DNA of 48,251 nt from Octopus sinensis. Lineage: Eukaryota. The notes beneath the pieces were generated by a model. That model worked only from the letters and a program-made list of their open reading frames with translations. It had not been told where the DNA came from and ran no database searches. Both the position numbers and the translations under genes were made by a program. Shown piece after piece: positions 1 through 48,251 of this stretch (positions are counted from its first letter, which is position 1; each line of letters opens with the position of its first letter). The stretch lies in assembly GCF_006345805.1 (NCBI RefSeq), contig NW_021834146.1, forward strand, positions 1-48,251, written 5' to 3'.

Positions 1-1080
1 GGTAGGTAGGTAGGTAGGTAGGTAGGTAGGTAGGTAGGTAGGTAGGTAGTAGGTAGGTAGGTAAGTAGGTAGGTAGTAGGTAGGTAGGTAGGTAGGTAAG
101 TAGGTAGGTAGGTAGGTAGGTAGGTAGGTAAGTAGGTAGGTAGGTAGGTAGGTAGGTAGGTAGGTAGTAGGTAGGTAGGTAGGGTAGGTAGGTAGGTAGG
201 TAGGTGACCATATATATATATATATGTAGGTAGGTAGGTAGGTAGGTAGGTAGGTAAGTAGGTAGGTAGGTAGGTAGGTAGGTAGGTAGGTAGGTAGGTA
301 GGTACGTAGGTAGGTAGGTAGGTAGGTAGGTAGGTAGGTAGGTAAGTAGGTAGGTAGGTAGGTAGGTAGGTAAGTAGGTAGGTAGGTAGGTAGGTAGGTA
401 GGTAAGTAGGTAGGTAGGTAGGTAGGTAGGTATGTAGGTAGGTAGGTAGATAGGTAGGTAAGTAGGTAGGTAGGTAGGTAGGTAGGTATGTAGGTAGGTG
501 ACCATATATATATATATGTAGGTAGGTAGGTAGGTAGGTAGGTAGGTAAGTAGGTAGGTAGGTAGGTAGGTAGGTAGGTAGGTAGGTACGTAGGTAGGTA
601 GGTAGGTAGGTAAGTAGGTAGGTAGGTAGGTAGGTAGTAGGTAGGTAAGTAGGTAGGTAGTAGGTAGGTAGGTAGGTAGGTAAGTAGGTAGGTAGGTAGG
701 TAGGTAGTATTAGTAGGTAGGTAGGTAGGTAGGTAGGTAGGTAAGTAGGTAGGTAGGTAGGTAGGTAGGTAGGTAAATAGGTAGGTAGGTAGGTAGGTAG
801 GTAGGTAAGTAGGTAGGTGGTAGGTAGGTATGTATGTAGGTAGGTAGGTAGGTAGGTAGGTAAGTAGGTAGGTAGGTAGGTAGGTAAGTAGGTAGGTAGG
901 TAGGTAGGTAGGTAGGTAGGTAAATAGCTAGGTAGGTAGGTAGGTAGGTAGGTAAGTATGTAGGTAGGTAGGTAGGTAGGTAGGTAAGTAGGTAGGTAGG
1001 TAGGTAAGTAGGTAAGTAGGTAGGTAGGTAAGTAGGTAGGTAGGTAAGTAGGTAAGTAGGTAGGTAGGTATGTAGGTGAC
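1..1080. repeat. (GGTA)n tetranucleotide microsatellite
   Basis: Near-continuous GGTA array with GTAA/GTAT variants and two embedded GTGACC(AT)n blocks. ORF 710..1150 is an artefact of it. Confidence 0.98.
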
Positions 1081-1118
1081 TAGATAGATAGATAAATCGA
1101 TCGATAGATAGATAGATA
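1081..1118. repeat. (GATA)n microsatellite at the 3' end of the Tx1-like element
   Basis: tagatagatagata... directly visible. Confidence 0.9.
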
Positions 1119-3734
1119 TGTTTCTTTATTAGCCACACAGGGCTGCACACAGATAGAACAAATTACAAGGTAGAGCTTTTCTTTTGAAGGTATTAAAAAA
1201 AAAAAAAATAAAAAATAAATAAATAAATAAAAAGGAAGGGGGAGGTTCGATCAAAAGGGATCGTAAAAGGAGAGAAAGAGGACAAAAATAAGGGGGTTAA
1301 AAAAAAAAAAAAAAAAGGGGGGGAGAGGAAAAAAAAATGATCAATAGGGATCGTTATCACAGAAATGTCAATATGAAGTGTAAAGGGGAGGACAGGTGAG
1401 GTTTACCCGTGGAAAGAAAAGCCTGCGGAAAAGACCACGGTAACCTCGGTCAATGAAGTCACATTTTATATTTCTTTTTTTTTTTTTTTTTTTTTGCAAA
1501 TAAGCAACTCTCTGTTTTCGATTTCTGGGTTCATAGGACTATGCTCAAGGTGGCTTCGTCATTCATACGTGCCATTCTTGCTACATTCACCCATCTTTTT
1601 TTAAAACATTCGCTAGACAAAACTTGCCTCTCTACTCTCACTTTCCTTTTCAAGTGGTACTTGAAGAAGTTGATGAGAGATTGACCAGAGAGGAAAGTGT
1701 TTGTCTCCAATCCTTTCAGACGCGTCCACCAGATACATTCTTTCGCCATAGCCACAAGGATGATGAAAATAGCTCTTCCTTCCCGTTTGAAGGAAGGAGG
1801 CGTGACAATATTGACGATAGACTCAGCTGATAACCGACTCGTCCCACACGTGACAGCAGTTGTTCGACATAAGCCCACAGGTCGGAAATTGTTGGACACT
1901 GAACGAGTGCGTGCAGAACGGTTTCGTTGCTCTGACCGCATCTCGGGCAGGTCGGCCCCGTGTTTCTCGAGCCGTGTCTGTAGAGCTTATCCCGAACGGG
2001 TAGCGCTTCTCGGTAGCACTGCCAGGCCAGGGATCTCTGGAAGTTGTCCATGGGCCCTGGCCCGAAAGTCGTCCCGAACAGGCGGGTCAGGTACTCCTCG
2101 TCGACGTCCAGGTTCGCCCCGAGCTCGTCGTCGTACCTCCCCTCCACTAAACCCCTATAGAATGCTTTGGTTGTGTTGAAGTCACTTAAGGTCGACCCAG
2201 GACGGCAGAGTTGCTTGAGAGCAACGCGACACTCGCGGTGCCATTCGCCCTTCCTCGGCCTCTTTTTGATCCACGACTGCAGTTCGGTCATGGAGACGAG
2301 CTGCGGAAAGCGTGCCTCACAAACGGCGACCACACCTGTTCACCGTCGTCTACATAGAGCCAGAGATGTCGCAGTCTCAGCGCGTGTCTGCGCATCATCA
2401 ACCACGGCATGCCCAGCCCTCCTTTTAACGGTGTTTGACAGCAAATGGATCGCCTGACCATCGGGACGCATCCTTTCCACAAGAAGCGAAAGAGGATGCG
2501 TTGTAGTTTGGTGATGGTAGGGTCGGGACAAGGTACGACGGTCAGGCGGTAGTAGATGACGGACGCGATGTACGTGTTCGCCACCTCCGCTCGACCTTTT
2601 AGGGACAGTTTCCTCTCGGCCCATTGCCGGGCGAGAGTGACCACCCTACTCGTTATCTCGTTCCAGTTCTTCTCCACTTGGAGGTCCGGACCAAACCAGA
2701 CCCCGAGCAACTCAACCGGGCCGTCGGTCCAGCGTCCCACGACGGAGGCGCTGGTGGACGGCATGGGCTTGCTTCTCTCAGGTGCCTAGTCGCAAGCCCA
2801 CTGACTTTTCCCGGTTGATTTTCGCTCCTGTCACCGCTTCGTAGTTTTTCAGTGTCTCGCCGACCAGCTCGATGTGCTCGTGGCTAGACACTATGACGGT
2901 GACGTCGTCCGCGTATGCAGACACGCTCGTCCCGCATCCCAATTCTCGCGGGATGCCCCTTAGAGTCGCCAGCTTCCGCAGTAGTGGCTCAAGAGTCAAT
3001 ACGTATAGAAGCGCCGAGAGGGGGCATCCCTGACGGACCGAACGTGCAATGTCGAAAGGTCTCGATAGATGTCCATTTACGCGAATTACCGAACGGATGC
3101 CTCTGTACAAGGCAGCTATCCAGCCGCGAAGACGGGACCGAAACCAGCCGCTCTCAGGACTGCCTCCAAGTATCGATGGTCTACCCTATCAAAGGCTTTT
3201 GATTGATCCAAGTTGATCAGGGCCCCACCCATGCCAGGTTCGTTAACTACCCTGTCTATGATGTAGCGCATCAGATGGAGGTTGTCATGGATGGTCCGGC
3301 CTGGCACGGCGCATGTTTGCGCCTTGTCGACCAGTTTCTCGATGACAAGCGCCAACCTCTTGGCTAGCCCTTGGCCAAAATTTTCAAGTCTGCATTAAGC
3401 AGAGTGATGGGCCTAAAGTTATCTATTACTTTCCCTTGTTTAGATCTTTCTTCAGCAGTGTTACGGCTCCTCGGCTCACAAAACCAGGAATGCTCCCGTT
3501 TTGCTGCCAGTTGCAGTACACCGCCGCCAAGAGATCTCCAAACAAGTCTGGCATACAATTGTAAAGCTCGTAGGGTAGACCATCCAAACCCGGTGATTTG
3601 TCCCTCGAGCATTCTGCCATCGCTTCCCGCACTTCCGCCGCCGTGATGGCACCTTCGCAGCACCCTGCCTTTCTTGTCGAGAGTCGTGGTAGGCTATGTA
3701 GGTAGGCACTGAAGTCCACCCTACGTTCTTGCCC

Positions 3735-3735
<1 letters not shown>
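1119..3735 (-). mobile_element. L1/Tx1-clade non-LTR retrotransposon, 5'-truncated, frameshifted ORF2
   Basis: RT motifs KSPGLDGLP, NFRPITLLNADLKILAK, LDQSKAFDRV, SVRQGCPLS and YADD, plus C-terminal CPRC...HALVQC, are spread over several frames. ORF2 ends at 1531 and the 3' UTR runs to about 1119. Confidence 0.9.
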
Positions 3736-3775
<40 letters not shown>

Positions 3776-3805
3776 TGTATACAGACAGACAGGTAGATAG
3801 ATACA
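3736..3805. repeat. (GATA)n microsatellite at the 5' junction of the Tx1-like element
   Basis: Directly visible. Confidence 0.9.
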
Positions 3806-3921
3806 TGCATAGACATCTTGTCTTACTTTACATAACAATAAACGTAATTATATTCCATTTTAATGTATTTTATGAATTTGGCTGTTTAGAACAAGAGAGT
3901 AATCATGAGAACTTTTGGTAC

Positions 3922-4093
3922 CATAGTTTTTTCTTTTGCATCATTAGTTCCATAGGAAACACCATAGAAAAGACCATCGAATGTGTCCGGATTCACTTTG
4001 GAAATACCAATACCAAGATTAGAATAGATAGCTGTGACTTGCTGCTCCTCCAGTGGAATCTTTTCTGTGATTTCTTGTATAAGATCCAGCAAT
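3922..4093 (-). CDS. Exon, GAIN-like region (LLDLIQEITEKIPLEEQQVTAIYSNLGIGISKVNPDTFDGLFYGVSYGTNDAKEKTM)
   Basis: Acceptor ttttctcacag and donor ATG|gtacca. 172 nt, phase 2-0. Joins exon 5292-5064 in frame (AG+A = Arg). Confidence 0.85.
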
Positions 4094-4307
4094 CTGTGAG
4101 AAAATCAAGAAAACGACTTTCCATTAACAATGTGTTTCGAATACGTAATTAGCTTTAGGTGTAATTACACTAATTATTTCGCTTAACAAATTTTTGAATG
4201 CTACTCTTGCTTCTATTTCTTCTGTTGTTTCTAGCTTAGCATTGAAGCAGTAACTTTTATTATCTATGCCGCTCCAAATATGACCGCGGGATCTATTGCT
4301 ATTACTT

Positions 4308-4327
4308 TTCTTCTTCTTCTTCTTCTT

Positions 4328-4401
<74 letters not shown>

Positions 4402-4405
4402 GTTA

Positions 4406-4433
<28 letters not shown>
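4308..4433. repeat. (TTC)n/(TTA)n microsatellite
   Basis: Directly visible. Confidence 0.95.
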
Positions 4434-4436
<3 letters not shown>

Positions 4437-4771
4437 TAGTCTTATTTTTATAGTGTGCTTTCACCTCACTACCGAGCGCTTCTCTGTGTGCCTTGGGTAT
4501 GTGCTGTGGTTTGTTGTGATGCTCTGATGGTTACTTTATTCAAAGTGTTTTACGTAGGATGTGTGCAGGGCCTAGTAGTACTATTTTCTGTAAGTATTGT
4601 ATATTTGGTTTTGGTATGTATTTGTCTGAATATTTTTTATCATACCTAATGCGCCTACTATGATAGGAATTGTTTCTGTTTTTAGATTCCACGTTCGAGT
4701 TACCTCTATTTCCAGGTCTTTGTATTTTGAAAGTTTCTCCGTTCCTTTTAGAGACCCGTTGTCATCTACTG

Positions 4772-4773
<2 letters not shown>
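4434..4773 (-). mobile_element. R4/Dong-like LINE 3' fragment with (TAA)n on both sides
   Basis: The reverse complement matches the 3' end of the element at about 31140-31497. Confidence 0.85.
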
Positions 4774-4816
<43 letters not shown>

Positions 4817-4820
4817 ATTA

Positions 4821-4865
<45 letters not shown>

Positions 4866-5063
4866 TATTATTATTATATTATTATTATTTATTATTATTT
4901 ATTTTTATTATCATTATTTTTATTATTATTATTATCATTATTATTATTATTACTATTTTTATTATTATTATTATTATTCTACCACCACCACCACTACTAC
5001 TCCTACTACTACTACTTCTACTACTACTAATACTACTACTATCAAAAGCGATTTGAATATTAC

Positions 5064-5292
5064 CTGTTGGCACTGCTATTCTCTTGTTCTGTCTCGGTCA
5101 GAACCTCCTCTGGTATGTTTAACAAATTGTTGATACTACGAAGAGAGTGGTTCAAAGTTATATTGGCCGACACAGTCGATACAAGTGGCACCATTTTCTC
5201 GTGAAGGTCTACAGCCAATTCAACATCTTCTTTGAAATACACTGGTTTCTGGGATACATCTAAAATCTCCTCCAAAGTACTGTCGATGTTTC
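5064..5292 (-). CDS. Exon, helical GAIN subdomain A-like (NIDSTLEEILDVSQKPVYFKEDVELAVDLHEKMVPL...TEQENSSAN)
   Basis: Acceptor-like ttttccatttcag at 5293 and donor AACAG|gtaata. 229 nt, phase 1-2. The frame is also open further upstream through the Thr-rich tract, so the true 5' boundary is uncertain. Confidence 0.8.
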
Positions 5293-5339
5293 CTGAAATG
5301 GAAAATTTAACATGAAATTTAAGGGAATTACAGTTGCTC

Positions 5340-5461
5340 TGAGCTGAAATATTAGATGCAAAGGTGTTGGTGGTGTTGGTAGTGGTGGTGGATTTGGTGG
5401 AGGTGGTTGTGATAGTGGTGGTGTTGTGATGTTGGTATTGGTGATGGTGGTGGTGGTAGTG

Positions 5462-5525
<64 letters not shown>

Positions 5526-5860
5526 CAGTAGCAGCAGCAGTTGCTGTTGTAAATAAATAGTTTGGACGTGCTGGATAATTTGAGAACCATGTGCCATGAA
5601 GTGTTAGAAACACATATGGAGAGCGATATACTGTTACGCTATCAAAAATATTTAAAATATCGGACATTTTCGAAAGTTTATCCCCTTTTAGGCAAGCCAT
5701 GCATGACTTTAACACCGATCTATTAATGATTTCGCTCGAAAGTGGTTCACCATGAACTTTCCATGATATAATAGGAAAGAAATACTTTCCGACTGAGATA
5801 TGTGCAAAGTATGGACATGTATAACAGCGACATGCAAGAAGTCGTTGAAAGAGGTAGATG
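5340..5860 (-). CDS. Candidate exon: Cys-containing segment followed by a Thr-rich mucin-like stalk encoded by (ACT/ACC)n
   Basis: Strong acceptor tttcatccttttttaatcag at 5861. The frame is open from 5860 to 5260, but frameshifts are needed to join the neighbouring exons. Confidence 0.45.
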
Positions 5861-6129
5861 CTGATTAAAAAAGGATGAAATGAGTTTGATTTTCTGGATA
5901 AGAAATGCTTAACGTGGGAAAAAATTTGAGCTCGTCATTTATGAGAATGTAACTGAGAATCAAAAGTCTTGGTCACCAGAAATAACAATTTGTAAAGACT
6001 TTTATATTTATATATGACCCATGATACTGATACAGACTCGAATCGCAACTCGCAATTCAAACGTCAACATACTGCCTACCCCTTTATTATATCCCTTTTC
6101 ACTACAATACCAGGAATCCTTCGGAAAAT

Positions 6130-6240
6130 TCCAAGGACCGTGACAGATAAAATTAGCACTAGGCTTTCAAAGAGTAACTCCTGGGATCGATTTCTTTGAC
6201 TAACACTCTTCAAGGTGGTGCTCCAGCGTGGCCACAGTGA
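6130..6240 (-). mobile_element. Degraded SINE 3' part
   Basis: Similar to the body of the SINE at 18704-19128 (gctccagc.tggcc, tcgat...cccagg). Confidence 0.5.
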
Positions 6241-6499
6241 AGTGGCTGTAACAAGTAAAAATGCGTCTGTCAGACCTAAACGCACAATGTAATAGCACGC
6301 CTTTCATGAAAAGTCTGAGGAAGTTCCTCTCCAATGCCTAAAACCGCAAATATTACGTAATTTTGCTTTTAGAAGTTTAGAACTGGCGATGCAAATGGAA
6401 ATGTTACGGAAACATTTGCAACTTATAATTAAAGACTATTAAAGGCTTTTCTTTCTCTTCTTGTTTTCATTGGATTACGATGGACTCTCAGGTCGTTAG

Positions 6500-6693
6500 A
6501 CGACGTATGACGGTTCGACAATTTCTTACCGAACAACGGGAGCCACCCGTCAGATGTCGAAATGACCGTAGAGCAAGGTGAAATGAAATGCGTTGCTCAA
6601 GAACACAACGCCCAACAACAATCGATCTGAGAATCGATACCACGATCTCACAATCGTGAGTGCAACACCCTAATCACTAAGCCATGCGCCTTC
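6500..6693 (-). mobile_element. Degraded tRNA-derived SINE
   Basis: The reverse complement begins tgaaggcgcatggcttagtgattagggtgttgcactc..., a tRNA-like A/B-box head. Confidence 0.6.
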
Positions 6694-6710
6694 ATTGGAT
6701 TATATATATA

Positions 6711-7135
6711 CACTAGCAGTGTCGCCCGGCGTTGCTCAGGTTTGTAAGGGAAATAACTATAAAGCATTTTTAGAGAGTTATAGCCAAAAAATAGCAAAAA
6801 AATGGGAAAAAAATGGGAAAAAAATGGGAAAAAAATGGGAAAAAAATGGGAAAAAAATGATGGTAAATTTTTTTTGAGAGTTAAAAAAGGTGGAGTCCCC
6901 TAGACGGTCTGTGGTTTGGGTTTCTGATTCTCGACCCCATGTCGAATTTATCGATTTTTTTCAGAACTGGGGGAACTTTTCAAAATTTTCGCTGCGTTAG
7001 TTTTGAATATGACATTGGGCTATGTGTGTATCAAGTTTCATCAGAATCGGTTGAAAGCCGTGGTCAGGGTGAGGGTACGAGAAAACAGACACACAGAAAA
7101 CGCACAGACAAACTGCCGTTTATATAGAGAGAGAT
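6711..7135 (+). mobile_element. Non-autonomous Helitron/Helentron-like element (HINE type) with an internal (AAAAAATGGG)n decamer
   Basis: 5' ACTAGC...GCCCGGCGTTGCTC, subterminal AAGTTTCATCAGAATCGG, and 3' ACAGAC repeats followed by TTTATATAGA. This layout is typical of HINE/Lep1-like elements; the call is from recognition, not a database search. Confidence 0.55.
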
Positions 7136-7307
7136 ACTTTGTTCCTCTTGTATATCTCTTAGACATTGGTTAAAGCGTATGAGCTGTGTGTGTATCTATC
7201 GATCCTAATGTAGAAATTAACATGATCACGTCGAACAAAATGAATTTTCACTGAGGAAAATTATTTGCAGCATTAAATAATTTTCTTGTTTGAATTAAAG
7301 AAAGTAC

Positions 7308-7355
7308 TGGAATTGTGTGAATGTTTCTGCCCAGTAGAGTCTGCATCTACTACTT
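7308..7355 (-). CDS. Candidate small exon (VVDADSTGQKHSHNS)
   Basis: Acceptor ttttctccttattttgtatag and a weak donor a|gtactt. 48 nt, phase 1-1. Confidence 0.45.
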
Positions 7356-7709
7356 CTATACAAAATAAGGAGAAAACATTTTTGCCCTCGGTTAATTGGT
7401 ATAATTAAAAAGAAAATGAGCAAAGACAGACAGTTCCGTAGGGACAAGAAACGGAAAAGTACAAAATAAAATGCTGATTTATTGAAGTTATCCAAGCTTT
7501 GAGAAAATGTAAATAAATAGTTGTATGTATGAGAGAGAGGGAGAGTCTGTGTGCGTGCGTGTGATCATGCGCGCGTGTGCGTGCGTGTCCTATGGTATCA
7601 TCCACTGTGGTTGATGATGATGACAACGACGAAGAGGATGGTAATGGTGATTGACGAAGCTAATTATGACGGTAATGGTGATAAAATTAATAAGAAACAC
7701 GATACTTAC

Positions 7710-7826
7710 GTTCATCAGTGAATTTCATGTGGCTTTGCCTAACTCCTATGTTAAGCAATGCCTGGGATTTGTTCAAAACTTGGGAGATATTGCGCCGCAG
7801 TTGACTTTCAGTCATTTCGCTAAATA
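7710..7826 (-). CDS. Exon (FSEMTESQLRRNISQVLNKSQALLNIGVRQSHMKFTDE), possibly part of a SEA-like module
   Basis: Acceptor tactgtacag and donor c|gtaagt. 117 nt, phase 1-1, no stops. Confidence 0.7.
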
Positions 7827-7996
7827 CTGTACAGTAAATATCAAATATTTTAATTCTGTTTGAGCTGAAATAAAAATAAATACATACATGTATGTCGGTA
7901 TGTATATGTGTATGTAGATAGCTAGCTAGCTAGCTAGATAGATAGCTAGATAGATGGAAGCATACATACATTGATATATATATAATTATATATATA

Positions 7997-8033
<37 letters not shown>

Positions 8034-8064
8034 TAAGAATTTGTTTGGTAAAGCACGTGGGTGA

Positions 8065-9505
8065 ATATATAAGAAAATAGTAAAGTGTGAAAAACGACAG
8101 AAGGCTTAAATGTTAAAAAATATATATATTTGTGTCAAAATGTCTGGAGAATATTGGAAAAATTTTTTTTCCCTTTCCTTAAAATGACATATTTTAAAAT
8201 TTTTAAAGAAATTACCGGTTTCGCGTGTAGCTTTTCAAATTTCTTGTGACGTTATGTTTATATTGCATGGAATTATCGTTGTTTTTATTTCCAGGAGATT
8301 TCTAAATAAGGGAGGTAGTGAGTGATTTTTTCCGGTGTAGGGGAGATAATCGCTTAAAAATTTTTTTTCCCTTTCCCTTCAACCTTGCAAGAAGGATATG
8401 CACAATAATGTCAGAACAAAATACCAGGAACTTTAGACTGCAAGAACTAAAAAACACCCTAATTGACAGACATTACCCAGCTCAACTCATAGAGGATGGG
8501 ATCAGACGTGCAACAGAAATCAACATAGAAACTTTAAGAAAAGTTCAACACAACAACACACCTTCCCCGAAAATACTACCTTACATATCTACATACAACC
8601 CCAAAAACAAAGAAGCCTTCACCATCATCACCCAGAATTTACCAATACTTCATAAAAACCCAAATTAAAGGAAATTCTAAACATACACCAAATCATTAAA
8701 AGCTACAAACAGCCTAAATCACTTAAAAAGATTCTCACAAAGGCAAAATTGTCTTCTAAAATTACGGATGCAAAAGTAAAAAAATGTGGTAGATCGAACT
8801 GTGCAACATGCCCTAACCTATTGGAAGGATCAGAATCTTCTTTAAAGAGGGACAGAAATTTAAGATCAAATCTAACTTACTTGTGCCTCTGAAAACATAA
8901 TTTATGTTATTAAATGCTCGGGCTGCCACCAAGACTACGTGGGTTCCACGGGACTGTCACTCAGGCGCAGATGCACACTGAATCGACAACAGATTGCATT
9001 CCCAGAATATAGAATGATACCTTTTAGTGAGCACATTGAGAAATGCGCAAAGCAACTACTGCCACAATTTTTAATCTTCCCATTTTACCAATGTGCTTTC
9101 GGATCATCAACACAAATGAGACTGAACAAGGAAACATTCTTCATTGAAAAGTACAAACCCAGACTCAACCATCCGAACATACTGACACAGAGAAATTAAC
9201 AAGGAAAAGGGAAAAAAAATTTTAAGCGATTATCTCCCCTACACCGGAAAAAATCACTCACTACCTCCCCTTATTTAGAAATCTCCTGGAAATAAAAACA
9301 ACGATTATTCCATGCAATATAAACATAACGTCACAAGAAATTTGAAAAGCTACACGCGAAACCGGTAATTTCTTTAAAATTTTAAAATTATGTCATTTTA
9401 AGGAAAGAGAAAAAAAATTTACAATATTCTCCAGACATTTTGACACAAATATATATATTTTTTAACATTTAAGCCTTCTGTCGTTTTTTCACACTTTACT
9501 ATTTT

Positions 9506-9510
<5 letters not shown>
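8065..9510 (+). mobile_element. Penelope-like element 3' part (GIY-YIG endonuclease) bracketed by about 310-bp inverted arms
   Basis: IIYVIKCSGCHQDYVGSTG...FFIEKYKPRLN is a GIY-YIG motif. Segment 8065-8379 is the reverse complement of about 9200-9510. Confidence 0.85.
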
Positions 9511-9538
<28 letters not shown>

Positions 9539-9570
9539 TTTATTTAAAGCAGCAGAAAATTCAACAAAAT

Positions 9571-9608
9571 CTGTTACTTTGAGTTTCTCGTTGCCGTTCA
9601 TCAGACAG
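9571..9608 (-). ncRNA. Type I hammerhead ribozyme motif (minimal, Penelope-associated)
   Basis: Minus strand CTGT-CTGATGA-A-CG GCAA CG-A-GAA-ACT CAA AGT-A-ACAG. Stem I is CTGT/ACAG, both core boxes are present, and the cleavage triplet is GUA. Stem II is weak. Confidence 0.6.
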
Positions 9609-9633
9609 TTTTTGCTAGAATATATATATATAT

Positions 9634-9845
9634 TCAAAATGTGACCTCGTGTGTACCGTTGGCGATTTTTTTCCTCCGTCTTCCCTTCTCTGGAACTTTC
9701 CTTTTCCTATGTTTCTGACGAAGAGCTCCGCTCGAAACGTAAAACCCTCCTTCCCTTCCTTCCTGAACCTCCAATAATAATATATTTGTTCCAGGTCCTC
9801 GCGTTGTTGTGTCTTCTCTTTGTCTTTTCATGTTTGGATTAACTT
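9634..9845 (+). mobile_element. Short (TA)n-flanked interspersed element (Penelope pLTR/retrozyme-like)
   Basis: Contains a hammerhead motif, and a second copy lies at 13504-13681 on the minus strand. Confidence 0.6.
9711..9745 (+). ncRNA. Type I hammerhead ribozyme motif with palindromic helix III
   Basis: GTTT-CTGACGA-A-GAGC TCC GCTC-GAA-ACGT-A-AAAC. Stem I is GTTT/AAAC, stem II is GAGC/GCTC, helix III is the palindrome ACGT, and the cleavage triplet is GUA. Confidence 0.7.
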
Positions 9846-9861
9846 TATATATATATATATA

Positions 9862-9916
<55 letters not shown>

Positions 9917-10315
9917 TCGTTTAAAAGCCGCCCTGTCGAAACCTTCGGCCCAACAATGACACTTCATGCATTGAGTAGATATTAAATCTTTTTCAACTTG
10001 ACCGATATTTTTCAAGCAATGAAACAACTTATTGCAAAGTTGCAGGATAAAAAACATCTTTTGTCTTCCCGTTCAGGGGTCAATGCAATATTTTCTGTCT
10101 AACCTCCTTCTTTCTCTCTCTCCCTCTTTCTCCTTCTGTTGACTATCACCAGCGCCACCACCGTTGCCACCTCAACTGCCATACACACATCATTCAGACT
10201 TCTGACGCCACCACCATCAATATATTTGACTGCGTCACTTTCTCCTCCACCACCATCACTACAGTCTTTCACATCGCTTTCTTTCACTGACTGCCCCGGC
10301 TACCGCCACCACCAC

Positions 10316-10390
10316 CATAGAGATAGATAAATAGAAAGATAGGTAGATAGATAGATATAGACCAACAGACAGACAGACAGACAGATAGAT

Positions 10391-10451
<61 letters not shown>

Positions 10452-10505
10452 GGGATAGATAGATAGACAGACAGACAGACAGGATAGACAGACAGACAGA
10501 CAGAC

Positions 10506-10574
<69 letters not shown>

Positions 10575-10634
10575 GAGGGATAGATAGATAGACAGACAGA
10601 CAGACAGGATAGACAGACAGACAGACAGACAGAC

Positions 10635-10700
<66 letters not shown>
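10316..10700. repeat. (GATA)n/(GACA)n compound microsatellite
   Basis: Directly visible. Confidence 0.97.
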
Positions 10701-10701
<1 letters not shown>

Positions 10702-10770
10702 GAAAGGGATGTGGAGGGATTTCTTTTGAATTTGAAATGTGTTTTACCATTTATTTAGTTAGTTCTTTAC

Positions 10771-10893
10771 CATTGTATAGCCACCGGCATGAGACATGAG
10801 TTCAAGTGTGGTGGCCTCTTTTAGGTTGGGGAAAATAATGAAAAACAGGATGCGGTGTGGTCATCACTAAAACGATAGTATTCAGTATGTCAG
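10771..10893 (-). CDS. Candidate exon with one in-frame TGA (DILNTIVLVMTTPHPVFHYFPQPKRGHHT*THVSCRWLYN)
   Basis: Acceptor cctgcag and donor g|gtaaag. 123 nt, phase 1-1, with TGA at 10804-10802. Confidence 0.4.
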
Positions 10894-11353
10894 CTGCAGG
10901 AATTTCCGTCAAAGAGACAAAGTTGAACAAAGCTGTACTTCTTCTCCCTCTTTCTCTCTCTTTTGTTATTACTCCCACTGCCACCATCAACATTACTACT
11001 TTTAATAAAACATCAACGCTCCCTAAATTTCTTTGTCTCTCTCTCTCTCCCTCTCTTTTTATTTCTCTATCTGTCTTCACCATCGCCCTCACCGTCTCTA
11101 TGCCTACTATTACTCTCACTGTTTCATGAGGAATAGTAGGAGTGTCATTGAATAGTGAGAAAGTAGGGGTCTAAGTGTGACACACTGACACACAGAAATT
11201 AGTTTTCGCAATTATTATATTATATATATACTTATATGATTAGTTTAAACAAAAATCACGGAATTTTTGTAGACCAAGTTAATCTGACTAGTTTTAAAGA
11301 TCATTTTGTTCTAATACCAGTAATCTAAATTGCACCTTTTCAATAAAACTGAC

Positions 11354-11461
11354 CATTGACTGACCAGTTAAACTTCCATTTACCGATAATGGATTCCAAT
11401 GTATCAACACTGATGCGTATAAAACATAATTCCTTCACTTTAGTATGGCTGCTATCATATC
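11354..11461 (-). CDS. Candidate exon (YDSSHTKVKELCFIRISVDTLESIIGKWKFNWSVN)
   Basis: Donor g|gtcagt and a weak acceptor aacaag. 108 nt, phase 1-1, open. Confidence 0.5.
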
Positions 11462-11485
11462 CTTGTTAATTACAGATATCAATAA

Positions 11486-11903
11486 GGCGGCGAACTGGCA
11501 GAGACGTTAGCACGCCGGGCGAAATACTTCGTGGAGACGCAATGGCTCAATAGTTGGGGCAGCTGACTCGCGATCACAGGATCGCGGTTTCGATTCCCAG
11601 ACCGGGTGTTGTGAGTGTTTACTGAACGAAAACACCAAAAGCTCCTCGAGGTTCCGGCAGTGGGTGTTAGTGAGCACTGCTGTACTCTTTCAATACAAAT
11701 TTCTCACTTCCGGTTTTTGTTGTATTTGTATTTCAAAGGGCCAGTCTTGACACACACTGTGTCTCGCTGAATCTCCCCGAGAACTACATTAAGAGTACAC
11801 ATGTCTGTGGGGTGCTCAGCCACTTGCAAATTAATTTCACGAGCAGGATGTTCCGTTGATTGGATCAACTGGAACCCTCATCGTCGTAACCGACGGAGTG
11901 CCA
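11486..11903 (+). mobile_element. SINE head fragment followed by a tRNA-derived SINE
   Basis: ggcggcgaactggcag head, then a tRNA-like gcaatggctcaatagttgggg...ggtttcgattcc head and body. Confidence 0.75.
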
Positions 11904-12091
11904 TAAAATATACATATAGATTTCACAAATGACATCCAAAGACTCTCTCTATAGAAGACTATTAGTGCTAAAAAAATTCAAACATGGGCTCCGGTGTCTA
12001 TAGAGGGGGATTTTTTCACAAGGTAAAGAAAGGCTTAAAGAGGAATCAAGTTGATTGGATAAACAAATTAGACACACCAAATATATTCTTT

Positions 12092-12481
12092 TCTCCTCTA
12101 GGCACAAGGCACGAAATTTTGGGGGAGGGGCTAGTCGATTACATCGACCCCAGTGTTTAACTGGTACTTAATTTATCGATCCCCGAAAGGATGAAAGGAA
12201 AAGTCGACCCCGGCGGAATTTGAACTCAGAATGTAAAGACATGAAATACTAATTTCTTTACTACCCAACAGGGGCTAAACACAGAGGGGACGAACAAGGA
12301 CAGACAAACGGATTAAGTCGATTATATCGACCCAGTGCGTAACTGGTACTTACTTAATCGACCTTGAAAGGATGAAAGGCAAAGTCTACCTCGGCGGAAT
12401 TTGAACTCAGAACGTAACGGCAGACGAAATACCACGAGGCAGTTCGCCCGACGTGCTAACGATTGAGCCAGTTCGCCGCCC
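12092..12481 (-). mobile_element. Two adjacent SINE copies (ggcggcgagctggcag family)
   Basis: Shared body gtcgattacatcgaccccagtg...gaaaggatgaaaggcaaagtcgacc, also seen at 23488, 25526 and 16200. Confidence 0.85.
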
Positions 12482-12956
12482 TGACACATCAAATATGTGA
12501 AATATATTCAATACGTTAAATACAAAATATGAATATATGTATACACGTAAAACGAGGGAAAACAAAAGATATTTGTATTACAGTAAACAATGCCATCGAA
12601 GATAGAATATTAGGTAATATTTTTTATCTGATTTTGAAAACTTCAATAAATTAATTTTTTTGTTTCAATTATTTTAAGATTCAAATATAGCTCAGGATTG
12701 GATTATCATAGGATTATCATAAGATTCAAATATAGCTCAGGATTGGATTATCAAAGCTAAAATAAGCGCATTCAGTATGGTTGAGAACAGAATTAGTGAA
12801 GAAGGCTAGAACTACAAGCGGGTGAATAAAAGTTGGCCTTAAGAATATATTCGTCCGGTACCGTGGCTTGCCCTCTTTAGCATGTAAGAAATCCACATGG
12901 TAGGATTCTCACCGTATATAAACTTTTATACACACTTGATATATAATATATAATAT

Positions 12957-12990
<34 letters not shown>

Positions 12991-13049
12991 AAACATATAT
13001 ATATATAATACATACATATATATATATACATATGAATATAGATATATAC

Positions 13050-13091
<42 letters not shown>

Positions 13092-13461
13092 TGTTGTGTG
13101 CGTGCGTGTGTATATATAAATAAGGTAGCTATCAGGAATTTAAAACCAACACGAAAATTAATTTGCAGTCACTGGATATCTGTTACATGATGACGCGTAA
13201 TTGTGTGCATATGCAGCTATGACACTTTCAAACATTGGAAATATTATACGGAAGAGAGGAGTAAAATTTAAATTATTTTAATCTCGAAACGCGTATATAA
13301 TCAATCCAGGTCGTGTTGATTCATTATTCTGCTCTTTGCCTTCGTAAAAAAGTATGTTTACCGTCATGGAGATTCTTAGAGTAGCAGAAAAGGAATACTT
13401 AACTCATATTTCTAATTTCGGTATGTGTCGAAGCAGTTAGCTGAACCCTAATTATAATTAC

Positions 13462-13503
<42 letters not shown>

Positions 13504-13681
13504 GTTAATCCAAACATGAAAGCACAAAAAAACACAACGCGAGGACGTGGAACAAATATAGTATTATTGGACGCCCGTTTCTAGCGGAGTTCTTCGTCGG
13601 AAACATAGGAGAAGGAAAGATCCAGAGAAGGGAAGACAGAGGAATAAAAATCACCAACGGTACACACGCGGCCACATTTTG
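13504..13681 (-). mobile_element. Second, degraded copy of the 9634-9845 element
   Basis: The reverse complement aligns with 9634-9845, but the hammerhead core is mutated (CCGACGA) and the 3' stem I strand is deleted. Confidence 0.75.
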
Positions 13682-13693
13682 CATGCAAATATG

Positions 13694-13752
<59 letters not shown>

Positions 13753-13800
13753 GTATGCATGTGTATGTGTGTGTGTATATGTATATATATATAATATATA

Positions 13801-13897
<97 letters not shown>

Positions 13898-14085
13898 TAT
13901 ATATATATATACAGTTCTCTCTGTATATTTATATGGGTTTGTTTGTCCTTTGTATAATAAAACATTGATAAAACACTTTCACTGAATGTATGAATTAGTA
14001 TATTGTGTGTCACAAGTACAACGCTTTTGATTATTGTGACGTATAATACATGCGATAAAATCGAATGTTAGAAACATTTGCTTAC

Positions 14086-14138
14086 CCACTGTTTTCTACT
14101 CTGAAATTTCCCGTCATGGTTGAAAACTCATGCTCCAT
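14086..14138 (-). CDS. Candidate exon (MEHEFSTMTGNFRVENSG), phase unresolved
   Basis: Acceptor atttgcag and donor gg|gtaagc. 53 nt. It does not fit the phase of its neighbours without further unseen exons. Confidence 0.3.
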
Positions 14139-14148
14139 CTGCAAATAT

Positions 14149-14203
<55 letters not shown>

Positions 14204-14211
14204 TAATAATA

Positions 14212-14250
<39 letters not shown>

Positions 14251-14270
14251 TGATGATGATGATGATAATG

Positions 14271-14306
<36 letters not shown>

Positions 14307-14457
14307 TTAATGGCATTTTGTAACTTAATATAATGATCTCTTGACTTTGGATATGTACATTTGTATATTATTATAATATTCTAATATATTGATTTGACTA
14401 ACTGTAACATTATATATGTGTATGTATATTATTATATATTATTATGTATATACGTAC

Positions 14458-14514
<57 letters not shown>

Positions 14515-14620
14515 TGCATGTGTATATACGCTTATAAGTATGTGTTTATTATATATTATGTATATGTACTCATTCTTGTATGGGTGAGCCTTCTCTGATA
14601 TTCATATTTAGATTGTACTT

Positions 14621-14750
14621 TATTCTCTGAAGAGGCCTTGGGATATATTTGTAAGTGTCTCATTTATAACCACATATTAACTTATCATACCTGGCTAATT
14701 TGAGCATAATGAGACACTCATATCTACATGGCTGAAACAGCTGTAAGATA
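14621..14750 (+). ncRNA. Type I hammerhead ribozyme motif with an extended (about 100 nt) stem II
   Basis: CTGAAGA at 14627-14633. GGCC...GGCT closes a long hairpin containing AGTGTCTC/GAGACACT. GAAAC-AGCT-GT-A at 14734-14745, and stem I is TA(T)TCT/AGATA. Confidence 0.65.
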
Positions 14751-14979
14751 TAGTTTATATTTATATTTATTTATATTTATTTATACATATTGTACTTATT
14801 GTATCATATTACTCATTGATGTGGACTGTTTTGTTCTGTACTATTATGTTTGACCTTAATATTCATATGTTGTTGGTTAATAAATTATGTGAATGGGTAT
14901 TATCTGGTAGTTGATTATTGATTAAGGTGTATTTCTCCATTTTCTTATTTTGTATTATATATATATATATATATATATC

Positions 14980-15378
14980 TTCGTGCTACCACAAAGAGAG
15001 AAGAGCAAAGACTGGTAACGGCTCAAGGAGCCATGGAAAGGTCAATGCTTGGTATCTCGTTGTGAGAGCACATCAGTAGCGAGATCATCAGAAAGAAGTC
15101 CGGCGTGAGAGATGTCATCGCAGAGTATACACGCAGCAAGTTTAGATGGGCTGGACACGTCGCCCGGCTCACCGATAATCGGTGGACCCACGCAGTTGCC
15201 GAATGGTACCCACGCGAGCGGAAAATACCACCCGGAAGACCTCCACGACGGTGGAGTTACGATTTCAGGAGGACGATTAGGATCACGTGGATGAGAAAGG
15301 CACGATCCAGAGAGGAGTGGACAGCGTGCTGTGACCAGCGGTGTCAAATGGACGCCTGACGGACTGGTCGGTCAAGTG
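14980..15378 (+). mobile_element. RTE-clade LINE 3' fragment inserted in (TA)n
   Basis: KFRWAGHVARLTDNRWT...WYPRERKIPPGRPPRRW is a typical RTE C-terminus. Confidence 0.85.
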
Positions 15379-16199
15379 ATATATATATATATATATCACT
15401 TGATCACTTGACCGTGATCAAATTTAAAATTTAAAGAGTAGAACATTAAAAATAAAAATAACAAAAGACAAGAGGACATGCGCATGGAATGTATGAGCTG
15501 GACGCTCGGTAAAGTGGAGGAAAAGAAAGGGTTTTTAATGTTCCGAGCATAGCTCTTTGTCAGAAAAGAAAACAGAAAAGTTGAGAGAAGGAGAATATTA
15601 CCAAAATTACGTGTGTGGTTACATATGTACATATGCGTGTGTGCGTGTCCGAGCACTTGTGTGTGTGTGTGGGGGGGGGTGTGAACACAAGATTAATGAA
15701 TAATTGAGTGGGATTTCATATACTGTCACAATCGGAAATTATATCACGGAATATATAAATGATGTTCATTGTGTGGACTTCTTTTAAAGGCAAAATAGTG
15801 GATCAAACAGTCTTTTTATTGACCAGCAAAAAATCAGTAACTTAAAAAAATTTTATTATGTAATAATTTACTATCAGTAAATGGAGTTGATTGTCTGAAT
15901 TTCATGAAACCCAAATACAATTAATTCGCATTCTTTTACTACGGTCTACTGCATGTTCATGCCTCAGTATATTTATGTCTGTATAAAAGTCTATATATAC
16001 TTACATGCATACAAATTATGAACATATGGATTGCATTAGATTGCCGATGTTCAGTCCACAGCAGAATGAAGGTCTCAGCATACTCTCTCTACCAACCTTG
16101 TCTGATGTGGAGGCCGTGTTTTGACCTCGAGAGTATACAAGTTCGATGAACCTCAACGAAGCTTGGCAGTGGAGTAAATACTCATACAGAGGTGTAGTA

Positions 16200-16321
16200 A
16201 AAACGATTCAAGGATGAAAGGCAAAGTCGGCTGCGGTAGAATTTGAATTCAAAATATAAAGAGGGGCGAATTACCGTTTATCATTTTGCCCGACGTACAA
16301 ACGATTTTTCCAGCTCGCCGC
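16200..16321 (-). mobile_element. Degraded SINE fragment
   Basis: aaggatgaaaggcaaagtcg...ccagctcgccgc. Confidence 0.65.
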
Positions 16322-16879
16322 AGAGTATGTAGGGAATCAAATAATAAATGCATACGCATATAATACTTATCTGTATATTTGAATTTAACATGTATTTACA
16401 AATGTATGTATTTATGTGTTTAAACTGATCAGGCTAAACTTTAAGATACCTGTTATCATTTAACAAAATCGATATTAATATCTACTAAACGTATTGAGCT
16501 CACTATTTAAATTGACGTTTTGCATTTCTTGTATAAAATATGCATGTGTGCGCGTATTCAGTGCGTGTGTGTGTGTTCGGAGAAAGAGAGTGAAGATATC
16601 TACTCACGGCTCTTGATATGTTCTCAGCAGGGATTTTATATTCGTTGAACTTTTTAATAATCAAACGAAATACGAAGGATTTGGTCCAGCCTATGGATTG
16701 ATATAGAAAATAATCGCTGCGTTTATAAATGAGACACACGTTATAAATGCACATAAAACCCACATACGTAGATAAAAATACACGTTCATAATTACATATA
16801 CACTTAAAAATACTATATTTAATTATATATAGGGAGAATTCACAAAAAAACAAAAGACGAAGACAGGTCACTAGCAAGG

Positions 16880-17135
16880 TTTCCTTATTTTGGGCTCAAT
16901 ATCTCATTAAGCCTTCCAGTTCGATACGCACGCAGTTTCCCACACTTATCAATCTTCTTCCTCCATTCCCTCTCTTCGTGAATCGGCGATCAATGTCTGC
17001 ACGTGGATGATGGGCTCCACACATCGTTAGGACCTTTCTTGATTTCCTGTCCATCTCCTTTAGATTCTCCTCGGTCCACTACAGTTTTCCAGCTTCATAC
17101 CGAACTATTGCGACTGCGTGCGAGGTTATCGCCAA
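16880..17135 (-). mobile_element. R4/Dong-like LINE internal fragment, divergent subfamily
   Basis: The minus strand translates to WTEENLKEMDRKSRKVLTMCGAHHPRADIDR...GGRRLISV, homologous to MHHPKSDIERLY...GGRGLIQL at 30211. Confidence 0.7.
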
Positions 17136-18703
17136 AATTATGTTTCTGGCATTAAGCTTTCAAACCAATATTTTGCTCACTCGCCAAAAGTGCTCTCTTT
17201 TTCTCTTTTCCTTCATGAAGGGGTGCTTGATTCCATCTGTGTGTGTGGGAGAGAGAAATTGGGGGAGGGAACATTGCAAACGATGAATGAAATGAACATG
17301 AAATGAAAAAATCGTGCAAATAAAAGGGCAATACTACAGATGCATACGCTTCCGACTTTGTTGCTTCATAGCATACAGAAAAAAATCCAGAAAAATTTTC
17401 TACAAATACCGCTTAAATGTTGTGGCTTCAGAGTATATAGGAACTTATCGGGAGGAATTTTTTCGGGGGTGGAGAGATGAATTTTGAAAAAGTCACACGA
17501 TCTGATTTTTTTCCCTCGTAACTTTCATGAAAATGTGTATCTTTTAATGTAATTTTATGCAAATCTCTTTCAAACGATATAGATTACGGTTTTAAACAAA
17601 TCTGGGGGAAATATTTTTCGTGGATTTTCACCTTTTTTAACCGCAGCCTTTGACATGATGGGATTGCGGGGAGCAGCTTTCTATGAAAAAGGTTTGAAAA
17701 CTCTTTTTTTATCACCCTCCTTCCTCATAACCCCACTCCGGACCTATTTTGGCCAATTATTTTTTTGCACTTCAAAACCATGGGAAGAGCAGTTTCGGTA
17801 ATTGTTTTTTTAATTGTTAATATTATCAGAGGAAAAATTGATTTAAGGGGGATTCGGCTGTTGTTTCATGCACATCTAAAAACAAACTTTCTCGTTACTT
17901 TATCATTCTTGCTTGTATTGATGTTTTTCAATAGTTTCCCCCATAAATACATTTATATGCTATAAAAATAAAATTTGAGAAATTATGAATTTTTTGCAAC
18001 CCCACTTCCTGCCCTCGATTGTTTCTGTTTAGAAATTAAAATAGCGGAGAGCCTGAGAATGTCGTTGCTGGCATTTATCCACAGAGATTTTTTTTTTAAA
18101 TTACGGAGATGTACTTGCATAGCAAGTGACCTGACCTGAGATCGTGTACTGAAAGAAAAACAATTGCAGAGTGGAAGATGTTTGTAAGCCATTCAAGAAC
18201 ACGCAAAAACCGTTAGTTTCACTTTAACATTTAAATTTAATTTGTATCAAAATATTTTCGTCGCTTTGAAATTGCGACATGTCCACTGACAAAACTTCAC
18301 AAAAGTAATGCCGCACGAAATTTTGTCAATGGTTTCAAAGCAACGGTAGAGGTAAAAATTTAGATTACAATTTATTTTGTTGTTTTTCGTCCACCAATGC
18401 ACCACGCGTGTGTTACTTCGGCATCATCATTCCATAAAATGCATTTCATGGGAGAAAAATATTGAAATAACATGTGAGAGAGTGGAAAGGGAAAATGGAC
18501 AAAATCGGTCCTAATAAGGTAAGGTTTATAGCATTCCAAACAGCAATAACAACAAAATCACTTTGAAATATTTTTACAAAAATTATACGTGTTTCTTTTA
18601 AAATTTTCATTCAATAATGTTTTTACATTACGTATAGATACTAGAATAAATTGTCGGTTTCCCAAATATTGAATTAAAACTTGAAATGAAAACATTAAAA
18701 CAT

Positions 18704-19128
18704 AGGCGCAGGAGTGGGTGTGTGGTAAGTAGCTTGCTAACCAACTACATGGCTCCGGGTTCAGTCCCACTGCGTGGCATCTTGGGCAAGTGTCTTCTGC
18801 TATAGCCCCGGGCCGACCAATGCCTTGTGAGTGGATTTGGTAGACGGAAACTGAAAGAAGCCTGTCGTATATATGTATATATATATATATATGTGTGTGT
18901 GTGTATGTGTGTGTGTTTGTGTGTTTGTCCCCCTAGCATTGCTTGACAACCGATGCTGGTGTGTTTACGTCCCCGTCACTTAGCGGTTCGGCAAAAGAGA
19001 CCGATAGAATAAGTACTGGGCTTACAAAGAATAAGTCCCGGGGTCGATTTGCTCGACCAAAGGCGGTGCTCCAGCATGGCCGCAGTCAAATGACTGAAAC
19101 AAGTATAAGATAAAAGATAAAAGATAAA
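18704..19128 (+). mobile_element. Near full-length tRNA-derived SINE with an internal (TA/TG)n tract and (AAGATA)n tail
   Basis: tRNA-like head ggcgcaggagtgg.tgtgtggtaag...gggttcagtcccact, a CORE-like cttgggcaagtgtctt segment, and a 3' tail. Confidence 0.85.
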
Positions 19129-19389
19129 AAAAAAAACATTAAAAGAGAAAGTGAGGCTTTGGAAATAAAAATGGATTACCCCCGCATTGAATGAAATGAA
19201 TATTCAAATATGCGAGAAACTGGACTTTAAAAAAGTCAATAAACTTGAGAAATCGAAATTATAAGAAATTTCTTATGAATTTATGAAAATATTTTCAGAC
19301 AGTCACCCCTTTAATAATAGCTTTCTGTTAGCACCTTTAATAATTATTACCTAATTAATAAGCAGCTTTGTCCATTATAGTATAGATAC

Positions 19390-19470
19390 TCATTTGAATT
19401 GTGAAAAAGTTTTCCTCTGCTATATTAGGTATTAACTGCCAAACCAGGGAAAAGCAGGATGTCTCCATTC
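19390..19470 (-). CDS. Candidate exon after the LU domain (METSCFSLVWQLIPNIAEENFFTIQM)
   Basis: Acceptor ttcccctgtag and donor a|gtatct. 81 nt, phase 1-1, in frame with exon 20655-20472. Confidence 0.55.
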
Positions 19471-20216
19471 CTACAGGGGAACCGGTTTACCTTGTATTTA
19501 ATTATGTGTATGTGTGTGCGTGTGTTTGTAGAAGGTTGAAAAGTAACAAACGAATTGATATGTGTAGGGAAAATAAGACAAGGTAGAAAGTGCTAAAATA
19601 ACTTTATCATGAAAAACATTTTAGTACCGGTTTCAGACTTTGAGACTTTTTCAACTTCAGAGTAAAGCATGGAAAACAATTAAATTGTGGAAAAATTAAA
19701 TGAAATGTTTTCTTTTTCATATTTCCATAGTTTTCAAATGCATGAGACATTTTCTTTTTTTCTGTCACTCTCTCTTTTACTTTCGTGAAGGCTCGGTAGG
19801 AAGGTAGTAGTAGATCTAACAGAATATTTGATATGAGGGATGTGAGTTCTTGGTTTTGTTTGTTTAAGCAGCAGCAGAAGAAGAAGAAGCAGAAGAGAAG
19901 AAGAAGAAGAAGAAGAAGAAGAAGAAGAAGAAGAAGAAGAAGAAGAAGAAGAAGAAGAAGAAGAAGAAGAAGAAGAAGAAGAAGGAATAAAGAATTTCTT
20001 AATGTCCCCTTAAACAGGGACAACTGAAGAAGGGGAATATCCTTTATGTTGCATGTCCCGTTTCTCTCTTTGTTATTACGTTGTTCGAAGAAAGTTCGTT
20101 TTCTATGTTTTTATTTTTGTTTTTGTTTCTTATTGTGTTTAACGTTTTTTTTTTATGTCCTGTACATATATATGAATGTATATATACATATATATGTAGG
20201 TATGTACATATATGTA

Positions 20217-20262
<46 letters not shown>

Positions 20263-20304
20263 CGTACAGATACGTATGTGAGCGCAAGACCGCAAGTGCA
20301 TACG

Positions 20305-20342
<38 letters not shown>

Positions 20343-20471
20343 CACACTCTTGCACACACGTATACACACATCAAAATATTTCCATTATAGTAACTATTAT
20401 TCAATATTCTTATTAACTATCAATTTGTAATAAATCTGGTGGTGTTATATTAGACAATAAATAACACTTAC

Positions 20472-20655
20472 CATTGAAATAATTCTTGTTACATAAGTGT
20501 CCGACGCAACAACCAGTACAAGACGTGCTATTCGTCCGTTTATTGCATGTAAGGGTATTGTTTCTCATAGCTTCAACACATTTTCTGTATGTGCTGCAGG
20601 ACCTTTCAGTCTTCAGTTTAACACCGTTCATTGATATTGCGAATCGGCATACTGG
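20472..20655 (-). CDS. Exon: second part of the three-finger (Ly6/uPAR-like) domain (PVCRFAIS...CTGCCVGHLCNKNYFN)
   Basis: Acceptor tattattacag and donor g|gtaagt. 184 nt, phase 0-1, with the CC-x4-CN terminus. Confidence 0.9.
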
Positions 20656-22082
20656 CTGTAATAATAGATATGAAAATTATACACTACAACCAAAATATTT
20701 ATTAGTACGATTACTGCTCATTACATCAAAGCAGTTTATATGAAAATACGATATATTAGTATAAAATTTGGAGAGAAAACAAGCAAGATGTTGTTAACTT
20801 AATGAGGGACATTCTGAAAACGGAAAATATCAGAAGTGGAGAAGAATATTTAAAGAAAAGAATCCATCACGAAAACGCAATTAATAATCGCAAACACCTA
20901 ACAATAATAAAAGTAATGAAAATGTAGACATTGAAGTTAGAAATAATATATTTGTTGCCTTAATTTGAAATTGAATCTCGTTTCTTCCAATCACGGAAAA
21001 GTTTTAGAAAGAAAATTGGATCTCCCAAACTGAGTGAGGATGTCATGAAAAAATGACCAATGATAGCGTCGGTAGGCTGGCGTCTTCAAAAAAGCCAATG
21101 AAGTCGGTGATTGCAAATGAATGAATCTTTAAATAAACTAACTCAGCTTCAGGAAAACGGAAAGGTCTGAGATCAGAACAGACAATAAAACAGGCAACAG
21201 AATTCAGCCATGCTCTTATGTCACGCTCTATTCTCCTATATTCTCGTAGATAAGTTAATGTGAAGCATTGATCTATGATATTACCGGTGTCTTTTATTGT
21301 TTCTCTTGTGTTTCTTTCGCCTATGTACAACTGTGTATTCAGAGATATGCCTGACAATTTTAATTTGAGTTTTAGCTGCGTTTTAAAGGTATAGGTTTTA
21401 CCTTTCTATGAAACAATATGGCCCTCACCTATTATGTTCTGGAGAGCGTATTGTACTACTTGATGTGAGGGAAGATTTAATCTGTTTCGAATATTTCATA
21501 ACCTCGAATATCAAACAACCTCTTTGGCTATGGCCAACAGACGAAGGAAAACTGTCATTTGCTTCTTAACTTATTCAATCCGCTCCGTGTAATGTTTGCG
21601 AACTGGTAGGGCCAGGTTGACTTCTAGTTATCCCCTCTAAGGTTAGTGACCAGAGGTCATTCGACAAGGAACCTTGATTCCAAGTTGACTTCTGGCCACA
21701 TACATTCATGCATCCTCCTCTAAGGACAGCCATGTTTGTCGGAGAAAGGTCACTCTAAGTTCGTGTGTTCGTTTCTTGAATATGGATTCCTGGACAGGGT
21801 AGAACGTTGTGTCCTTGAACAAGGCACTTCATTCCACTTTCTTCCAGTCAAATCAAGTGAAATGTGTCTCAACCTCGTGATGTTCATCTATTTCTCTCTT
21901 CAATCGTCACATCCTTGTCCCATTGTGTCATGAATAAGAAGATCGATAGGGTGTGTATATGTCTAAGCAGGCACATAAAAAACTAACGAAAGCATAGTAC
22001 AATCTATGTGGACTTAATGGCTTTCGAGTGACGGCTGCGGATATATTTTAACGAAAAGGAAGAAAGTAATATTCCAGTTTAC

Positions 22083-22174
22083 CTCTGCTCCTGGACATCT
22101 TGTCACTTCTAGATCATTGCACTTATTTCCTGAACATGTTTGACACTGTAAATGCCGTTGATATAACGAGTAAT
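22083..22174 (-). CDS. Exon: first part of the three-finger domain (YSLYQRHLQCQTCSGNKCNDLEVTRCPGAE)
   Basis: Acceptor ttgtattctgtag and donor GAG|gtaaac. 92 nt, phase 1-0, with the LxCxxC start. Confidence 0.9.
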
Positions 22175-22853
22175 CTACAGAATACAAGTAAATATCTGTA
22201 TTTATGAACCAAATAATGCAATGCATAGCAATAACAGGAAATAATTTTCTTTATGATGTAAAAAAAATGTATACGCGTTACTATTGAAATCAATACATGT
22301 TAGACATATAAAACAAAATATTAACAAAGACTATAAACCTATTTTTATGTTCATTTGGAATTGTTTCAATAATGTCACAAATTCAACTGAGAGAAGCATG
22401 AAAGCCTCTTGTTGTCCTTTTAGTATTCTGATGTAACAAACATGTGAAAATCGTTGAACAAGTCAAATAAAGTGATGAAATTCGAAAACTGCAAGCATTA
22501 TTGCAGTGGGAACTCCCTAATAAAACCTGAGAATCTCATTTAAGTTATGCTGCAATGTCATATAGAATGTGAAGAAGGGCATAAAATGTGAAGTGAGCAA
22601 AACAATATTTGGATGAACAATAAATAATATGATCACTAATATGGTGTTTTTTCCAATATATATACGTTTATGTGCGTATGTATATATGTATGTATGTAAA
22701 GGTTTTAGTTGCCAATCCTGTAAAAGACATTGTAGATATTTAGCTGGGCTAAAAAGTCACATTCGATCACAGCACCAGTAACAGTTAAGCTTCGTGCAAT
22801 GGCCATACTCGATAACGAGGGGGAAGCCATAATAATTTATGTATGTAATTATG

Positions 22854-22884
<31 letters not shown>

Positions 22885-22959
22885 CTATGTATGTATGTAT
22901 GTATGTATGTAGTTATGTATGCATGTGTGCATGTATTATGCATGTATGTCATTATTTAC

Positions 22960-24185
22960 TGTTATTTCAAGATTTCTTGGCAATAGAGAAAGAGAGAGTT
23001 TCTATCCTACATCTACGGCTCCTTCATTGGAATTTCAATAACATCACTGTTACCATCATCTGGGAACTTTCTACCAACATATCCATGCATAGTCTTCTGT
23101 TCATAGATCCTCATCCGTTCATCTAATAAGTTGCGGTAGAATCGTGCGACTTCTTTGATCATGTAGTCTATGTTATCAGATAAGGAATGTTGCTCAAGGA
23201 GCTGCCTTCCAAATCATATGAAGTATGCAAACTTGGTCAAGGGATGCACTTCGACATTTGTGGTTATAAGAGGTTACCGAAACACGTTGTAGGCCAATGT
23301 TTTATTGAATGCATAGATTTCTAAGGTCAAAATTTTATTTATTCAGCTGTAATGATCTTTGATTATACTGAGATGACGCCTGTAACTTAATGGCACCAGT
23401 AACATGATGGCACCTGTAACATAATGGTACCTATAAAAAAGCACTTGATATCCACCCTAGATATCTGTAACGATCCTCATCAGATATGTTTCTTTACTAC
23501 CCACAAGGGGCTAAACACAGAGGGGACAAACAAGGACAGACAAACGGATTAAGTTGATTACATCGACCCCAGTGCGTAACTGGTACTTAATTTATCGACC
23601 CAGAAAGGATGAAAGGCAAAGTTGACCTCGGCGGAATTTGAACTCAGAACGTCAAGACATACGAAATACGGCTACGCATTTCGCCCGGCATGCTAACGAT
23701 TCTGCCAGCTCGCCGCCTATAATCCTCATCAGATATAGGGGTAACAGTCAGGTCATTGATGGCAATGTTGCTAGTCTGGTTTACATTTTTCCCCCTTTTC
23801 ACAATCATATAACATTTATCCTGAACAAATGCCAACCCTACATTTTTTGAGAATGTTGTAACTTGATCAAGGCTCTTTTTCATCTCATCCATATTCTTTG
23901 CATAAAGTTTTAAGTCATCCACAAAGAAACAGCTTTCAATTTTGGAATTTCTGTTTCCTTATGAACCAATGAGATATCCTTAAAATGAATGACATGGGGT
24001 TTACAGAAAGTATAAACAACATCACAACGAGGTTGTCCCCTTGGAATATGCCTCTGCTATATTGTATTTTGTCAGTGATAATAATCACTCTTTGTGTTTA
24101 ATTTCATGATGGTGGCCCACAATTAAATCAGGTCAGCAATGGCTTTGATTATGGCTCAATGGAAATTTAGCCAGATGAAGGGCTT
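22960..24185 (-). mobile_element. Old R4/Dong-like LINE RT fragment interrupted by a SINE
   Basis: RGIFQGD, DDLKLYAKN and Y|RYLG motifs on the minus strand, with many stops and frameshifts. Confidence 0.7.
23488..23718 (-). mobile_element. SINE with a 15-bp target-site duplication
   Basis: ATCCTCATCAGATAT occurs at 23473-23487 and 23722-23736. Confidence 0.9.
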
Positions 24186-25525
24186 CTAGCATCCATGAGT
24201 ATGTATGTATATATGTATGTATGTATGTTTTTGTATGTATGTATGTATGTATGTATGTATGTATGTTTTTGTATGTATGTATGTATGTATGTATGTATGT
24301 ATGTATGTGTGTGTATGTATGTATGTACGTATGTATTTATGTATGTATGTGTGTCCGTATGTGAAAATGTGTGAATGAATGTGTGTGCGCATGTACATAC
24401 ATATACAGACTCGTATATTTTCTCGAGTGATGTGCTTAATCGGACCCCATTTTAAGTCTGTCATTTGGAACTTTCGCCGTTTATGCCGGATTCTTCTCTG
24501 TTGTAAACAATCAAGGCAGGTCTTTGGTTTCAGGATATCTTCCTACTTTCCCCCAACCAATCACAGCAGCCTTCTGAATGATCATCAGCATTGACAGACA
24601 GTCCTGGCTAAGCGCTAAAAATATACTTTACCTCTCTACTTCGTTTTCTTCCTCCTCCTCTCTCCTCCCCAGCATCACTCTTACCAACCCACATCCACAC
24701 ATTATTTGTCCCTCCGCCCACATTTACACTTTATACACACTTCACACACTAGACCACAGTTTCTACCTACACATCTCACTTCGGTAGCACAGTTACACTC
24801 TTCACACTTTATTACACACACACACAACTTTGTCCCATTGGATATTCTATCTTTGACACACACATACAAATGCATGTACACTGATACATAGACTCATACA
24901 TATTCACGCACACTCACTCTTCAAACACATACACACACTCACACAAACATACCCATACTCACACATTCACTCTTGCACCCAACGTTTTGCTTTGTATCTC
25001 TAAATCCCTCACTTCTCTCTCCTCCTCCTTCCTTTTCCTCCCACTACTGCTTGGCTGCTATTAACTGTAACATTTTACCTCCCCTATACGCAGACATACC
25101 GCACCCTTCTCTCTCTTTCCATTCGTGTTCACTCTTCTTCGAATAAAACCACATTTGCTCTTCTCTCCTTCTTTCGTCAACCATTTTCTGTCTCTCACTT
25201 AACCCATGTGTACCAACCCTTTACTTGTACCGTCTACATTATTTGACCTTCATGAAGTCTGCCATTTTTTCAGACAATATACATTACTGAATGCTCTGCC
25301 TGCATTTTGACCTTTTTTTTCTTGGTATTTGATCTTCTGAAACAACTTTTCTCTCGTATTCGATTTTTATCCTATAGATTCTGCTGCAACTGTCCATGTC
25401 ACGTATTTCTGCCTTTACAGTGTTCACACAGCATTGAACAACAGTGATGGTGTCTGAATTGTGGTAACCGTCATGAATTATCATGAATACAGCTATCTCT
25501 TTTCCAATATTTAGATGGCTTTCAA

Positions 25526-25728
25526 GGCGGCAAGCTGGCAGAAACGTTAACACGCCGGGCGCAAAGCTTAGCAGTATTTCGTCTGCTTTTTCACGTTCTG
25601 AGTTCAAATTCCACCGAGGTCGACTTTGCCTTTTATCCTTTCGGGGTACCAGTTGCGTACTGTGGTCGATCTAATCAACTCGCCCACTACCCCAAAATTT
25701 CAGGCCTTGTGCCTAGATTAGGAAAGGA
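25526..25728 (+). mobile_element. SINE (ggcggcgagctggcag family) with an internal deletion
   Basis: Head and body match the other copies. Confidence 0.8.
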
Positions 25729-26044
25729 TATTTAGATGTCTACCAGTCCGCCATATCAGCTTTTTCTCAGTTAAAACTTTATATTTATGCTCTCCAAGGC
25801 CTTTGTTTACCAATACACTAAGTTTTCTTTAATATAATGTGACATAAAATCGTTATATTTCATACCGTATATATCCATCCATCTACCATTTTCAACGCTC
25901 ATTATTCCTGGGAGGGTCGTGAGGATGTCTGGTACCTCAGGTACCTCCTGCATAGGGTGCTGTCAGAGGCAACTGCCAATATACTTACTGATTGAATTCT
26001 CAAGCATGACCAAATGAGTCTATAGATATTTTCTAGCCATCTCT

Positions 26045-26390
26045 TTTTGGTCTACCCCTATATTCCCTGCTGTTTTACATCATTTTAAAGAATCGATCTT
26101 GCGATTTTGTCATGTGACATCCTAATTGCATGTCCGCATTACCGGAAATGTAGTGGCACAATACGGAAAAGTACCGACTCGATCTGGAGAGACTCCCTCG
26201 TCTCTAAGCTACACGCTGTGTCGAGTAAAGCTACTCCAGTTTTTTTGAAGGAATCACATTTCGGCCGCTTCTATTTGCGATCAGACTCTTTCGGTCGTTA
26301 GCCAATATTCATGACCACAGATGAGGATGGGCACGAAAACCAAACTGAAGATAGTGTGCTTGGCTTTGTTACCAAGTTGTCCTCTTCTGG
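26045..26390 (-). mobile_element. Degraded RTE (BovB/Expander-like) LINE fragment
   Basis: The minus strand reads IFSLVFVPILICGHEYWLTTERV*SQIEAAEM*FL...GHAIRMSHDKIAR. Confidence 0.7.
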
Positions 26391-26999
26391 GGATCGAATA
26401 CTGGAACATTTTTTGTGTCTCGGGAGGGTCATTAAGCCAATAATAAACATACGTACTGGTTCTATTTCACTTTATTATTCGTCTCTTTGTTAACAATTTG
26501 TTAACGAATTAACTAAATGAATGTTTGATTAACCGTTTGGTTAACCTATCAACCAGTTATGGTTGTTAGCGACATTTTGTTGTCATTCGTGACCGCTTCG
26601 ATGACTCATTTGTTTTCGTTCTATACTTATGTAGTTATGAATGAGAATGTACGTGAGAGAGAGGGTTAGAGAGTATGTCTGTGTGCATATGTGTGTGTAC
26701 ATGTGAGCGTACATTCATGTGTGCGCTGTTGTGTATGTTTGTGTATGTGTGCGTGCGCGAGTTCCCGTGTGTATGTGTGTGTGTGTGTGCCGTTGATGGC
26801 TTGTGTGAGACAGTTGAATCTGTAATTTCGTTAGAGCGAAGATGTGAATGTAAAGCGTGCGAATGGTAAAACGTTTATTCCTCATATCTTTATCTATAGT
26901 TTCCCTTTCATAAGACATGATATTGTAAGCTTCAGAGAGTAACCCGGATTTTCTTAGTGTTAATAATAAAAGAAAAGAAGAAACGAGAATTTTACTTAC

Positions 27000-27157
27000 T
27001 TTGACATTGTGAATAATCCAGTATAAGTATTCGTTTCCCTGAGCCTTCCTGACACGTGCCAGAGACAGCCACAGTTCTGTTATAGACTTTTTTAATATAC
27101 TTAACGAAGGCTGGCAAGTGACATCCACACTTCATAAGGTTATTGTCTTGGAGGTAA
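27000..27157 (-). CDS. Exon: last LRR plus LRR C-terminal cap (YLQDNNLMKCGCHLPAFVKY...SGTC...DYSQCQ)
   Basis: Acceptor ttattattacag and donor a|gtaagt. 158 nt, phase 2-1, with the N-x3-CxC...C...C LRRCT pattern. Joins exons 33779-33708 and 22174-22083 in frame. Confidence 0.9.
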
Positions 27158-27860
27158 CTGTAATAATAAAGAGAACTCTGAGTGCGTTTCAGATCAACAG
27201 AGAAATTCCTATGTGATTTGACAAGAAACAAAGATTATAAAATTTGAGCAGGTTTATAAACGCTATGACATTCATTTTTCTAAGGGTTGTTAATAACATC
27301 AATAATGTGAAATGATTTCTAGTAGAAAGTGGAAGCACTAAGGTTCTATTCTCTTTTAGCTTAGATATTGAATAATAAATTACCTTTAAATAAGATTACT
27401 AGCCACTTGAAACAATTCTATTTTATTGTAGTTTAGGGACATTTTAGTGTCGGAAATTTGCTGGTAGGGCTCTTGCGCCGCTATATCTGAGAAAACTCAT
27501 TTAGATGGGCGGTTTTGGCGCTAAGAAGGTCGTGTTTATTCTATGTAGCAACTGGTTTTAAAACTATAGACGTACCAGTGCAGAAACTGACAAATTACAG
27601 TGTTTATTGCTTAAGCGGCACAGACATGTTTAGTAATTAATATTCATTTTTAATTTATCAATTTGAATATTTTCAGTGTTTTTCAAAAGAGGCAACAGCA
27701 AGAACAACAGCAACAACATCAACAAAAATACCACAACAACAACAACAACACAACAACAATAATAATAATAATAATAATATAATAATAATAATATAATAAT
27801 AATAATAATGATAATATGTAATAAAAAAAAAATAATAATAATAATAATAATAATAATATA

Positions 27861-27903
<43 letters not shown>

Positions 27904-27906
<3 letters not shown>

Positions 27907-28203
27907 CTAAATGCAAAAGAAATAGACAAAGAAAAATCCCAGCAATGGTTGAGAAGCTCAGGACTCAAAGCAGAAAGAGAAGGATTTTTAATTGCAGCAC
28001 AAGACCAAATCCTCCCCACCAGAAATTACCAAAAACATGTAATGAAAAGAAATATAACAAGTAACTGCAGAATATGTGAAGATGGACAAGAAAAAATAAA
28101 TCATATTATCTCTGGCTGCCAGTCCTAGCTAAGAAGGAATATATTCACAGACACGACAAAGTTGGGACCTATATACACTGGAATCTATGTCAACATTATG
28201 GAA
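27904..28203 (+). mobile_element. R4/Dong-like internal fragment starting at (TAA)n
   Basis: Close match to about 30665-30965 (WLRSSGLKAEREGFLIAAQDQ...CRIC). Confidence 0.85.
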
Positions 28204-28427
28204 ACAAAAGACCACTGATGTGGTTACAGGAGTGTGACGAAAGAACTCTGGCCGAAATAAGATTAAGATTAATGTAAAAAATAAATAACACTGATGCAAA
28301 GTAACACCAAATATATATTGCGTTTGTTTTTATTGGCTAAACTGGCAAAATGACCGTTCCGAAATGTAACAATATCTTTCAACACACGACTTCACATAAA
28401 AAAATCTTGCACAACAAATATATAAAC

Positions 28428-28500
<73 letters not shown>

Positions 28501-28517
28501 TAATAATGATGATAATA

Positions 28518-28641
<124 letters not shown>

Positions 28642-28642
28642 T

Positions 28643-31497
28643 ATTCTTAATGAAATCAGCAAACAATCAACGCTACTGAGCAACAAAAAGAGAACAAAAA
28701 TGCTCCGCAAATATAACATCACAGAAAAGATTTGCCGGAGATAAAAGAAAAGCTGAAGCAAGATATCCTTGCCAAAGCTCAAAGGATCCGCCAGTACGAG
28801 AACGCCAACGCTTCTTTGAACAGAACAAAAGTTCAACTCCAACCCCAAAAAGTTCTACCAAGAACTGGGAAAAAATAAAATAGAAGTCACTGCAGCACCA
28901 ACGGCAGAAGAATTGGAAGAATTCTGGAGAGAAATATGGTCGGCGAACGAACAGCCAAAAAAAGGAGTATCAAAATAACAAACTCGGCATCTGAACAACT
29001 TTGGACCCCCATAACAACTGAAGAGGTCACCCAGGCACTGCAAAACTAAGCAACTGGAAGGCACCTGGGCATGACAAGATCCCCAACTTCTGGTTGAAAT
29101 ATCTAACAGGAATGCACAAAAAGCTGGCTGAAAACTTTAACAGCATACTAGCAGAGCCAGAGACAATGCCTGAATGGCTCACGAAAGGGAAAACCATCTT
29201 AATTCCCAAATCAAATGAAACAGCAAAACCAGAAAACTACAGACCAATAACCTGCCTCCCTACTATGTTCAAGGCATTTACTGCAGTGATATCGCAAAGG
29301 CTGAACAAGCACTTGGACGAAAACAAACTGTTCCCAGAAGAGCAGAAAGGATGCCGCAAAGCCTCATATGGCTGTAAAGATCAACTAATGATTAATAAAG
29401 CCGTAACTGAAGACAGCCACAGAAGAAGAAAGGCCTCAGTATGGCCTGGATTGACTACAAAAAGGCGTTTGATAGCATCCCCCACACATGGATCCTCGAA
29501 ACACTAGCCATTAACAAAGTAGCACCAACAATCATAAAATTCATAGAGCACTCTATGAATAAATGGCAAACAGTCCTACACCTCCAAACAAAAGAGGGAC
29601 TCATGAAAACCAAAGACATCCCCATTAGAAGAGGAATATTCCAGGGAGACACGCTCTCTCCACTCCTTTTCTGCTTGGCACTGTCACTCTATCTGATATG
29701 CTAAATAGAACTGGATGCGGATATAAATGTTACGCGCAAAACGATCAGCCACCTTTTATATATGGATGACCTAAAACTATACGCTGCAAATGACAAACAG
29801 CTGGAAACACTATTAAAGACAGTTCATGGATTTACCAAAGAATAGATATGAAATTTGGATTAGAAAATGCGCCAAATTAACCATGAAAAGAGGAAAACTA
29901 GTTAAGAGTAACAACATCACACTAGATAAAACCAATGAAATAAAAGAATTATACCAAGCCAAACTTACAAATACTTAGGAATCCATGAACTAGATAAGAC
30001 ACAACACACACAAATGAAAGAGAAAATAAAAAAGAATATTATAGACGAGTTAGATCAATACTAAAAACAGAGCTCAATGCTAAAAACAAGATAATAGGTA
30101 TCAACACTTTAGCTGTCCCAGTTTAAGTTACAGCTACAATATCCTTAACTGGACACGAATGAACTGACCAAATAGATAGGAAAACAAGAAAAATACTGAC
30201 AGGATCTAGGATGCATCACCCAAAATCTGACATAGAAAGACTATATATACAACGTATAGAAGGTGGTAGAGGCCTTATACAGCTGGAAAACTACTATAAA
30301 ATAACCACCATAGGACTGCAAAAATATCTACTTCAGAAGGAAGGAAAACTGATCCAGATAGCAGCAAAACCGAGCAAAACAAAAAACTGTTCTCAGTATT
30401 TAAGGAAGCTGACAAATACAACACAAGAAATCATACCACCTAATAAACATGAGAAGAAGAAGAAGAAGAAGAAGAAGAAGAAGAAGAAGAAGAAGAAGAA
30501 GAGAAGAAGAAGAAGAAGAAGAAGAGAAGAAGAAGAAGAAAAAGAAGAAGAAGAAGAAGAAACAACAAAAGCTATAAAACAAATGAAATCCAAACTAAAA
30601 ATAGAACAGCAACGAACCATGATAAACGATGGCAAGAAAAGCTCCTTCATGGTAAATACTGGACTAAACTAAACGCAAAAGAAATAGACAAAGAAAAATC
30701 CCAGCAATGGTTGAGAAGCTCAGTACTCAAAGCAAAAACAGAGGGATTTTTAATTGCAGCACAAGACCAAAACCTCCCCACCAGAAATTACCAAAAACAT
30801 GTAATGAAAAGAAATATTACAAGTAACTGCAGAATATGTGGAGATGGACAAGAAACAATAAATCATATTATCTCTAGCTGCCCAGTCCTGGCTAAGAAGG
30901 AATATATTCACAGACATGACAGAGTTGGAACCTACATACATTGGAAGCTATGCCAACATTATGGAATAACAACAGAAAAAAAAAGGTATAGGCACACACC
31001 AGAAAAGGTCACAGAAAACGAGAAAGCAACCATACTCTGGGATATGCCAATACACACAGATAGAGAAATTAAGGCCAACAGACCAGATATAGTTGTCAGA
31101 GATCATGAAAACAAAAATGTTTTCTAATTGATGTATCAATACCAGCGGATGACAACGTGTTTATAAAAGAAATGGAGAAACTTTCAAAATACAAAGACCT
31201 GGAAATAGAGGTAACTAGAATGTGGAATCTAAAAACAGAAACAATTCCTATCATAATAGGTGCATTAGGCATGATAAAAAATATTCAGACAAATACATAA
31301 CAAAAACAAAACACACCATTACTTACAACACACATAACATACAGAAAATTGCACTACTAGGCACTGCACACATCCTGCGCAGAACCTTCCATACAATAAC
31401 CATCAGAGCATCACAACAAATCACAGCACATACCCAAGGCACACAGAGCTGTGCTCGGTAGTGAAGTGAAAGCACGATATAAAAAATATACTACTGA
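28643..31497 (+). mobile_element. R4/Dong-clade non-LTR retrotransposon (RT + CCHC + restriction-like endonuclease), 5'-truncated and frameshifted
   Basis: NYRPITCL, EQKGC, WIDYKKAFDSIPH, GIFQGDTLSP, YMDDLKLYA, CRIC...HIISSC...RHD and RPDIV motifs. It has a (TAA)n tail, a (TAA)n 5' flank and an internal GAA tract at 30451-30560. Confidence 0.92.
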
Positions 31498-33009
31498 ATA
31501 ATAATAATATAATAATAATAATAATATATAATAACAATAACAACAACAACAACAATAATAATAATAATAATATTAATCTTTTGTTGATTTTATAAGTTAT
31601 GTGATAGAAGATAACTGTTTCATTTTCATTTCAATACATTTTAATATTTCTGTATGTCTTTGGGTCTGTGGTATTCGCTGTGTATTGACCAAAACCAAAT
31701 AATCCATTGATAAGGAGATCCTCAGGTAATCGCTAAAGCCAAAAACCTCTCAGTTCAAGTGTCTTATGCCAGAGTAGAAATTAGAGGGGAAAATGAATAA
31801 AAGAAGGTTTAACCTTCTCATTTGACCCTTCACATGCAATCATAGACATCTTCATACACATTCAAGCATGAATATGACAGTAGAAAGTAAAGTTATTGTT
31901 ACAGAGAGAAGGGGGCTATGAATGTAAGCCTTTCCCACCATTCTGTACTACATACTGCAGTAGATTTATTAGAGAGGAGAAATGAGAAAATGATAATTAA
32001 AAATAACAGACACCAAATAAAATCAGGTAGGATGTGGTTAGAGAATCATAAGATGATATTCTAGATATAGTTTTGAATCATAAGACAAACATGATATAAT
32101 AAAATGTATTGGGCAAACAGATTACATACAGCTGTCAGAGGAGAAGGAGATGACATACAATATATAGATGATATACACTATATAAATGGCATACTAGATT
32201 TAGAGGATATACTAGATATAGATGATATTCTGGACAGATGACATACTATGATATATTTAGATGATATGTTTGAAGAGATGACATACAAGATATGGGTAAA
32301 TCTACTAAATGTAGCTAACCTGCAATATATAGATTACCAGCTACAAGACAGAAGTGACATACGAGCAAACGGTATTGTCATATAAGTGCTGTGGCGAAAG
32401 TTGCTAGGTATTGCGAAGCTGCGAAATATTGCTGAGTAAAATACCAGTTATATTTGACATGAGAGATTTAGCTGGATAAGCATTCTAAATATAACTGGAA
32501 ATTATATCAGATATATCTGAAATTGTAGGTATTGGAAATATTTTCTCCCTTGGCACATCCTTTATTGAAAATGATTTTCAGAAGAGAATATTCTGAACCT
32601 TTTAGGAATTTTGCTACATCGTAATGCAATTCTATAATGTCCTGATAAATAAAATTTTGAAATAGATCTGCTTGTATACCTCCCAACCTCTAATACGGCG
32701 CAAACGTTGTTAGTTTTACTACTATTTATCTCCTTTAAAATGTTCTCCATTCCAAGCAGTGTGGTTAAGCTTTAATAGGGATAGGATTGTGTTAAATTTC
32801 CCTCTCTTTCTTTCTTTACTTCTCTCTCTACACACACACATGTATGTATACATGTGTGTGTGTGTAAATATATATATATATATATTAACTCAGAAGAATG
32901 GAGATATCATACATATTGAATCATGCCGTTTCTGTCAGATTGGCAAATCACAAAATCTTGCGATATAGTAATACTGCGTATTAATCGACCCTATAGTTAT
33001 AGGGTGTTC

Positions 33010-33165
33010 TCTTTTCATGTTCTGAGTTCAAAATTTCGAGGACGATTTTGCCTTTCATGTTTTTGGGGTCGATGAATTAAGTACCAGCCGAGCACTAGGG
33101 TGGATGTAATAGACAAGCCCTCAGCCACAAAATTGCAGGCCTTGTGCTTATCATAGAAAGAATAT
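33010..33165 (+). mobile_element. Degraded SINE fragment
   Basis: gttctgagttcaaa...ttttgcctttcat...ggccttgtgc. Confidence 0.6.
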
Positions 33166-33326
33166 TTTAGCCCCTTGATTACCAAATTACCAAATGGTTT
33201 CGTGGTAGAAATACAGAGACAAATACAGCAATCATCAGAAAAATTTGAATGGAATTTTTGTGGATCTTATTCCTTCTGATAACTCCGTTGTCATAAGAAT
33301 ATAATAGGTAATAACAATATATATAT

Positions 33327-33387
<61 letters not shown>

Positions 33388-33707
33388 TATGTATGCATAT
33401 ACGCATACACACACAGAAATCTTTATATATGTATGAATGAAGGTTGGTATGTAGGCCACTCTCTCGACTCCAATTAATTATGTGTATTTATAAACAAGGA
33501 GGAAACTAGATCAAACCAGCCCTCTTATATTTGAACATAAACATTTCGATAATAAAACACAATGCTCGGAAATCATGTTGATGCGCTGAAATTTAAATCA
33601 ACTCATTGTTGTTTATTACCAACAACATTTGAAGAGGAATTGAGAATTTTATGACTTCATTTTATTATTTTCATTTTCCTATAAACAAAAAGAACTTGTT
33701 TGCTTAC

Positions 33708-33779
33708 ATATTAACTATACTGGGGAGGAATAAGAAAGCGCCATCTTCATATTTTTCTATTGGGTTGTTTTGCAAATAT
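33708..33779 (-). CDS. LRR exon (YLQNNPIEKYEDGAFLFLPSIVNI)
   Basis: Acceptor gtctctttttcag and donor at|gtaagc. Exactly 72 nt, phase 2-2. Confidence 0.88.
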
Positions 33780-34119
33780 CTGAAAAAGAGACAAATATTA
33801 CACATTTTGAAATAAGTAAAAGTAAATAAATCTGTTTACTCCTGTTCAGTACTAAACTGCGTTTTAGTCAACACTAACAGGGTAAATGCTGATATTACAC
33901 ACTACAATTCTCTTTATAGTTATCCGGGAAGTGTTGTTTGAACAAGAATAGGTTCCTTCAATCTAACTTAATTGTCCTAAGAGAAAACCTGATAACAAAA
34001 CAGCAAAAGATGGAAGAGGATAAAATACAAAAATAACAAAATAACAAGGAGACTTTCTTATGTGCACAATATGGGTTTTAGTTAACATTCTCATCTATGG
34101 TAGAAATATCATTCTCCAT

Positions 34120-34530
34120 ATAGGCATGGTTCTGTGGCAAGAAAATTACTTCTCACATCCATGGACTCTTTAGTCCAACTGTATGGCACCTTGGACAAAT
34201 AACATTTACTATAACCTTGGGTCAACTAAGCGTTGTGAGTAAATTTGCTGCAGGAGACTGTGTGGATTCCCTTCGTATATATATGTATACATATATATTA
34301 TATATATATATTATATATATATATATATATGCGTGTTCTTGTCTTTGTGTTTATCCCCACCAACGCTTGATAACCAATATTGGTTTGTTTACGTCCCCCG
34401 TAACTTAGTGGTTCTGCAAAAGGTATCCGATTGATTAAGTACCAGATTTTAAAATTCAGTACTAAGGATGATTGTTTTCGCGGAAACGCTTAAAGCTGCC
34501 CCAGAATGGCTGTAATCTGATAACTGAAAC
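34120..34530 (+). mobile_element. Degraded CORE-type SINE
   Basis: Similar to 18704-19128 (tgtttacgtcccc.taacttag.ggttc.gcaaaag). Confidence 0.6.
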
Positions 34531-35169
34531 AGGAATAGTAAAAGTATATACTCCAGTAGCTGTGTAATGATAAAAAGAGGTTTTCAAAACAATAAAATAT
34601 TAATTATTGCAATAACATTGACCATCTTCAGACCAGTGCATAACTTTCAGAATCCTATTCATTCAAAGTACATAAAACAATGCTCACCTTTTGGTAGAAG
34701 ATATATACTGGGTACCTATAAATTGACTTTACTATTTGAACAATTCAGAAGAAAATGAAAAACAAGGATAGCTCATCAAACTTTATTGGAAATCATTGGC
34801 AAACAAATATCAGAAGCATTAGAACACTTCGACGTGGATTCAGTTGTTACATACCAATTTTAAGTCGCTAAAAGCCACATTGCTTTTTTCTTGGTTGATT
34901 CTTTTTAACGGGATTTTCACTAAAAGAGTCTTCCCCATGAAGACATTCTTTTAAATCTGGTTAACCTACATATTTTCTTTGAAAATAACTGAGATATTTT
35001 GATTCAAAGTCACTTTTTCGCCTTACGCTGCCATTTTTGACCTCAAAAATTTTGACATAACTGTTTCAAAGAACCAATTTCCAATTATTTCAGCTCCAAA
35101 TGTAGCTTACAACTCGATCATCATTGCCAAAACCATGCAATTAATTAGGTTGAGAACTGAATTACTAAT

Positions 35170-35997
35170 TAAATCATGTAATAGAAGTGGAAGAGCTGCA
35201 CTCTGTTGTTCACAGTCTGTAAGTGAAGTTCAGTAACAAGGACGGGGAGTTCATTGTTGGGGTGCCGGGTGGGATAATCTATAGTCACCTTGACTATGGA
35301 GTTGGCTACTTGCTGGATGCTCTCCATTATGTTCCTCTCAGTTTCCACATTACCGTTACTTGAGCTGGTTTTAACTGTGATATTAATGCCATCTACATAC
35401 CTACTGTAAAGTAGAAGAGTTGTGGATTGTTTTGCCAAGGATTGCTTAGGTTTTCTGTCCCGCCAGGTCAGGAAGAGGCCAGCAATATCTCCAGATACAC
35501 CGACACAAATGGCTGCACCTTGAACCTGCATGTATAGCTTCTAGTTAAACTTTACTCTGTGGTTCTTCAAGGTGATCCTTACGCTAGCTCCTACTGCGTG
35601 TGCAATCATTCCTCTCTCTTAATTGTTGTTCTCAGGGAGTTGAGTGAGTAGGGTCCAGTCACACCAGCGCTCACGGTGCTTTTCTTCACTGCTGAAGTGA
35701 TGGTGGGTGGTCTAAGCATCTGTGATCTGGCGGGGCAGAATATACTGAGGTCAGGGTTGTCTAAATAGTCACCGTCGTAGCTTAGTCTAAGAACAAGACC
35801 CGCATCACTTATGTTGACATCACAGAACGACACTTCACTTTTCACAGATTATCTCATTATATTACACCCCAGAAAAATCTATGTCAATAGATGGGTAGAA
35901 AGCATCATGTCCATAGTGCCCACTACACAACATGTGAAGACCTTGGAGCGGCTGCAAATACTGATTTTATTGAGAATATCCTCTGTGCTAACATAGA
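35170..35997 (-). mobile_element. Penelope-like reverse transcriptase fragment, degraded
   Basis: MD..FYPSIDIDF, QVQGAAI, LYSRYVDGINI and DYPTRHPNNELPVL motifs. Confidence 0.75.
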
Positions 35998-36221
35998 CGA
36001 GAAGAAGAAGAAAGAAGTTGAAGAGTAAAAAGAAATAGAAAGAAGGTGAAGAGGAAAAAAGAAGCAGTACAACAAGAAGGAGAAGAAGAAGTAGTAGTAG
36101 AAGAAGGAGGAGAAGAAATAAAAAAAGAGTAGAAGAAGAAGAAAAAGAAGAAACAGAAGAAGAAAAAGAAGAAGAAAACGAAGAAGAAAGAGAAGAAGAA
36201 GAAGAAGAAGACGAAGAAAAA

Positions 36222-36252
<31 letters not shown>

Positions 36253-37633
36253 GAGAAGATGACGAAGATGAAGAAACGAAGAAAAAGAAGTAGAAGAAGA
36301 AGATGAAGATGAAGAAGGAGAAGATGACGAAGATGAAGTAGAAGAAGAAGAAGAAGAAAAAGGAGGAGAAGAAGAAGAAGAAGAAAAAGGAGGAGAAGAA
36401 GAAGAAAAAGAAGAAGAAGAAGAAGAAGAAGAAGAAGAAGAAGAAGACATTAATAATCGTAGTGTTCAAGAAGATAAATAGAAAATGTAGTCAAAGAAAT
36501 AACAGGAGATATTTTAGGGAGACGGAAGAAACGTTTGAGGGAGAGAACATGAAAGAAGAAAAATGAAGGAGGAGACTAAGGAGGCAAAGGAGACGAGGGC
36601 GAAAAAGAAGACGAAGAAGAGAAAGATTTGGAAGATGAAGAAAAAGAAGGATAAGGAGAATTAGAAGAAGAAGAAGGAGAAGAAGAAGAAGAAGAAGAAG
36701 AAGGAGAAGAAAAAGAAGAAGAAAAAGAAGAAGAGAAGAAGAAGAAGAAGAAGGGAAAGAAGAAGAAGAATGAGTAGGACACAAAAGCAAAAGAACAAGA
36801 ATAGGGAGAAGGACGAGGAGGAAGAGGGCAGCTTGAGGTGGAGGAGGGGATTTGAAGGAGGAGGAGGAAAAAAGAAGATGAGGAGAGGGAGAAGAGAAAA
36901 GGAGAGGGGAGGAGAGGAGAGGAGAGGGGAGAAGGGTGGATGAGAGGGGAGGGGATGGCAGAGGAGGTGGAGGAAGAGGAGATTCGGGGGATGAATGAGA
37001 AGTGAAGGATAAGGAAGGAGAAATGTGAAGAAGCAGAAAGCACGGGAGTAAGTTTATCAAAAAAGAGAAGAGGACGAAAAAGAAGGAGAAATGTAGAAGA
37101 AGAAGAAGGGGATGACGAGGAAAAAGTAAAAGAAGAAAAAAGAAGAAGAAGAAGGAGAAGAAAAAAGAAGAAGAAGAATAGAAGAAGAAGAAGAAGAAGA
37201 AGAAGAAGAAAGAAGAAGAAGAAAATAATAAGAAGAAGAAGAAGAAGAAGAAGACATTAATAATCATAGTGTTCAAGAGATTAAATAGAAAATGTAGTCA
37301 AAGAAATAAACGGAGATATTTTAGGGAGACGGAAGAAACGTTTGAGGGAGAGAACATGGCTGAAAACTCAGGGAATACAAATTTAATACAAATTTAAATA
37401 CAAATCGTTGAAATTTGGGAATCCAAAATGAGTTAAAGTGTCAAGAATTGAAACAAAGCAACTGCAATAAAGGAACATTAAATTTGTCCTTTTATTTCAA
37501 ATTCTCTCTCCATTCCTCCCTCTTTCTCTCATTGTGTCTTGCTCTCTTAATCCCACTTTGTATTTCCTAAATCATGTCCGGTTCCCGAGTTTGTTTGGTG
37601 CATGTCCGAGAGTTTATACGGTTAAGAGTGTAT

Positions 37634-38659
37634 AGTTAGTTAGTTAGTTAGTTAGTTAATTTGGCTCAAAAGCAAATTGCAAGGCCATGTAGGGGGACAT
37701 GGAGTTAAGTATAGGGTGGTGTTCATGTAAAGAATTCAGGCCACTTGAGGTCCAGGGAGGCTTTGAACAAAGCGGTCGTCGGCATCTTCACCATCTCGTC
37801 TGGCAGCTTGTTCCACGGATCCGCAACCCGGACGGTGAAATCTCCTGTCCTTCGACTAAGATGAAATCGTCGCAGGTAGAGCTTTTCGGAATGACTCCGC
37901 AGCCGACGCTCTGGAGCATGAGTGAAGAACAGCTCTTTCGAGATGCTGTATGTCTTTGAGGAGATAAGGAGAAGAGGCTTGAATCCCATACTCCAATATG
38001 GGTGTCACCAGCGTGACATAGAGTGGTAGGAATATGGCTGCCGTGAGCATTCCGAATGACCGTCGAATCAAGAACAGAATTCCGCGTGCTTTGTTGGCAG
38101 CATGGACGCACTGGACCGAAGGCGAAAAGGAGGAATCCACCAAGATACCCAGGTCCTTTACCTGATCGGTCCTCTCCAGCAGCAGACGACCCGGCTCGAA
38201 ATCAAGTTGAGTTGCAGGAGTAGAGCCGACAGGCAGATGACAGCACTTTGACACGTTCAGACACAGGTCCCAATCGTTAGACCACTTCCAAATTTGGTGG
38301 AGGCATCGACGAAGATCCTCTATATTACCGCGAGGAGCGACCAGTTTGATATCGTCGGCAAATAGAAGGGTGTGTTGCGTGAGGTCGTCGGGCAAGTCAT
38401 TTATGAAGACTAAGAACAACAAGGGCCCAAGCACTGAACCTTGAGGCACGCCACTGCTCGCACTGGAGACTTCGGACCGCGAACCATTTACTTGGACTTG
38501 GAAGGAGCGATCTGAGAGGAAGGCACCAACCCATCGTACAATATCCGGATGGAAACTATATGCTTGAAACTTGACAAGTAATAGGCGGTGGTTTACCGAG
38601 TCAAAAGCTTTGGCAAAGTCCAATAAAACGATGTCAACAGCATCACTATCATCGAGGAT
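37634..38659 (-). mobile_element. CR1-like LINE 3' fragment, copy 1
   Basis: LDFAKAFDSV, SGVPQGSVLGP, FADDIK and WNKLP motifs, a (TAAC)n tail and an internal deletion after KDIQHLER. Confidence 0.92.
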
Positions 38660-38745
38660 GCGCGTCACCAATTCTTCCATTACTAGTATATATCATCATC
38701 AAATATTACTTTCAAACAGAGTATCAGGAAACTGAACGAACTTAC

Positions 38746-38817
38746 AATGTCTTTAAATTCTTAAACCGCGTGAATATACCTTGTTTGATGGTTGAAATGT
38801 TGTTGGCACCAAGATAC
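38746..38817 (-). CDS. LRR exon, type A (YLGANNISTIKQGIFTRFKNLKTL)
   Basis: Acceptor ...tactgcaacag and donor tt|gtaagt. 72 nt, phase 2-2. Confidence 0.88.
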
Positions 38818-39409
38818 CTGTTGCAGTAAAGAACGAGTAAAAATTATTAAATGGGAAAATATTTGTGATACTACAAAAAGAAGAAGAAGAAGAAGAAGAA
38901 GAAGAAGAAGAAGAAGAAGAAGGAGAAGGAGAAAAAGAAGAAGAAGAAGAGAAGAAGAAGGAGAAGAAGAAGAGAAGAAGAAGAAGAAGAAGAAGGAGAA
39001 GAAGAAGAAGAAGAAGAGAAGAAGAAGAAGAAGAAGAAGAAGAAGAAGAAGAAGAATCAGGCGAAATTATTTCATGGAAGTGTGGACAAATAACCACACG
39101 GCACCACAGAATAAAGAGAACAATGTGAAACAAACAACAGTAGAATATACATAAGTATTATATTAACACTGCAGACACACTCATACATATATGAACATAC
39201 ACGTTTTCAGGAATAAACTTTTGATGCAGACAATTATCAACAGATAGTCATTGTCATGTTCAGACACAATCAAATAAATATAGCACGAATATGAAAAGTG
39301 ATTATGACTTCAAGTAATAGGGAGTGAGAACAAATAGAAATCAGGGAATATTTAAATTAAAGACACATTATATTCCTCATGTATAAACGACAACATTGAA
39401 AGGACTTAC

Positions 39410-39481
39410 AGATTTTGTAAGCTGTGAAGGTCTTGAAACGTTACTTTCTCAACGTTCGAAATTTTATTGTTCTGAAGATTT
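39410..39481 (-). CDS. LRR exon, type B (NLQNNKISNVEKVTFQDLHSLQNL)
   Basis: Acceptor tttcctgcttcag and donor ct|gtaagt. 72 nt, phase 2-2. Confidence 0.88.
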
Positions 39482-40670
39482 CTGAAGCAGGAAAAAATGT
39501 TGCTTATTTTGACGTAGTATGGAATTGCAATAAAATATGAAATATTGTTCGTTTTGTATAGGAAGAAAACCATAGGAAAATAAAATGACAAGAAGAAGAT
39601 GAAGAAGATGAAGAGGAAGGAGAAGAAGAAGAAGAAGAAGAAGAAGAAGAAAAAGAAGAAGAAGATGAAGAAAAAGAAGAAGAAGAAGAAGGTAGAGGTG
39701 GAGGAGGAGAGGAGAAGAAGAAGAGGAGGAGGAGGAGGAGGAGGAAGAAGAAGAGAAGAAAAAGAAGAAGAAAAGAAGAAGAATAAAAGAAGAAGAAGAA
39801 GAAGAAGAAGATAGAGGAGGAGGAGGAGGAAAAGAAGAACCAGGTGGAGAGAAGAAGAAGAAGAAGTAGAAGATGAAGAAAACGAGAAGGTAGAAGAGGA
39901 GGAGCATGAGGTAAGGAGGAGGAGGAGGAGGAGGAGGAGGAGGAGGAAGAAGAAGAGAAGAAAGAAGAAGAAGAAAAGAAGAAGAAAGAAGAAGAAGGAG
40001 GAGGAGAAGAAGAAGAGAAGAAGGAGAAGAAGAAAAGAAGAAGAGAAGAAGAAGAAGAAGGAGAAGAAGAAGAAGAAGAAGAAGAAGAAGAAATAGATGA
40101 TTAAGAATAGTATTAGAGGAAGAAGAAAAAAGAGATGAGAGGTGTTAAGAAGAAGAAAAAGAAGAGAAGAAGAAGAAGACGAAGAAGAAGAAGAAGAAAG
40201 AAGAAGAAAAGAAGAGAAGAAGAAGAAGAAGAAGAAGAAAAAGAAAAGAAGAAGAAGAAGAGAAGAAGAAGAAGAGGAGAAGAAGAAGGAGAAAAAGAAG
40301 AAGAAATAAGAAGAAGAGAAGAAGGAGAAGACGAAGAATAGAAAGATACGGAAGAAGAAAAGAAAGAATTAGAAGAAGAAGAAGAAGAAGAAGAAGAACA
40401 ACAACAACAACAACAACAACAACAATAACAAAAACCACAAGAGAAAGGAGAAGGAGAAGAAGAAGAAGAAGAAGAAGAAGAAGAAGAAAAAGAAGAAGGA
40501 AGAGGAGGAGGAGAAGAAGACCGAGAAGAAGAAGAAGAAGAAGAGTAAAACGGGGAGGAGGAGAAGAAGAAGAAGAAGAAGAAGAGGAAAAAGAAGAAGA
40601 AGAAGAAGAAAAAGAAAATGAAGGAGGAGGAGATGAAGGAGGCAGAGGAGACAGGGGAGATAAAGAAGAT

Positions 40671-40702
<32 letters not shown>

Positions 40703-41112
40703 AGAAGGAGAAGACGAAGAATAGAAAGATACGGAAGAACAAAAGAAAGAATTAGAAGAAGAAGAAGGAGAAGAAGAAGAAGAAGAAGAAGAAGAAGAAG
40801 AAGAACAACAACAACAACAACAACAACAACAATAACAAAAACCACAAGAGAAAGGAGAAGAAGAAGAAGAAGAAGAGAAGAAGAAGAAGAGAAGACGAAG
40901 AATAGAAAGATACGGAAGAAGAAAAGAAAGAATTAGAAGAAGAATAAGGAGAATAAGAAGAAGAGGAAGAAGAAGAAGAAGACAACAACAACAACAACAA
41001 CAATAACAAAACCACAAGAGAATGGAGAAGAAGAAGAAGAAGAAGAATAATAAGAAGAAGAGGAAGAAGAAAAAAGAAGAAGAAGAATAAGAGAAGAAGA
41101 AGAAGAAGAGAA

Positions 41113-41144
<32 letters not shown>

Positions 41145-41821
41145 GAAGAAGAAGAAGAAAGAAGAAGAATAGAAGAAGAAGATAAAACAATGTTGCTTAG
41201 TTTGACATAGTATGGAATTGGCAAAATATATTAAATATTGTTCTTTATGTACAGGAACAATATTATACGAAAATATAAGAAAGATAAGATGAAGAAGAAG
41301 AGAAGAAGAAGAAGAAGAAAGAAGAAGAAGAGAAGAAAAAGAAGAGAAGAAGAAGAAGAAGAAGAAGAAGAATAGAAGAAGAAGAAGGAGAAGAAGAAGA
41401 AGAAGAAGAAGAATAGAAGAAGAAGAAGAAGAAGAAGAAGAAGAAGAAGAAGGAGAAGAAGAAGAAGAAGAAGAAGAAGAAGAAGAAGGAGAAGAAACAA
41501 ATATAAACTAATGGATTGATTTTGTCACATTTCAAATAAAAATCGTTGAAATTTGAGGTGCAAAATCGAAGTGAAACAAAGCAACTGCAATAAAGGAACA
41601 TAAAATTTTTCCTATTATTTCATGTTCTCTCTCAATTTTTCACACTTTCTCCCACTATGTCTCGCACTCTTTCTCCCTATTTGTATCTTCCAAACTCCTG
41701 TTCGGTCCCCAAATTTGAATTGATTTTGCTTATTGCAGTCAGAAAGTTCATACATTTGTGATATATATATCAGCATTATTTATTATTTCAGAATTATTAT
41801 CAAGAAACTGAACGAACTTAC

Positions 41822-41891
41822 AATGTCGTCAAATTCGAAAGCCCATTGAATATACCTTGTTTCAAGCTGAAATTTGTTGCTGTCAAGATCT
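41822..41891 (-). CDS. LRR exon, type A', 70 nt (restores to DLDSNKISALKQGIFNGLSNLTTL)
   Basis: Splice sites are intact, but the exon is two nt short of 72 and both gaps fall in homopolymer runs relative to its paralogues. Confidence 0.7.
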
Positions 41892-43653
41892 CTATAGAAG
41901 TAAAGAAGAGTAAAATAAATTATACAGAAAATATTTGTGATGAAGCGTCAAACAATATGGATTTAGAATGAAAGGAAAAAAAAAAAGACATATACAGTAC
42001 AAGAAGAGAAGAAGAAGGAGACGAAATAAGACGAGGAGGAGGAGAGGAGGGAGGAGAAAGGGGGAGGAAAGAAGAATAAAATGAAGATGGAGGAGGAGAG
42101 AGGACGAAGAGGGGGATAGAGAATGCGGGGAGAAGGAGTAAAATGAGGGTGAAGTAGGAGAGGCGAGGAGGAGAGAGCAGGAGAGATGAGAGGAGGGGCA
42201 GAATGGGCAGGAGGAGGAGGCGAATGAGAAAAAGAGAAACAAGTAGAAGAGAAAGAAAAAGAAGGAGGAAATTAAAGGAGCAGAATGTACGGGAGTAAGT
42301 TTATGAAAAAAAGAGTAGAAGAAGAAGGAGAAGAAGAAGAAGAAGAAGAAGAAGAAAAGAAAAGAAGAAGAAGAAGAGGAAGAAGAAAAAAAAGAAGGAA
42401 GAGGAGGAGGAGGAAGAAGAAGAGGAGGAGGAGGAGGAGGTGGATGAGGTGGAGGAAGTGTAGAAGAAGAAGCAGGTGTGGAGGAGGAGATGAAAAGGAA
42501 GAAGACGTAGAAGAAGATGAAGAAGAAGAACGAGGAGTTAGAAGAGGAGGAGCATGAGGTAAAAAGGAGGGAGGAGGAGGAGGGCAATGATGCGAGGAAG
42601 AAGAAGAAGAAGAAGAAGAAGAAGATGAAGAAAAACGAGAAGGTAGAAGAGGAGGAGCATGAGGTAAAGGAGGAGGAGGAGGAGGAGGAGGAGAATGGCG
42701 ATGATGCGAGGAAGAAGAAGAAGAAGAAGAAGAAGAAGATAAAGAAGAAAAGAAGAAGAATAGAAGAAGAAGGAAGAGGAGAAGAAGAAGAAGAAGAAGA
42801 AGAAAGAGAAGGAGAAGAAGGAGAAGAAGGAGAAGAAGAAGAAGAAGAAGAAAAAGAAATAGATGATTAAGAATAGTATTAGAGGAAGAAGAAGAAAAAG
42901 AGATGAGAGGTGTTAAGAAGAAGAAAAAGAAGAGAAGAAGAAGAAGAAGAAGAAGAAGAAGAAGAAGAAGAAGAAAAAGAGAAAAAAGAAAAGAAGAAGA
43001 AGAAGACGACGAAGAGAAGAAGAAGAAGAAGAAGAAGAAGAAGAAGAAGACGAAGAAGATGAAGAAGAAGAAGAAGCAGAAGAATAAGAAGACATATTTG
43101 AACAAGCATGAAGTATAAGAAGAAATTTAGAAGAAGAAGAAAAGACATGAGAGGAGGTAAATAAGAATAAGAAGAAGAAAGAAGAAGAAGAAGAAGAAGA
43201 AAGAAGAAGAAGAGAAGAAGAAGAAGAAGAAAGAAGAAGGATTGAAGAAGTAGAAGAAGAAGAAGAAGAAGAAGACATTAATAATCATAGTGTTCAAGAA
43301 GATTAAATAGAAAATGTAGTCAAAGAAATAAACGGAGATAATTTAGGGAGACTGGAGAAACGTTTGAGGGAGAGAACATGGCTGAAAACTCAGGGAATAC
43401 AAATTTAATACAAATTTAAATACAAATCGTTGAAATTTGGGAATCCAAAATGAGTTAAAGTGTCAAGAATTGAAACAAAGCAACTGCAATAAAGGAACAT
43501 TAAATTTGTCCTTTTATTTCAAATTCTCTCTCCATTCCTCCCTCTTTCTCTCATTGTGTCTTGCTCTCTTAATCCCACTTTGTATTTCCTAAATCATGTT
43601 CGGTTCCCGAGTTTGTTTACTGCAGTCCGAGAGTTTATACGGTTAAGAGTGTA

Positions 43654-44959
43654 TAGTTAGTTAGTTAGTTAGTTAATTTGGCTCAAAAGCAAATTGCAAG
43701 GACATGTAGGGGGACATGGAGTTAAGTATAGGGTGGTGTTCATGTAAAGAATTCAGGCCACTTGAGGTCCAGGGAGGCTTTGAACAAAGCGGTCGTCGGC
43801 ATCTTCACCATCTCGTCTGGCAGCTTGTTCCACGGATCCGCAACCCGGACGAAGAAATCTCCTGTCCTTCGATTAAGATGAAATCGTCGCAGGTAGAGCT
43901 TTTCGGAATGACTCCGCAGCCGACGCTCTGGAGCAGGAGTGAAGAACAGCTCTTTCGAGATGCTGTATGTCTTTGAGGAGATAAGGAGAAGAGGCTTGAA
44001 TCCCATACTCCAATATGGGTCTCACCAGCGTGACATAGAGTGGTAGGAATATGGCTGCCGTGAGCATTCCGAATGACCGTCGAATCAAGAACAGAATTCC
44101 GCGTGCTTTGTTGGCAGCATGGACGCACTGGACCGAAGGCGAAAAGGAGGAATCCACCAAGATACCCAGGTCCTTTACCTGATCGGTCCTCTCCAGCAGC
44201 AGACGACCCGGCTCGAAATCAAGTTGAGTTGCAGGAGTAGAGCCGACAGGCAGATGACAATTATCAACAGATAGTCATTGACATGTTCAGACACAATCAA
44301 ATAAATATAGCACGAATATGAAAAGTGATTATGACTTCAAGTAATAGGGAGTGAGAACAAATAGAAATCAGGGAATATTTAAATTAAAGACACATTATAT
44401 TCCTCATGTATAAACGACAACATTCAAAGGACTTACAGAGTTTCTAAGCTGTGAAGGTTTTGAAACATTACTTTCTCAATGTTCGAAATTTTATTGTTCT
44501 TAAGATATCTGAAGCAGGAAAAACTTTGACACGTTCAGACACAGGTCCCAATCGTTAGACCACTTTCAAATTTGGTGGAGGCATCGACGAAGATCCTCTA
44601 TATTACCGCGAGGAGCGACCAGTTTGATATCGTCGGCAAATAGAAGGGTGTGTTGCGTGAGGTCGTCGGGCAAGTCATTTATGAAGACTAAGAACAACAA
44701 GGGCCCAAGCACTGAACCTTGAGGCACGCCACTGCTCGCACTGGAGACTTCGGACCGCGAACCATTTACTTGGACTTGGAAGGAGCGATCTGAGAGGAAG
44801 GCACCAACCCATCGTACAATATCCGGATGGAAACTATATGCTTGAAGCTTGACAAGTAATAGGCGGTGGTTTACCGAGTCAAAAGCTTTGGCAAAGTCCA
44901 ATAAAACGATGTCAACAGCATCACTATCATCGAGGATGCGCGTCACCAATTCTTCCATT
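43654..44959 (-). mobile_element. CR1-like LINE fragment, copy 2, split by a 263-bp insertion
   Basis: Same 5' truncation point and internal deletion as copy 1. Insertion at 44260-44522. Confidence 0.92.
44437..44508 (-). CDS. LRR exon, type B, inside the CR1 insertion (YLKNNKISNIEKVMFQNLHSLETL)
   Basis: 72 nt, phase 2-2, with ttttcctgcttcag and ct|gtaagt retained. Confidence 0.75.
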
Positions 44960-45023
44960 ACTAGTATATATCATCATCAAATATTACTTTCAAACAGAGT
45001 ATCAGGAAACTGAACGAACTTAC

Positions 45024-45095
45024 AATATCTTTAAATTCTTAAACCGCGAGAATATACCTTGTTTGATGGTTGAAATGTTGTTGGCACCAAGATAC
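45024..45095 (-). CDS. LRR exon, type A (YLGANNISTIKQGIFSRFKNLKIL)
   Basis: 72 nt, phase 2-2, canonical splice sites. Confidence 0.88.
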
Positions 45096-45637
45096 CTGTT
45101 GCAGTAAAGAACGAGTAAAAATTATTAAATGGGAAAATAGTTGTGATACTACAAAAAGAAGAAGAAGAAGAGAAGAAGAAGAAGAAGGAGAAGAAGAATG
45201 AGAAGAAGAAGGAGAAGAAGAAGAAGAAGAAGAAGAAGAAGAAGAAGAAGAAGAAGAAGAAGAAGAAGAGAAGAAGAAGAAGAATCAGGCGAAATTATTA
45301 CATGGAAGTGTGGACAAATAACCACACGGCACCACAGAATAAAGAGAACAACGTGAAACAAACAACAGTAGAATATACATAAGTATTATATTAACACTGC
45401 AGACACACTCATACATATATGAACATACACGTTTTCAGGAATAAACTTTTGATGCAGACAATTATCAACAGATAGTCATTGACATGTTCAGACACAATCA
45501 AATAAATATAGCACGAATATGAAAAGTGATTATGACTTCAAGTAATAGGGAGTGAGAACAAATAGAAATCAGGGAATATTTAAATTAAAGACACATTATA
45601 TTCCTCATGTATAAACGACAACATTCAAAGGACTTAC

Positions 45638-45707
45638 AGAGTTTCTAAGCTGTGAAGGTCTTGAAACATTACTTTCTCATGTTCGAATTTTATTGTTCTT
45701 AAGATAT
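45638..45707 (-). CDS. LRR exon, type B, 70 nt (restores to YLKNNKISNIEKVMFQDLHSLETL)
   Basis: Splice sites are intact. There are two 1-nt deletions in T runs relative to 44508-44437. Confidence 0.72.
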
Positions 45708-46931
45708 CTGAAGCAGGAAAAAATGTTGCTTATTTTGACGTAGTATGGAATTGCCATAAAATATGAATATTGTTTCTTTTTGTATAGGAAGAAAACCATA
45801 GAAAATAAAATGACAAGAAGAAGGTGAAGAAGATGAAGAGGAAGGAGAAGAGGAAGATGAAAAAGAAGAAGAAGAAGAAGACGAAGAAAGAAGAAGAAGA
45901 GATGAAGAGAAAAAGAAGAAAGAAGAAGGTAGATGAGGAGGAGGAGGAGAAGAAGAAGAAGAAGAAGGAGGAGAAGGAGGAGGAGGAGGAGGAGAGAGGA
46001 GAAGAAGAAAAAGAAGAAGATGAAAAAAAGAAGGAGAAGAAGAAGAAGAAGAAGAAAAAGGTATAGGAGGAGGAGGAGGAGGAGGAGATGGAGGAGGAGA
46101 TGGAGGAGGAGGAGGAGGAGGAGGAAAAGAAGAACCAGGTGGAGGAGAAGAAGAAGAAGAAGAAGAAAAAGAAGAAGACGTAGAAGAAGAAGAAGAAAAA
46201 AGAGAAGGTAGAAGAGGAGGAGCATGAGGTAAAGGAGGATGAGGAGGAGGATGGCGATGATGCGAGGAAGAAGAAGAAGAAGAAGAAGATAAAGAAGAAA
46301 AGAAGAATAGAAGAAGAAGGAAGAGGAGAAGAAGAAGAAGAAAAGAAGAAGAAAGAGAAGGAGAAGAAGGAGAAGAAGGAGAAGGAGAGAAGAAGAAGAA
46401 GAAGATAAAGATAAGAGAAGAAGTTGATTGAAGAAGAAGAAGAATCAGTAGAAGAAGAGAAGAAGAAGAAGATGGGATGAGGAGGAGGAGGAGGAGAAGA
46501 AGAAGAGAAGAAAAAAAGGAGAAGATGAAGAAAAAGAAGAAGAAGAAGAAGAAAAAAAAGGTAGAGGAGGAGGAGGAGGAGGAGGAAAAGAAGAACCAGG
46601 TGAGAGGAGGAAGAAGAAGAAAAGAAGAAAAGAAGAAGAAGTAGAAGAAGATGAAGAAAAACACGAGAAGTTAAGAGAGGAGCATGAGGTTAAAGGAGGA
46701 TGAGGAGGAGAGATGGCGATGATCGAGGAAGATAAGAAGAAGAAGAAGAATAAGAAATAAAGAAAGAAGAGAATAGAAGAAGAGGAAAGTGGAGAAGAAG
46801 AAGAAGAAGAGGAAGAAAAAGAGAAGAAAAGGAGAAGAAGGAGAGAAGAAGAAGAAGAAGGAGAAGAAGAAGAAGAAGCAGCATCAAAGTATACATTTAG
46901 ATAATAGTATTAAGAAAATGAACGAACTTAC

Positions 46932-47003
46932 AATGTTTTTAAATTCGAAATCCCCGTGAAGGTACCTTCTTCGATGGTTGAAATGTAGTTATCTCGCAGA
47001 TCT
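46932..47003 (-). CDS. LRR exon, type A'' (DLRDNYISTIEEGTFTGISNLKTL)
   Basis: Acceptor ctttactgctatag and donor tt|gtaagt. 72 nt, phase 2-2. Confidence 0.88.
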
Positions 47004-47624
47004 CTATAGCAGTAAAGAGTAAAATAAATTATGTGGAAAATATTTGTGATACATCAAACATTGTGGCTTTACAATGAAAGAAAGAAAAAGAAAAAAGATA
47101 ACGAAGAAGAAAAGAAGAAGAAGAAGAAAAAGAAGAAGAAGAAAATGAAGGAGGAGGAGATGAAGGAGGCAGAGGAGACAGGGGAGATAAAGAAGAAGAA
47201 GAAGAAGAAGAAGAAGAAGAAGAAGAAAGAAGAAGAAGAAGAAGAAGAAGACATTAGTAATCAAAGTGTTCAAAAGATTAAATAGAAAATGTAGTCAAAG
47301 AAATAAACGGAGATATTTTAGGGAGACGAAGAAACGTTTGAGGGAGAGAACATGGCTGAAAACTCAGGGAATACAAATTTAATACAATTTAAATACAAAT
47401 CGTTGAAATTGGGAATCCAAAATGAGTTAAAGTGTCAAGAATTGAAACAAAGCAACTGCAATAAAGGACATTAAATTTGTCCTTTTATTTCAAATTCTCT
47501 CTCCATTCCTCCCTCTTTCTCTCATTGTGTCTTGCTCTCTTAATCCCACTTTGTATTTCCTAAATCATGTTCGGTCCCGAGTTTGTTTACTGCAGTCCGA
47601 GAGTTTATACGGTTAAGAGTGTAT

Positions 47625-48251
47625 ATAGTTAGTTAGTTAATTTGGCTCAAAGCAAATAGCAAGGCCATGTAGGGGGACATGGAGTTAAGTATAGGGTGGT
47701 GTTCATGTAAAGAATTCAGGCCACTTGAGGTCCAGGGAGGCTTTGAACAAAGCGGTCGTCGGCATCTTCACCATCTCGTCTGGCAGCTTGTTCCACGGAT
47801 CCGCAACCCGGACGGAGAAATCTCCTGTCCTTCGATTAAGATGAAATCGTCGCAGGTAGAGCTTTTCGGAATGACTCCGCAGCCGACGCTCTGGAGCAGG
47901 AGTGAAGAGCAGCTCTTTCGAGATGCTGTATGTCTTTGAGGAGATAAGGAGAAGAGGCTTGAATCCCATACTCCAATATGGGTCTCACCAGCGTGACATA
48001 GAGTGGTAGGAATATGGCTGCCGTGAGAATTCCGAATGACCGTCGAATCAAGAACAGAATTCCGCGTGCTTTGTTGGCAGCATGGACGCACTGGGCCGAA
48101 GGCGAAAAGGAGGAATCTACCAAGATACCCAAGTCCTTTACCTGATCGGTCCTCTCCAGCAGCAGACGACCCGGCTCGAAATCAAGTTGAGTTGCAGGAA
48201 AGAGCCGACAGGCAGATGACAGCACTTTTTCACGTTCAGACACAGGTCCCA
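47625..48251 (-). mobile_element. CR1-like LINE fragment, copy 3 (runs off the window)
   Basis: Near-identical to copies 1 and 2, with the same internal deletion and no insertion at the homologous site (48211-48240). Confidence 0.92.

Follow-up and report, generated by a model that had tools for sequence, protein, structure and literature searches.

The array of LRR exons in LOC115230658, a 5′-incomplete minus-strand gene on an unplaced Octopus sinensis contig, would best be explained by recent copying of a block (A-type exon, B-type exon, LINE fragment, and spacer), the pasting in of one exon copy (E4), and the loss of two exons. Reading this from the genomic sequence, we assign the explanation as a whole a probability of about 0.75. 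Such a history is ordinary exon birth and death, not proven protein lengthening. The gene was annotated previously as an uncharacterised partial protein, and is receptor-like. The window analysed is the whole 48,251-nt stretch of DNA, and its features are collected in Table 1.

LRR exon pieces were located by exon-seeded BLAST. We found seven exon-like pieces on the minus strand, bounded by AG/GT in 7/7, which alternate between two sequence types in transcript order; our A and B types correspond to B and A, respectively, of an earlier sequence-only reading. Leu codons are rebuilt at the junctions, where an exon ending in TT or CT meets A or G as the first base of the next. The LOC115230658 protein, XP_036355650.1, maps 100% onto E1, E4, and E7, and then through E8 and E9 (33779–33708 and 27157–27000). 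The alternating seven exons, the rebuilt Leu codons, and the continuation of the array into exon 33779 and the LRRCT exon, all described in the sequence-only reading, were thus recovered. E1, E3, E4, E6, E7, and E8 are each 72 nt long with AG/GT boundaries and a split Leu codon, giving one LRR per exon between phase-2 introns. The symmetry claimed for the array (72-nt phase 2-2 exons) held for five of the seven pieces, but not for E2 and E5, which are 70 nt long and frame-broken. In E2, two single T bases that are present in E4, E6, and the O. vulgaris exon are deleted, which creates an in-frame TGA. The O. vulgaris orthologue of E5 (locus L001, 15307–15378) is an intact 72-nt exon. E2 and E5 cannot be coding.

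Table 1. Positions of the LRR exons, repeat units, and (AAG)n tracts in the window.
Feature	Position	Strand	Remarks
E1, B-type LRR exon	46932..47003	-	72 nt, intact (DLRDNYISTIEEGTFTGISNLKTL); first exon in both public models
E2, A-type LRR pseudo-exon	45638..45707	-	70 nt; splice sites intact
E3, B-type LRR exon	45024..45095	-	72 nt, intact; 2 nonsynonymous differences vs E7
E4, A-type LRR exon	44437..44508	-	72 nt, intact; inside 263-nt insertion; used by XP_036355650.1
E5, B′-type LRR pseudo-exon	41822..41891	-	70 nt; 2 nt missing vs O. vulgaris orthologue
E6, A-type LRR exon	39410..39481	-	72 nt, intact; used by the twin contig's model
E7, B-type LRR exon	38746..38817	-	72 nt, intact; used by both public models
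E8, last LRR exon	33708..33779	-	72 nt, single copy
E9, LRRCT exon	27000..27157	-	158 nt; more exons of the gene down to ~3889
Templated insertion carrying E4	44260..44522	-	263 nt, inside unit 2 RT fragment
Unit 1, 5′-truncated non-LTR retrotransposon fragment	37633..38700	-	RT ORF 38680-37856; (AACT)n end 37658-37633; gene orientation
Unit 2, RT fragment in two parts	43654..44980	-	3′ part 43654-44259, 5′ part 44523-~44980; split by E4 insertion
Unit 3, RT fragment	47626..48251	-	cut by contig end
Spacer, unit 1	37114..37632	-	other copies 43111-43653, 47082-47625
(AAG)n tract, longest	39590..41496		reads (CUU)n in pre-mRNA
Other (AAG)n tracts	36000-36770, 37066-37254, 38878-39056, 42317-43275, 45156-45284, 45815-46878, 47103-47251

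The symmetry of the intact exons means that E3, E4, E6, and E7 could be joined in any subset between E1 and E8 with the frame preserved, and the genomic capacity would be up to five array LRRs, against three in the public models. The NCBI model of LOC115230658 joins E1-E4-E7 (3/7 array pieces), and that of the twin contig L005 joins E1-E6-E7 (3/7). E1 and E7 occur in both models and E3 in neither; the use of E4 in one and E6 in the other may be an arbitrary choice by Gnomon. With two of the seven pieces non-coding and three used by the public models, the earlier proposal that the ectodomain is being lengthened was not borne out. The twin contig is 99.4–99.55% identical to the window and contains all seven pieces at unchanged lengths. 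These two assembled copies, the second of which was possibly built from the same reads and is no independent check, thus lend nothing to the suggestion that LRR number varies between individuals.

The RT fragment and spacer occur in three copies, with start-to-start spacings of 6017–6023 and 3963–3971 nt, matching the ~6.0 and 4.0 kb periods with GAA tracts noted before. The fragment, a putative CR1 element according to the sequence-only reading, matches Pfam RVT_1 (E = 3.5e-23), carries an RT domain of the non-LTR type, and terminates in (AACT)n. The young duplicated block consists of an A exon, a B exon, the RT fragment, and the spacer (97–99.5% identity), and its ends are located within (AAG)n tracts, which total ~5.3 kb of the 36.0–48.25 kb region (44%). 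The flanks of E1 and E5, representing a third exon type, are only 76% identical. The supposed three-exon cassette therefore kept its period but shrank to two exons at high similarity, and a single duplication of such a cassette was rejected as the simplest history; given the 76% value, any order of the duplication events is provisional. The spacer is homologous to the sequence following the B′ exon in O. vulgaris and following E5 (41568–41717), at ~70% overall and 82% in a 150-nt core, implying that the RT element inserted once into a B-exon unit before the units were copied. If unit 3 is built like unit 1, another B-type exon would be expected ~0.5 kb past the window end.

E4 had been counted as a cassette member and is instead located in a separate 263-nt insertion inside the unit 2 RT fragment. 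This insertion is a copy of the A-exon segment lying 1.2 kb upstream in the transcript. One junction shows 1 nt of microhomology and the other 4 nt (TGTC); the RT fragment has lost 2 nt, and no target-site duplication was present in the junction sequences. An unequal exchange at a 17/18-nt match beside the E4 junction was also considered, and did not fit the observed order.

Such an exon inside a retroelement fragment looks odd, and raises the question of whether the units are a mis-join or an over-expansion of one or two real units, produced in a noisy PacBio assembly from a repeat beyond the assembler's resolution. The contig is unplaced and stops within the third repeat unit, where its twin ends at the same base, so that the copy number could be mis-assembled; the (AAG)n-rich composition of the region, where the O. 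vulgaris assembly breaks as well, points in the same direction. The units, however, differ from each other by 1.2–1.8% and in structure, yet correspond to their twin-contig counterparts at 99.8–100% identity (vs 96.4–98% within one contig). This pattern is the opposite of that expected from uncollapsed haplotypes, which were rejected as the origin of the repeats: copies within a contig diverge far more than do their counterparts in the twin. Units of 6 and 4 kb fit an ordinary long-read span, and the E4 junctions are clean microhomologies with no chimeric-read signature. The 1-nt indels relative to O. vulgaris are symmetric (86 deletions, 95 insertions) and thus reveal no deletion-biased error; as both contigs also agree, homopolymer deletions in the assembly were not supported as the origin of the 70-nt exons. 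We consider an assembly artefact highly improbable.

Real copies of the block would be young. Substitution-only divergence between the unit copies is 1.23–1.76%, as compared with 1.1–3.2% between the window and the orthologous O. vulgaris locus, which indicates a recent gain. That locus (L001) is collinear with the window at 94–97.5% identity. In O. vulgaris, the sequence from the B′ exon to exon 8 is contiguous and lacks the E6-E7-RT-spacer block; B′ is the sole exon between the single A exon and exon 8, where the RT fragment is also missing. Directly upstream of this A exon, the O. vulgaris scaffold is interrupted by a gap of 100 N, and exon numbers are comparable only downstream of it; the O. 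bimaculoides locus (L003) was too gapped to be included in the exon count. Loss in O. vulgaris instead of gain in O. sinensis is, strictly, still conceivable. The low unit divergence and the missing block agree with the original view of growth by tandem duplication, and support recent local copying of a tandem or segmental kind.

The exon copies have changed more than their surroundings. A-type copies show 8 changes in 72 exon nt vs 3 in 196 intron nt (p = 0.0016), and E7 vs E3 shows 2 changes in 72 exon nt vs 3 in 562 flank nt. Overall, the exon copies are ~7-fold more divergent than the flanking introns and all exon changes are nonsynonymous, including those at the seven positions that distinguish E6 from E4 (7/7). 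Similar exon-biased nonsynonymous differences could arise through ectopic gene conversion, with paralogous exons as donors; a search for a donor of the window-specific E6 variant gave no match in the other fetched loci. Between O. sinensis and O. vulgaris, the coding exons differ by 15 nonsynonymous and 1 synonymous changes, an excess compatible with relaxed constraint as well as positive selection.

An alternative is that LOC115230658 is a truncated, non-functional paralogue, in which the exon copies are neutral by-products of (AAG)n instability and none adds to a working protein. The 15:1 ratio, the two frame-broken exons among seven, the incomplete 5′ end, the lack of a GPS or 7TM region within the window, and introns full of retroelements and microsatellites would all suit a decaying copy. 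Against this, the public-model exons are all open, all cysteines are conserved between O. sinensis and O. vulgaris, and the splice-site pairs are intact in 7/7 pieces. Neutral decay also does not predict a ~7-fold exon excess made up of nonsynonymous changes only. A decaying copy thus appears unlikely, and we retain exon birth and death in the gene as the preferred explanation.

The encoded protein matches Pfam LRR_8 (E = 2.5e-41) and LRR_4, with tandem 24-residue LxxLxLxxNxI repeats, and E9 encodes a Cys-capped LRRCT (...NNLMKCGCHLPAFV...GTC...YSQC). The AlphaFold model of the LRR and LRRCT part has block pLDDT values of 69–97, mostly >80, and its best PDB fold matches are LRRTM2, LRIG1, NgR, VLR, and Slit2; the LRRCT region is covered by the matches to LRRTM2, NgR, VLR, and Slit2 D3. 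Downstream of the LRRCT, the model is poor and a Pfam profile search of the modules gave no match. A signal peptide and LRRNT are present in the paralogues P0002, P0013, and P0067 and at locus L004, and those of this gene would be expected beyond the contig end. The gene belongs to an octopus-specific family whose proteins combine extracellular LRRs of the Slit/NgR/VLR type with an LRRCT, a Cys-rich module, and other modules. The annotation adhesion GPCR G6-like is carried by some of its members, among them several of the closest relatives in O. vulgaris. One member, P0056, has a GPS domain and TM helices; residues 1–149 of its 403 map to the window, and its GPS/TM part does not. LOC115230658 may continue past the contig, or may be a copy lacking the GPS/7TM part.

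Throughout the family, each 24-residue LRR corresponds to one 72-nt phase-2/phase-2 exon of two alternating types. NCBI isoforms of O. sinensis paralogues step by exactly 24 residues (409/385/361/337 and 525/501/477), and the paralogous locus L006 has at least 10 separate 72-nt AG/GT LRR exons. These annotated steps and exons make modular exon skipping in the family plausible. At another O. sinensis paralogue (L002), no LRR exon was found within 11 kb upstream of the exon-8 equivalent.

We propose the following history. First, a single insertion would have placed the LINE fragment behind a B-type exon. The block that runs from the A exon through a short (AAG)n tract and the B exon to the LINE fragment and spacer would then have been copied at least twice within the array, near or after the split from O. 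vulgaris, with misaligned recombination or replication restart probably promoted at the long (AAG)n tracts at the block ends. The 263-nt piece with an A exon may have entered the LINE fragment through templated repair mediated by microhomology, and E2 and E5 would then have lost 2 nt each, becoming pseudo-exons. The locus would thereby offer a clean, datable case of an LRR binding surface altered by exon birth and death. Its copies are marked by the co-duplicated LINE fragment, the sister species keeps the pre-duplication state for part of the array, and the microhomology junction points to a route by which a single exon is pasted in.

A more far-reaching idea is that the octopus-specific LRR/adhesion-GPCR-like family splices its modular 72-nt exons combinatorially. 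Receptors built from different exon subsets would then differ in binding surface. Very recent duplication and exon loss, together with diversifying selection acting on concave-face residues, would keep renewing the repertoire, and the long (CUU)n intron tracts would act as both recombination hot spots and splicing-repressor platforms. We regard this as rather doubtful. If true, it would constitute a cell-surface diversity generator beside the expanded octopus protocadherins. Should transcripts combine the intact copies differently, this expanded receptor-like family would become a candidate surface-diversity system.

Among known systems, the VLRs of lamprey and hagfish share the LRR/LRRCT fold class with the octopus protein. 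VLR cassettes flank an incomplete germline gene, carry no splice sites, and are joined in somatic cells through copying that resembles gene conversion, and the VLR binding surface is set by LRR modules of variable number. Unlike these, the octopus modules are ordinary AG/GT exons in a germline array and in transcript order, and none of the seven pieces has the form of a VLR-type cassette. A relationship possibly exists with group 3 of Ritschard et al. 2019 (PMC6408891), an expansion of adhesion GPCRs specific to octopus, which is reported to have LRRs in 5 of its 22 members, tandem clusters, and positive selection, and to be most strongly expressed in the axial nerve cord, suckers, and skin. 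The annotation of the closest O. vulgaris relatives as ‘adhesion G-protein coupled receptor G6-like’ and the GPS and TM helices of P0056 resemble group 3, in contrast to the window itself, which has neither a GPS nor a 7TM region.

In ROCO genes, too, 72-nt phase-2 LRR exons stand in tandem, have duplicated within the gene, and have diversified at variable LRR positions. Several splice variants differ in LRR number, a feature seen in transcripts in ROCO and in paralogue annotation models alone in octopus; ROCO proteins, however, are cytoplasmic and come from a different kingdom. Slit and glycoprotein-hormone receptor/LGR genes have one LRR per ~72-nt exon, according to passages in PMC6642158 and PMC11378527 that cite Little et al. 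2002 and Koo et al. 1991. The octopus gene resembles them in its 72-nt LRR exons, phase-2 introns, and potential for in-frame duplication or skipping, as well as in the extracellular LRR and LRRCT fold, with Slit2 D3 among the best structural matches. It differs in that the remaining protein (Cys-rich and unknown modules) is unrelated, and in that its duplications are very young (1–2%), belong to one species lineage, and carry a co-duplicated LINE fragment and pseudo-exons. The modular-exon principle is already textbook knowledge for Slit, LGR, and ROCO genes, and the octopus locus adds one more case.

BLAST searches of the window with two eye-read exons as seeds, followed by inspection, identified seven LRR exon-like pieces (E1-E7) in a gene on the minus strand. 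Each piece is flanked by AG and GTAAGT, and the splice sites are intact in all seven. The two exon types alternate as the sequence-only reading had claimed, with the letters interchanged. A TT or CT at the end of one exon meets an A or G at the start of the next, so that, as proposed, a Leu codon is restored at every junction. A translation of the five intact exons joined to E8 and the LRRCT exon (E9) matched Pfam LRR_8 with E = 2.5e-41.

Features of the LRR array and of the repeated blocks in the window
Feature	Coordinates	Strand	Type	Length (nt)
E1	47003-46932	-	B''	72
E2	45707-45638	-	A	70
E3	45095-45024	-	B	72
E4	44508-44437	-	A	72
E5	41891-41822	-	B'	70
E6	39481-39410	-	A	72
E7	38817-38746	-	B	72
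E8, exon after the array	33779-33708	-		72
E9, LRRCT exon	27157-27000	-		158
Block copy, unit 1	37114-38700			
Block copy, unit 2	43111-44980			
Block copy, unit 3	47082-48251			

The description of the pieces as symmetric 72-nt exons applies to E1, E3, E4, E6, and E7. E2 is missing two single T residues in comparison with E4, E6, the Octopus vulgaris A exon, and one O. sinensis paralogue, and has gained an in-frame TGA; E5 has two bases fewer than its O. vulgaris orthologue. A premature stop arises whenever either is included. One-nt indels are balanced in the comparison with O. vulgaris (86 deletions, 95 insertions), with no sign of a deletion-biased error to account for the 70-nt exons.

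The locus is already annotated, in models that leave out four of the seven pieces. XP_036355650.1 (LOC115230658, 'uncharacterized protein, partial', O. sinensis) came up in a protein search, and tblastn placed it at 100% on E1, E4, and E7, then on E8, E9, and downstream exons to about 3889; the array thus runs on to the LRRCT exon, as had been stated. The twin contig VCDQ01005852.1 (48,326 nt, LOC115230659), with the same start and end bases, is 99.4-99.55% identical to the window contig and carries seven pieces of equal lengths, including both 70-nt ones; its model uses E1-E6-E7. The twins, both unplaced and each annotated as a separate gene, are probably haplotigs or a redundant assembly of one locus, and the second may derive from the same reads as the first. 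Two A/G differences, 13 nt apart, distinguish E6 in the twins (window 39453 and 39440; nonsynonymous, I/V and M/T). The window states are derived, because the O. vulgaris exon has those of the twin, and no donor for the window variant was found in the other octopus loci compared.

Self-comparison of the window revealed three copies of a block comprising a non-LTR reverse transcriptase (RT) fragment and a spacer, a copy number to be read with caution since the contig is unplaced and ends within unit 3. The spacings of 6.0 and 4.0 kb agree with the periods described for spacer, retroelement, and GAA repeats. The RT fragment is 5'-truncated (RVT_1, E = 3.5e-23) and has (AACT)n at its end; the spacer measures about 520-545 nt. 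Blocks 1 and 2 reach on through a B exon, a short (AAG)n, and an A exon into a long (AAG)n, with 97.8% identity between 38245-39012 and 44523-45284 and 83.5% between 38930-40610 and 45157-46877. The E1 and E5 regions share only 76% identity. The recent copy unit therefore contains two exons, and the proposed three-exon cassette describes the period alone. Homology of the spacer to what follows B' in O. vulgaris, and to what follows E5, points to a single insertion of the RT element, between a B exon and its downstream intron sequence, before the unit multiplied. The (AAG)n tracts, within which the ends of the duplicated block fall, occupy about 5.3 of the 12.25 kb of the array. GAA/TTC repeats are known to stall replication, as the tracts here might. 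Once transcribed, the tracts of window 36000-47251 become (CUU)n stretches that precede most LRR exons in the pre-mRNA. They look like sites for PTB-type splicing repressors and might act as such. RT-like ORFs are also present in two other retroelement pieces, one GC-rich (0.53) and at the contig 3' end (~1246-3800, minus strand), the other in the intron between E8 and the LRRCT exon (29094-31127, plus strand).

Uncollapsed haplotypes, as a source of the repeats, would produce the reverse of the observed pattern: a unit and its twin-contig counterpart share 99.8-100% identity, and units within one contig are 96.4-98% identical, with 1.23-1.76% substitutions plus structural differences. We rejected this source, and a recent tandem duplication of an exon block is supported.

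The arrival of E4 is an event apart from the block duplication. Here, 263 nt (44260-44522) interrupt the unit-2 RT fragment exactly between unit-1 positions 38242 and 38245. They match the E6 segment at 96.6% and the E2 segment, at a distance of 1.2 kb, at 98.9%. The junctions (...GTCAAAG/TTTTTCC... and ...AATTGTC/ATCTGCC...) show microhomologies of 1 nt and 4 nt; the RT fragment loses 2 nt, and a target-site duplication is absent. This anatomy suggests that the piece was introduced by microhomology-mediated templated repair. A 17/18-nt match, TGTGTCTGAAC[G/A]TGTCAA, links the RT fragment directly beside the insertion site (~38241-38258, also 44524-44541) with the 3' part of the inserted A segment itself (e.g., 44280-44297). 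The match is beyond chance, yet does not explain the observed junctions.

The O. vulgaris locus on OX597843.1 is collinear with the window (94-97.5% identity). Its contiguous order is one A exon, one intact B' (the E5 orthologue), E8, and the LRRCT exon, and this stretch contains neither the RT fragment nor an E6/E7-type unit. The units diverge from one another (1.2-1.8%) no more than the two species do (1.1-3.2%), so that, from these sequence comparisons, a gain along the O. sinensis lineage is the best reading of the additional block between E5 and E8. In O. vulgaris, the (AAG)n tract and A exon are immediately preceded by a 100-N scaffold gap (13571-13670 of the locus, near 18.88 Mb of OX597843.1), which means that this assembly, too, is broken at the array; the suggested orthologue count is silent on E1-E3. 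O. bimaculoides, too gapped, was left out of the exon counts. A chromosomal O. sinensis paralogue (L002) lacks any LRR exon in the 11 kb next to its E8 equivalent, and in another paralogue (L006) the 72-nt LRR exons number ten or more.

Indirect evidence on the use of the copies comes from their intact splice sites and from their substitutions. Comparing the A-type copies with one another and with the exon of O. vulgaris, we counted 8 changes in the 72 nt of the exon, all of them nonsynonymous, and 3 in 196 nt of flanking intron (Fisher p = 0.0016). Of the seven positions that distinguish E4 from E6, four are, by direct reading, x positions of LxxLxLxx. E3 and E7 differ at 2 of 72 exon nt, both nonsynonymous, versus 3 of 562 flanking nt. 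This pattern fits diversifying selection; ectopic gene conversion with paralogous exons as donors could give the same picture. In exons 8-11 (33779-20470, minus strand; 513 nt), 15 nonsynonymous changes and 1 synonymous change separate the window from O. vulgaris, a divergence about equal to that of the introns; the cysteines are all conserved. NCBI paralogue isoforms step by exactly 24 residues (409/385/361/337 among 13 isoforms; 525/501/477), so exon skipping is at least modelled for the gene family.

In the structure model, the LRRs and LRRCT are folded with confidence (pLDDT by block 69-97, for the most part above 80) and resemble LRRTM2, LRIG1, the Nogo receptor, VLRs, and Slit2 D3. The modules downstream of LRRCT have no Pfam match. 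Among them, the Cys-rich module (22190-22083 and 20658-20470, minus strand), poorly modelled, ends in ...CTGCCVGHLCNKN, which we take to recall the Ly6/uPAR pattern. Residues 250-343 of XP_036355650.1 (~16694-7708, minus strand), modelled as beta-alpha-beta-beta-alpha (pLDDT 70-85), might be SEA-like, a guess; in the paralogous O. sinensis protein P0034 it occurs repeated twice. The public model ends in ...VPKVLMITLLF and a stop (4101-3889, minus strand), as does the O. vulgaris protein P0036. In place of this ending, the O. vulgaris relative P0056 splices on to a GPS and TM helices. Among the nearest relatives in O. vulgaris, several carry the name 'adhesion GPCR G6-like', and one (P0056) has the GPS domain and TM helices; the window contains no GPS or 7TM region. 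An octopus-specific adhesion-GPCR expansion, to which this gene might belong, has been described, with LRRs in some members, tandem gene clusters, and signs of positive selection (Ritschard et al. 2019, PMC6408891).

Overall, the seven-piece array and its recent tandem duplication are supported. Support does not extend to the cassette of three exons, to the lengthened LRR ectodomain, given the premature stops in E2 and E5 and the skipped pieces, or to variation of LRR number between individuals, with seven pieces of equal lengths in both contigs. Modular LRR exons with duplication and skipping are already established in Slit, LGR, and ROCO genes. Slit and gonadotropin-receptor/LGR genes have one LRR per 72-nt phase-2 exon, duplicated and skipped (cited in PMC6642158 and PMC11378527); brown-algal ROCO genes share this organization, and alternative splicing of these exons has been observed (PMC11378527). 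The octopus locus is unlike the VLR system, because every module in its array is an ordinary exon. It is a new, very young case of modular 72-nt LRR exons in an octopus-specific family.

Follow-up and report, generated by a model that had tools for sequence, protein, structure and literature searches.

Why do young copies of a single LRR exon in the octopus differ by amino-acid-changing substitutions while intron sequence of the same age has barely diverged? The question was raised by an initial annotation of a 48,251-nucleotide stretch of Octopus sinensis DNA (hereafter the window), which read this contrast as diversifying selection on a newly amplified recognition surface. The xxLxLxx beta-strand residues of LRR solenoids form their concave, ligand-binding face. 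The reading we favour, with a probability of roughly 0.58, is that the region is the LRR-ectodomain part of the octopus-lineage adhesion-GPCR-like gene LOC115230658, and that the window is one small instance of a diversifying-selection pattern found in the wider gene family.

The locus and its predicted product

The window is contig VCDQ01005865.1 in reverse complement and carries, on its minus strand, the N-terminal exons of LOC115230658, a gene of LRR / LRRCT / GAIN (adhesion-GPCR-like) type. All features described below lie on that strand, except for the (GAA)n tracts, which are given without strand. Four loci served for comparison: the O. vulgaris orthologue (L001), a paralogous O. sinensis locus (L002), the twin contig VCDQ01005852.1 (L003) and the chromosome-scale O. 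vulgaris sequence OX597827.1 (L004).

The predicted products contain 24-residue LxxLxLxxNxL repeats and match LRR profiles, as is typical of extracellular LRRs; Pfam LRR_8 is hit at 1.5e-26 by P0027, the product of the twin-contig model, and at 1.6e-76 by the paralogue P0023. The best solved-structure matches in a PDB comparison were IGFALS (7wrq; 1.3e-78), TLR3 and LGR4/5. A tblastn search with P0027 placed the last LRR exon, YLQNNPIEKYEDGAFLFLPSIVN, at 33708-33779 (splice sites checked), followed by an LRRCT-like exon at 26998-27156 (CGCHLPAF...), which is conserved with homologues, and by exons at 22083-22175, 20470-20658, 16575-16691, 7708-7866, 5063-5314 and 3889-4101. The position of an LRRNT falls past the contig end, and this domain is seen only in the paralogues P0004 and P0023 (Pfam LRRNT 0.0093, below cutoff). 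The GAIN match of the window product is weak (E = 0.0047; 16.8 bits, cutoff 26.5) and no 7TM was found within the contig. The paralogue P0078, which is 89% identical over the C-terminal part, matches GPS at 1.5e-11 and just reaches the 7tm_2 cutoff, and O. vulgaris paralogues bear the NCBI name 'adhesion GPCR G6-like'. Judged from these matches, the LOC115230658 product looks like an adhesion-GPCR ectodomain.

The solenoid alternates A-type with B-type 24-residue repeats, one repeat to one exon, and each 72-nt exon comprises 1 nt, 23 codons and 2 nt (1 + 69 + 2). Eight window exons are bounded by AG...GTAAG, the layout is equal in L001, L002 and L004, and all compared exon copies retain their AG/GTAAGT splice sites. 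Given this common layout, the copying, loss or skipping of a unit leaves the frame intact.

Exon copies and their history

Exon A3 (46932-47003; DLRDNYISTIEEGTFTGISNLKTL; splice sites checked) is the first exon in both NCBI partial models and encodes exactly residues 1-24 of P0089 and P0027. Beyond it, self-BLAST identified a third, older copy of an intron-plus-LINE block (47082-48221), 94% identical to copy 2 and reaching the contig end. B2b (45638-45707) is a B-type LRR pseudo-exon of 70 nt, out of frame through two 1-nt deletions that are present in the twin contig too; its nearest relative is the one B exon of O. vulgaris, from which 2 substitutions separate it. A2 (45024-45095; YLGANNISTIKQGIFSRFKNLKIL) is an intact 72-nt A-type LRR exon with checked splice sites, used by neither gene model. 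B2a (44437-44508; YLKNNKISNIEKVMFQNLHSLETL), also intact and the B exon of this contig's NCBI model P0089, sits in a 268-bp patch (44256-44523) copied from the B2b region (self-BLAST, 98.9% identity to 45457-45722). Within the patch the exon carries intron on either side, 15 nt upstream and 181 nt downstream; the whole stands in place of 'GCA' within a LINE reverse-transcriptase (RT) ORF, and one junction shows a 4-nt microhomology (GACA). The LINE RT fragment so split is copy 2 (43700-44958; ORFs 43805-44128 and 44566-44958), which falls in the duplicated block 43159-45284. Copy 1 (37856-38680, in the duplicated block 37136-39012) keeps an uninterrupted 274-aa ORF (Pfam RVT_1 3.5e-23). Near copy 1 are exon A1 (38746-38817; YLGANNISTIKQGIFTRFKNLKTL), used by both models, and exon B1 (39410-39481; NLQNNKISNVEKVTFQDLHSLQNL), used by the twin-contig model; the splice sites of both were checked.

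Inactivated exon copies within introns comprise B2b, Ax and a B remnant. Ax (41822-41891) is an A-type pseudo-exon of 70 nt which alignment shows to have a 2-nt deletion, also found in the twin contig, relative to the orthologous A' exon of O. vulgaris, which is coding; its region is 91% identical to L001 15082-15929. The remnant (41184-41494) is of the intron preceding B-type exons (83% identity to 39492-39811, 84% to L001 14228-14538), with the exon missing and (GAA)n next to it. An A copy with a stop codon occurs in L002 near 13730-13800. The O. vulgaris orthologue L001 has one B exon and one A' exon. All units are separated by (GAA)n-rich intronic tracts (TRF), the longest at 39590-41496 and others at 36000-36770, 38878-39056, 42317-43275, 45156-45284 and 45815-46878.

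A block of ~2.3 kb has undergone duplication in the O. sinensis lineage; it holds a B exon and an A exon with an intron between them, then a LINE RT fragment and a further intron. Its two copies differ by ~1.5% in substitutions. B1, A1, A2 and B2a are intact at present, B2b and Ax are frameshifted, and one B exon is lost. The intronic (GAA)n tracts probably promote unequal exchange between units, and B2a probably arose through a templated repair or template-switch event.

Divergence between copies within the window

B1 and B2a differ at 7 of 72 nt (N>Y, Q>K, V>I, T>M, D>N, Q>E, N>T), none of them synonymous, and A1 and A2 at 2 of 72 nt (T>S and T>I), both nonsynonymous. These counts agree with the initial annotation, as does the assignment of five of the nine changes to xxLxLxx positions (binomial p = 0.023); the repeat positions concerned, 1, 3, 22 and 23, are x positions of LxxLxLxxN. 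Most differences between the intact B copies lie at such x positions. The run of seven nonsynonymous changes in seven is non-significant by itself, with an expectation of (57/69)^7 = 0.26 from 57 nonsynonymous and 12 synonymous sites, and with Sd = 0 on those 12 sites the pair has no power for dN/dS. All differences among the window copies are single-nucleotide steps.

The near-identity of the introns holds in substance, with 2 differences in 189 nt at an offset of 6228 (39221-39409 against 45449-45637), but the coordinates first given (39221-39405 against 45451-45635) were 2 nt out of register and produce 129 mismatches. Moreover, this '99% identical' intron is not the neighbour of the compared exon B2a; it adjoins the frameshifted third copy B2b instead. 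B2a has a homologous flank of its own of just 15 nt upstream and 181 nt downstream, which shows 2 differences from the B1 flank. The exon contrast on this contig, 7/72 against 2/194 in the flanks, gives a Fisher p of 0.002-0.003. The co-duplicated part of the LINE differs at 17 of 1112 positions between copies (1.5% substitution divergence), relative to which the Poisson probability is ~1e-4 for 7 exon differences and ~0.005 for 5.

The figure of 5 comes from the twin contig. Both contigs come from one assembly; their ends are identical, they match at 99.4-99.6%, and each is annotated as a gene of its own. Between them lie 120 SNVs and 177 indel columns, clustered in repeated segments (including 5 SNVs at 39218-39453), but they agree on the block structure, the 268-bp patch and both frameshifts. 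The twin has A at window position 39453 and T at 39440, giving B1 an I and an M where this contig has V and T, so that only 5/7 differences are left. These five, common to both contigs, are four on the concave face and one other. The contig-specific V and T residues are at framework positions that elsewhere in the family are nearly invariant. With the twin B1 the exon-versus-flank contrast has a Fisher p of 0.021, and twin B1 against B2b gives ~4/70 in the exon and 5/200 in the downstream intron. A portion of the exon signal first noted therefore varies with the twin contig chosen. There is a lesson here in data quality: one locus stands twice in the assembly and is counted as two genes, and some of its 'exons' are dead.

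The NCBI models are A3-B2a-A1 (P0089, this contig) and A3-B1-A1 (P0027, twin). Each takes a single B exon, and there is no model with both B exons or with A2. Because the models disagree on the B exon used, some of the compared copies may never be translated. That the newly amplified recognition surface proposed initially is expressed in enlarged form is thus unsupported for the window: B2b and Ax are frameshifted, B2a lies inside a LINE fragment, each model has one B exon, and of the seven differences two belong to one contig only. The selection signal in the window is weak and partly uncertain, and the sample is tiny.

Divergence across the family

Tandem single-LRR exons of the gene family show 3-8x the divergence of their introns. 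A pair in the paralogous locus L002 differs at 13/72 exon positions against 14/269 in the intron (p = 0.001; Nd 12.2, Sd 0.8). Four tandem A exons in L004 differ by 8-18% in the exon against 1.2-3.7% in the intron in 6/6 pairs, with p from 0.024 to 2.6e-5.

We defined the concave codons as repeat positions 22, 23, 1, 3 and 4, set by the motif register on xxLxLxx, and applied counting tests, rather than a likelihood site model, to four young exon groups. Of 38 minimum nucleotide changes, 24 fell in these five codons of 23 (binomial p = 4.6e-8). Changes per nt were 0.51 in concave codons, 0.08 in other codons and 0.044 in introns; the odds ratio of concave codons against introns was 23 (p = 7e-18), and other codons exceeded introns slightly (0.080 against 0.044, p = 0.04). 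Mean pN at concave codons was 0.42-0.43 against a pS of 0.17-0.25. Moreover, among 40 distinct repeats the entropy was 2.1-3.2 bits at repeat positions 1, 3, 4 and 23 and at most 1.3 elsewhere, except at A-type position 14 (2.0). A single-sequence AlphaFold2 model of P0023, with a pLDDT of 70-87 in the LRR part only, placed strands every 24 residues from repeat position 23, though these were implausibly long.

The nonsynonymous rate at xxLxLxx codons therefore exceeds the neutral rate at the level of the family, and this is supported. Since the pattern recurs in independent tandem LRR-exon arrays and the changes pile up on the concave face, diversifying selection on the binding face is supported for the family, mainly by loci outside the window; the window pair alone does not establish it. 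Gene conversion confined to introns, which had been named as another source of the contrast, is unsupported, as the non-concave 54 exon nt are almost intron-like in similarity. Family-wide, we suggest, concave-face codons change at ~10x the intron rate and the remaining exon at about the intron rate. Diversifying selection on the ligand-binding face would be the most likely cause, with its variants probably supplied by short sequence exchanges among the family's many LRR exons.

Between species, the orthologous exons E4-E7 give a pN of 0.033 against a pS of 0.024 (gene-wide pN/pS ~1.4). The flanking introns may be mildly constrained, as they differ by 1.1% between species against a pS of 2.4%; if so, the exon/intron contrast is overstated about twofold.

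Alternative explanations

Redundant or dead exon copies may simply have drifted neutrally and collected consensus errors, the window contrast being a post hoc chance cluster without selection on the copies. The frameshifts of B2b and Ax, the location of the B2a patch within a LINE fragment, the single B exon per model, the concentration of the twin-contig SNVs and indels in repeated segments and the probability of ~0.26 for seven nonsynonymous changes in seven all fit this account, and the gene-wide pN/pS between species fits relaxed constraint. Drift, however, cannot outrun the neutral rate, and the exon has 5-7x the divergence of the LINE and intron sequence duplicated along with it. Moreover, four of the five contig-shared differences are on the concave face, and the pattern is repeated at two other loci, one of them in a chromosome-scale O. 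vulgaris assembly. We therefore regard neutral drift as unlikely. An artefact of assembly, in which haplotype merging or mis-polishing of a small, repeat-rich, unplaced 48-kb PacBio contig made the tandem block or the exon differences, would account for the near-identical twin with its identical ends and separate annotation, for the single B and single A' of the orthologous O. vulgaris locus and for the homopolymer type of the 1-nt deletions in B2b. We consider it highly improbable, as both contigs share the block structure, the patch, both frameshifts and 5/7 B differences, simple allelic duplication does not describe units of which one carries the patch and whose spacer contains Ax and the B remnant, and the chromosome-scale O. 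vulgaris assembly contains tandem exon arrays of a similar kind.

Short-tract ectopic gene conversion among paralogous LRR exons would need no positive selection on new mutations. It would bring ready variant codons into exons only, since distant paralogues are alike in exons only. Young pairs contain two- and three-nucleotide codon differences (AAG/GAC, TTA/GCA, TCA/GAA, CGG/TCC, AAC/GGC, AGA/AAC, GAA/ATA), and the multi-nucleotide differences in L002 and L004 fit imported variants better than new point mutations. L004 is a mosaic, in which K/N at codon 11 contradicts the grouping at codons 1, 4, 6 and 8; twin B1 resembles B1 with a B2-like middle, and 40 or more distinct repeats of the family are available as donors. 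Against this, the window differences are all single-nucleotide steps, and ~230 kb of related loci contained no donor with B1-specific ends. Standing diversity at concave codons must, moreover, still arise and resist homogenisation, and its upkeep implies selection for diversity. As a replacement for selection we find conversion quite doubtful. There is, finally, a slim chance that the locus is a germline cassette system, in which a single adhesion-GPCR gene would choose among B1, B2a (and A2) as alternative exons, perhaps mutually exclusive ones, and so yield several ectodomains that differ in their binding faces, the set being renewed by duplication, short exchanges and selection on concave codons. 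The sole hints of such use are the different B exons chosen by the twin-contig models and family members listed with many isoforms (up to X6). If true, it would be functionally akin to Dscam/protocadherin exon choice and lamprey VLR cassettes.

Relation to known systems

The octopus arrays have partial counterparts elsewhere. LGR / glycoprotein-hormone receptors and other 'typical' extracellular LRR proteins (IGFALS, TLR3, LGR4/5) have the same 24-residue type of LRR, and LGR genes as a rule have one LRR per exon of ~72 nt, but all of these are conserved single-copy receptors not known to have the young intragenic exon duplicates or hypervariable faces of the octopus. Hypervariable xxLxLxx residues were reportedly described in the LRRs of plant NLRs and receptor-like proteins by Parniske et al. 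1997 and Meyers et al. 1998. There, as in the octopus, amino-acid changes gather on solvent-exposed beta-strand residues, and exchange among tandem paralogues adds diversity, as it probably does in the octopus. Plant LRR domains are mostly one large exon, whereas in the octopus what is duplicated, and probably exchanged, is an exon of one repeat inside one gene. Nakashima et al. 1993 and 1995 are said to have found that exons outpace introns in the genes of snake venom PLA2 and conotoxins. Coding parts of young paralogues outpace introns, mostly nonsynonymously, in both these genes and the octopus family; venom genes, however, encode whole secreted toxins without repeat-position periodicity, whereas the octopus exons are internal repeats of a receptor.

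In the ROCO LRR-GTPase genes of Ectocarpus a 72-nt exon encodes each 24-residue LRR, shuffling and duplication affect these exons, introns contain inactivated LRR exons, and diversifying selection on LRR exons is reported (Zambounis et al. 2012, PMC3341825). The octopus gene is alike in having one 72-nt, same-phase exon per LRR and dead copies in introns. ROCO, however, is a cytoplasmic GTPase of a brown alga, whereas the octopus product is a predicted animal extracellular ectodomain, putatively LRRNT/LRRCT-capped and joined to GAIN/GPS. Compared with ROCO, no reverse-strand exon copies were seen in the octopus locus, and the contrast of intron against exon rates is measured for the octopus arrays. 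Ritschard et al. 2019 (PMC6408891) describe 'group 3', a co-localised, octopus-specific adhesion-GPCR expansion with LRRs in 5/22 sequences. They report positive-selection signatures for a co-localized subset of these receptors, and suckers, skin and axial nerve cord as sites of expression. LOC115230658 is likewise an octopus-lineage, adhesion-GPCR-like gene with N-terminal LRRs; group 3 comes from O. bimaculoides and C. minor, and kinship with it is putative. Arrays of one exon per LRR and the contrast between concave codons and introns go beyond what the excerpted text of PMC6408891 describes.

Octopuses have lineage-specific expansions of surface receptors. In this family, LRR ectodomains appear to be built from freely duplicating one-repeat exons, whose ligand-facing codons change at ~10x the rate of the adjacent introns. 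If this pattern is true, the family members would be candidate receptors whose recognition of prey chemicals, microbes, self or neuronal partners changes rapidly, and the gain of new binding faces by repeat proteins could be studied in them as in a clean natural system.

Locus, gene and exon array

The window is rich in microsatellites and LINE fragments, and protein searches with its joined leucine-rich-repeat exons retrieved octopus proteins. Reverse-complemented, it equals Octopus sinensis contig VCDQ01005865.1 exactly (GCA_006345805.1; 48,251 bp); this contig is small, unplaced and present in duplicate in the assembly. The second contig, VCDQ01005852.1 (48,326 bp; L003, hereafter the twin), begins and ends on the same bases as the window, to which it is 99.4–99.6% identical. 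The two differ by 120 SNVs (62 transitions and 58 transversions) and 177 indel columns, concentrated in repeated segments and clustering at 10–12 kb, 14–16 kb and 38–43 kb of the window. In the NCBI annotation each contig has a partial gene of its own, LOC115230658 (protein model P0089) on the window's contig and LOC115230659 (P0027) on the twin. Probably, these contigs represent a single locus twice over, be it as haplotigs or through a redundant consensus. Among the tetranucleotide microsatellites are two very long tracts, (AGAT)n with ~96 copies at 10321–10701 and (GGTA)n with ~271 copies at 1–1077, the contig end; the latter probably accounts for the contig ending there.

The gene lies on the minus strand and runs from exon A3 (46932–47003) through one B exon per model, located between A3 and A1, to exon A1 (38746–38817), a last leucine-rich repeat (LRR) exon (33708–33779), an LRRCT exon (26998–27156), a cysteine-rich exon (20470–20658) and the remaining exons down to 3889. 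Two non-LTR retrotransposon fragments with RVT_1 and zf-RVT matches occupy its introns, at 1716–3110 on the minus strand and 29094–31127 on the plus strand. The acceptor of the exon at 22083–22190 differs between the two models, giving P0089 seven more residues (IYLYSVD) than P0027. The 20470–20658 exon encodes a 63-residue cysteine-rich module with the C-terminal end CCVGHLCN, a motif resembling Ly6/uPAR three-finger domains; Pfam gave no match for this module at E ≤ 0.01.

The gene product matches LRR_8 (1.5e-26) and, below threshold, GAIN in Pfam, and the window contig is without a 7TM region. In a paralogue with 89% identity across the C-terminal part, Pfam finds a GPS motif (1.5e-11) and, scoring at its cutoff, the beginning of a secretin-type 7TM; O. 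vulgaris paralogues are named 'adhesion GPCR G6-like' by NCBI. Among the results of Ritschard et al. 2019 (PMC6408891) are an octopus-specific expansion of adhesion GPCRs, with LRRs in some members, expression in suckers, skin and axial nerve cord, and signatures of positive selection for a co-localized subset. The window gene plausibly belongs to this kind.

Each LRR exon of the array is 72 nt long (1 nt, 23 codons and 2 nt) and is bounded by a CAG or TAG acceptor and a GTAAGT donor. On the minus strand, A3 is followed by (GAA)n, B2b (45638–45707), A2 (45024–45095), a LINE reverse transcriptase (RT) fragment bearing a patch with exon B2a (44437–44508), intron with (GAA)n, and Ax (41822–41891). 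Beyond Ax lie a B-intron remnant without its exon (41184–41494), (GAA)n, B1 (39410–39481), A1, an uninterrupted LINE RT fragment (ORF 37856–38680; RVT_1, 3.5e-23) and intron. B2b and Ax are both 70 nt long, the former through two 1-nt deletions and the latter through the loss of 2 nt that its O. vulgaris orthologue retains, and the twin carries the same defects. This rules out reading B2b (45636–45707 in the initial annotation) as an intact 72-nt exon; bounds of 41814–41885 for Ax were also rejected. For counting only, B2b was scored with its two missing bases filled in (B2b*).

The block of B exon, A exon, LINE and intron is present as a duplicate: 44523–45284 is 97.8% identical to 38245–39012 (11 mismatches in 768), and a second segment, 43159–44259, is 97.0% identical to 37136–38242 (17 mismatches in 1112). 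The LINE plus intron also exists in an older third copy (94%), which extends to the contig end. The patch bearing B2a (44256–44523; 268 bp of exon and intron sequence) shares 98.9% identity with the B2b region, ~1.2 kb away. Within the LINE RT ORF it replaces 3 nt (GCA), and one junction has a 4-nt GACA microhomology. We infer that the patch arose by templated repair or template-switch insertion, and this footprint looks to have made a spliceable exon copy.

Exon and intron divergence in the window

Our counts within the window agree with those of the initial annotation: B1 and B2a differ at 7 of 72 nt, all nonsynonymous, the A exons differ at 2 of 72, both nonsynonymous, and five of these nine changes fall at xxLxLxx positions. 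The reported near-identity of the introns also held, with 2 differences in 189 nt, although the second interval had been shifted by 2 nt, the B2b deletions having been missed, and is the intron of B2b, not of the B2a under comparison. B2a's own 181-nt flank differs from that of B1 at 2 positions too. Exon against flank, the B1/B2a contrast gives Fisher p = 0.002–0.003, and with the co-duplicated LINE part (1.5% diverged) as the baseline, the seven B differences have P ~1e-4 by Poisson arithmetic. That all seven are nonsynonymous is not significant on its own (P = 0.26; 57 nonsynonymous and 12 synonymous sites).

In the twin, B1 reads I and M (A at window position 39453 and T at 39440), leaving five differences and p = 0.021. 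The residues specific to the window's B1, V10 and T14, occupy framework positions that are almost invariant across the family, and are either a rare polymorphism or a consensus error. CpG decay is ruled out as a cause, since in the alignment both contig-specific changes create CpGs and destroy none.

The pattern across the family

Our main result is that exons diverging faster than their introns are general in the family. The two B exons of an O. sinensis paralogue array (L002, the gene of protein P0004) differ at 13 of 72 nt compared with 14 of 269 in their flanks (p = 0.001; Nd 12.2, Sd 0.8). Four tandem A exons occupy the very start (565–3808) of L004, which comes from a chromosome-scale O. 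vulgaris assembly (OX597827.1; the gene of protein P0030), with a spacing of ~1.05 kb. These exons show 8–18% divergence versus 1.2–3.7% in 493 nt of flanking intron; Fisher p is between 0.024 and 2.6e-5 in each of the six pairs, and the ratio of nonsynonymous to synonymous changes between ~5:1 and 11:2. Two side observations concern these loci: an A-type exon copy at ~13730–13800 of L002 is broken by an in-frame stop (YLYNSNIATIK*GTFTGLSNLKGL) and lies in a stretch that shares 91% identity with the next unit, and the L004 exon at 1598–1669 is intact and in phase, yet is skipped by model P0030.

The excess of change is also localised. In a set of 40 distinct repeats drawn from ten proteins of the family, entropy reaches 2.1–3.2 bits at repeat positions 1, 3, 4 and 23 and is at most 1.3 bits elsewhere, except at A-type position 14 (2.0 bits). 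Together with position 22, these four are the x positions of LxxLxLxxN, that is, the concave codons. When four young groups were pooled, with the twin's B1 as the conservative choice, 24 of 38 minimum nucleotide changes fell in the five concave codons (p = 4.6e-8; this test, like all the others, counts changes in short sequences and is not a likelihood site model). In the three groups with measured introns, concave codons changed at 0.51 per nt, other codons at 0.08 and flanking introns at 0.044, the last possibly under mild constraint (1.1% between species versus pS 2.4%). Mean pairwise pN in the concave codons was 0.42–0.43 versus a pS of 0.17–0.25. A single-sequence AlphaFold2 model of family protein P0023 (overall pLDDT 50.8) was moderately confident in its LRR part alone, with strands too long for reliable face mapping.

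The positional pattern of these changes is like that of plant R-gene LRRs, and the contrast between exons and introns is like that of snake venom PLA2 genes and conotoxins. The closest described analogue of the octopus single-LRR exon array is the Ectocarpus ROCO family, for which a 72-nt exon per LRR, inactivated exons in introns and diversifying selection are reported (PMC3341825).

Apparent exon turnover relative to O. vulgaris

The orthologous O. vulgaris locus (OX597843.1; L001) is 94–97.5% identical to the window over unique downstream sequence. It contains one B exon (14549–14620) and one A' exon (15306–15377), the orthologue of Ax; the LINE is absent, as is any A1/A2/A3-type exon within 14 kb upstream. 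The four B segments give a clean alignment. Polarised changes comprise derived Y1N and T23N in B1, with I10V and M14T also in the window contig only, Q22E on the B2 lineage and an extra D17N in B2a; at codon 3 the B exons have three states (E, K and Q). Derived changes in ~270 nt of flanking intron number one for B1 and three for B2.

A' is used by the O. vulgaris model, and its counterpart Ax is frameshifted in O. sinensis. Moreover, B2b is the B copy nearest to the O. vulgaris B exon, yet is frameshifted; the newer B1 and A1 are intact. This looks like exon turnover, in which ancestral exons are displaced by new copies. Orthologous exons E4–E7 of the two species have pN 0.033 versus pS 0.024, and therefore the whole ectodomain is at best weakly constrained.

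Selection, conversion and drift

The window had initially been interpreted as strong diversifying selection on a newly amplified recognition surface. Selection is upheld at the level of the family, but an enlarged expressed surface in the window is not: two copies are dead, one sits in a LINE fragment and each model has one B exon. Moreover, the models disagree on that exon; P0089 uses B2a and skips B1, and the statement that the annotated model skips B2a is true only for the twin's P0027.

Gene conversion limited to introns cannot give the contrast, because copies resemble one another about as closely in their exon framework as in their introns, and with non-concave exon codons nearly as alike as introns it is ruled out as the whole explanation. 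Drift of unused copies cannot outrun the neutral rate, and the excess sits on ligand-facing codons. Conversion among exons is another matter. At several codons the copies are two or three nucleotides apart, and mosaic patterns occur in L004 and in the twin's B1, which suggests that much of the variation was passed between exons via short conversion tracts rather than newly arisen. A donor with B1-specific ends was not found in the window and L001–L004. Variation borne by conversion would still need selection for the diversity to persist.

Taken together, the finding is weak as a single-window case and of moderate interest at the level of the family, where the best reading is diversifying selection acting on the concave face of an array that has one exon per repeat and duplicates rapidly.
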